A stretch of 64,000 bases of DNA, taken from positions 40,672,001-40,736,000 of the forward strand of contig NC_043005.1 in NCBI RefSeq assembly GCF_006345805.1, in the 5' to 3' direction. Below, piece by piece: positions 1-64,000 of the stretch. The first letter of the stretch is position 1; every line of letters begins with the position of its first letter. The notes below the pieces were generated by a model. That model searched no databases and was not told the DNA's origin. It worked only from the letters and a program-made list of their open reading frames with translations. Source of the stretch: Octopus sinensis (lineage: Eukaryota). The translations under genes were made by a program, and so were the position numbers.

Positions 1-1843
1 ATATATTAACTTCAGCCAAGCCACTTTCCTCAATGCACCACTGCATCATCCCTCATGGTTTTGGACTCTACCTTTACCTTACCTTCTACTCCAAACCCTT
101 CTATTGAGCCCATCCTCTTCCACAAATCCTGTTTCCTCCTGTGCCACCTTCTGATCCACACCGTAACAAATTCACAACCTCAACCTTCTTTCCCAGGCCT
201 GCTTTCTCTTCCTCTCCTTGCTTATTCATAGTTTCATTTACCACCTGAACCACCCACTTTCTCTATTTCATCACCTCCATTAAATTACATAAACTGTACT
301 CTCTTTCATGCCAATCACTCCTCCCCACCACCCTGAAGCTCATTTTCCTCTCCTAGTCTCCCTGCTCCTCCAATTCCCTTTTCCAGCCCATCACCTCCAC
401 TTTCCTACTTTACTTTTCTTTTGATGAAGGACCACTGAGATTCTTTCCTTTCCTTTCTTAAGCATTAAGTTATGCAATATCCATCAAAACTTGTCCCACC
501 TGTGTTGTCTTTTTCTCTTTTTCTTGTCTTCACTGTATAATTCAGCACAGAAAACTAAGTACAAGCTGCCAGCATGAAGATGGCCACAAAAAGAAGGTAA
601 TCATGTGCAAGAATGCCATTTTTGTTAATATAACATTATTAATATATAAATATCAAGATGTACTACTTTTTATGATGCTCTGTCACTGCCTGGATCTTGT
701 ACTTTTAACTATCCAGATATCTGTTTCATAAAAACTTATACAAAAATAATATTTTTCTGAGGCAGAAAGCTAATTTTTGTAAATGGAACCAAAGCATAGC
801 AAAAGTCAACTCTGGGACTTAATTGTACAATAACTATTTTATAATCTGAGAGGCATGAAATTTGAACTCAGAACAATGAAACTACAAATTCCTGGCTCTT
901 TTCTAGAAAACTTACTTCTCCTGCAGAGAAATAATAATCATCATCACCATTGTCACATTCCATTTTTTCATGCTGGCATAGTTTAAGTTGGATGCATCTG
1001 TAATACAACACCAAGTTATCTATCTTGATCATGTCTTATCTCAGACCTTGTGTTCTCCCATAACAAATTATTCCCAAGTCTCCTTTTATCTACTCCTACT
1101 GATTCAGGTATCTTCCAGTAAGTACTAAGCTAAAATAATTTTCACATAGTTACATATATGATATGAAAAGAGTCAGTGACTAACAACCATTTAAAGAAAA
1201 TAGGCAACCACCAACATTTTATATGAACACCTTTGTTGATAGCCTGGAAAAAAAAATTATTTATCAAACTTCATACATGCAAATACACAAAACAAAATAT
1301 AAATATGACAGCTATGATAGACAAAAGACATTTTTCATTTTCTATTATATAATGAATTGTGAAGACTTGTGGCCTTGGGATGCTGCACTCATAATTGCTA
1401 AATCATGGGTTCAACTCCCTCACTTAGTGAAATGTTGTTTTCTGAGCGAAACACTTCACTTCACATTGCTTCTATCAGCTCAGCTGTAAATGTGCAATCC
1501 TGCAATGGAATAACCTCCCTATCAGGAGAAATGTTGGTCTGCTTGTCTAGCAAACAGGTTAGCATCATTTGAAAGCTGAAATGATGCCAAGCACATTATA
1601 ACCAGCAATGTATAATGACACCTGGTAGTCTGGTTTATACCGTGATATACCATGATCAATAATAAATTGGATCGATCAATAGATTCTTTCTCAAAAACAA
1701 ACTTAAGATGTGAATATTAACAAAATAAGATTTGTTGTTCATTCACTAGTGTATGAGTTGTAAACACCTTATAAATTTTTACACTGCTTTTGGTTTCTTT
1801 AAAAGTGAAATGTAAAATAGTAAATAAAGGAAAAACTACCTAC

Positions 1844-1934
1844 CACCATAAGGGTTCAAAACATGCAAATAGTTGCTGGTGAAAGGCTAACCTCTTTGTT
1901 ATATAGCATGGATTGAGCAGAAGATTCCACTTAC
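1844..1934 (-). other. Candidate recursive splice site / RS-exon in the WDR47 intron (91 nt)
   Basis: The minus strand reads ...tttatttatatttcatgtattactttCAG|GTAAGT, a perfect juxtaposed acceptor and donor. A second donor GTG|GTAGGT lies 91 nt downstream. Confidence 0.5.
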
Positions 1935-2467
1935 CTGAAAGTAATACATGAAATATAAATAAAAATTCATTGAAGAAACAAATGCAGTTAATAGTTAAAC
2001 AAAAACACAGAATAAACTGGTAAGTAGAAACTTAAGAGTTTAGATTCTGGCACACTTGCTAGCTTCTTGAGCTGAAAAATTATTGGACAAATCTTTTTAA
2101 TGTACTTGATTTCATAAAGCCAGATTGAAAAGACCAGACAAAAAAAAAAAAAAAAAAAAAATCAAAATCAAGTAACCTAGTGAATGGTACTAGCAAGTCA
2201 AGTAGCAATTACAGCAATGCTTAAAGCAGCAAGTTGGCAAAATCATTAGCTCGCTAGGCAATATGCTTACCAGCATTTCATCCATCTTTATGTTCTGGGT
2301 TCATATGAATGCCCCTGGGTTCAACTTATCCTTTCAGGGTTGATAAATTAAGTACAAGTTGAGCACTAGAGTCAATGTAAACAATTCACTCCCTCCCTGA
2401 AATTGCTGGCCTTGTATAAAATATTTGAAACCAATACAGCAGCAATGTTTGTTATTGTTAAATTTAA

Positions 2468-2692
2468 CCCTTTAACATTCAGATAATTTTGCCACAGGTA
2501 ATGCTTATTTATTCACATTGTTTTCAGTTAATGGATGCATTATCTTGTAGCTTTGAGATATTCATGAGGTGACTGTTTATTTTGAGATGACTTACGAGGC
2601 CAGATTTGGTGTAGGAGGCCAGATTTGACTGTGATCAGCATAAAACAAGTGGTATATTTGGACCTGATATGGCAGGTTTAAATGCTAATGGG
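2468..2692 (+). mobile_element. piggyBac-type MITE, family A
   Basis: TTAA|CCCTTTA...TAATGGG|TTAA. The internal sequence is shared with many other copies in the window. Confidence 0.85.
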
Positions 2693-2914
2693 TTAAAATT
2701 CAAATTCCTTCCCAAACCTCCCTTAACTTCCCCCAGGAATTTCATGTGTTCAATATTCATGTACCTTATATCATTGTATGTCAATCATTTTGTTACCATA
2801 TTTCTTTAGAAATACACTGCCTTTATTTCAATTAATTTTGAAAACAATGAAAGCGTTTAGTTATGTAATTTTATTTACAAGTCCTAAATAAGCTGGTGTT
2901 TAGAACATACATTA

Positions 2915-3245
2915 GGAAGATCCCTTCAGTCAAAAAGCACCATGAGATTGCACCTAGAAAGTTACCGTCTGAAGCAAAAGTCTGGGCAATGTTGTTTATG
3001 GAAGACCAGCAGTTGCCTATGCATACCAGCCTCCTCTCTCCACATCATCAATGTTATCCACGGGAAAGGTAAAGGCTGATACAGCTTAACACCAGTATCA
3101 TTGCAACTCATTTCTACAGCTGAGTGAACTGGAGCAATATGAAATAAAGTGTCTTGCTCAAGAACACAACACACAGCCTGGTCTGATAATCAAATTCATG
3201 ACCTTATGATTGTGAGCCTGATGCTCTAACCACTGAGCCATGCAT
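2915..3245 (-). mobile_element. tRNA-derived SINE (CORE-like central block), nested in a MITE
   Basis: Shares catttctacagctgagtgaactggagca...tcttgctcaag...ctctaaccactgagcca with 30498-30849 and 63480-63700. Confidence 0.75.
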
Positions 3246-3288
3246 TTACAAGAAATTTGGTGGATGGTTTTAATATAGACAATTTTAA

Positions 3289-3508
3289 CCCTTTAGCATT
3301 TAAACTGGCCATATTTGGTCAAAATAATCTTCCTGTTTTATCTTCAAACAGGTCATATCCAGCCTCTCACACTTGCCCTACAATGTTATTCTGAAAATAA
3401 ACAATCACATCACTGAAATCTCAAAGAGACAAGGTAATGCATGAGTAATTCAAATCAATGTGAGTAAACAAGCATTACATTTGACAGAAAAATCTGAAAG
3501 CTAAAGGG
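3289..3508 (-). mobile_element. piggyBac-type MITE, family A (inverted relative to 2468-2692)
   Basis: TTAA TSDs at 3285-3288 and 3509-3512; CCCTTTAGC TIRs. Confidence 0.85.
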
Positions 3509-4428
3509 TTAAAGAATGAAGGATGATAAAAATAGAGTAGATCAACTGGACATGGCTGTGTTTGAATCTGGTCTCAGATGACAATGTATTATCAGAATGT
3601 GGTTGACTTAAGAAAGAAAAATCTTGGAACTTTATTATTTATTCAAAGAATTAATAATACCATTCCAACCCTTTAATTGTTTATACTAACTTTGCCAGGT
3701 TTTCCTTTTGAAATTAAGTAGATCTCTGTATATTGTCAACATTGTTCTTTATACAATTACCAATATTAATTTACTTTGGAAAACATTTACAAGTATTCTA
3801 CTCCAAAAGCCGAACCAGACATTAAATTAAAAGATTTCAATAACAAAGAATGGTCTGTAGCAAGAGGTTAAAACAGTATATTGATCTTGATTTCACCTGA
3901 AAACTACTCCTCCCATTAACACCATTAGGTCTGCATATCTCTTCACCTCCCAGCTGCTGATTTAACAAAGCCTAATAAACATACATGGTCAACGATTATA
4001 GAATTGATTTACAGTAAAAGACTAAACAACAGAGGAAGAAATATACAAAATAGTAATTTATGAAGTTTTAGTATTTCTAAGTCCTCAGCTGCTAGCATGT
4101 CTAGGTAATACAGTTAACGTACACTAAATCTATCAGCTAGTTTAACACCACCAGTTACCTTTCGAGTGCCTTTAGTAGTGTTCACTCTGTTGCAAGCATT
4201 CCAGCTAATTCACCAAATTGAGAGTAAGTTCATCCCTTCATTACATCAGTTTTGTAGGATCACAGAGTCAAAATTATACATAAATGTAAATTATTCTCCC
4301 AATAAATCTTTTTAAGTCACCATTATATATCATCTTATACTGTATGTCTGTCAAATAGAAATCTGGTCAAGATCATCCCTCTTTGAGCTAAACTCTTGGC
4401 AGTATTTGAACACCACACTGCTATTTAA

Positions 4429-4630
4429 CCCTTTCATTACTGTATTTATTTTGAGATGCTCAATTACTTTAAATATAACAAAGAATTTAGTAAAATAACT
4501 TAGTTATCATTCAGCTAATGTTAGGAACATAAATTGTAACTAAGGTTTGGTGGAAGATTTTAATTCAAAACTTATGAAAACAAGACATTTTTACCCAGAG
4601 CCGAATTCAGCCAGGTTGGTAACGAAAGGG
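4429..4630 (+). mobile_element. piggyBac-type MITE, family B
   Basis: TTAA|CCCTTTCATTAC...GTAACGAAAGGG|TTAA. Related partial copies lie near 2785 and at 61110-61345. Confidence 0.85.
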
Positions 4631-7410
4631 TTAAACATTCATGAGCTATGTCGTAATCTGTTATCCAAAGTATCTATTTGAAGCTAGCTTGACTAAGCTA
4701 GCAAAATATCTTGGGAACTAACACAATAGAGAGCCCTTCACATGATACAACCAAAGACACTTTGACTGACCATCATTCTTAATGCCAACCACTTTACAGA
4801 GTGTACTGGGTTCTTTTTTCATGGCACCAGCATTAGTTGGGGTCATCAAGTGACATGCAAGACAAGACTTCTTCACAGAGTTGGGGTGCAGTATTGAGAG
4901 TGGAGGCATTGTGCCAGGTGTAGAGAGACTAAAATAGGAAAAAGGGTCAGGAGTAGGAGTCTTGCTCTACAGAAGGTACATGTTCACTCCAGCAGGAAAT
5001 AAAGATAAGATGGACATGAGGTAGCAGAATATGCCCTCAAGGTAGAAGATACATAGAGAAAGAGTGGAAGTGTGTGTGATGATGGTTGGGTGGGCAACTA
5101 TTAAAATTGTACACCATGTTATACACATGCTAACCCCTTCCACTGGTTCACAATGACAAGCAACAATGTATAATGGATGCTATAAATGAACATGTACATT
5201 TGTGTTGCAATATTAGAAGAGTAAAATTAAGACTTTTTTGTGCAAAGCTTCTGTGGAAGTGCACGTGATTGATATAAATGAAAATCATACTTCTATGGAA
5301 TCATATTATTTATGTTTGTGACCCATTCAATACAGTTTTTATAATATCATATTTTCTTTTCCAGTTTGTCTTTATAAAAAGTTATGGAAGAGTGAAAATC
5401 ACACATATAATACAAAATAAACTTAGTTCTAGCCACCTTCTACACTTCAACCAATACATCAGTGTCACAAAATGTACTAAAAGAATTGTACTTGTAGATA
5501 CAGCAATAAAATAAATTAAAAGAAAAAGGAAAAAGCCAACTATTTTTTATCTAAAAAATATTATTACATCTACTGTTTTAGAACAGCAAGGGTTGCATGA
5601 ATAGGTATATTTACATATTTTGTAAACATTGCCAGTTGGATGAACTTATTTTCAGAATTTATACTTAGTTACCTCTTTGCAAATATTAGCTTCACTGCTT
5701 TGGATTCACAGAGATTTATTTTAGCTAGGCTTTTAGAAGCAAGCCAGGTACTGACAATAACTTTATATTACTCACAGTAATAACAATAAATCTATATTAG
5801 AGGTAGTATATGAACTCCAGACTTTTAGATCAATGAATCAAATCACTTAGCCATTATAGAATCTTTGAAATATTTTCACTCATCCTTATATCATAAGACT
5901 TCTTGAGCAGAGTTAACTACAGTAACATCAAAGACCCCTATAAAGGTCTACTGATGTTCCTTCTGCAAAAAGAAAACATGACTTTGGAATATATAATCTG
6001 AAGAAAGTTTAAGGAAACTCAAAATCAGAAAAGTCCAATGGTATTTTCTGCACATTGTTCTCAAACTTTATACACACTATGACACCAACTCATTCAAAAG
6101 ATAAATTTGAAAGTTCAACTCTCAAGATACTGACTGAAAAAAGTGGTAGAAATATTTCAATTTTACTGTAGATGACATAAGCATTATTGTTTCTGACTTT
6201 AACAGCAGAGAAAATTAAACTGAAATTGAAAAAATTTATATAAACAAATAGAATGAGTGATGCTGTGTTGTAAATAACTAAGTTTTCAGGACCAATGCCA
6301 ACCCACACATTGAGATAAGACAGAAATAGATTTTTTTTTTCCTCTTGAATATTTATACAGAATTATATCTGAAGTGATAAATACATCTGCCAAAAAACAT
6401 ATGGAACATCACCTCAATAGAAAATGGCATGAAACCACTGATGAAATGAGTCTTTCCAGAATGTCAGATCATGTTAGGAATAAATCCAGCAAATTATTTA
6501 CACAGGACCATGAATACATTTACTAAGTACCTAACTTGGATAAAATATTTTCTCAAAAACATTAAAAAAAAAAGTCTTGCTTTCATCTTGCTGATAAAAC
6601 AGCTAATCTTCTGAAGAACATTCTCTGCTATGATAAACTTACAGGCTGTCTCATGTGGATATATTGCAAAATAATTTTTAAAATGCTGAGTCTGTTTTTT
6701 ATGCTAGTGTTGGTTGGGCAGTTTGACAGGAGCTAACAAGCCAGAGTTGCACCAGGCTCCAGTTGTCTGTTTTGGCATGGCTTCTACAGCTGGATGCCCT
6801 TCCTGATGCCAACCACTTTATAGTGTTTTCTGAGAGTTTTTTCTTTTTACAAGGCACTAACATGGGGTATCTTTTTAACTTGATATCTCATTCCCAAACA
6901 TAATTCACATCTCTCTTTACAAAGAGGTCTGATCAACTGTCTCCAATATTGTGCAGCCGTCATGTTTGGTAATCTATTCTGAAGCAACAAATCTAGCAAC
7001 AAGAGGCTTTTGATAAACTATACAATCGATAATATTGGAAATTTAAACACATGAAGAAAGGTAAATAAGTTTGGGTTTGTGCCAATCTATACAGTGGTAC
7101 ATTAAACAACATGCAGGTTTAAGCCAAAAGAAAAGAATTGCTCATGTTTCTAAAGCAAACCTCAAAGACAGAATTGTAATGGCCTTGATGGAACCTTAAT
7201 TTTATTTAGTTTATCATGTTTACTGAAATAGTTTTTTTTTTACTTCCAGATTTGTACGAATGAGGAACATACATGTAAAATAAATTGATAAACTGAAAGA
7301 GAAAAAAAATTCAGAGAAATAAAAGGAATTTAATTATCTTATCTATAAATACAACCAAAGATGAGCAAGAAAACATCACAGACAAAAGCTGTAGTCGCTC
7401 TGGAACAAAA

Positions 7411-10210
7411 TAGAGGTGGTGCAAACATTTCCTCCATGATAAGGAGAATGATAAGATGGAACTGATAAGTTATAAATCCATTTGTTTTTTAAAGTTAAAT
7501 CTTTAACTCCTGATTAAAGGTATTGAAGCTACCTTGAGCTTATAATTTCTGTGCAGTTCATCTGATATTTTGAAGTAGTCAATTTAATATTTAGCTGAAG
7601 TGTTTGTTTGCATTTGAAATAGAAGTTCAGTCAAAATGAACAGAAAATAAAGTGATGGAAAGTTTACACTCTGTATACATTAGTAAATGATTCTTGTGAT
7701 TTAGTGAATAAGAATGATGATGCAGTGTCAACCAGGCCAACTAGTTCCAAGTGCTTGAAATATGTGAAGGGTAAGTGAATGTTATCTGTTATTCATTTTC
7801 AACTGGTCTGAATAAAAAAAAAACCCACCTTTTCACTGTCTCATTTCTTGGAAAAATTAAGCATGAAACAAATGATGCTAAGAAAATTATAGTTCCATTT
7901 TACAAGTCAACATTCATTTGGTAGGAAATCATGCTTCCCACAAATCTTAAAAGCAAGGCTCTACATCCTCTACGAAAAGTCAAAGGCCTCTAGTTTCTAG
8001 ATTTGTTGCTTCAGAATAGATTACCAAGAAAATGATGGCTGCACAATATTGGAGACGGTTGATCAGACCTCTTTGTAAAGACAGGTGTGAATTATGTTTG
8101 GGAATGAGGTTAGTGCTTTGTAAAGGAACACTCAGAACACACTGTAAAGTGGTTGGTACCAGAAAGGGCATCTAGCTGCAGAAACCATGCCAAAACAGAC
8201 AACTGTTGAGCCTGGTTCAACTCTGGCTTGTCAGCTCCTGTCAAACTGCCCAACCCACGCCAGCATGAAAAACGGACATTAAATTACGATGTTAATGGCA
8301 ATAATGATGACCACTCTCAAATGACAGTATATAAGAACGTTGTTAAGAATGTTAGCAGCTGTAGAAGATAGTATTTATATGTCCTTGAAAATTGATGAAA
8401 TGACAGGCATAACTGGGAAATGTTACTTGATGGGATTTGTTTTGTTTGCTCAGAATGATACAGCCAGCTTCCTTAAGCAAGTTAAAATAACTGTAACAGT
8501 TATTGGTATTTTTGAAACAAGATGTCCATATTTCACATTCAACAAAATGTCTGGGAAAATCTGTGTTGGAATTTGCACTGATGTTACTCCAGCCATGACT
8601 GGTATTCTCAAAGGTTTTGTAACACCAGCAAGAAACATTAACCTATACATAATTACAACTGTTTCTTAATGACCAATGCCTTGAAGGATAAACTGCCAGC
8701 TGTTATTGATGCTCCATGGTCCTCAAAAAAAGTCATATCTTTACACAGCTGTTTGAGTATGAATGCTTACTCTAAATCTCTTATCACTTTAATGAAATAT
8801 GGTTATTCAGAAGTAAAACTGTCACGTGTACATCAATTTAAAAAAGAAATTACACTCTTTCTTATCAGTGAAAATGAAAGAAAAATATTCTATCCCATTC
8901 ATGGATGACTTTTCGAGTGCAGACTGGCTTATATTGCTAATATATTTGAGCACATAAAGTTAGCATTAATATGTGTATATACTGATATGTTGCAGTAAAT
9001 ATCACAAATTGACAAAAAGCAATGAAAAGGAAGTCAGCTAGAGTTCAGGATAAAGGTGCAGGTATGACTGTGTGGCAAGAAGATGGTTTCTGAAACACAT
9101 GGTTTTGGGTTCAATCCTACTGCATGGTGCTTCGAACAAGTCTTGTACTATAGCCTAGATCGGCCAAATCCTTATGGGTGGATGATAAATGGATATTAAA
9201 AGAAGCCTGACAAATATGTATATGTGTGTGTGTATTTGTTCCTCACCACAACTGACAACTGGTGTTGATTTCTTTACATTCCCCTAACTTAATGGTTTGG
9301 GAAAAAGAGGCCAAAAGAATAAGGACCAAGCATGAAAAATAAGTACTATGGTTGATCTGGTTGGCAAAACACTTCAAGGCAGTGCCCCAGCATGGATCCA
9401 GTCTAAAACAAAGATGCTAAAACTAATGGAGAATGTATTGACTTCCAACTAACAAAACTGTTGTTCTCTGAGATAGAATTACAATGCAGCTTCATGATTT
9501 GAAAATTAATTAAAAACCCTAAACATGCTATACTCAAGTGTATAGAGTCTCATTTGCTAAGTCTTTTGTCTGCATTAACATGTTACTTTACAGACTGGAC
9601 ATCAAGTGGTATGACTTAAGGAGAAATCCTTTCATAGTAACCATATGAATGAAAGATTTCACATTTCAAGAACAAGATGAAGTTTAAAAATATCCTCTTT
9701 AGCTTCTGGAATTCAATAAAAAGCAAATGCCCAGTTTCCAGAGAGAGCAATAGCTATTTTGCTCCAATGCTCTGAGAACACAGTGCCTCAACCTGAAGAA
9801 ATTATACAAACAAAAAGAAAGCAAAAATTGGTATCCAAGATGACATGGGTGTGTTTGCTAAAACATCCAACCTAAGATTGACAGAATTTGGCAAAAATAC
9901 TAGCAAGAATTTTTTTCCTATCTCAATTTGTTTAAATTTATCATGCTCAACAGTCATAACTGTATAAATATAAGTTAATTGCAGAAAAAGATCAACAATT
10001 TTTTTTATTTTGCATATACTTTCATTGCAATAGAAATGAAGCACTATGGAATTTGGCAGGGATGGGCTGGCTACAAATGAGGTGCCATGGAATTTGGCAG
10101 GGATGGGCTAGAAATGAGGTACCATGGAATTTGGCAGGGATGGGCTAGAAATGAGGTGTTGCAGTACATTAGATACATAATTGTGTCATGAAACAATAAA
10201 ATTGAGAATT
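7411..10210 (+). mobile_element. Decayed hAT transposon (Buster/Charlie, ZBED5/8-like), interrupted by SINEs
   Basis: Translated remnants in order: BED-finger-like region near 7840; a 'HxIGExLIxP' block near 8040; PLSND near 8310; SLKIDEMT and CVGICTDVTPAMTGILKGFV (ORF 8340); LSRVHQFKKEITLFL; a LAYIANIF-like block near 8925; RNPF near 9620; a dimerisation-domain-like block at 9700-9900. The termini are approximate. Confidence 0.78.
10031..10158 (+). repeat. 37-bp tandem repeat, about 3.3 copies, in the hAT 3' subterminal region
   Basis: The unit tagaaatgaggtaccatggaatttggcagggatgggc repeats directly with no spacers. Confidence 0.9.
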
Positions 10211-12989
10211 ATAAATGGAATAAATTTTGCTGACCAGTTAAAGTTTAGTTATCAAGTATATAGTGCTTTTTACGCGACACCATTACAGAGCTTTTTACAT
10301 GGCATCATCACCAGTGCTTTGCATGTACCAATGCGAACATGACATGTTACTGCAAAGGTCACTTACTGACAAAAAGCAACAAACAATAAAAATGATGTCA
10401 ACAAGGGTTCTGGATGAAGCTGGATTGTCATCATCTTGAAGACTTCAAAATTGAAAAAAAAGGCAAAAATAAATTACCTAGAGTCAAAAACACATCACTG
10501 AGCAGGTAATGTGAAGAGGAAGGAGACCACAATAAAATTTTCAAAACACATTAAGCAATGTGAATGAATTACAGGTTATAGCACTTGCCAAGTTATATAT
10601 ATATAGATTGCTTTCAGCTACACCAACACACAATAAATATATATATATATAAGGAGAAAAACAATAAGTTTTAAATCACTGAGTGAGAAATAAGTAGTAA
10701 CAGTACAACAGAGTGAAGTCTATTTGCCAACGTAAAGTGGCAGTCCTGATTAGAATGATATTACTACCTTTTTTAGCCCCAGGAAAAAGACTTTTCTCTC
10801 TTATATATATATATCTCACTCAGTACCAAGTTCAAACCAGCTACAATAGATCAGCATGTGGTTCAAGTGACTCACTTTGCATCTGCTTATAAGCATAGTT
10901 GTGGCTGGTTTGGTTAAGAAGCTTGATTTCCAACCATGTGGTTTGGGGTTCTGTCCCACTGCACACCACTTGGTTAAAGCTCCAGGATGACCAAAGTCTT
11001 GTGAGTGGATTTAATAGACAAAAACTGCAGGCAGTCCATTGCATGTGTGTTCCCTTGTCATGATAGCGTGATGGTTGTAAAAAAAGCACCACCATTATAC
11101 GAGTAATATTGTTTATTCCCTATCTCCTGTAAAAAACATGTCTGACCATGAGAAATATTATCTTGCTTGGAAACCAGTAAGGGAATCTGACCAAGTAGCA
11201 GTCTGCCTGACCTGGGCTATGCACTTTTGTAATTCAGGAAAAGAATTAACTAGTTAATATTATATAGGAACTGTTACAAATTTAGAATGACAGAATCTTG
11301 TGCAAAGTCAGATCAATGGTTTTCACCATACAATTGGCTAGAAATAAATTAGAATTAAACTCCCCCACCCCTGCTGATAACCTTACATTGCAGACTGTCC
11401 TATCCAGTAAATAACACAAGCTGGATTATAAGGGACAAATTAAAATGAAATATATGTAAATCTATGCCTATATTGCTTCTTTCTTTTACCACATCTGCAG
11501 ACATGTATACACCCTCACCGCATAACCACACAAGCTAACAAGGGAGTCTCTACATAATTGCTCAACCCAGAAATAGCAACCAAACATCCATCATATGATA
11601 CACTGCTATCTTAAAAGAGATGATCATGGTTGGATTGTCTTTGATTGCTCAATCAGAGGAGACATGTAGCTAAACAACAATAACATCTCTGGAATTAGAT
11701 TATTATCTAAATTCATCAAGGTCAACCAGTACATTTTATTTCTTTTGCCCAATAAATAAGATAATACAGTTCATCAGATTAACCATTTAGCAGCAATTAA
11801 AATGCAAAATGACACTTAAATCTTGCACCAATGGTGAGATTTGAATTAGTATACAGACACTAATTTAAACAGTTGATGATGTGTGAAAAGAGGTAGTTTA
11901 ATACTTGATAAGAGAATTATACAATTCCATTTCATACTACATAAAAGCACTTTGTAAAAATTTGGTATTCCTATTCCTTTGTGGTTAAGGGAAATAGGTC
12001 CAGGAAAAGAAATAATATGCAGATGAATAAATAATAGCTGGATTATTGACCGAATGGTAATAATTTCAATCGTTAATACCTTGCCTATCTTAGCCTGTTA
12101 CACAATAAACTGAAAACTCATTCCATAATTGAATGGTTAATAGTAACAATTAGCATCCAGCCTTGCTAGATTCATCTTAGCAACACTTATAAAAGATATA
12201 AAATATAGTATGAACAGAAGATGAAAAGTATTTCCCCTGACCTAGTTCTTTAACCCAGTTGGATGTGTGTTTTAAGGAGTCAACTTCACAACCATATTGT
12301 TTCAGGTCAATTTCCAATGCATGGCCCCTAGGGAAAGTGTTTCCTACTATAGCTCAGAGCCAACTAAAGCCTTGTGAGTGGATTTAATAGACATAAACTG
12401 AAAGAAGCTCATTGTTTGTGTGTTTTGCATTTCCTTGTCTTGACATCGTGTGATAGTTGTAAATAAATGTCACTGACATACATAGTGTTGCTTATTTCCA
12501 ACTTTCCATGAAAATATGTCTGACTGGGAAATATTACTTTGCTTGGAAACAGGTGAAGGTCAACAATAGGAAGGGAACTGGGGTGTTAAAAATCTAGCAC
12601 TACAAACTATCCAATCCTATGCAAGCATGGGAAAGTTGATGTTAAAATGATGACAATAAAACTAGAGGAGAAATTTAAATACATATCTGCAGTTTACGAG
12701 CAGATCCCTATCCTCCTTTCTCTGTCTTAATCCAGACAAGAATGCCTAACTACCATTAGTTTATCTTAATACCTTGGTAGTTATCAACTACACGAAGACT
12801 ATCAATTCCCCAGTATGCCATCCTTACCCAGTGTTATGAAGGCCGTCTCAATTCTCAAATAGCTGACCTACCCATTACCATGGTGACAACCTCATTAATA
12901 CCAATTATCTATGACATACAAAATTTTAATCATCAATCAGATTACAAGGCTTACCTAACACAGTAATACTTCTTCCTTTTATGTCATGG

Positions 12990-13620
12990 AAAAATGATGC
13001 TTCACAGCTGTAGTGAAGGCAACCCATGGTAAGAATTCTATATGGTGCACCCAGTCTAAACTATGCACAAGAGGTGCAACAAAATCACAAGAAGCAAGAA
13101 AAGAGGAACTTCATTTGTAGCAGATGACACACTAGCATAATTAGTACTAAGTGCATTCCAGAAAAGAATTCTTTAAAAAACTCAAAATCATAGTAGCCAG
13201 AGTAAGAATGAGAAAGAGATGTTCAGGAAGCAATTTCCACTGTTGCAACATAGGCGTTCTCTTCATGAGTGAAGAGCAGCTTCTTTGTTGATTGTGCATA
13301 ATGCACAGTGCTGCATGGTAGCAATCATGGGTACTGAATGCAGAAAATGTGTGAGTGTGCTGTACTGCAAGTACAATGTTAATATGTGTGGAGAACAGAG
13401 CACAAATGGATTGAGAGAAAAAACTGCATCTAAGAGGATGCAAGAAAGGAGAGTCTGCTGATATGGGCAGTGAATCACATGGAGGATGACAGATGAAAAT
13501 AAACAACCAAAGTGAAGGAAATTGCAGCAGAAGATATAAGAAGAAGCTGAATCTCAAAAAGAAGTTGACAAAAGATTGTAACAAGTGGCAAGATGCTAAT
13601 GTTGGAGAAGACTCATCCAA
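12990..13620 (+). mobile_element. RTE-type LINE 3' fragment, decayed
   Basis: Remnants of a cysteine-rich 'NSIxCxxC' region, 'FRxxxPLL' and 'LHGSxxW' blocks typical of the RTE ORF C-terminus. Confidence 0.6.
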
Positions 13621-13714
13621 CTCATGAATGTAAAATAATGATGATGATGATCACGGTAATAATGATGATGACTTGAATGGCTAGTCGTTCCTATACTGCA
13701 ATAAATTACTATAA

Positions 13715-13857
13715 CCCTTTAGCATTATTCACATTGTTTTAAATTAATCATGCATTATCTTGCAGTTGAGATTTTCATGATGTGATTGCTTATTTTTAGA
13801 AGGACATTGTAAGGTAGTTGTGAGAGGCTGCATCTGGCTGGTTTGAAAACTAAAAGG
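13715..13857 (+). mobile_element. piggyBac MITE family A, internally deleted
   Basis: CCCTTTAGCATT start and the family core cacattgttttaaattaatcatgcattatc. Confidence 0.7.
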
Positions 13858-16282
13858 TTAATATTGGTGGAATGGTCCATTTTGAGAGTTAAATATCTTG
13901 ACCAGAGATGAGATTTGAACCACCAACCTCTCGACTAGTTGTCTAAAAACCATACTCTTAACTCATAATCATACTCTTAACTTAATATTAGCAACTAAAT
14001 CTTTGATGCTCTTGTAAAGTAATTTATAAAATCATCCCAAAAGGAAAGACAAATTATGAAAATTATTGTTCAATGTCTGAATTCATAGTAGAATTCAGGA
14101 CAGTTTTAATGAGGATGACTTCTCACATATACAACTAAGACAATTAATACTCATTTCTAAATTGTTTTAATTATCACGCACACAAAAAACAAAAACAAAA
14201 AAAAACATGTGCACGCGCGCGCGCACACACACATTTTATAAACAATAAAAATACAACAGCCAAAAAATAGCAATGCCTTCAGTGCAAAGTAAAAGTTTTT
14301 AAAATCATGAAGGTCATATGGCTATCATTAAATATGAGGAATGTTCCAGAATACATTCAGGAAAATAGCTGTAATACGAGTTCAAATCACTGGTGTTGGC
14401 TTATGACAGGCAATGTGACATTACCCTAGCAGTAAAATAGGGACCATTTTTATTTTATAGCTTTAGTAGATTGAAATATAATGCCCTACTTAGTTCTTTC
14501 ATTAATATCCACGTTAAAATAAAGCTTAAAAATACCCCACTAATCTTTTAAATATGGAAAATTGAATGTTAAGTAACAAGCAAAAAATTCTAAAGGCTTT
14601 TTATACACACACATAAATATATACATGCTAACATTGGACAGTGAGAATGAGTGCTTAACACTGCATTGTTGGATAAATATTCTTCATTTGTGGGTTAACA
14701 AGGCTATTGATGGTTTCATGGCAAGAGATCTTTGCAATTGTCCAAGTGTGCTACATGGAAGTGTTGGTTATTGTCTCCATTTTGGATGGGGGGGGGGGTC
14801 AAAATTTTGTCATCCACTTTTCCATGCATGCATAGGTTGGACAGAATTTGTTGAGGTGGATTTTTTGTTTTACGGCCAAACATCCTTCCAACCAGTTACC
14901 AAGTAAGGTAATATTTCTCCTGACCAGATAGATATATTTTCACAGAATACTGGAAACAAAGGACACTGGTTGCATTATGTTGACACTCATTTACAAATAT
15001 TATGTGATGTCAAGGCTAGAAGACAGTAACACACACACACACAACAGGCTTCTTTCAGTTTCTATCTACCAAATCTACTCACAAGCTTTTTGTCAGTCTA
15101 GGGTTGCAATAGAAGACACTTGCCTGAGGTACCATACACTGGGACTAAATTGTCATAGGGAAGCAAACATTTTACTACATAGTCATGTCAGCACACACAC
15201 ACACACACACACACATATAAGGTATAAATTAAAAATGCAAAACATCTTTTTTTAAAACGTTCTGCTAAAAAGTCAGTCAGAATAAATACATACTTCACAT
15301 AAAAACTAATGGGGTAAAAAAAAAATCCTCTCATTTCTATAATGAGTGAATCATACATTTTATATTCTACTTTCTAAAATAAAAAACAACAAACAACAAA
15401 AAAATGGCTGCTTGTCTAAGTGTGAGACTATCATCAGCATTACAATCATCATCATCATCATTTTATATATGTTAATGGGAGAAATCTACAAAGCTAGGAG
15501 AAAGACTGATCCAGAAGAAATACCTCTCCATTACCATTCTACTAAAGCAGATGGAAAATTGAGTGTAAAGAGTAAAATAACTAAACTAATTGCTCCAGAG
15601 TAGCTAGATTAGTGCCAAAACTGACTTTTTTTCATTCTTCTTGCTCTTTACTGGCTATGAATGAATCAATCACTGTATATTGAGCCAATAGTTGCTTAAC
15701 CTGCTTGAAATAGCAGCCAAATCTCCCTCAAATCATCACTCATTACTAAATTAGAGAAGGACATTAAAATAACAAAATAATTACAATTGGAATGCCTTTG
15801 TCCATAAGTCTGATCATGGACTGAGATAGAGCTGTTCAAAAACAAGAACCACTGATTATTATTAGTATTTTTTTGTTATATAATAGACAGAAGCAGAAAA
15901 TGTTAAGTCAGAACATTGATTACTTCAAAATATATCCAGATCTCTACCAACTGCACCAATATTTTTGAGAGTAACAATACTACGAGACCATTCCTACTGC
16001 AGCCATCACAAAAGAAGAACATTTGTCATACTTATAACATAACTCAAGATCAAAAGTTATATAATCAGCAACTGAATAGAGAATATATTGTTGTTCTTGA
16101 CCAGTCATGGACAAACTGCAGCCCTTGAGTCTTTCTGAAAGGTACACTAACAAAAAATTACCTTGAATTTTAGTAGTAAGGTATGACTGATAATAAACAA
16201 TGTCTCATGTGAAAAAGGGTTGCCCATACCTGCTCTAAACAATGAAGTACAGCATAGGAAGGCTATTCAAGAAGAGACTCAA

Positions 16283-16487
16283 ACCTATAGCATTTAAACC
16301 AGCCATAATATTATATCCCAGTTTTATGTTCAAACTGGCCCAATCTGGCTCCTCACACCAACCCTACAATATCATTCTAAAAATTAGCAGTTACCTAATA
16401 AAAATCTCAACCCAAAAAGATAATGTATGATTAATTCAAAACAATGTGAATAAACACATTTGATTGAATAATCTGAATGCTAAAGAG
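16283..16487 (-). mobile_element. piggyBac MITE family A
   Basis: Reverse-orientation copy of the family core, ending tctgaatgctaaagag. Confidence 0.75.
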
Positions 16488-17266
16488 TTCATCATCATCA
16501 TTTAATGTCCGTTTTCTATGCTGGCATGGGTTGGACAGCTTGACAGGAACTGGTATGGCCAGGGACTGCATCAGGTTCCATAGTCTGTTTTGGTTTGGTT
16601 TCTATGGCTGGATGCCTTTCCTAACACCAACCACTTTATAGAGTGTAATGGGTGCTTTGTTTTTTTTGTGGCACCATCACCAGTGTTTTTTAAGTGACAC
16701 TAGCACCCACACCAACACATTAAATGACACTTTGGGTTTAGGATCTCAATTTTGTTGTGGTGGGCTGGTCTCCCAAATACAGCAATGCGCCACATATCTT
16801 GGTCTCTGTCAGCAATGCACTGATCCCTTCTATAATGTATTTGTTCAAGTAAAACTGTCTAAGGTGACTTATAAGATCATCAGACAACACAGAAGACAAG
16901 AACAACAGTAAAACCAACAACATTTTCAGAAATGTATAAACAGTAATAGCAACATGCTCACTTTCTGCAGTAAGTCAACACAGTTTGGAATCTAATGAGA
17001 ATACTAGATTCATCAGTTAAGTGACAGGAGTTGATAAATGTACTTTTTTCTTCTTACAACAACAGAAAAAGACAGCACGTCTAATTTGATGAAATTGACA
17101 CTTTAGATCTTAAAAAAAAAAAAGAAAAAAATATTTAAGAAAATACTAGCATATGCTTCACTTATGCAAATTTGCATAAATTGTTTCACCTTCTAATTTT
17201 CCACATGACTGTCTCTTCAAATACCTTGGAAATCATTCAACAAGTAGCAAAGTACATATGCTTTAA

Positions 17267-17484
17267 CCCTTTAATATTCAAATTACTGTCAAATGTAATG
17301 CTTATTCATTCACATTGTTTTGAATTAATCATGCATTATCTCATAGCTTTGAAATTTTGACGAGGTGTTTGTTTAGTCTTAGAATGATATTGTTAGGTAG
17401 GTGTGAGAGTTTGGGTGTGGCTGGTTTGAACATAAAGCAACTATAAGATTTAGGCTGGATATGGCCAGTTTAAATGCTAAAGGG
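17267..17484 (+). mobile_element. piggyBac MITE family A with a duplicated right end
   Basis: TTAA|CCCTTTA start. The terminal 25 bp or so (gtttaaatgctaaagggtaaacatg) are tandemly duplicated. Confidence 0.8.
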
Positions 17485-17925
17485 TAAACATGGTTTAAAT
17501 GCTAAAGAGTAAACATGGTTTAGTATTTTAGGTTAAGATAAAATAACTACTGTTTCTATATTGTAGGTACTCATAAAGCTGGTAATTATTTCTATATATT
17601 TTTGCATGATTGATACATCTTTCTCTAGAGAGGCATTCAGTCTATCATGACTAACATCTCTCAACAATATTCCTATTCTTTAAGTCAATCCAAATGACTG
17701 TTGAAGCATGTAAAAACATTTTTCTCAGAGAAATGACAAAGCATCCTTAGATGTAAATTTAAAAGCAACATTACTAATACATAGTCTTTAACTTAGGTTA
17801 TTTGCACTCAATTCTAACTCAAGAAGTTCCTGCACTCATACCTGTCTAACAGTAGCAGCTATAAAAGCAGAACCAACAAAGAAGCCTCTACCTGGTCATA
17901 TGATCTACAAGAAATAGGAGCCAAA

Positions 17926-18158
17926 AGCGACAAGCTGGCAGAAACGTTAGCAAAACGTTAGGCAAAATGCTTAGCGGCGTTTCGTCTGCCGCTACGTTCC
18001 GAGTTCAAATTCCGCCAAGGTCAACTTAGCCTGTCATCCTCTCGGGGTCGATTAAATAAGTACCAGTTACGCACTGGGTTCAATATAATCGACTTAATCC
18101 GTTTGTCTGTCCTTGTTTGTCTTCTCTGTGTGTAGCCCCTTGTAGGCAGTAAAGTAAT
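17926..18158 (+). mobile_element. Young CpG-rich tRNA-derived SINE with a 17-bp TSD
   Basis: B-box-like GAGTTCAAATTCC. Flanking direct repeats aagaaataggagccaaa (17909-17925) and aagaaatagcagccaaa (18159-18175). Confidence 0.88.
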
Positions 18159-18548
18159 AAGAAATAGCAGCCAAACCGCCCCTTTAATAGCACCCCACTG
18201 GAATAAAAAGGCAAGGACACAGAGGATAATGTAGCTTTAGAAATACAATATTAATATTTTAGAATAAAACAGGATAGTCATGACTAGAGTACCCTTGATC
18301 ATAGCTTTGTTCATTCAGGTTGACCTGGAACCAAACAACGATGAAAACAATGACAATTACAATGAAAACAATGAAAGCAGTTGCTTTTCTGAAATATTCA
18401 AATTAACTTCTCAAATATTCTATTCAAACAGCAGCATTGCATAAATATTATCTATAAATACAAATAGCTAAGTTGCTATGGATATGATATAATAAGCTGT
18501 AAGCCTCACAATATGCCACAACAATGTTATTGTTATTTTGTCAGTTAC

Positions 18549-18584
18549 CTCTAAGACAGGATCCAACTCTACCAAGATGTTTAC
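18549..18584 (-). other. Candidate 36-nt in-frame small exon / RS-exon of WDR47
   Basis: The minus strand has a very long pyrimidine tract tttctttcatttttttattttcatttttgttaaaCAG|GTAAAC...TTAGAG|GTAACT. The 36 nt are open in phase 1 (G)KHLGRVGSCLR, which matches the exon-1 donor phase. Confidence 0.45.
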
Positions 18585-20248
18585 CTGTTTAACAAAAATG
18601 AAAATAAAAAAATGAAAGAAATTTAATTGTTTCTAATAGAGGCACATGGTCTGAATATTCTTCTGTGGGGGGGGGGTATCTTGTTGATTAAATCAACTTC
18701 AGTACATGACTGGAACTTTATGTTATTGACCCCAAAAGGCTGAAAGGAAAAGTTGATTTTGGTAGAATTTGAATTAAAAATGTAAAGTTCCTAAAGAAAT
18801 GCCACTAAGCACTTTGTCCACATTGCAAAAGCTTCTGCCAATAAGTCTTCAACCATTAGTAGGATTCCAGTAGAAAAGCTGTACCACAAAATCTATCACA
18901 TCTACTTCAAGTCATATGATTTTCAGGAAAATTTCCTTTGAATAGTGATACCATAATTTCAGCAACACAATGGAGCTGACTCACATACTCTCTCCACCAC
19001 TCTTTCCAAAAATAAAGGAACAACATAATAGGAGATGCCCTAATTTTAACTAAGCCCATAACAGCAAAGTAAAAAGTGGTATTCTTGCAGTGTAATTTTA
19101 TTTTTCAATAACTGGAAAGTGAATCAAACAGAATAGGCCTTTTGTTAGAAGTTTGTGGGGTTAACACCTACATTCTTTATTCTTAACCCTTTCGGTACAT
19201 ACTTGGCAGATTTGGTGATACTAAGTCACTAAACTGTTCATTTTTAGATTAAAACATTCCCCTCACAATTTTCTTCTGAATACCAGCTTGATATACAAAT
19301 ATACAAACAAATGAAAATGTTACATGTAATTTCCAAAACAGATAATTTAGAGGAGTTAAGCAAATTAATTGAAACATAGGCAGTGTAATTCTGGTAGAAA
19401 TATGGCCACACAAGAGTTAGATTGAAGACCCCACAGGCATGAAAAGTGACTTGAATTTTATTTGTAATTTTGTGCTGAGGTTTCCATATTATCATCAGCA
19501 GAACGATTCTCAACACACATATGTGCATTGTTGAAAAAATGCCCAACATCACCAACTTTTGTTTTTAAAGCTAGACACTCTTCCTAAATATAATCAATCA
19601 TAAAGTGAAACTAACACAGTAACATGTCTGTGCTAAATTAAGAGAAGTGTAAAATAGTACCAGTATAAACACTATAACCATTCATTACATTCAAATCCAT
19701 TATGATCATTTCACTAATTAACAATGAAGCGAGAGAGCTGTGGCACATATAAGCAGAGTAATTGTAACTTACTCCACATGTTTAACAGTATGACTGTTGA
19801 ATAAGTTTAACTCATGACATTGTGTCAAAGAAATTCTTAGCTTCACAGCCATTGTGCTTCTCTTAAGATTTTAAAGGCTTTACCAATTATAGAGTTGAAG
19901 GATAATGAAATAAATAAATCTACATTATATTTAGTCTTCTTAGTATTTAATTAGGTCCCCCCACCCATCAGTAAAGTAATAGGGTCCAGATATGCCAGGA
20001 TTTTGTTGCTAGATTTTGGTATACGATATACGTATACATGTACTAGGCATAATGCTCTACCAGCTTTAGACACCACTGAACCATGGATGCCATTCACAGA
20101 GTTTATTTTGTTGCAGGCATTCAGACCAGAACCTCTGGTTCCAACTTTGTCCAGATTTTTCCTGAAGACATAGACCAGATGTCCTGGCAGCTAGGTACCA
20201 GTCACATCAATGTTACCAGTACAGAAAAGCTTTCAACATGTCATAATA

Positions 20249-20464
20249 CAGTAATCCCTCGACTATTGCAGGTGTTACATTCTGAAACCCACCCGTGATA
20301 TGTGAAAACCCACAAAGTAGAAACAGTACTGTACGTTTTTTTTTATCATTTTTATAAGTTCTATATATTTATTTTATAATAAATACAAAATACCACAGAG
20401 GAATGGACGTAAGCTTAAATAATAAACTGTGACAGGTGAACCGTGACACGGTGAGGGATTACTG
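20249..20464. mobile_element. Tigger/pogo-like MITE
   Basis: Perfect 12-bp TIR CAGTAATCCCTC / GAGGGATTACTG with TA on both sides. Confidence 0.8.
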
Positions 20465-20520
20465 TACACAGTTAATTTAAAAGTAAAAAGAAAATTAGCA
20501 ATTTTTTCTTTGTCTATCTA

Positions 20521-21762
20521 TCAGAACATCCCATAAGTTCTGTCTGATTTTACCTTTTTTAAAATTGAATGAAATTTAAAAGTATTTTAGAATGTCTAAT
20601 GGAATTAAATATTATTTTTATGCATTTGTGTACATTTAAACTAATTAAATATTGTTTTACAAAATAATAGAATTAAAATTTCTTTGATTAAAACCCTTTC
20701 TAACATGGAAGTATCCAAAGAGCATTTGAGGCACATAATGCTTCATGAGCACAAAAAAATAAACTCTGCAGCCGAAGTGACTCGAAACATACACTCAGTT
20801 TATGAGAAAGAATGCTTGAATGAAAGAACTTGCAGAAGATGGTTTGCAAAATTCAGAAGTGGAGATTTCAGCCTTGAAGATGAAGACCCAGTTGAGTTTG
20901 ATGATAAACTCCTTGAGGCATTACTTGAAGAAAATCCTGCATTATCAGTTGAAGAATTGGCAATAAAGCTTAGTTCAAATCATACAACTGTTCATCATCA
21001 TCTTCAACAACTTGGAAAAGTTCCTAAACTTGGAAAATGGGTGCCTCATGAATTGTCCAAAAGCAACCACAAATCCCGAGTTGACATCTGATCTCTCCAT
21101 TCTCGTGACTGGTGACAAAAACTGGATCTTCTAGTGGAATGTTAAACGTTGTAAACAGTGTCTTGGTAAAAGGTAAAAAGCTCAACCACAACCAAGAAGG
21201 GAACTTCATGGAAAGAAAGGTTCTTTTCTCTATCTGGTTGGATTGCGAAGGAGTAATTCACTTTGAATTGTTACCACCTAATGCAACAATCAATGCTCAA
21301 GTCTACTGTCAACAATTAGAGCATTTGAACCAAGCTTTGAAGAGAAAAAACCCCACTTTAGTGAATTGAAAAGGAATGATGTTTCATCAGGACAATGCGT
21401 GACCCCACACTGCAAAGATCACATCACAGAAGATCAAAGAGCTTGGTTAGGAAAAAATTCCTCATCCACCTTATTCTCCCAACCTTGCTGCTTTAGACTA
21501 CCATTTGTTTCGTAGTTTGCAGAATCACTTGGGGGACATAACTTTAGCAAGCCAGGAGGAGGTGGAAACTGACATTTCAGAGTTCTTTGCTTTGAAACCA
21601 AAAGAGTTTTATATTGATGGGATTAAAAACCTTGTAAATAGATGGAAGGAAGTCATAGATAATCAGACAAAGTACATTGATGATTAAATTTCAATTAAAT
21701 ATAACATTTGATCACTTGTTTTCTTTATTTAAAATTTGGACAGAACTTATGGGATGACCTGA
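20521..21762 (+). mobile_element. Near full-length mariner (DD34D) transposon, decayed
   Basis: TIRs of about 30 bp (tcagaacatcccataagttctgtc / gacagaacttatgggatgacctga), TA on the left flank, length about 1.24 kb. Confidence 0.93.
20705..21687 (+). pseudogene. Mariner transposase pseudogene with frameshifts and stops
   Basis: Motifs MEVSKEHLRHIML, WFAKFRSGDFSLEDE, WVPHEL, TGDKNW, HQDNA*PH and HPPYSPNLAALDYHLF are spread over three frames (ORFs at 20684, 21112, 21505). Confidence 0.93.
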
Positions 21763-24700
21763 TGTGTAAAAAAATGTTCAACCAACTAATCTGATTGGCG
21801 TCATCTCTCTTGCTTTTAAATTTTAAACATCACCTCGACAGTGTTTACCTAATTGGTTAGACAATTGTCATTATCAAAATTTTGGAATTCACTTTACATG
21901 CACACGTGTTTGTGTTGTCACATAGGTAGTCTATACGGAGAAAAGAAAAGATACAAGAGGGAGAGAAAGAAGCAATGAAACTAATTTCTAAAAGTCAGAA
22001 CTAAAAATGTGCATAGAAGTTATATTATACTATATTTATCTCCTTATAGAAGCATGAGAGAAACATTTCTATACATTTATACATGTTTTTGTATTGCTTA
22101 TTTGCATTGCACTGCAATGTTACTTGAAAGCTTAACTGGTTCCTCCATTTGACTACATAGCTCAAACAGCTACCACCTACTGCCAGAGTATATTAAATAT
22201 GAAGATGGCTTGCATTCCAATGCCTAAGGTGATAAATATTTGGACCAGTTAGCAGTGCAAGCCATATTTATTATAGCAGTGACACTAACCCCAGGGGAGC
22301 CTATACATAGTTGCCTAAACTGCTATACTACCATTAATACACACAAATAAATAAATAAATAAAATTATGGATACATAAGATAATATCTTCAATACACTAT
22401 GCCTAAAATTTACCATGTTTATTCTAGTTTTGGAATGGGCTTACTAGCATACTGTAAGAATCCCCAAACCATAAAATGATGGTTGAGAAAACTGTTCAAA
22501 TCATACTAGTATGGGAAATGCAGATGTAAAATGTTGAGGAAAATATACTGCATCTGAAATTAAGACAAGATAATAATGGCTGGAATACCTTTGACCCATA
22601 TGTCTGCTTGATAAGGAATGACCTGAGCAAACGAGGACAGAGTGTGGCTATCAGCAACATGGATAAAGTCAACAAGAAGACATCAATATCAATGAAAAAA
22701 CAAATCTGATTTAAAGGCTGATGTTCCCTACTGATGTCTGTAATACATTTGTCTTAGTCTACATGCCATTCTGTTCTGGAATATCTAAACTAAGATCCAC
22801 ACTCTTTGACATTCCTTGATATGCTTCTGTCTCATGTACCCTAAACAATATGAACTCAAATTCTTCAACCAGTAAGCACATCTTTTTAAAATTCCATAGC
22901 CATATCAGGTGGGGATCATGATGTCTTTGAAGATATCTTTCTTCAGCTCTCTAATTAGTACACTAAGTTTTTCATGCACAAAAATTTATATCTGAAATTT
23001 CAACTTCTAGTGTAATTAATTATAAGCTTAAGATTAGATGTAAATCTCCCCTTTTTAATTGCTTAGACCAATAATTGCAATGAATGTCCTATACATACAT
23101 GCACACACACACACATACATATATATATACACATACAGGGTGACAGTGCTAAGCAGTGATGTGTATAAATACAAACTTGTTACCAGTTCAGATATGCAAG
23201 AAGCATATTTGAACCAGTAATTCACTGTATTTTGTCAGGGAGAAAATCTACTGTAGACAGATATATATAGATAGGATACAGTACAAACTCTTCATACTAT
23301 TTCTCTCTTTAACACTGGATGATGTGAATTTCTCTTTGCACTGCCTTGTGATATTCCATGAAGACCCTCTAGAATTGATTCATGTCAGCCTATAAGAAAT
23401 AGGCTATCACTTGCTAATTTTTAAACTGATTAAGAAGGAATAAGGAATAATGGAGTTATTTCCCCCAGCTACATAGAGGCAGGAAATAGGATTGGCTACC
23501 TTAGACTGAAAATGTCAGTGAAAATGCCAAATATATTCACACCATTTATATAGTTGTTTTATGCTGCAGAAGAAACTCACTGGAGTTAATTTCATAAATG
23601 ACATTCCTATAGTTCTTAGCCTTCATTAAGTAGTTTTTGATAATCATTTGTATGGTGATATAAAAGACATAAGGTTCCATATAGAGGAGTGCTGTTACTT
23701 GTTTCAATCTCAAGCTGTGACCATGTCCACTCAATTTAATGTGCACATCACGATCAGATCAGATTTACTGCTCGCCTTAAATCTGGAGCTTTGGGACTAC
23801 TCAAAAAGAAATCAATATCTATTCATATCACTGAGGGTAGTAAAATTTCGCCACAGTTGATAGCTGATAGTTTCTATTATAAACATGTTTTTGTTTAATC
23901 CCAGGTCAGTCTTGGTGCAGTAGTTTTATAATCAAAAGCATTCCAGCCATGACACTCCTGTTTTCAGACAATAACCTCTGATATGTCTTTTCCAAGGACA
24001 TGAGTTTCAGAAAATTTTGGCTCCCCTGTCAAGTGACCAAGTAGAAGGTCTAATATTGGCTTTTGTGTGTGTGCGTGCGTGTGTGTGTGAGAGAGAGAGA
24101 GAGAATAGTGAGCATCAATGTATTAATGACTGCACTAATTAATTATTCTCTGCAATTCAAATGGATCGTCAGCTAAGATGGCTTGGACATTTGGTGTACA
24201 GGTCTGACTAAAGCCTCCCTGCACACCCCAGTAGGATCTTTGCTGGTCATCTTTATTATGGTCAATGATAAACCAAAGGGTTTTAAAGACCAGTTCTTCA
24301 AAACTGGAAGGCATTGATACCTACCATTAAATTTAATGGTATAACTTGGAAAAGATATAGAGGAGAAACACACTCGGCACTACCACAAGAAAATAAAGAA
24401 CATAGAGAATTATACTTAGCCCTTCAACATGGAGATGTCATGATGGCAAAGAAGGTTCTATAACCAAAATATAGTCATCAAAAGATCCACAAATCAAAGA
24501 AAACTTGGTCATCAATGGATTCAGTGGGTGGCCCTAGGCAACAAGCAAGCAAGAGAAGTCATCTTCATCGCTGTTTAATGTCTGCCTTCCATCCTGGCAT
24601 GGGTTGGATGGTCTGACAGAAGCTGGCCAGGTAGATGACTACACCAGACTATTGTATCTGCTTTGGCATGGTTTTTACAGCTGGATGCCCTTCCTAACAT

Positions 24701-26548
24701 CAACCACCCCACAGAGTGGACTGAGTGCTTTTTACGTGACAACCAGCATAGATTAGGTCAGTTTTGACATGGTTTTTCCTAGATATTTAGGAAAGGAGGT
24801 TTATAAAATTGACATTCATACCTTTCTCAAATGCATTTGTTTTATAAATGCAGTGGTTTCAGTTAAGAGTCAATGCTGCAGTTATTATCATAGATAAAAT
24901 ACTACCTTCTGTTCATTAAATGATTACTTACTTTACTGTAGCATAAACATTAAGCAACAACCAGTAATGTGTCCCTACTAATAATACTCTCAATCTTTTC
25001 CCATACTAGTATTGTTTCGACCAATAAAAATGACATAATTACAGAATATGATGTTTACCCAAACTTGAAACCCACTCATATTTCAATTCACCAATCATTA
25101 AATATGCACATATACACAGCATGTAGGTCATTTACACACAATGTGTATACATACATGTGATGTATTTCCCTTATTTTATCAAGAATACGAAGAAATGCAC
25201 TACAAAGTAAACTAATGTTTAGTTAACTGAGAAAGAAAAAAGATTAATAGTGTTTTCTGTTTAACTGCCCAGTATTAGTAGTGGCACTGATGAAAGTCAA
25301 TTAAAACAGTGACATTGTGTACTAATGTATAAACTAATTTTTTCTTTTCATTCTTTTAATAGTTTTTCAGTAAGAAAATAGAGGTGAGGTTTACACACAC
25401 AATAAAGAATAAAAGTGAATGGTTAGTAGATAGTGGCAAACATTTATCATTATTTCATTTAAAATTTACTAATAGTCCAAAAATGGACAATATCAAACTC
25501 TAATTTTAAGCAAAAATTATTTTACATCTACCCCATTTTTCAGCTAAAAAAAAATGTGTAGGGTAATTTTCTGCATATGAATTACTGGCACTCTTAGAAA
25601 CAGATTCCAAACTATTTACATCTAATAGTCTTATTACAGAGCAACCGTGATATTTCAAGCATCCTAATTCTTCCTTACCGATTAAACTGTATCTCTCCAA
25701 CTCATATTGCTTCAAATCAATATATATTTACAGGCTTAAGCCACTAACTCACAACCATCTCAGAAGGAAAGAATCAACTAGCAGTAACAATATCGACTGT
25801 GACTTGCATACCAAGATTTATTTTACTTTTCTATTCATTTTGTTCCCCATTGTTGATGTAAGGTATGTGATTGAGTTTATTCAGTCTTCATGATGTTGAG
25901 TGATGTGAGGTATCCCTCTCCCTCTAGATGTTATACCAGTCTACCGCTAGTTTAGTTTACATGCAGATTTTAGTTCAACACCAGTGAATGGGACCAAATT
26001 GGAGATACTTACTTAGCCAGTATCTAGAACATTAATAATTTGCTTAGTTACACCTCACGCGGTCAATAATTACAAAGAGTACAGATTCAATTGGTTAAGA
26101 GCAGACATTATTGTTCAAAAGTCTCTTGTTACTATTCATTCACCAGTGATGTACAATGAATTTGATAACAACACTTAACTTTCATAACCCAGCTCATCTA
26201 TTTGTAAAAGTCCCTAGGGAAAGGGTGTAATAATAATGGTACTCCTATGTTTGAACTTAACCTACATTGTTTCATTCCCTCATCTCTGCAGTTATCTATA
26301 TTCAACAATATGATACACTCCTATTTGGTGGCATACACTTCTGAATTGAAATCATGTGATGATGGCAATTGATATGTCATGTCTGATTAAAAAAATTTTG
26401 GAAGCATTACAAGTAGGAAATCTATGAAAGCAGAGAACTACTTGGTGTGTTTCAGCCACAAAAACAGGGGCTCAAGGCTGGATATTATTTTTGAGTTTGA
26501 ACAAACCAGGATCTTTACATTAAAACTTTTCTCGTTTCTTTTCTTTAA

Positions 26549-26765
26549 CTTTTTAGCATTCAGATTACTGTCAGAGTAATACTTATTTATTCATAGTATT
26601 TTGAATCAATCATGCATTATCTTGTAGCTTTGAGATTTCAATAATGTGACTGCATATTTTTAGAATGACATTGCAGGGTAGGTGTGAGATGCCTGATCTG
26701 ACCAGTTTGAACATAGAACAAGTAGAATATTTGGGCTGGATATGGTCGGCTTAATTGCTAAAAGG
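26549..26765 (+). mobile_element. piggyBac MITE family A
   Basis: Family core sequence with degenerate TIRs. Confidence 0.75.
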
Positions 26766-28694
26766 TTGAACTAATATTACAATATTTCAATACTAGGAAC
26801 GTTTAAGTGCAATTTTGGCTTGGAGAGGGGTGGGATTAAATAATAATGGACTGTAACTTATAAAAAGAATAAGTCATGCTTAATGAAGCTATGTAGTCTT
26901 AGGCAAGGAAACTTAAAAAGTTTAATGCAGATGTTCCATGTACCACCAGTAATGAGGAGCAAGTTAGGAACCAGAATGCCATAAATGTGGTGTACAGTAG
27001 TTGTCTGAACTCTCACATTGACATAGGCTGTTAATTGATCTAAGATTACTTTATCTTGGCACCCAGTATCTACTGAGAGAGGCAAGATATATCCAAATAG
27101 CTGCAGTAGAAATGAACACACAAACAAACAAACCAATATTCCACTTGTTTACACAATGTAAAAGAATCAAAACCAGATGAGTGTTTGGATAAGAATTAAT
27201 AACTAAACCATGACATTGATAAGCATGTCATTTGAAAAATATGGTAAATAGGAAAATGGTTCATGGAAATGATACTAGAAATGTTTTATTTTTCCACACC
27301 AGAAAGATAAAAATCAGACAAAAGACACACCAATCACTGCCACTATGACCATCATCAATATCTAATGTCTGTTTTCCATACTGGTGTGGGATGAACAGCT
27401 TGACAGGAACAGGCAAGGCCAGGAGCTGCACCAGGTTCCATAGTCTGTTTTGGCTTGGTTTCTATGACTGGGTATCCTTCCTAACGCCAACCATACCACA
27501 GAGTTTACTGGTTGCTTTTTACATAGCACCAGTACCCACACTAATGCACTTTATGAGTAAATTCAGAAGAGTATACCACTAAATGGTAGCGTATGGTATT
27601 GTTGAAAATAGATAACTGCAAAGATGAAGGAATGTAACTTAAAAAGGTAAACACACAGTTAAGTTAATAATGACCAATTTAATTAAAAAGTGCATCATTT
27701 AAAATTGACAGAATGTTGTAAGATACAGAGTAACAATTTATTTGTTATCCATCTCACAAACTGTCAAGTCTATGATTGTCAGCTGGCATAAATAAGGAAA
27801 GCAGACATTGAAACTATTGAAAAAAGTTTTAACTACCTTTGTCAAATACAATTTCTTAAAAAGGTAAGAGATTAGGGGCAAACTGTAAAGTAATAAGTAC
27901 CAGATGCTGCTCCCATATGGTAAAACTGAGCCATGACTAAGATAGGGAAATTTCAGCTGTAAAGATAATTAACAAATAAATGCATTGTAAATTGGTTTGA
28001 AGAGCAAAAACTGGCAGGTAATGAAATAACTGGAAAAGAATAAAATTAAACACTGCCAATGACTTTTTTTCTTTCTTTCTAGCATAAAGTCTTCAGAATT
28101 TTAGACCTAGAGAAATGATGAGGTTGAAACAGTAATTTATGCCCCTGAAGATATTTTTCTTTGCTTTTATCCTTCACTATTTTTTTTTTTTTCGCTAGTA
28201 AAAACAAAGAAAAACAATTTTGACAACTAACACAGCTTTCTTAAAGATCAACTTCCAAATGCCAAACTTCAACCGCAACACTGCATATATTCATCCTAGC
28301 ATTGAAATATTGTATACTGGTTTAAAGAAAAGAAATGAGAAAAGTTCTAATGTAAAGATACTGGTTTATACAAATTCAATAGCAATATCCAGCCTTCTAC
28401 CCCTATGATGTAATACGCAAGTAGTTATCTACTTGTACAGATTTCAAACTTGTAACACTGACAAAACTTTTAGTTTTAGGTAACTATTTAACAAAGAAAT
28501 TGTCTTTCAGACAATTTCTTAATCTAGAAAAAGGTTATTAAATTGGGATAAAAAGAAATTGATAAAATGGACTACCTCACTATCTCACATATCATGTGTA
28601 TTAAACCTATAGTACACAGAACACTGTATGCAGTTTTAGAATTTTGCTTAGTCATATCACACAAGAACTGAACGGATATATCAATTATACATAA

Positions 28695-29075
28695 AAGAAG
28701 ATTGCTTCCCAACCACATGGTTCTGGGTTCAGTGCCACTACGTGACACCTTGAGCAAGTGTCTTCTACTATAGCCTCAGGCCAACCAAAGCCTTGTGAGT
28801 AGATCTGGTAGATGGAAACTGAAAGAAGCCAGTCACATATATACATATATGTATATATTTATGCATGTGTATCTGTGTTTGTCCCCCAACCATTGCTTGA
28901 CAACCAATGTTGGTGTGTTTATGTCTCACCAACTTAGCAATTCAGCAAAGTGACCAACAGAATAAGTACTAGGCTTAAGTAATAGTCCTGGGGTCAATTT
29001 CTTTGATTAATGAACTCGTTAAGGTGGTGCTCCAGCATGGCTGCATTTAAATGACTGAAACAAGTAAAAGAAGAA
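28695..29075 (+). mobile_element. tRNA-head SINE (family with further copies near 9055, 10890, 12260, 15040, 34208, 37775, 60880)
   Basis: Recurring motif gcttcccaaccacatggttc.gggttcagt.ccact...aagtgtcttctactatagcc...caaagccttgtgagt followed by (TA/TG)n and a conserved 3' half. Confidence 0.8.
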
Positions 29076-30435
29076 CATGCACACACAACGAATTCCAAAG
29101 TTATGTAATCACATTTTAAAGTAATACTTTGGTAATCTTATTAGGTTTTTCTTGCTTAGGTTGAAACCATTTAAAATTTCAAACAGTCCTGGTTTCCTTG
29201 ATCAGAATTCATTTGATTTCTATTTCAAAACTCAAATTGGGGTAACCACCTATTCAATAAATGACTTGAAAAATGTGGTGTTACATAATCATTCATTTTT
29301 GCACATGTTATCAAGGAACAAAAAAAAATTTGATGTTTCCTGTGATTTTGTTGTTTTCCATGATAAAACAAATTGTTCTTGTAAAAATAAATAACATCAC
29401 TAAATTATTCTTTGATTGATTTTATATACTCTATATAAGCCAAAAGCTATGGACAAATGAGTTGGTACTACATAATCAATTTTAACTTTGTTATGTAGTC
29501 ACTATTCTGAAACTGCACCAAAAATGTACTGACAGATATAAGTGAAAAAAAAAAAGAAAAAGAAAAAAAATCTTTTTCTGTTTGATTCATGTCTAGAAGT
29601 TTCAATAAAAGAACAAAGGAATTTTACATACTTATAAGTTAAAATAAACCTTCATTGAAATAAGTGCTTTATACAGAAATGCCAGTCCTAGAGAAAGTGG
29701 TTTTACTGTTATATAATCACATGATATACATGATTTATTAGAAAGAAGTGTAGAGAATAATGGGGAAATGCTTCAGATTGTTTTTGAAAAAATTGATGTA
29801 TGCTCCTTCAAGTCTACCAAATGCTGATACCCTGAACTTTTGCCTAATAAACTGCCATTAATTTCAAATTTTCCCAAATTCTCTTTTTGATTTTTAAATC
29901 TTAGAAGGGCCTCCGTCAAAGAATTCTATAGAATGCCCTAAAATAACTTTTTGAAAGTAATTTCACATTTCTTAAGTTAAAAGAAAATGTCATCAGAATT
30001 AGCTTCATGGAAAATACTGATTTTGCTGCTAAGGTTGATGATCTTATGGAATTTATGACACACATACATACATATATATACACCCAGCTTTGAGTAAATA
30101 ACCTCACTGCCTTAAAAAGAAAAAAGGCAAAGGAGTAAACCTTATAATAAATTTGAAGTGGAACCCCTAAAGCATTCAACCTGATACTATTCCAGCAACT
30201 CCAAAGCCAAACCTAGGTCTGCAATCCCTTGGGCAACATCAGCTAGGAGGGGCATTCTGGCACCCAGACTACCTAGTGTCTCCCTAATACCATCTCAGGC
30301 TTGAACTATGGAGAGATCATTTCAGTGTCTGGCCAGTTGCACAAACTCCACTGTCAATCAAGACAGATGAATGACAAAGCCTCAAAATTACAAGAACATG
30401 CAAGAAAACAGCCATATACACTTATGTTGAACACA

Positions 30436-31021
30436 CCCTTAGGCATTCAGATTACTCTGTCAAATGGAATGCTTTTTTATTCAAATTGTTTTGAATTGGG
30501 TAAAAGTGTAAAGACCGACTTTAATCATGAATGCCCATGATATTGCACCTAGAAAGTTACCCACCAAGGCACAAGTCTGGATAAGATTGTTTATGGAAGG
30601 CCAACAGTCACCCTGCATACCAGCCCCCACCCCTCTCCAAGCCACTGATAATATCCAAGGGAAAAGGATAGACCAATACAGTTTGGCATCAGTGACGTTG
30701 CAACTCATTTCTACAGCTGAGTCAACTGGAGTAACATGAAAATAAAGCTACTTGCTCAAGAGCACAACACACAGCCTGGTCCCAAAAGTGAGCTCACTAC
30801 CTCATGATTGTGAGCCAGATGCTCTAACCACTGAGTTATGTGCCTTCACTGTTTTGAATTAATCATGCACTTTACACTATCTTGTAGCTTTGAGGTTTTA
30901 ATGATGTGATTATTTTTCAAGTGTCAGTGTAGTTCAGGTGTGAGAGGTTTGATATGGCCAGTTTGAATGTACAACATGTAGAATATTTGGGATGGATATG
31001 GCTAGTTTAAATCTTAGAGGG
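30436..31021 (+). mobile_element. piggyBac MITE family A with a nested minus-strand SINE (30498-30849)
   Basis: The two MITE halves flank a SINE bounded by the 11-bp TSD tgttttgaatt (30487-30497 and 30850-30860). Confidence 0.85.
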
Positions 31022-34000
31022 TTAAACATGGGTTAAGAAAAAACTGTGAGTGCGTGTGTGTATGTGCAGATGATAATCTGTGGCTGTAAAGGAGTTATCC
31101 AAAGACAAACTTCAGCTGATGATCTAAATGAAATGAAAACAAAAACAACCCCTAACAACCCTCTAAAGTGGATTGACCTCGACTTCTGTTTAAATAATGT
31201 GACTATTTTGTTCTTGACGAGTGCAATGATTGAGAATTCAAGTTCCAAATTCTGTCACTAACATCTCCAAGATACCACAATTCAAATAACATTTCTAACT
31301 TTCACACTTGACATTTCAAACTTCTCTCACATCAAGTAAAAACTGTGAACGGTAGTGTTCAAGTTATCAACAAACAAGAAAAGCCAAAGTGCCACAAACT
31401 ATACAATGACAGCTTGCCAAATGTTATTCAGCACTACACCTCAAGTTAAATTCAGTAAGGCACCAGTTTGGCCAGCTTGCTTCCTTTTCTGATAGTGTTG
31501 CTGTTTCTAATGTAACAAATAACGAGGACCCGAAATGGATGCTCCAATTTTGTATATAAAGCAGAAATTGAGTGCACAAGTAGAAATTAAAATTTTACAT
31601 TGTTATTTCAAGGATTTGAAATGAAGTCACACTGAAATCACTGGAATATTTTTTGTCTTTTTTTATTTTTGTTGTTGATGCCTAGCATTAGGTCAATCCT
31701 GATTGAGAAAACTTATGATCAAAAAGCCTGGTGCCATGTAAAAAGCACTGCACCTGAGGTTATGTAAAAAGTAGTCAGCACACTCTGGCATTAGGAAGAC
31801 TATCCAGTTGTAGAAACACTGCCAAAACAAAGAGCCATGTGTGGCCCTGGTCTTGCTAGCTTCTGTCAAGCTGTCCAACCCATGCCAGCATGGAAAACAA
31901 ACATTAAATGATGATGATTCTAAACATACAGACAGTGTACCTCAGATGATATTGTCCACTGTCTTAAAGTCAGTAGCACATGGTTTGCAAGAGATGTGGT
32001 AGTTATTTCTAGCAGATCTAGCAACCAAAGAAGGGCTTTTCCATTCGCTTGTTTTATGTGAGATCCTTTCGTTAAAATTTTCCAAACACCGACTTAATGG
32101 AGAAAGTTATTTTACTAAATCCTTCCAAATTCTTGATTATATTTGAATTTAATGGAAACATAAGCTGTGAATTCCAGAAAACATGCCATTGTTCCTCTTA
32201 TTGTTATTGCTGACTGTAAGAGCATTCAACTAAGAGTCTCAATTTGAACATGTAATCTGTTCAAATACAAATTGATAATTCCAAGATTCAATGATATCAT
32301 TCCTGAAAACTTAGTCATACATTCTTTTCTGCTATTGTTATTTCATTGACACTAGCAAGATTTTTGACAGCTTGAATCAACCAGCTCCAACTATCTGTCT
32401 AAATGTCTTTCTATATCTTCCTGCATATACATGTGATATCTATCAAACCATCTCCTATCGACCTGTCAAGTTCCATGTCATTGCCCATGTATTCCATTCA
32501 ATGCCATAAAAAGGGGATAACATATAAGTGTAAAGAAAGGGAGAAAGGAGTTGCAGTGATAGTTTGGTGGCAGTTATGGCTAGGGTTGGCTGTACTCCTC
32601 TATAGTCTATGAAATTCCTTCTTTTCAAAAACTTTTTTTGCAGCAAATTAACAGCTAAACAACAGCACAAATAGCAATGTTCATATCAGCAACAACAGAT
32701 ACATTGCTCGCATTACACACACACACACACACATTATTTACATAGAAAAAAAAAGCAAAGATACACAAGTAAATTTGGAAATAACCCTAAAATTCTGCTT
32801 CCTTTCTCAAACCACACCTCAACTTCATTCTTACAATGAAGAATCTGTCTAGAAACAAATACGACAATCTACAGTTCACCCTATTTTCTCTTCCGCAATA
32901 TCATTTTCTGTTTTTACCAATATATTCAGGGTAGATTGTTGACCTTATTACAGAAATATAAATCACAGTCACTGTACTTACTTTGTTAATCTATTCACCT
33001 GGATATCTTGCTCCATAAAAATCCCAGAAATTCAATTGGTTTAAAAGAGTAGTGGGGGAAATTAGAAAAACATATGTCAGTAGCTAGCTGTTCCAAAAGA
33101 TTAGAGGGTGATAAGGAATATCACCAGAACCACTTCTCAAATTAACAGGGATTTATTTTTATTCTTCCTTATTTTCATTTCTCACTCCCTTCCTTCAGTT
33201 GTTGCTTTCTTTATTCCTTCTTTCTCTCACCCAGCATACTCCCAATGTCAAAATACTTTCCATACACTTTTCATAGAAAGAGTACCTGACCTTTTAAAAA
33301 TATTTTTATTAATTAAAAGTGAAAATTTGAAGGTGTTTTATCTTTTATACAAACCCTTAGAGGAAGTTACATGTATAAAAATCACTGCCAACACCATGCC
33401 CACTACTATTTTAATGTCCCTTTTTTCAGATAACATAACTGTTGGATGTGTAATGTCGATGAATGTAATACTATAGCATAAATGAGCTGAGAGAGAAGCT
33501 GGATATAAGAGGAATTAAGTGTAGTGTGCAAGAAAGAAAACTGCACTGATATGCATGCGATGCATATGGATATCAGGTATATAATCAAATACTGAGATTA
33601 TGAAATGTAGAGAATCTGTGGAAAAGTGAGTCAAGGGACAAGTGGTGTAAACCAAATTTGAACCTGATGAAAAATGACAACGGACCACAATGAAGGTAAC
33701 ACATGGTACTAGAGATCTTCTTACTGGTGCCATTTAAAGTATCTGTGGTGGTGGAGATTATAATGTATAATATCTCATTAAACCTGCCTATTCACTGTCC
33801 AACCTATTGCCCTCTAAACTGTGCCATTTATATAACTAAAGTGGACAGTTGATCAATTTGTTTCCAATACGTCCAGCAACATATTACCATTCAACTAGTC
33901 TCCCACCATCATCCTTCTATAACTGCCTCTCTTACATCACAATACCTGTATAACTAAGGATGGCATTAAAAGCATCTATATTCAGAACCCCTATTGTTAG

Positions 34001-35486
34001 CCTTTGCCACTAACCATCATTCCCTCTTCCCTCATTTCTAGTTGATATCAACTATTCACACTTACCATCACCAATTTGTTATCCATCATCCCTTTAAAGA
34101 AGAAATGTCATTATTGCTATCCCCTCATGCTGCTCCTGTTTTCTATTTTAAACTTCTACCAACATCTATCATCAATCACTCTCTCTTCCAATTCTTCCTC
34201 TCCTACCAGGTGTGGCTGTGTGGTAAGAAGTGTGCTTCCCAACCACATGATTGTAGGTTCAGTCCCACTGAATGGCACCTTGGGCAAGTGTCTTCTACTA
34301 TAGCTTCAGGCCGACCAAAGCCTTGTTGAGTGGATTTAGTAGATGGAAACTAGCCAGTTGTGTGTGGGTGGGTGAGATAGAGAGTATGTTTTGTGTGTAT
34401 ATATATATATCTCATCATCATTTAACGTCTGCTTTCCATGTTAGCATGAGTTGGATGGTTTGAGATGGAGTTGGCCACCTGGGAGAAGTCCAAACTCCAA
34501 TTATCTCTTGTGACATGGTTTCTACATCTGGATGCCCTTTCTAATATGAACCACTTAACAGAGTGTGCTGGGTGCTTTTCATGTGCCACCAGCATGGGTG
34601 CTTTTAATGTGACACTGAGACCAGAAAGGGCAAGTCTGTATGTGTGAAATACTGCAATTTTACTTAAGTTGATGCATCTTATCAAGTACAGCAAATTGGG
34701 ATATACATATATGTATATCGGACGCTAAACGATGATGATGATGATGATAAATACATACACCTGCATGTATGTGCGAGTCTGTGTCAGTTTGTCTACTGCT
34801 GCTACCACCACCACCACCACCACTTGACAACCAATGCTGGTGTGTTTAATGTCCCCATAACTTAGCAGTTTGGCAAAAGACACTGACAGAAAAAGTACCA
34901 GGCTTAAAAAGCAAAAACAAAGAACAAACAAAAAATGCACTGGGTGTGATGCATTTGACTTAAAGTTCTTGAATGTGTTGCCCCAGCATGGCCACACTAA
35001 TGGCTGAAACAAGTAAAAGAGAAAAGATCCTATTGTTCAGTTTTGTCTGTCACTCTTACTATATGTCTTTTATCCACACTCTCAGTCTTCTTCTAACCAT
35101 TTCTATTCTGCAGCAATTTAATTATCACTTATCTTCCTCATTAGGCCCTTTACCTCAAAACTCGTGATCACCTTCTCTACTGCTGCATCAATTATTTGAG
35201 AATAATTGCCCCTGCAGTATGATTTACTAAACAAATAACCTGTATGGTATCAATCCAGTTGATATCTTCAGTATCCCAGTAATTAACCCAGAAAGAGACT
35301 GAGCATCATTGCTCTTACTTTTTTTTTTTTTTTTTTACTTTATTTTCAGTCTCATTTTCACATTATATTCACTTTTTCTGTTCACCACTGTGCAGTATCT
35401 CTCCATTTCATTCACAATTTTCAGCAACTTTGAATGCATCTATGTTATTTTAGAAACCCTTCTTCCAAAAACACTGAATGAGCTAA

Positions 35487-35518
<32 letters not shown>

Positions 35519-35817
35519 CTATGGTTTCATAAGCTAAAGCATTGAAGTTCCTAATAGGCATTCACAGGGGATGTATATACATCCCTGTGAGTGCCTATTG
35601 GAAACAGCATATACATAAACACTTAAATAATTTAAAGTGTCAGTCATGACTAGCACCAGTCTAACTATAATTGGAATTATTTTCATATTGTGTGGTGAAT
35701 ACTTGCATTACGTACATTAAAAGAATTTTTAATTTTTTGATTGGTCTGAAGGAAAGGGACTGGGTGCCCATGGTCTTTGCAATCTGTCTGAAATTGTGAG
35801 AAGACACAGTTAAATAA

Positions 35818-36037
35818 CTCTTTAGGATTTAAACTGGCTATATCAGGCCCAAATATTCTACCTTGTTTTATGTTCAAACTGACCAGATCAGGCCTCTCAC
35901 ACCTACCCTACAATGTCATTCTAAAAAAAAATCACATCACTGAAATATCAAAGCTATAAGATTAAGTGTGATAATTCTTTTTTTAAATGTTAATAAATAA
36001 GCATTACATTTGATATAGAAATTTGAATGCTAAAGAG
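35818..36037 (-). mobile_element. piggyBac MITE family A
   Basis: Reverse-orientation copy of the family core ending in TTAA. Confidence 0.8.
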
Positions 36038-37739
36038 TTAATGTGCATATATGGAACAATTGCAAGTCAAGTGCTTAAGAAAAAAACAAACAAACAGGAG
36101 AGTGGGAAAGACTGAATAGTGGTTAGCATGATGCTTGAAGAAAGTGGAGACAATATTAGAGGCTAGACAAGTGATTTAGTTGTGTTAGACAAGAGGTATA
36201 GCATGAGGTCAGCCAACCCTAGAGCAGAACCCATTTTTTCCCTGAGATATTAAAGACAAACCAAATCAACCTACCTAATTAAAGATTCAACATGGAAAAT
36301 GAAGAGTAAATAAGAAAAACAGAAAACTATTTTAGTAGAGATAACATATAAAGATATGATGAACCATTTAGCCTACTTCCTTCCTTATCACTACAAATCT
36401 CAAAGAATATCCTAAAAACAACAATGTTACATAATCTGACATTCATCACTGCTCTGAAAACCTATAATACATACTTCTCAGACTTTGTTTTGAAAACTTC
36501 AAGGTTGAAAGTTATGTTCTCATCATTCATCTCGTCATAAAATGCAAGTCACATGCACACAGTAACACTGCATTTTTTTTATTTGAATGCGCAAAGCCAA
36601 CATATTCCAACTGCAGGGCATGATGGCAATAGATGAAATGCATAAATAATCAAACTGCTGGATCTAATCACGTCAGAACATTCTCGTAACACCATGGAGC
36701 AATATCGTTGTTTCTAAGGACTTTCAAACTACATACACAGACATATTAAATTCAACTTCATATCCGACCACCCACACACACAACACGCCTCAAATCAGCA
36801 TGGAGCATACTCAAGAAAATAATGAGAAACAAGTCACAATTGAGATTCAGAAACTGACAAATGATCATTAGCTTTATGTTAATGAACTTAATTTCACATT
36901 AAGGGACCGAGAAGGTTCAGCTATTTTTTAACCTTCTATTTCTCTTTCTGATTATTTGTGTGTGAGTGTATGTGTAACCCCTTCTTTGGTCTCCAAACTT
37001 ACAACAGAAAGGGGGAAGAGGGAAGAGGAGAGAAGGGGGGGGAGAAGGAAGCAAGAACAGTAAGACAGAGGGAGGAACAGGCATACAAGACTATCATAAT
37101 ACACACAATCCTCATGTTATGTGGTGGTGGTGGTGGTGGAGGTGAGGAAAGTGAGATTGCCTACATTGCTCTGAGATAGTAAAAGTTAGATACATATTAA
37201 CATAGGATTTCTTATCGCAACTTATCTGAGAAAAAAAAAACCCCAAAAGTCTAATTCTTCTATCTTTGTTATATAAAAAAAAATTTCAAAAAAAAGGATG
37301 GAATACACATCTTTAAGTGCAACCCTCCCTTAAATATGTTCCCTCCTTCAGTAGATCTTATAAGATGAGTAATACTAGCATTATAATAATCCAGCAGCAA
37401 GGCCCCTACCAGACATGTTTGATAACAAAAGGACCAGGAAAGGAATGAGGTAGCAGACAAATTATAAATAGAGACAACCAGACCCACTCCGTTAGGAAAC
37501 AAACAACAAATAAAAGAATTATTAGAAAACAGATCTGGTAATTCTTATCAGTGTTTGTTGGCATCATCATGACAAATCACAATGCCAGAGAAATGAAAGT
37601 TACCACAGAATTCTATTTTTAATGACAAAAGCAGTAAAATGTTGAGAAAGTAGTGAAGCAAACTAATCTGTGATGCCCTTACTCTCGTGTTCTTTTTCAC
37701 CATATAATAACAAGTAGAGGCTCACAGACATACAAACAA

Positions 37740-37774
<35 letters not shown>

Positions 37775-38849
37775 TATATGATGGGCATCTTTCAGTTTTC
37801 ATTTACTTACTAAATCCACTAACAAAGATTTGTTTGGTCAGCTTGAGGCCATAGCAGAAGACACACACCCAAAGTATTATGCAGAGATACAATGGAACTG
37901 AATTTGAAACCATGTTATAGCTGGGAAGCAAATTTCTTACCACACAGCCCAGCTTGCACCCTGTGTCTGTCAAGCAATCTACCTATCTATGGAGAGTGAG
38001 AGATTTCTAAGATTAGTACCAAACTTTTACAAGTTTAGAATCAATAAGAACTCTTTAAAGCAATATACCCAAAGATGGCTGTAGTGAGTGTGTGAAACAA
38101 AAAAGAGATTTGTTTATATACATGTATGCCATCATCATCATTTAATGGCCTCCTCCCAGGCTGGACGGTTTGATAGGAGCTGGCAAGTCAGAAGATTGCA
38201 CTAAGCTCTACAATCTGTTTTCGCATGGTTTCTATGTCTGGATATCCTTCCTAATGCCATCCACTTCACAAAGTGTACTGGGTGTTTTTTATGTAGCACC
38301 AGTAGCAGTGAGGTCACCAAGTAACTCGCAAGACAAGAACTCCTCAACTGGGGAGGAGTAGTATTGAGGGAGTTGGCTTAGTGCCAGTTGATGAGAAATT
38401 AGGATATGCATAGAGGGTCAGAAATTGGTGTTTTGCAGTAGAAATATAGAAATACATGGCTACCTCAGTTGGGGAGAAAGAGAGATGGTGAAGATACACC
38501 TAAATTACAAGGCATTATAAGGGGAACAGGGATTGGATTGGGTGGGTGAAATTGCAAAAGGGGTGGAAGATGGTAGAGAGGAGAGGTACATAGAGAGAGG
38601 GCCACTAGGAGGGTATGTTGTGGGGAAGAGATTTTATAGGGACATATTGTGTGCAGGTAGCTTCTCAAAGGCAAGTGGAAGATAGGGGGAGGAGTGAACA
38701 CAGGTATGGCGAATTCAGGTCTGTGTAGGGGGAGGAGAGAATATTGAGAATGTGAAACTTGGGGAAGAGTTATCTCAAGGACAGAATGTGTGGGGGCATG
38801 GACATAAATGATATGCCTTTATGGACTCGATTTTACTTAGCTGGACAGA

Positions 38850-39605
38850 TCTTCTCAAGCACAGCAAATCGCTAATTGTCTTTGTCATCTCCTCTGTGAA
38901 GCTCAACAACTAAAGATTGATCATCTCTCAACACTTTGTCCCACATCTTCCTAGGTCTTCCACTTTTACAGGTACCCCTCCACATTTAGAGATCAATACT
39001 TCTCTATACAGCTGCCTTCATCTATACACATCATATGACCCAATTTTTCTCTCAAAACACTTTTGTCATACATGAACACTGACATTGCTCATCCAGCAGA
39101 AGATGGTGAATTCATTTCTTTCACGCCTTCACAACCCATGTTTTACTGCTTTGGTTGTTCATACACAGACATCATAAATCTGCCTTTCACTCCGAGGGAA
39201 AGGTCATTTGTTACCAACAAAGATAATAGCTCACTGAACAATGCCTAGCTGGTTCTTATTCTAGCAACCATGCTTTCAGAGCATTCTCTTCCACTGCTAA
39301 TTTGGTTGACTAGGTAACAAAAACTATACACTAACTCTAAGGATGACCCTGGGCATTTTGAGAATATATATTTCTTAGGTGTTCTTAGTGTTTATTATTC
39401 CCGCACTTCTGCCACACATCTCTCACGAGTCCATAGTTTGCACTAAGAACACTGCATGGAATTTGTACTTACAACTTTACATACAGAGCAGAGCCATTTT
39501 ACTGAAGTAGTTACCAATTTGTCTGTTTTTCTGCTTACTAGTACTTCGGTCTTTGCAAAATTAATTCTGAGGCCCTTTGATTCCAGTCCTCTTCCACACC
39601 TGTAA
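38850..39605 (-). mobile_element. RTE-type LINE 3' fragment, decayed
   Basis: The minus strand encodes LESKGLRINFAKTEVLVS (RT thumb), a FCYLV block and downstream C-terminal remnants. Appears to be the same family as 12990-13620. Confidence 0.7.
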
Positions 39606-40589
39606 TTTCTTTATGCATTATTATGTATACATGTGACTCCCCCAACCTCCACCACCAAATCTATCAACCTCACTAAGTCCAACAATAGAGATTGTAATTA
39701 GTAATAATTATGAGAACAAAACAGAACCTCATCAATAAGATAAAACTTAACATGGAATCAGAGTTAATATTAATTTAGTTTAATGCTTTCTCAAGTGTCA
39801 TTTCAGCAATCTGTGAAACATTATATAATTTATCAAAGACATATTTAGTGTCACATTTATGAGGTGTGTGTGGTATGTTATGAAGTGTAATGTATGTGTA
39901 AGGTAGGTGGAAGTGTATTTAATAGGGAGGTGATAAATGAGTATGTGTTGGTATAAAGTGGAATAGTGTGTGTGTATGTGTGAGTGGGTGGGTGTATACA
40001 TGTGCAAAGTTTGCAAATATGCTTGTGTGCCAGTGTGTGTGTTTAGCTTCAATCTATAAATGTATATGCGTCTATGTGGGTGTGTTTTCCTGATATGCAT
40101 CACCCTTCAGGCTCATCATCTAAAAGACCAGGGAAATGAAAGACCTTACCAAGAAGGGAGGGTTGGTGACAAGAATGGCACCCAAATCTTATCGAATCAT
40201 GCCAGCATGATAAAGTATTGGAGAATGTAGTGGATTAAAATATCTACAACCTATGTTTATGCATGTTTGAGTGAAAAAGGAATTAAGTGTGTGAGCAAGG
40301 ATGTGTGTGTGTGTGTGTGTGATAGTTGAGAATAAATGTGTGATGGTAGTTCTATTGTGTATGGGAGGGTAACTGGTAAAGTACATGTCAGCTGGGTAGA
40401 AAAGGGATGGGTGAAAAGAGCAAGTACTAAGAATGTGTTACCAGTTATCATCATTCAGCATCGTTTTCCATGCTACCATGGTTAAGATGGTTTGACTAGA
40501 GCTGGTAAGCTGCACTGGGCTCCATTCTGTTTTGCCTTGGTATCTATTGCTGGATGCCCTAATGCCAACTACTCCACAGAGTGTACTGG

Positions 40590-40720
40590 ATGTGCTTTAC
40601 ACGTCACCGGCATGGATGCGCTTTACGCGTCACTAGCACAGATGCGCTTTATGCGTCACCGGCACAGGCACGTTTTATGGGTCACTGGCATGGATGCATT
40701 TTACATGTCACTAGCATTGG
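40590..40720 (+). repeat. Minisatellite of about 26 bp, about 5 copies, in a SINE-like tail
   Basis: Units such as gcgctttacgcgtcactagcacagat repeated with variation. Confidence 0.75.
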
Positions 40721-41406
40721 AGCCTTTTACCACTGAGTTTATTAATTCAGTTGATGTTTAATTTGAACTGTTTTATACAATTTAATATTATAACAGATGA
40801 GTTGGACACATATTCTGGAGAGATTAATTCTAATTTAATTAATGCCTAAATACATACACTATTCAGCCAAAGATGATGCTTTTGGCTAATATTGAAATGA
40901 AGAGGTTTCAAAACCTTCACACATCCTGATAGTGGTTCTAAAGTTTTATAAAGTGAAAAAATGTTTGATTTAACACAACAATATAAAAATCCTAAATAGA
41001 TAAAGATAGAAATATCGTTGGTTTTTATCAAAAAGGACATTTGGAAATGTCTATAAAGCTTATGTTATAACAGATGTTGCTTTGGAAAGTTTTCAGCAGT
41101 TCCAACAGTGAAAGTATTCAAGAAATTAAAATAAAAAGGAAAAGATTTGAGCCGCTAATAGCTTAAAACATGTATTAAGTCTTGTACTACAGAAACAAGT
41201 CAAACAAGTCCAGATAAATACATTTCAGATGTAATGGGATTGATATTCATAAAAAGTTTCAGATTAGTGAGATTGTCATGTAACTTGCAAGATTATAAAC
41301 TCCAAGGGAGCAACTTTATGCAAGCTGGAGGTAAAAGTATGGAGAGAAGGGGCCAAAGCAGAACAGGCTCATTGCTTAGCTAGGGCTTATTTTTAGGCAG
41401 AAAGTT

Positions 41407-41610
41407 AGAGAGAGAGAGTGTGAGAGAGAGAGTGTGTGAGAGAGAGAGAGAGCAAGAGCGAGACGGAGAGAGAGAGAGAGAGCGAGCGAGATGGAGAGAG
41501 ATAGAGAGACAGAGAGAGCAAGAGAGAAGTGGAGAGATGGAGAGGTGGACAGGCAGAGGGAGAGAGAGAGAGAGAGAGAGAGATAGTGAGACAGAGACTG
41601 ACAGACAGAT
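41407..41610. repeat. (GA)n-rich microsatellite
   Basis: Long imperfect GA repeat. Confidence 0.95.
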
Positions 41611-41896
41611 AGTTGAATAAAGTTAAAACATGGTCTGGTTTCTACGTTTTTATTATGGTATTTTAACAGAGAAAATTGTTTTAATGCTCACAAAGTTAAA
41701 TTAGTACTTTCATACACAGTGTACTCCTCAAATTTCAAATGTGTTTCACTGACAGCTAAACACATTTAAAAACTGATGAGTACACTGTGTGAAAGCGCTA
41801 ATTTAACTTTATGAGCATTACAAAATAATTTTTTTAATGTTAAAATATTATAATAAAAAACGTGAAAACCAGACCACATTTTAACTTTATTCAACT
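41611..41896. repeat. Long fold-back / palindromic MITE-like element (arms of about 135 bp)
   Basis: The left arm agttgaataaagttaaaacatggtctggttt... is the reverse complement of the right arm ...aaaccagaccacattttaactttattcaact. The loop is about 11 nt near 41750. Confidence 0.9.
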
Positions 41897-42747
41897 GATA
41901 TATTATTCTATAAACATTCACACAAATTTGAAAATATGTATATATATAATATACATGCACATTTCTAAAGGTTTTAGAGTTGTGTGAAATCCATATATGT
42001 ACATAAATAACCCAAATGTATTGCAGCTCTGGCAAACACCACACCTTAACACCAAAAGCTTTCACTATCAGACATATGAAGATTTGGTAAATGAATGAAT
42101 TCAGTTGTCACTCAAGCAGCTGAATTTTAGCTCCTAAAACTCACATGGATTATCATGAATGAATACCTGTGTAGGTATGACTGAGTGGTGTAGAGACTCA
42201 CTTAGTAACCACATGGTTCCAGGTTTAGTCCAACTGTGCAGTACCATGAATTGATTCATTTACTAAATCTTCACATGTCTGATAGTAAAACCACACTAAC
42301 ATGAAACATCCTACAAACACTAGTTTAGGAGGGACCTAGGGAAGGAATCTAGTAAAAGATAAATTAACTGTAAAAATGACCAACTATTACAATTTTAATC
42401 ATTTTAAACCAAAGATAAAAAAAAAAAAATCTAACATTTGTCTTCAGCAATCTAATCTAATGTAATCTATTCTCTCTCTTAACTGACATGACCGGGCAAA
42501 ACGCTGGAAGGAAAAAGAAAAAGTGCTAAACTGTTGAATCACTTCTCAGTGCCTGCTTTAACATACAGAAACAAAACAGGAAGATCAGCCAGTCAGTTAG
42601 TCAGCCAGTCTTTTGATGACTAGATTAGCAAAATATGTTTCAGGAAGTCAACCTGCACAGAACATGGTTCTTGCCTGATCAAAACTTGGCACTAATTGGT
42701 GTTATTCAATATCTTGTTCAACACACTGACATACCTAAGCGTACTAT

Positions 42748-43838
42748 TAATAATAATAATTTCTAACATAGGAATGAAGATCTGAATTTTGGTGGCAGAG
42801 GCTAGTCAATTATATCAACCCCAATGCTTAAATTATACTTCATTTCATTGACCCTCATGAGGTTGAAAGGCAAGGTGGACCACAGAAGGATTTATACATA
42901 TATATATATATATATATATATATGTAATCACACATTTTGCCCGACACTAAATGATTCTGCCAGTTCAGCACCCTAATAATAATAATGATAATAGTTTCAA
43001 ATTTTGCCACAAAGGCAACCATTTTGGGAGAGGGGGTGAATTGATTACCCCAATGTTTCACTGATAATTTATTGACCCCGAAAGGATGTAAGGCAAAGTC
43101 AACCTCAGTGTAATTTGAACTCAGAAAATAGTGACGGGTGAAGTACCGTGAAGCATTTCATCCAGCATATTAACGATTCTGCCAGCTAACAGCCTTAAAT
43201 AATGGTTTCGAATTTTGGTAAAAGGCCAGCAAGTTTGGAAGAAGAGGGAATGGGTCAATTACATCAACCCCAGGGCTCACATGGTACTTATTTTATTGAC
43301 CCCCTAAAGCATGAAAGGTAAAGCTGACTTTGGCAGAATTTGAATGCAGAATGTAAAATGCCACTAAGCATTTTGCCTGGTGTGTTAATGATTCTTCCAG
43401 CTTGCCACCTTACTACTACTAAAAATACTAATAATCTTCACTATAAGCACAAGGCCTAAAATTTGTGGGAAGGGGACTAGTTGATTACATTGACCCCAGT
43501 GTTTCACTGGTTTGACCCCCGAAAGGATGAAAGGCAAAGTTGACCTCGGCGGAATTTAACTCAGTTAGTGGTGTTTCATCAATTCCTATGTTCTAAGCAT
43601 TTCACCTGGCGTGCTAATGATTCTGCCAGCTCACTTCCTTAATAATAATCATTTCTACTATAGGCACAAATCCTGAATTTTGGGGGACGGGACTAGTCCA
43701 TTACATCGAGCCCCAGTATTCAACTGGTGCTTATTTTATCAACCTCAACAGAATCTGAAAACAGTTGAAATGCAACTAAGTATTTTCCTTGGTGTGTTAA
43801 TGATCTTGCCAGCTTGCTGCCTTAATAATAATAATAAT
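42748..43838 (-). mobile_element. Head-to-tail array of five SINEs of one family separated by (AAT)n tracts
   Basis: Five recurrences of ...ttgacccc..aaaggatgaaagg..aagt..acct...gattctgccagc, ending near 42973, 43194, 43409, 43638 and 43821. Confidence 0.85.
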
Positions 43839-46134
43839 TCCAGATGAACTGAACTATTGGTATATGATAAACACAACCTTCAAAGTTCTTTTTTTTAATT
43901 TATCCTTTTATTAAATTATATTTCCTTTCACCAGCCTAACTGACTAATTTTCATACAAAATAGATGCAACACCCTGCCACACCAGCCACAATTTGCATAG
44001 GGAAGTAATTGTTGTCATAACATTCCAACAGGATGTAAATTTGAACTTTGCATACTGTATGATGCCCTTCCTACTTCTAACCATTCAACCATGAAATAGG
44101 AGTATTAACCAAGGCAAACTAGGTTATACACCTTGCCTGGAACCCTATAATAATTGGCACAATGCCATCAATTTCTGAGTAAATCAAACCGGTTTATGGA
44201 TGAACACAGATGCATTACTGCATACAAAAAAGTGTTTTATTTTCAAGATTCCATATAATAAAGGCTGTATGAAATGGAAAAGGCATAGTTAGGCAAACCT
44301 TATAGTACTCGAACTTGGGAGAGGCAAGGACACTAATTAAGCATTAAAAAGACATAGGTGTAGCAGTGTGATAAGGAGGTTGCTTCCTAGCCACCACATG
44401 GTTTTGGTTCAGTTGCAAACAGATCCCACATTTTCTGCCCATGAAGTCTGTAGGGTAACAGCAAAATTACTCTTTTCCCCAATGAGACTAAACTTGTACA
44501 TTTATTATAGTAGGTCTGGTGTTTCGACCATTATATGCACTCACATACAGAACTCAACAGCAGCAAAGAGTGTAAATAAGAGGTAGATTCTTGATTGTAA
44601 ACTTCTGGTGCTTACTCACTCAAAGCAATCTAATACAATAGAGAACAAGTAGCTTTTAGATCAATACACAAATACACACACAATAGCTTTTAAACTCTTA
44701 TTCACAAGATTGTAATCACGATCAAATAATGGTTCTTTAGTCCAGTAGTAAACTTTTTTTTTTTTACCGCAGATATTAACATACCATTACGGTTACATAA
44801 ACAGTGGTGTGCATTTAGAGCTGAGTTAATGCATAAGCAACTGGCTTGCCTACAACTCTCTTCTGTTGAACTTTGGTCACAAGTTTATTGCATTAACAAC
44901 AGCAACACACACACAACAAAAGTGAGTGAAAGAAAACAAAAAAATAACCAAAATGAAAACAAATTATATAATACTATGAAGAAAGCAATCTCTCGTGTTT
45001 AGCAGTGTAACCAACCAACAAAAAATGTCATTTTATGAATGGTATCGGGCTGGCCAACTAGCAACAATCTTACAAGTGAGCCAATGCAATCCTACTAGAA
45101 ATAGTAGCCAAATCTCACGTCACACTATACATTCTTAAAAAAAGTAAATAAATAAATAAAAAGGAATAGTGTTGTCCTTGGCATAGGGACAGTCACTGGG
45201 TGGAATGTTTTTGATTAAAAATCTGCTTGATAGGAGCTAAACATCATGCTAAACAGCAAACAGAAGGAAAAATGTAATTAAGTCTGGTCAGTATCTACAG
45301 AATCTGACCAAAAATTAAAAAAAAAAAAAGAGCTAAATGATTGCAAAGGAATGTAAGTGTGAAATGACATAACGAAAAGCGAACAATAAAAGCTCAAGGA
45401 AAGATAATCAAGAGAATCTTATAACCAATAACAATGACACCAAAAATCAATAATCTGAGACTGTTTAGGAGAGACAAAAGAAATCCAGGTTGTAAAGTGA
45501 AGTGTTACAGCAACCACTAGTTAGTTTCCTCAGATGGTTAATGAATCTCAAACAAAATTCACCATGTTTCCAAATACAAATGTTCTTGAAAGACTCCGTC
45601 GCCATTAAGTTGTTATAAGCCAGTTATAAAAATATAAAAGTATTCATTACCAGAGAGCTAGTCATCAATTTAAGAACATCAAAGTTTTACTTAAAATAGA
45701 TTATGTACTTAGCAAAAGTTAACTTCTGTTTACTATTTTTGACCACAAAGCTATACATGAGAAGTGTGTGTACATCCTTGCTTATAAATAAATATATAAT
45801 TAATGAATTGCAAATATGTGTTAGGTATTTTCTTAGCGAAATGCAAAATTGAATCTCTCACAAAAATAGAGTGCAGATGGTATCATGATATTTGTACATC
45901 GTAGGAAATACTGGGGCAATGAAATTTGTTGATAATATGTATATGAATAATCTTTTAAAGCCATATAATGTGCATTAACTTAAAAAGTCATCAATGTGTA
46001 TAAGCTTATAAAGCTATGAATGAGATTAAGAAAACAGTAAATCACTGGATGCATAAAGATAATGTATGTACTCAGCTATTTTGGAGAACAAATGTAAGCT
46101 AAATCTCAACCTAGTTATTCTTCTTATTTCTATT

Positions 46135-46281
46135 TCATCATCATCATCATCATCATCGTTTAGCGTCCGTTTTCCATGCTAGCATGGGTTGGACGGGTCA
46201 ACTGGGGTCTGTGAAGCTGGAAGGCTTCGTCAGGCCCAGTCAGATCTGGCAGTGTTGGCTTCCTAACGCCAACCACTCCGC
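46135..46281 (+). repeat. (CAT)n-flanked interspersed repeat (SINE/LINE-tail family; further copies near 6690, 8110, 16490, 24560, 27350, 31730, 34412, 38128, 40448, 46395)
   Basis: Recurring motif catcatcat..tta.cgtccgttttccatgct.gcatgggttggacgg...cctaacgccaaccac. This copy retains its CpGs. Confidence 0.8.
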
Positions 46282-49200
46282 TTATGATAAAAGTGCAGCT
46301 CCGTGTATATGTGAGTATTTCACATTTTTACTTCATTTTACGTAAGCCCAAAATTATTTTAAAAACAAATTTTCAATATACTTTCTTATACAGTGCTGGT
46401 GCCATGAAAATAAACAGCCAGTCCATTCTGTAAAGTGGATGGCATCAGGAAGGATATCCAATCATAGAAACCATACCAAAGCAAACGTTGGGGCTCAATG
46501 CTGTCCTCTGGCTTGTCAGATCCTGCTGAACTGTTCAACCCATATCAGCATGGCAGACAGACGTTAAATGACAAGGAATAAATTCACAGAATTTGCTGTA
46601 TGTAGTTTACCTCAAGTCTACAACAAGCCAGATTGTAGTGTACACAATCAATCAGCTATTAACAGCAGCCCAAACTCACTTAAACACTTTTAGAGTCCCA
46701 TGTGGAAAACGTTTGATTGAAGCTACCTAATAACCCAGTCTGCACCACTAGAATACTGCACCAAAGCTGATCTTTACTTGTCAGAACCATATGCTAATAA
46801 TTCTAAAACTGTGGATGAGAAACAAGGATTCAGCTTCACACTACCCACAAAGATCCAAGAATAAACCATGGCTCAGCTTTAAACAGTATATATTTACTAA
46901 AATAGAATACACAGAGATCTGAAACCTAGTGGCCCACTTTTGATACCTTTTTACATTTTAATATAAAATCTTACATCCTCTCTTGCCATTTTCATCATTG
47001 GCAATGCATATATAAGCAAAATTAAACAAATCTTAACACAAAAGACCATCAACTGATAATGACCTACTTATATATTCAACTTGAAATTTTTTTTTTATTT
47101 AGAAAACATTAAATGCCCACAGAGGGCACTTGCTTTGGATCCTGTTCTGCAGCCACAAGAACTGAGCTGTGTAGTTCAGCATCCCTTGCCAAGAATCCTA
47201 ACAAAGCACTTGCAGAAGATATTAAAATATAATTCCCATACATTTCAAATAACTTGTCCAGTTTCCTACTTTACCTCTCCATATATTTGTGAGTAGCTCA
47301 TTAATAAATTATGCATATGTCACAGATGAACATGTACATCAGATGCACTTTTTGAATTAAGTTTCTCCTGCCTCTATTTTCCACTCAAAATTACAATCAC
47401 AAACATAACTAGAAACCATCAAGTCCAATTCCTGTACTTGATGCAAAGAGTATGAGGTATAGTGTATTAGGAAACTACGTAGAGGTTAACTGACTTTCTG
47501 GTATGCTGCAAGTGAAACAGAAGGTTGGTGGTTATAAATGCAACCTACTTCATTCCAACTGATGGTGACACTGTGTAATGAAACATTGTATTTATAAACA
47601 TTACCGTTTCCATTTCACACACCAATTATTGTGCCAGAAAGTAGTTTCATGAAATGGGAAGTTTTACATATGCTACAAATCCTATGAATTTATTCTGTAT
47701 AAGAATGTTCAGGATGTGTCAAAATTCATGCACAAAAGAAGTTCAAATGTTCCAAAATTGTCAACAGGCTTTATTTTTCTAAAATTGAATAAAATAATGA
47801 TGACTCCACAAGCACTTGAACATGATGAATAAAAACAAACAAAAAAGGAATAACGACAGTATAAAATGCCAACTGTTTTGGTGCGTCATTTTTGGCCCAC
47901 ACTGTATTTTAGCCACCCCCATGGCCCTAAAGTCTCTTGGGGCTTACATAAAAGGTGAAAAATAAAAGTAAAATACTCACATACCCACCCCCACACATTT
48001 ATTGAAATAAACAGAAATACGAAAATTGAAATCTGGGTTGGAAGAATTTAGCTTTTATTCTCTCATGAATGTACTTAGCATAGTACATTAACTTTATGCT
48101 GGCAGTAATTCAGTGATTTATTAGATAGATATATAGATATAGACAGACAAGACAGATGGACAGAGAGATATCGGTCAAACTAGGTAACTCAAATCTGATG
48201 TGTATTACTGCTACTAGCTGTGGTGCACAAGACTATTATCGTAGAGACACAGTAAAGAGAAGGGAGGGGATTGCCCAGAAAGAAGCAAAAAGAAAACGGA
48301 AATCGAAGGCGTGGGAAAAAGTGGTGAGGTCTAGTCTTATAATGTTGGATCTCAGAGAGATGACGCAGGAATCCGGCATGTGACAAGATGCTGTGCTAGG
48401 ACGGACCCACCCACACACTCCATGCTAGTTTGAAAAAGTACATGTCGAAATAATGATGATGGTTTAGTTGTGTATATATAATATTTGCAACAGCAGCTGC
48501 CAACAACAAGATTTCTAACAAATAGATTGCCACAAAAAGAAAGAGAACGTAGCCGATTAAATCAACGTCTATATTATAAGCTTGCAACTGGTTTATCAAC
48601 CCCCAGATTGTGGAACGACAGTCGCTTTCGATGGGATTTGAACTCTGATAATAAAATAAAAATGCAATCTAATACAGATATAGTATGTTATACGGTGCTT
48701 CGCCCATACTGACATCCACAGCCCTAAAAATAGTGCAGTCCGATAGATAGAAGTTTCATAGAAAATTACCAGAATTTGAAACAAAAGAGAGAGAGAGAGA
48801 GGTGTGTGATGTGCACAGAAACATGAAATAAACAATTCACAAGAGGGATTATTTCGAGGAAAAGATTCAATTAGAAATAAAAGACGGGAAACTAGCAATA
48901 CAAAAAGATGAATGAACATTCTTCTATTTAACATAAATGTGAAGTCGTCATGTGTCATTCGCAGCAGAGAGAGACAGAGGAAGCAACTCCAAACCAATAA
49001 TCGCGCTGCAATGTTTGTCTTCCAGCTAACATGTTGACACAGTCTAGCAGACAGAATAATAAATAATTTTCAAGTCGGGGCCGACGACCGATATAGTAGA
49101 GCTTGTCCTATTTATTTACGAGTTCGACTCTCGTCAAAGTCGAAAGTGTCGATGACTACAGTAGAGTATAGTAGTGAATATTTCGGAATCTAACCAGTAG

Positions 49201-49637
49201 TGGTTTGGGTTTTTTGCCCCTCGGGGACTTGCACTGCAATTTATTCAGTGAAACCTATTTTGCAGTCATCTGTCAATATAAGAAGAAATCACCGGCATCT
49301 TGTCATTATGCCAACTGTACATTCTGGTTGCAAGTGGAAATATCTTCACATACATTATTCACATATCTAGACTAGGAAATGTCACTATTCCTTTTCACAG
49401 GAAATCTACCAATTATTTGTTTTCGAACACCACTAACTTTTATGCCTTTATTATCGATTAATATATATACATATCATACAGACAATAGGTGAGAGCTAAA
49501 TATGCTCATTATAGAAAACACGTAGTAGTGCTTAAATGGATTTAGAGCACCACTTAAACGCCGAATTCTTCATTTAGGACTAGGTCCACAGCGTCAAGAG
49601 TGGCGATAAGAGAATCCAAGGCGAACTGACCACTAGC

Positions 49638-49668
<31 letters not shown>

Positions 49669-51096
49669 TACACGAATGTATGTATGTAAACTCTTAATCC
49701 TATTTTGGGTTTTGATCATTAGAGAATCAGAAATCTGTAAAAGCAATTTTGTTCTAGTCCAATTTTTTTTTTTTTTTCCAAAAACTTATTTTTTGCAAAT
49801 GAGAAACTGATTTGCATATGCAATATTTCTTAGAATAAAAATGTACTTCGTGCGCATTCGTAGTGAATGTATTTTTACGTTTCAAAGAATTCGTGATAAA
49901 TTATAATTTTCATGTTGAAAATGTAATTCATTACAAATCCAAACAATTTGAGCACTTCAAATGCAAACTAAATACACTTATTGGGATACACAATGGATTC
50001 ATGTACAGGAAATAAATATTACCATTATCGAGTCAATGGGGGGGGGGACTATCTAGGTGGTAGTTCCACTTGCTAGAAATAGCAGCCAAATCTCCCTTCA
50101 CATCCTAATGTCTTTAAAAAGAAAAGAAACACTGGATAACGTAACCATAAAAATACGGAAAGGCAAGGTGGTCATGACTGGAATAACTGATAATAGGTCA
50201 GTTCGATTGGGGTTGATCGAGAACAAATCAACAAACACTCAGGACATGGGACTACTTCACTAACGCCATAAGACCAACACAATAAACGCGGTGCAAAATT
50301 ATGTGACTCGAGAGGATGAATTACTAGTATGTAATCATCGAAACAAGATAAACTGGAGCAGGACGGTGATATTTTTTTTTAAAAAACAAAAACACGTCAT
50401 TTTATCAGTGAAAAATGCACTTGTTGCCAAGAACTATCATACACCTGAAAAGCGGGTAAGGGTGGGGGGGTAACAGAGGGAAAGAGTACTTGTTGCCAAG
50501 AGTTACCATTCAACTTATTATCACACGCAACTTACGTCAATTGGTCTGAATCAATTTAAAATAAGTACCCACCAATTACTAACATCAAAACTAACTACTA
50601 CTTCCGTTAGAAATTAAATTAACGTCCCCCAGACAGATAGGTTACCAAAAATCCTTATTTCGTTTAATTATTATAATGTATAAAATCACGGATCAGGTTG
50701 GTAGTGATGATGCTGCTGTTGTTGTCGCAGTACTGTGGACGATGATGATGGCGGGACAGATGCATGTATAAAGCGCCATCACAAACAGTGTTGGTGGTAT
50801 TGCTATTGGTGATATCGATGTTAGTGTTTAGCCCGATATTAGATCTGACAAAGTAGATTCATGATTAAAGGCGTTTGTGATATGATCGTCCAGTTTCATT
50901 TTCCAGTAGAGTACCCTATTTACACACTTTTTTTTTCCAATAGGGTGTCATTTGAAGGAGATTTAGTTGCTATTTGCAGCAGGTCGAGCAACAAATAGTG
51001 AAAAAAAAAAAAATAGAGAGGCTCCTCTCATTGATTATGATATTGATGTTGGAGACCCCCTTCCCAGAGAGATGAAACGTGAATAAAATGACTTAC

Positions 51097-52645
51097 CTGG
51101 AGTCCCTTGTAAAGACCGAGTCGAAGTTTCGGGTGAACTGAATGATTGTTGCGAGTAACGTACTTCCTCCTTGATCCTGTTATCGCTCAACATGGTCTGC
51201 TTCTTTTCGAGCTCATTGAGTTCTTTCTGGTAGAGTTCCTTCTGTTGTTCTTGAATCTCTAGCTGTTCTTGCAGGCGCTGTTTTTGACGTTGATACTCCT
51301 TAAACAACTCCGTGTTGGTGGACCCAGCAGGCCCTGGCGTGGAAGAGGCGGTGGTGTTCAATTTGAGGTGTTTGGGGGAATCTGTTACTGAAGCAGTGAG
51401 ATTATTGTTTACGGGTGAGAAAGAACGAGGTGGTGTACCAGAGGTACCTGGCTTGACGTTCTTCGGAGTGCGTAACGGCGACGATGTCACTGAAGATGAC
51501 GAACGAAATGAGCGCGAATCGTCGGAAATTGAGCTTTGGGTGTTGATGACCTCGCTTTCTTCGAACAGCTTGTCCATCGACATTTGCATAGGATTCTTTT
51601 TCATATTGAATAGCCTGGCTGCAGGGGTCATGGAGCGCGACATAGGGCTAAGTCCATCACCCGAGTCTCGACGTCCTTGCCATAAGCCGCTAGACAGGCC
51701 GTCGAACTGTGGATTTAGTGAGCGGGTCATCATGTCAGCGCCTCCCCTCGGACGAGTGGTGGGTACATGCGAGTGCGGGAACATGCGAGGTTTGATAGGG
51801 GTGACAAGAATCTGTTCCGACCAAGACGCTTCCAGAGATGGTTTTGTCATTGGCCGAATGTCGACATTCATAGTCTTCTGTTCAAAAGGGCAAGAAAATG
51901 TGTCCGTCGGAATACTTTGCAACCAGGAGAGGAGGCTCAAATCAGCATCGCTGAGACCAGTATCGTTCAATAGAGATGCAAATTTCAATTCCATTTCATC
52001 TCCGTTGCTGGTTGCTTTTGATTGACAATAATCTACACAAGATTCATAGAGCAAACCTTTCAGGAGTAATTGTAACAAACGGTCGTTTTTGGCCACCAGA
52101 TTGTTCTGGTCGTTTTTACGTTCGAATGGTAGCAAGTGTTCAACCAACGGATAAACTGTCTTGAAGCACTGGGCACGGGCATTACTCGGGTTCCAGTTTT
52201 GGTAATCGATATGACTAGCCAAACGAGGTAAGGTCAGTAAAAGACAGAGGTTGCTATATTCTTCTTTGGTCGGGCAGAGCGACTCAAGCGAGTTGAGACA
52301 TTTGACCACTTCGTCGACTGTAAAGTCGTAATTGGCCATAATACTAGGCTCAGATTTGATACACAATAATTCCAGATATTTGTGTTTCATAATAATATAC
52401 TCAAAACGTTTCGTGTCAAAATCATCAACACTGCCCAACGGCTGAACGAAGTCCATCACATCGTCCCACTGACCATCGAGTATCAATTGACGCAGGAAGA
52501 GCATGTCGTCTGAAAAAAGTCCATTAATGACTCCTGTCTCTCGTTCGAGAGACATCATTGAAATGTTCAGTTCGCGATTCTGAAGAAATTCCGTCACAAG
52601 ACGGAGTACGTCTGTTTCATTAACTACAATATTCGCAGCCGGCAT
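51097..52645 (-). CDS. WDR47: WD repeat-containing protein 47 (nemitin), first coding exon: LisH + CTLH domains, S/P-rich linker, Q/E coiled coil; WD40 exons lie outside the window or are not recognisable
   Basis: The ORF begins MPAANIVVNETDVLRLVTEFLQNRELNISMMSLERETGVINGLFSDDMLFLRQLILDGQWDDV, matching the WDR47 LisH/CTLH N-terminus. Downstream conserved blocks include LCLLLTLPRL, NWNPSNARAQCF and LLKGLLYESCV. A canonical donor CAG|GTAAGT (plus-strand acttac 51091-51096) ends the exon in phase 1. The ORF-track extension to 51035 is intronic read-through. Confidence 0.93.
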
Positions 52646-53864
52646 TTTCAGAAATAATTAAATAGATCTCCCACACAAAAAAGAAATATTATTTTTTCAA
52701 TAACAAAAGTGTTCACTTCAGGAAATGAAAAGAAAAGGAATTCTTTGCAAAGAAAAAGACTTTTTCCTTCTCTTTTTTTTTTGCACTAAAATAGATTTCC
52801 CATATCTTTGTTGAATTTTAAAACAAAATGTTCCGATATTTAAATTATTGCGTCACGACTCCATGACGCAGTTTGTCATTGTCGGAATCCAACTGTCTGA
52901 AGACTATTTTCAGGCTTGTAATGAATTTAACAGAAAAAGAAGGAAAGGATAGAGATAAATTAGATAGATATAGGATGGAAATAGACAAGGTAAGAAATAT
53001 GCATTACAAAAATTGACAGACAAAAATAGAAAGATTCATCAGGTGATATCAATCGGCAGATTAACCGTTCACAATATAAGTTCCGTTGAGTGAATTAGAA
53101 AAAAATCCGAGATTTTGGTAAAACAGTGTAAACTAAATAAATCCATGGATTATCAAAGTAGCAGCCACAAGACACATGTAGATGTCGGACTTCGAATAGC
53201 AGAGGAAAAGATCGGACCGAACCGAGTAAAATCCCAGATAAAATGATAATAAATGTATATTCACACAGCTGCAGAATTATTGGAAAAAATCGTGTAATAC
53301 CTTACATTGGCGACGTTTACTTTTGGGCCAAAGATGTAAATTCTCCTCTTTTATATACATCTTCATTCTACTGAATCAGTTTTGTTTTCACAACTTGCAG
53401 CCATTCAGCCTGGCGTTTATTGCCGGAAGTTGCCGACAAATACCGTAAAGGAAAAAAAAAATGAAATGAAACATTAAATAGATATTTTATAAATAATATT
53501 ATTTATCAATTTTATTTTTATATTTCAAGGATAATTTATGCAAAAAAATTCAGTATGTTAAATAACTACGAAATGTTTTATCTTTAAATAAACTCGAACC
53601 AAAGCATATAACATAGGAAACAAGCTCTCATATTTATGAATATTAATTGCGTTGGCTTCAAATAGATATAAAAAGTTAAGTACTTACTGTTCGTAATGAA
53701 ATAGGCTATCAATAAACTACGACAGTAGTTATAATTGCGGATATTTTACTTGAAATAAATTAATGGGTTGATGAGGAAGTTTGAGTTACGAAACCGGACC
53801 GGAAGAAGATTTATTTTTTTTAGTATTTTTCTTTACTTCCTGTTTGTAATTTTTTTTCTCCAAG
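52646..53864. promoter_or_regulatory. Bidirectional promoter / 5' UTR region shared by WDR47 and EEFSEC
   Basis: Divergent start codons are 1219 bp apart and CpG is retained. ETS-type motifs: CCGGAAGT 53423-53430, AGGAAGT 53774-53780, CCGGAAG 53799-53805, ACTTCCT 53835-53841. Confidence 0.7.
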
Positions 53865-54144
53865 ATGTCTCTTCGCACGTTCAACTTCAATGTTGGTGTG
53901 TTGGGGCACGTGGACAGTGGCAAAACAAGTCTGTCGAAAATATTAAGTACGACAGCCAGCACTGCTTGCTTTGATAAAAACCCACAGAGTAAAGAGCGTG
54001 GAATTACTTTAGATTTGGGTTTCTCTTCTGCTGTTGTCGATATTCCCGCACACCTTGCTGAATTGACTTCTAAATATGAGCGGCTTCAGTTTACTTTTGT
54101 TGACTGCCCAGGTCACGCTTCTCTCATTCGCACCATTATTGGCG
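53865..54144 (+). CDS. EEFSEC: Selenocysteine-specific elongation factor, coding exon 1
   Basis: NFNVGVLGHVDSGKT (G1 P-loop), ERGITLDLGF (switch I) and VDCPGHASLIRTIIG (G3) are typical of eEFSec/SelB. Donor G|GTAATT at 54145, phase 1. Confidence 0.95.
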
Positions 54145-55283
54145 GTAATTGAACGATTGAATATTTTTAACTTTTCATAATTTTTTTTTTTTTTTAATTT
54201 ACATGTATAACCAAATATACGGGATTATATCCTTTCGGGACACTTGGGTATAGTTGTATAACCCACGTGCTCTAGTAATTTAACTTGTTGAGTTAGCTTA
54301 TATTAAATCCTTTTTCAAGTCACTAATTCATTCTTATTTTGATATTAGAATAGTCATTTCTTTTTGTCTTTAGTCGTATTTTGGGTTTCACTATCTTATT
54401 TAATTATGAAATTTGAAAAGCGTTTTGAAAACAACTATACCCATAAACTTAAACTATAAGCTAAATAAAAGCTATCAACTAAAAATACAAGCTATATCTA
54501 ACTCAAATAAAACCAACATTAATAAACAACGAAAATATTGAATAACTAATCTTATAATGCTTATTTCTCAATACGATTATCAAGTTAAATTGTAAGACGT
54601 TTCTCAGTGAAAAAGAAAATGAAAAAGCTCCTTTGGAAGAAAAGTTTAAAAAATACGATTATTTAATTGAAAGTTTTCAGAAGAGTAATGTATGAATGTA
54701 GATGTATTACTGGCCCGACATGGGTTAAATATCTGTATATATATTACAAGACATGATGACATATTATAGTCAAAATAAATTTCGACAAGATACAATTTCT
54801 TGGCTATCGTTTCATTTCATCACGCCGACAGCCAAGTTATTTATATAAATATTGCACAGTCATTGACTTCAATTTAAATGGCACCGCTTTAGCTAAAAAT
54901 TGCCCTTAACAATCTGTAAATTTCTTGAATATGTTTTTAAGTATGTCCTTCGTCATCTCCAGTACAAAACGAAAGCGACCTTACATTAAACAATTGGAGT
55001 AAGGGAAATAACACGCTACCAATTAAACAACAAATCTCAGTTCCAAAAATTGTTTAACCTGTCAGTGTTAACAGTTAGTGGTGTTTCACATATCTCACGC
55101 CAGACTCTAGTTCTTGAGAAATTTGTGACTGCCCACACTATTTATTGGTTGTAAATAACACAGTAAAATATTAATATGCGATACATTTGGAAACAACCAA
55201 ATAAGTGGTGTCTAGAAAGTTCTTTTGATGCTTGTGTCCATACGTATTGTAGTATTTTTGGTGGTAATTTTTTTAGCAAGAAA

Positions 55284-55820
55284 TTGGGTGGAATTTTGGT
55301 TTTAAGCACCTCTCAATTTTCTTTTCTTTTTTTTTTTAATTTTTAGAAAACTTTTGCGAATTTGTGTTCTATAGACGGAAATTCATCCGATTATGAAAAA
55401 AAAGAATTGTGTTCTATACATGGAAATTCATACGATTATGGAAAAAAAATTAAGAGCGATTTAGTAGGTGTTTTTAACACATCCCACGGCCAACTGATAC
55501 CTTCCTCGTTTCTTTCTCACTCCGGCATGTATCAGTGTTTTTTTAATATTTTTCTCCCCTTAAACACATTTAATGGCATGATGATGCACCCAAGGGTGAC
55601 CCATTTTTAGGATTTAAGCAAAAAATACTGGACTACCCGTATTTTAAACTAATTTAAAAACAAAAATTCGAATAAGATTGGTGGTAGTGGTGGAGAATTA
55701 GAAATAAAAATACAAAAAATTTAATTATCGTATGAATTCCCGTCTGTAGAACAGAAATTTTCTGAAAGTTCCCAAAATTAGAAAAAAGTTTTAAGGGTGC
55801 TTAAACCAGAATCCTACCAA
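55284..55820. mobile_element. Element with long imperfect terminal inverted repeats in EEFSEC intron 1
   Basis: ttttggttttaagcacc and tgttctatagacggaaattcatccgat on the left match gggtgcttaaaccaga and atcgtatgaattcccgtctgtagaaca on the right. There is an internal direct duplication of about 45 bp at 55362-55450. Confidence 0.7.
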
Positions 55821-56289
55821 AGTTGTTACAATATATCTTTTATACTTCTATTATAACATATACAGCCTATATCTTAAACACAACAGCTATAACTATTGTG
55901 TGATTGATTAACACCTGTTTTCCATTATTTAATAAAACATTAGGAAAATATTTAAGAGCACTTCTTCACTTTTTGGGACCCACGGAAGTAAAAAGTAGGT
56001 GTTTTCTAGATCAGAAAGTTTTTAGAACTTTTTTAATACAAATAATAAAGGGATTAGTATTTTCAAATGTTCAAATCCATTATCAGGAAATGCTTAACAC
56101 CATTTACTTGACAAAAACATTTAGGCATTTGTATTTGAATTTCTGCAGCTGTTGTCATATGCCTTTTCAAGCTCCCATGATTTATTTGAAGACCTGCTGT
56201 AGAGTGAATATTTGGTTAGTTCTACTGTACTCAGGACAGAAGCCAAACTACTCTTCAGCTAGCTTGGGCTCAACAATTTCCTTACATCT

Positions 56290-57470
56290 CTTTTCCAGAC
56301 ACCTAATATAGACTTTACATGGAAATTCCTCTAATTTTAGGTACTCTCTACTCCCTTTTCAAAAATTGGGTTTATCACCTTGGATTGCCATTACTTGACT
56401 GTCTTTCCAGCTGTCATAGTTATCTGGTACACACAAACCAGCTAAAGAATACCTTGTGTGTTTAAGATTTTTAATGTCTTAGACTAAATTTCATCCTCCT
56501 GGGTAGTTTTATCAAGTTCGAGTGCTTTAATTACCTCTATGACTCCAACCTCTGTGATGCAACAGAAGATTTATTGTGACTGGATTTAGATCAGTAAAGT
56601 ATTCTATCCACCTCCCAAGGATGCCTTTCTCTGTTGACAGAACCCTCTGAATTCTTAATGGCAGGTGTAGAAGAGGGCTTCATGTTAAGAAGCTTGTGAA
56701 TTGTCTGCCAGAATACTTTTTTGGTCAATCTAAAGTCAGAGTTCAGCTTAACAATGAAGTCTTCTCATGACTTAGCTTTGGATTGTGTTACTGTCTCTGC
56801 TGGAGCTTTTTACACCTCAGGGAGGGAGACTTGTTTCCAAGCCAAGCTTTGTAAACCTTCTTTGCTCAGATGGCATCTTCCTGGTTAATCTAGGAGGTTC
56901 TTTTACACCTAGCACCACACTGAGCGGCTTCCATCCATAACATTGTGCAACCAAAGAAAAAATTGTTGAACAAAACAATCTGCACTCCAACTTCCTCAAT
57001 TAGTTCCGGAAGGCCTCTGAATTTAAATGCAAGGGTGTTTATGTATTTGTTTCTGATCCCACTTTATTTTGTAAGTTGTGCTGGACTTAACAGCTTTGTG
57101 AGTTCTTCTTACTGTAGATAATATTAGGGCTCAGACAACTATGTGGTGATCAGTTGATATCTCTGCCTCTTTATTTACACGAATGGCCTGTACAGAATCA
57201 AAGCAATCTGAAACAATAATGAAATCTGTCAGTGACCACTGTCCCAAAATATCCCTATACCATGTGTACTTCTGGATATCCCTGTGTTGGAAGAATGTGT
57301 TCATAATGGAGAGCTCGTTTGTAGCATAGAAGTCAAGTGAGGTCCCTTCATTCACACTGAGTTCAGGATCAACATCCCTCTTCCCAGTCATTCATTCCTT
57401 TCTGTGTCTAGTGGTCAGTGCCAACTTGTGTATTGAAGTCTCCTTGTAGGACAGGTGACTTAGCCTTAAC
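56290..57470 (-). mobile_element. RTE-type LINE fragment (APE endonuclease to RT N-terminus) in EEFSEC intron 1
   Basis: GDFNTQVG near 57440, NELSIMNTFFQHRDIQKYTWY and DFIIV...STDHHIVV (ORF 57131-57391), then FWQTI, GRWIEYF and a degenerate 'PIFxKG..NxRGIS' block. Confidence 0.85.
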
Positions 57471-60400
57471 CACATCATCTTAATATATAATATAATTCTA
57501 ATTTTGGCACAAGGCCAGTAATTTTAAGTGGGGTTGGGTGTGTAGTATATGTTGATTACATCAACCTTGGTACTTGACTGACTTTATTTTATTGACTCTG
57601 AAAGGATGAAATGCATAGTTGACCGTGGCAAGATTTGTAGCCAGTAATAACAATTTTGAGTGCAAATTGAAATTATCCTCCAGCCTAAATCTAATCAAGA
57701 GGAAGAGCTCTATACTGAATATCATGAAATATTATTATGTATGGAACACCAGAATTGTTGATAATAGATTCTAAATAGTGACAGGTATTCACCTATTTCT
57801 GAGTCCAATTCTTGACAGGATCAACTTTGCTTTTCATCCTTTCAGGGTTTATAACATAAAGCACCACTCAAACCCCACCCCTCAAAACTGCTTGATTTAT
57901 GTATAAATCAGAAACTATTATTACAAATATTCTAACAGAAAGGTATTGAACTTCTCTAGTAAACTCAGGCCTCCTAAGCCCTTTTCTGTAGTGTCTTTAT
58001 TGTGGAGAGTAGTGGACTGGTGAAAGTGTTAGGGGGTTGGATGAGATAGCCTGCAGCATTCATTTCAACCCTTTGCTTCCGAAATTAAGGTTTAGGGGTT
58101 TTACTGCTGTTTTCTGGACAATGGCTTTAAGAAAAGTATGCAAACATCAATTCAAAAACTATATTTTTACAGTTTTATCATCTCCATGAAATTGTTGCTA
58201 TAACATATGGCCACATACACACACACTTGCACATCCATATGCACTGTGCTTGTCACTGACAATAATCATTTGAAACTGCCAAAGCAACAAAAGAGAAACA
58301 AAAAATTTGAATATAGCCATGCTATCAAGGTGTTTGTGTTGAGTTCTGTCCTTTTACATTCAATTATGAAAATATAAACCTCATGGTCGATCGCATCATC
58401 ATGCAACATTCATGTTCCATATTGGCATGGGTTGGATGGCTCACTAAAAGAAATCGCTAATAATATTCAAAAAAATTATTTGACCAGTCACCAAAGTTTG
58501 GTCTCTCATTTCTTTTGTAGCCCTTGTCTTGACGGATTTAGTGAATTGAGCAAGTCATTACTATATTTGCCTTCTCCAATTAATATAGACATAAGAAGAC
58601 TGTCCATTCCATATTACTCAAGTATCTTGTAGAAAGTTATGCTTTACTGCTGCTTCAAATGTCCCACCCCTTTTTTAAAATCAAAAACAAGTTCTTTGTG
58701 CCATTCTCTACCATATATTCACAGATACAGATCACTCTTAATCTCATGTTTTCAATGAATAATAGCTTTCATGAATTTAAGGTTCTCTCCTTTCCATAAG
58801 TATCCAAGTCTTTTGAACAGAGCTGATTTGTATGACTTGTTTAGGTTTAAAATTGAATCAGATTGTCAGTAATTTTGAAAGAAGAACCAAGAGGAGAATT
58901 ATCCAAATATTTATGCATATCATTATTTTTAAAAAAATTATATCTATTAGTTACAGTGATGACTGTGATTAAGTTTGCTTTGCGGTCTTACAGTTCTAAA
59001 TTCGTTCCTTTCTACCATAGCCATAGCTTGTGAGAAACTGTGCAGAAGTCATCTGTGTGTGTGCGTGTTTATATCAGCTAGAAGTAAATAGGGGTATGTG
59101 TGAACAGAAATACCCTGTGGTATTTGTCCAAGTTAATTCCTGTTATGCTAATGTCCACTTTGCAACAAAGTAAAATGGACTTTGGTTGATATAATTTGTT
59201 AAAATTCATGTGTCTAAGCATGGCTATTGTCCAGTAACTGAAACCTGTAAAAGAATACAAGAATTGATGCAAGGAAATTCTGTGACATCATTGCTAATTA
59301 ACCATATATCATGTGATGTATAAATTTCAAGATGTAACTGGATTAGTCTTGAATGTATTGTTAATGGTGCATAAATTGTCAGTTTCTGTTTTGGACAGAT
59401 ACAAAATATTAATTCATATTTTTTACATTTTTTAACACAATTTACAATGCATTATTCTTATTTATATTTTGCATTATGATGTAACTATTTCCATTAATAC
59501 GTTACATTTAATTATTTTAAGTGTCCAGAATGTTCTTTTTATATCAATGTCATATCAGGGATCCAGAAAGTAAACTATCTCACTTGTTCATTGTACCAAA
59601 TTATTTCCTCAATTTTCTTTTAGATAGTCTCAGTTTCTTTTTACAAAGTGACCAACTGCCACTGAGCAACCAGTTGCATGTTAGCACATTATTTACTAGG
59701 TAAACAAAAAGGGTTATCTTAATCATATGTCTGAGGGCATAAATTTAAGACACATGGTATGTGTTGAGGGCACCAATTAGGAAGTAAGTTTGATTTTTTT
59801 TTAACTAAAGATTTAGATTATAGGTATATATATATATAGTATATTAGCTATATCACCGAGAACATTTCCATTTAATTTTATATCTTGGAAGATCAAGGTT
59901 GAGGCACACCAGCCATACATGCAACTCACACACACTTTAAACAAATAAAATGTAACCTGGATTTTATATACATTCAGGATAAAACTCCATGCTAAGCTAA
60001 AACATCATTTTACTGTTCATATTTTCATATAAGCGAAAGGGATGATTTTGTCTCAGATAGATTAGAGTCAACTAATCAAATCAAAAGCCAGTTTAATGAC
60101 TACTATCATTATTCTAGTTGTCTGCAAGTCCCTGTTCCATTCCAGATCTTTTTTTAAACTATTCATCCATCTACACCCACTTTTTTTTCTTCTACATTTT
60201 AGTATTTTTGGAAAATTGCTTATCACAAGAAAATCACCTCAGGCATGTTATCTTGTAGTTCATTTCATGAAGTGGCAAGAACCATTTCAGTCACCTAAAA
60301 TTCTTTAGTAAAAGATATGTCTGATTTTGTGAGTTATTGGAAACTAAAATATTCTCCCTAGCAGTATCCTGGATGAGAAAACAATTACAAGCTGGGAACA

Positions 60401-63159
60401 TTTCTATCATTTTCTATCCTATCATAAAAATTTTGGAAAACGTGTGTTTATTATAGCACTGATATTGAAATCTTGTTGTAGCTGGGTCTGTAACTTAGCA
60501 GGTGAGTTGGCAGTTAAACATCTTGTATAATGTTTTATTAGATTGTGCTGATTAGGACTTCTTAGCTGTTACATCTAATTGAAGGAGGTGAAGAAGCTTT
60601 AACTTGGCTTGGTCTAGTAGCTTGTAATGAGGCCATGCCAGGTAAAGTTTTATGGCTTTTATGTACAGATTGATTCTGTGATGCTAAATGAAAGATTAAA
60701 AATATGTTACCACTCTTCTTGAAGAGATGCAGATGATAAAGTCTTGTAAACTATATTACATAAGAACATAATGATAATAAACGTTGACTTTTGAATATTA
60801 TCTACTATCATTATAAAAGTATGAAAGTATTTATACTGGTGTTTAATTGGTAGAATATCAAATCAGAGTTGATTCTTTTTCTTTTATTCTTTTACTTGTT
60901 TCAGTCATTTGACTGCAGCCATGCTGGACCACCACCTTTTAGCTGAGCAAATCGATCCCAGGACTTATTCTTTGTTAGCCTAGTACTGATTCTATCAGTC
61001 ACTTTTTGCTGAACAGCTAAGTTACGGGGACCTAAACACACCAGAATTGGATGTCAAGGGATGTTGGGGGGGACAAACACACATATATACATATATACGA
61101 CGGGCTTCTTTAACCTTTTCTTACCATATTTCTATTAAAATACACTGCCTTTGTTTCAGTTGCTTTTGAAAATAAGGAAGTTAGAATAATTCTGCCTTTA
61201 TTAAAATGGTATTTAACCGTTTTGTTACCATATTTCTGTTGAGATGTTCTGTATTTCTTTCAATTAATTTTAAATATAAGAAAGAATTTAGTAAAATAAC
61301 TTATCATTAGTTATCATTAAGCTAGTGTTAGGAACATAAATTGTGCTTTCCTATGTTTTTCCATTCTGTGTAGATGCCATTTTCACAAGGTCAAGATTTA
61401 AAATCAGAAGAATTTTTACAGCTTTACTTTACTTATCTTTCTCTTATTTGATTTCTCTTTTTCTCCATGCTGGTATGTTGTCATGTATTTAATCGTATCA
61501 AGCCTAACATTTTTTGCTGTTGTTTTTTGTAACTTCATCACGAATCTTCCTTGGTTTATGTCTTCTAAGGATATCTCCACCAGTTACTTAAACACTTACT
61601 GCTCAACACCAAATATTCTTTCACATTATACAGTAGGATTAACATCTCTCATGTCTACATTAACTTTTGACGTTTTTTTTTTCATTTTGTTATTGATAGT
61701 TTATCTGTGGACTCTCAATAATTTTTTTCTTTGATCTTTTATATTGTGTTTCTAGATTTGATTTTATATATTTCTAACTTATTTTTATGCTTACATTGTT
61801 GGTAGTATTACTCTATATATTACTCTATATTTTTGTATTTAAGAAAGAAATTAATTATTATCTCGGGTGAGATGGGAATGGGGTTTGGTTAGTAAGGAAA
61901 ACTACACTGGTGATCTAAGGTAGCTCGGCTTATGGCTGTCTGTCATTTAACTACAAAGCAATATATTGTGATAGACTAATAGCAAATGCCTTAGGCTGTT
62001 ATGAACAGTGGGATTGCCAATGGTGTAGTTTGCAGTGTCTGTGTTTCCCCTGTACAATTTGGGACAGAACATTTTTCTTGGTTATTTTCAATACAGCTGG
62101 AAAGCCACCTCATGCGTATGATGTGACAATGTAAGATCTTTATGAATAAAGGTTGTTTCTGCTCTGTAGACAGGGAATTTAAGGTGTTAGTCTAGGCCAC
62201 AAGAATGAAGCTGTCTCCATATTGATAAGAGTAGAAGTAAGGTGTGGTGGTGGGGGGTATACTAGCTAGACATTTGTAAATAACCTGTAGTAATTAAATT
62301 GATATAGCATTAATAAACATATCAAAAATTATTATCATGGTAACATAATTATAATAATTATCTATAATAATAAATGTGAAATTCTGTCTGTCTGGGACCC
62401 CTGTATTTCAGTCTATATCTGCTCTACATAGACATATACCTTTTTGGAATCAAGATCATCCTGGGATTAAAAATCTGTCCTTCATTTGGTTCTTGAACAT
62501 CCTGCATTAAGATCTGATTTAAAAGCATTTGCGTTGCTATTTCTAGCAGGTAAGGCTTGGCTGATTCACGCCATCTTGGTTGGTGTTTGTCTGATGATGT
62601 CAGAGATCAAGTGGAGAGATAAATGACATTTACTTCGTTAATTTTATGTCAAGACAAGTACTTTGGGACATATTGACCAACAGTTGGAATTCAACTTGGG
62701 TCTAATGATTGCATTACAGAATTAATTCTCATTTGTCCTTAACCTCTGATCAAACCCCACCAGGGCATATAGTCATTGTAAATGTATTATAGTCATGCTG
62801 TTTGGCACTCTTTAGTTTTGGGCCACAGGCCCAATTAGCCCTCCTCAGTAGCTACTTAAAAATCCGCATGTGGAGTGTGGCTTTTAAGCTAGTTTGTAAT
62901 AAATGAATATGACACTAATACCAGTAATATACTGAGCTGAAATTCAATTCACAAAGACCAAACATAAACAGTAGAGTTGATACAGTGTGTAAAATGCTGA
63001 GCCAAATAATTTACAGTGATTTGTTTTCTCAATCTCATTTAAAAATTTAGTTATATAAGTAATAGACTTGATTAAATTACTACAATGCCCCCATTCTGAT
63101 GTTGCTCAAGGGAAAATAAATATTCTTTTAATTATTTAATTTGTTTTTCCATTCATTAG

Positions 63160-63329
63160 GTGCCCAGATTATTGACCTTATGATTTTGGTTGTTGACATC
63201 ACTAAAGGAATTCAAACTCAAACTGCTGAGTGTCTTGTTGTTGGAGAGATTGCCTGTGAGAAAATGGTGGTTGTACTTAATAAGACAGATTTGTTGCCAC
63301 CGGCTAAAAAGGCTGCTACAATTGAAAAA
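63160..63329 (+). CDS. EEFSEC: eEFSec coding exon 2
   Basis: Acceptor ttccattcattag at 63158-63159. Encodes (G)AQIIDLMILVVDITKGIQTQTAECLVVGEIACEKMVVVLNKTDLL including the G4 NKxD motif. Donor GTAAGT at 63330. Phase is consistent with exon 1. Confidence 0.95.
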
Positions 63330-63479
63330 GTAAGTTTCATTTCAGACCATCATAAGCGAAGGTCATAAACAAACTTCCTTACATCTTAATTTTTCCCTCT
63401 TAGCTTCATGTGTTCATTATTTTATTTTACTCTCTCCTTTGATGATTCTAAATATTCCACTCCACAAGGATGTTCTGAC

Positions 63480-63700
63480 TCATAAGGGCTGGTTTTCCCA
63501 GTTTCCTTGGTGTATAAATTCCTGACCTGGATGGGACACCAGACCGTCGCAGGATTACTCATTTTTGCCAGCTGAGTGAAATGGAGCAACGTGAAATAAT
63601 GTGTTTTGCTTAAGAAAACAATGCGTTGAATGGTTCAGGAATCAAAACCACAATCTTGCAATCATGAGTTCAAGACCCTAACCACTAAGCCATGCACCTC
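63480..63700 (-). mobile_element. tRNA-derived SINE in EEFSEC intron 2
   Basis: Contains ccagctgagtgaaatggagcaacgtgaaat...ctaaccactaagccatgc, the same family as 2915-3245. Confidence 0.75.
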
Positions 63701-63811
63701 CATGCTCACTCCAATGATTGATACTTAAAAGTAAGTGATGGTATATTTTATATAATAGGACTGCTTTATCCGATTTACTACTCTAAAATTTGAAATGTTT
63801 AATATTTACAG

Positions 63812-63901
63812 ATGACAAAGCGATTACTGAAAACCTTGGAGCCTACAAAGTTTGCTAAAGCTCCAGTAATTGCGGTATCTGCTAATCCAGGAGGAACTGA
63901 G
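63812..63901 (+). CDS. EEFSEC: eEFSec coding exon 3
   Basis: Acceptor atatttacag. Encodes MTKRLLKTLEPTKFAKAPVIAVSANPGGTE, continuing the eEFSec G-domain (G5 region) in phase 0. Donor GTTGGT at 63902. Too short to appear in the ORF track. Confidence 0.9.
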
Positions 63902-64000
63902 GTTGGTACCATTATTCATACTTTTGCATTCTGACATTTGTTTGGATTAGCTGAGTTAGTGTTTGTTTGAGTTCTTAGCAGATCTCTTTATAACCATTAT

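Follow-up and report, generated by a model that had tools for sequence, protein, structure and literature searches.

Results

WDR47 and Its 65.5-kb Intron

The window, by which we mean the whole 64,000-nucleotide stretch of Octopus sinensis DNA that was analysed (contig NC_043005.1, positions 40,672,001 to 40,736,000), carries on its minus strand the first coding exon of WDR47, a gene tied to microtubules and neurons in mammals, together with most of the intron that follows it. The open reading frame at 52645–51097 is 100% identical to named O. sinensis WDR47 isoforms, and Pfam WDR47_COR is matched in the full-length isoform. The extent of the intron was obtained by mapping full-length isoforms on the window and on 200 kb beside it (in all motifs below, a slash marks the splice junction).

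51097..52645, minus strand: first coding exon of WDR47, 516 codons, ending in phase 1 at CAG/GTAAGT
1..51096, minus strand: host intron, running 14.4 kb past the window start, 65,523 nt in total

Four more cassette exons lie between exon 1 and the WD40 part of the gene, and the annotated isoforms range from 886 to 1070 residues; skipping these linker cassettes makes the removed stretch longer still. The retrieved protein set also holds two 517-residue proteins, from another octopod, that end in ...GTPGK and are most simply explained as intron read-through. A broken mariner-type transposase (HTH_48 plus Transposase_1) lies within the intron at 20645–21684 on the plus strand. Exons with an EF-Tu-type GTPase domain (53850–63365, plus strand) face WDR47 head to head, at a distance of about 1.2 kb from the WDR47 start codon; they are part of a gene that we take to resemble the selenocysteine elongation factor EEFSEC.

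An Acceptor Fused to a Consensus Donor

Deep in the intron, on the WDR47 strand, the sequence TTTCAG/GTAAGT at 1935/1934 sets an acceptor directly against a consensus donor, as the initial annotation had reported.

1937..2016, minus strand: AG-free, T-rich zone of 80 nt, the polypyrimidine tract region of the acceptor, with TT at −6/−5
1987..1998, minus strand: two TTAAC branch-point-like words at −64 and −57, putative in role
1935..1937, minus strand: CAG of the 3′ splice site
1929..1934, minus strand: GTAAGT donor; joining to exon 1 would regenerate CAG/GTAAGT, the same as exon 1's own donor
1892..1934, minus strand: candidate 43-nt cryptic exon with donor GAG/GTTAGC (GT at 1891); frameshift, stop after residue 538
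1844..1934, minus strand: candidate 91-nt cryptic exon; stop formed at the junction with the next exon (546 residues)
1838..1843, minus strand: second donor GTG/GTAGGT (GT at 1843), overlapped by TAG/GTAGTT at +95

The window has just two copies of AGGTAAGT, both on the minus strand: the exon 1 donor and this ratchet-like site. The site lies 49,162 nt from the exon 1 donor, 16,614 nt from the donor of a microexon described below, and 16,361 nt from the intron end, so that the earlier figure of about 49 kb in a giant intron stands, with the addition that the intron extends past the window. Bases 1700–2100 give a single match in the genome; repeats start near 2200 and below 1630, and we ruled out that the site falls within a repeat.

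The initial annotation called the site perfect, a description that suits the donor but not the acceptor, whose tract is T-rich yet interrupted. An AG-free zone of at least 80 nt accompanies 4.6% of 1078 background TTTCAG words. The overall acceptor score is 1.7, as against a 5th percentile of 6.9 for the training sites, which had been chosen for ten straight pyrimidines; the −50 to −15 part of the tract scores 6.8, within the interquartile range of those sites. The upstream region ranks among the top 2.2% of background YAG, yet it is weaker than that of most strong members of the class described below.

The predicted second donor, GTG/GTAGGT 91 nt on, is present, but it has a nearer competitor, GAG/GTTAGC at +43, that scores about the same, and the cryptic exon may be 43 nt long instead. 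On an ad hoc scale, for which we chose the weights of the U1 consensus ourselves, the +43 and +91 donors score 4.75 and 5.0, and the regenerated donor scores 7.25 after exon 1 and 6.75 after the microexon. Relative to the class, both downstream donors are middling, and +91 is at the long end. Phase 1 is indeed open through the 91-nt segment, and exon 1 ends in that same phase. An insert of 43, 91 or 95 nt would in each case shift the frame (43 and 91 are both 3n+1), with a stop at residue 539–548, before the WD40 repeats. The frameshift agrees with the initial annotation. The peptide of the segment is absent from all 168 retrieved proteins, 29 named Octopus isoforms among them, a set in which decay isoforms are not expected, since annotations would not translate them. 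A 30-residue query, short and of little power, found no match among 1.84 billion representatives. In the assembled contigs of four sequencing runs over 900–3300, a coverage gap at 1629–2195 spans the site, so these contigs are uninformative on junctions; an exon 1 query was present in 19 of 23 runs, all assembled contigs and none on record as RNA.

How often would such a site arise by accident? Six YAG/GTAAGT words occur in 1.152 Mb of flanking DNA, which corresponds to 0.34 per strand per 65.5 kb. An upstream score this high is reached by 2.2% of background YAG, so that about 0.008 such sites are expected per intron of 65.5 kb, a figure that is rough because the acceptor model, trained on strong sites, was built only once the site had been seen.

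A Microexon and a Third Candidate in the Same Intron

Two further sense-strand sites in the intron bear on how it might be removed.

18549..18584, minus strand: annotated 36-nt cassette microexon (GKHLGRVGSCLR), beginning CAG/GTAAAC, without TT at −6/−5
36269..36277, minus strand: weak candidate TAG/GTAGGT with a 50-nt AG-free zone, no good downstream donor and no TT, picked after the fact

Of the 29 WDR47 isoforms named for Octopus, in three species, 14 include the microexon; its peptide is identical in O. sinensis, O. vulgaris and O. bimaculoides, inclusion is alternative in all three, and we did not find it in the Argonauta or other cephalopod proteins retrieved. Its acceptor is in the top 1% of background YAG. 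The donor that would be regenerated, GTAAAC, scores 5.0 as compared with 5.25 for the microexon's own donor, a near equality that would be consistent with partial inclusion of the kind shown by the Ubx microexons of Drosophila. From its sequence, the microexon may be the expressed form of a recursive device; ordinary cassette skipping accounts for it equally well.

Sense-strand YAG/GTA with a long AG-free, T-rich tract occurs in the intron only at 36274, 18584 and 1934. These three sites would cut it into pieces of 14.8, 17.7, 16.6 and 16.4 kb, and pieces this nearly equal arise from three random points with a probability of 0.0009. Because the site at 36274 is weak and was chosen after the fact, we treat the near-equal spacing as a lead only.

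A Genome-Wide Class of Fused Sites

The motif Y10NCAG/GTAAGT occurs 116 times in the genome, both strands counted, as compared with 28 occurrences of the reversed control and a Markov expectation of 29–55. Y10NTAG/GTAAGT occurs 97 times against an expectation of 24–49, although it barely exceeds its own reversed control (81). The AAG control (29 in the genome; Markov expectation 29–45; reversed 61) shows no excess. All Markov expectations were derived from 2.27 Mb of fetched DNA. With CAG and TAG in excess and AAG not, the enrichment follows acceptor triplets rather than the donor-type AAG. The ending AAGT accounts for 116 of 952 WWRW endings, as compared with 2–6% in the background. A pattern fitted to the WDR47 site has 55 matches in the genome, as compared with eight in the reversed control, and makes up 55 of 431 WWRW endings; this pattern was tailored to the site, and 9–24 of the 55 matches would be expected by chance. 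The genome-wide count called for by the initial annotation therefore reveals an excess, with the sense-versus-antisense comparison approximated here by strand agreement rather than counted in annotated introns.

Large contigs hold 99 of the 116 CAG sites and 81 of the 97 TAG sites. The remaining strong sites are on small contigs, which may include duplicates or foreign DNA; many homeobox matches are likewise on small contigs, several of them duplicated.

From the 213 strong sites, 121 records were taken for closer study; setting aside eight of them (two re-fetched, three duplicates and three repeat copies) left 113, which are not a random sample because 28 sites were picked for being clustered. 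A donor scoring at least 5 lies at +25 to +100 in 49 of these 113, as compared with 7.5% of background windows and three of 54 controls (2/29 and 1/25). The proportion in subsets not chosen by clustering is 10 of 30 (the first CAG sites in list order), 11 of 30, and 13 of 31 unclustered sites. Such a donor also accompanies 8 of the 12 T-rich, non-Y10 relatives of the WDR47 pattern that were examined. The implied cryptic exons peak at +30 to +95, with a median of 55 nt, and for 37 of the 49 the length is not divisible by three. Downstream of the first 30 sites, reading frames are short, the longest having a median of 16.5 codons. The frequency of TT at −6/−5 is 93 of 113 among class sites, 25 of 54 among controls and 49 of 126 in the background, and branch-like words are weakly enriched (59/113 sites, 19/54 controls). 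T-over-A skew is not discriminating: it is positive at 10 kb for 42 of 61 sites, and for controls too (17/29 and 17/25).

The sites are clustered, and the clusters keep largely to one strand. The large contigs carry 180 of the sites, with 17 pairs of neighbours no more than 250 kb apart, as compared with 4.3 under uniform placement. With duplicates removed, neighbours on the same strand outnumber those on opposite strands 14:1 for distances up to 250 kb and 26:2 up to 1 Mb. For 34 held-out sites the ratio is 9:1 within 500 kb, falling to 11:4 at 1 Mb, and the AAG control gives 1:3. Where clustered, strong sites are about 70–240 kb apart, with only the strongest counted. Sites with an I-set or homeobox exon up to 1 Mb away on their 3′ side share its strand 10:2, and those with such an exon on the 5′ side 1:3; the agreement with 3′ exons would fit sites in long 5′ introns. 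A scan of flanking long open reading frames for host genes, covering 50 of 123, returned eight transposon domains, one sub-threshold match and nothing for 41.

Two other sources of clustering were considered and rejected. Tandem duplication does not account for it, since sequence is shared only within the C15 triplet, a C16 pair and one four-copy repeat family, and neither do protocadherin arrays, since nearly all Cadherin_2 matches fall on C14, at a distance from the clusters.

Individual clusters are of some interest. Seven strong sites lie on one strand within 1.1 Mb at C13:49.5-50.6 Mb (minus strand), and the six that were fetched share no sequence; this grouping suggests one very large gene. 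Three co-oriented sites at C18:51.37-51.76 Mb (plus strand) share their strand with a nearby I-set exon (C18:52190682), as do three at C5:92.7-93.8 Mb (minus strand) with another (C5:92848719). At C15:63.42-63.54 Mb (minus strand), three copies, 79–84% identical, each carry a strong acceptor fused to GTAAGT, the product of tandem duplication. A dispersed repeat family, represented by four records, carries Y10NTAG/GTAAGT, and repeats may seed such sites.

Discussion

The over-representation of a fused acceptor-donor signal in this genome indicates that octopuses, like flies, likely remove some of their long introns in steps. The existence of such a class is more secure than the membership of the WDR47 site in it. 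For the site itself, we consider it probable that it is a recursive splice site, a ratchet point of the Drosophila type with a cryptic exon. This judgement has two parts: that the site belongs to the class, which we hold to be very likely, and that a member of the class would be spliced recursively, of which we are nearly confident. Membership is favored by the sense strand, an intron longer than 11 kb, the TT, the 80-nt AG-free zone, the −50 to −15 score inside the interquartile range of the class, a qualifying donor at +91 and the frequent occurrence of such a donor among the T-rich, non-Y10 relatives; it is disfavored by the interrupted tract and by an overall score under the 5th percentile of the strong set. 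At the level of sequence, the site appears to have every feature expected of a Drosophila ratchet point. The recursive-splicing reading put forward in the initial annotation draws support, at the level of DNA, from the motif excess, the downstream cryptic donor, the TT and the clustering on one strand.

Comparison with Known Systems

The closest parallel is with the Drosophila ratchet points of kuz, Ubx (Ubx-RP), Bx, luna and Ten-m, where a strong acceptor likewise abuts a consensus donor in a long intron (PMC8605326; 10.1101/006163; PMC6110457). As in the octopus, the fly sites are followed by a short cryptic exon (about 50 nt), mostly out of frame, with a weaker donor, and several co-oriented sites may occupy one region. 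TT at −6/−5 is given for 196 of 197 fly ratchet points (Duff et al., 10.1101/006163), and the median fly segment of 16,368 nt in the same source may be set beside the 16,361 nt of the last WDR47 segment. Flies have several sites per intron, dividing it into pieces of about 9–15 kb (Pai et al., PMC6110457). The two systems differ in their evidence, since proof of the Drosophila sites comes from junction reads, saw-tooth coverage, lariats, mutation and conservation and the octopus site is known from DNA, and also in that the octopus genome is 2.7 Gb and repeat-rich.

The WDR47 microexon has its own counterpart in the Ubx microexons m1 and m2 (PMC8605326): it keeps the frame, is included alternatively and begins with GTAA, and, as at Ubx, a silent site, here a candidate one, lies downstream of it in a single long intron. 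It differs from m1 and m2 in its weak regenerated donor, GTAAAC, and in having no TT at −6/−5, and it is a candidate for recursion only.

An excess of the motif (y)nncag|gtaagt in large introns was described in four insects and a sea urchin (Shepard et al. 2009, PMC2773006). The excess there was 4 to 22 times in the five invertebrates, as compared with about 2–4 times genome-wide in the octopus, but the two ratios are built differently: theirs sets introns against the complementary strand, and ours sets the whole genome against Markov and motif controls. None of the 13 species compared there is a mollusc or other lophotrochozoan. In the locust, an insect with a very large genome, the excess is reported to be absent and the ratio vertebrate-like (PMC3896762). 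Vertebrate recursive sites (Sibley et al. 2015, via PMC8605326) share with the octopus site a cryptic exon with a premature stop and a competition between donors. Fully suppressed sites in long introns number only nine noted in mammals, as compared with more than 500 in flies (PMC8605326); the octopus excess of roughly 110–160 among the strongest sites alone looks fly-like.

Alternative Explanations

The class could be real and the WDR47 site no member of it, an unused AG/GTAAGT that happens to follow a T-rich stretch, on the T-rich strand of an AT-rich intron. We regard this as rather unlikely. For YAG/GTAAGT by itself the expectation is 0.34 per strand over 65.5 kb, a sizable fraction of the matches to the fitted pattern (9–24 of 55) would be random, the tract is interrupted, and many windows were scanned, so that some such matches are to be expected. 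Set against these points are the joint estimate of about 0.008 per intron, the combination of sense orientation, TT signature and a donor at +91, and the finding that no antisense YAG/GTA in the intron has a comparable AG-free, T-rich tract.

A second possibility, which we think quite improbable, is a regulated poison cassette exon of 43 or 91 nt whose conventional inclusion or skipping tunes WDR47 through nonsense-mediated decay, the GTAAGT being incidental. Both lengths would shift the frame and introduce a stop ahead of the WD40 repeats, the WDR47 linker has several cassette exons, and decay isoforms would be missing from protein collections. A poison exon has no need, however, of a consensus donor at its start, the very feature that is enriched genome-wide, and the regenerated donor, at 7.25, is far above the exon's own donors at 4.75 and 5.0.

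It is very improbable that GTAAGT serves as the conventional donor for an 82-nt exon at 2016–1935 with its acceptor AG at 2018–2017. That upstream AG does follow a short pyrimidine-rich run, and the donor would be a perfect CAG/GTAAGT; but 47 of the 82 bases are T, phase 1 contains stops, the AG-free zone of the acceptor is only 12 nt, and AAG, a common donor context, shows none of the genome-wide excess seen with CAG and TAG. Scarcely credible, finally, is an ordinary coding exon or an alternative last exon yielding a short WDR47 that lacks the WD40 repeats: exon 1 ends in phase 1 and the segment is free of stops in that phase, yet the peptide of the segment was found in none of the 168 proteins and, with a short query of little power, in none of the 1.84 billion representatives, no AATAAA or ATTAAA occurs within 1 kb downstream, and the coding-exon reading, named in the initial annotation as one that would overturn recursive splicing, is excluded by the frameshift at 43, 91 and 95 nt and by the absence of the segment from all 29 named Octopus isoforms.

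A Proposed Pathway

If the site is a ratchet point, splicing could proceed as follows, each step being modeled by analogy with the account in PMC8605326. U2AF and U2 at the tract, together with U1 at the +43 or +91 donor, would define a short cryptic exon. The upstream exon, either exon 1 (49.2 kb off) or the microexon (16.6 kb off), would then be joined to 1934, and this join would regenerate a consensus AG/GTAAGT donor able to outcompete the weaker +43 and +91 donors. The final 16.4 kb would be removed next, and no base of the site would be kept in the mRNA. Occasional use of a downstream donor would produce a premature stop and, probably, nonsense-mediated decay.

Implications

Recursive splicing is proven in flies and in a few vertebrate genes; because the mechanism itself is known, its appearance here is only moderately surprising. 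That it is not known to have been described in molluscs, as the initial annotation has it, agrees with our search, which turned up no molluscan report in the literature covered (most subscription journals and supplements were outside its scope). A cephalopod with a large, repeat-rich genome and long neuronal genes offers a test of whether recursive splicing is an old bilaterian device or one that is lost as genomes expand. With about 200 strong candidate sites listed, that test is cheap, calling for one nascent-RNA data set, and the WDR47 intron is of value in pairing a silent candidate site with a possible expressed form.

We offer tentatively, as a speculation that we hold less likely than not, a more ambitious view: that the octopus has a system on the scale of the fly's, with hundreds of ratchet points and their cryptic exons, and that WDR47 has three of them (36274, 18584 and 1934), one of which, as at Ubx, has come to be translated, as a microexon of 12 residues. 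A fly-scale system in the octopus, if true, would be ancestral to protostomes or bilaterians and would contradict the idea that genome expansion replaces ratchet points.
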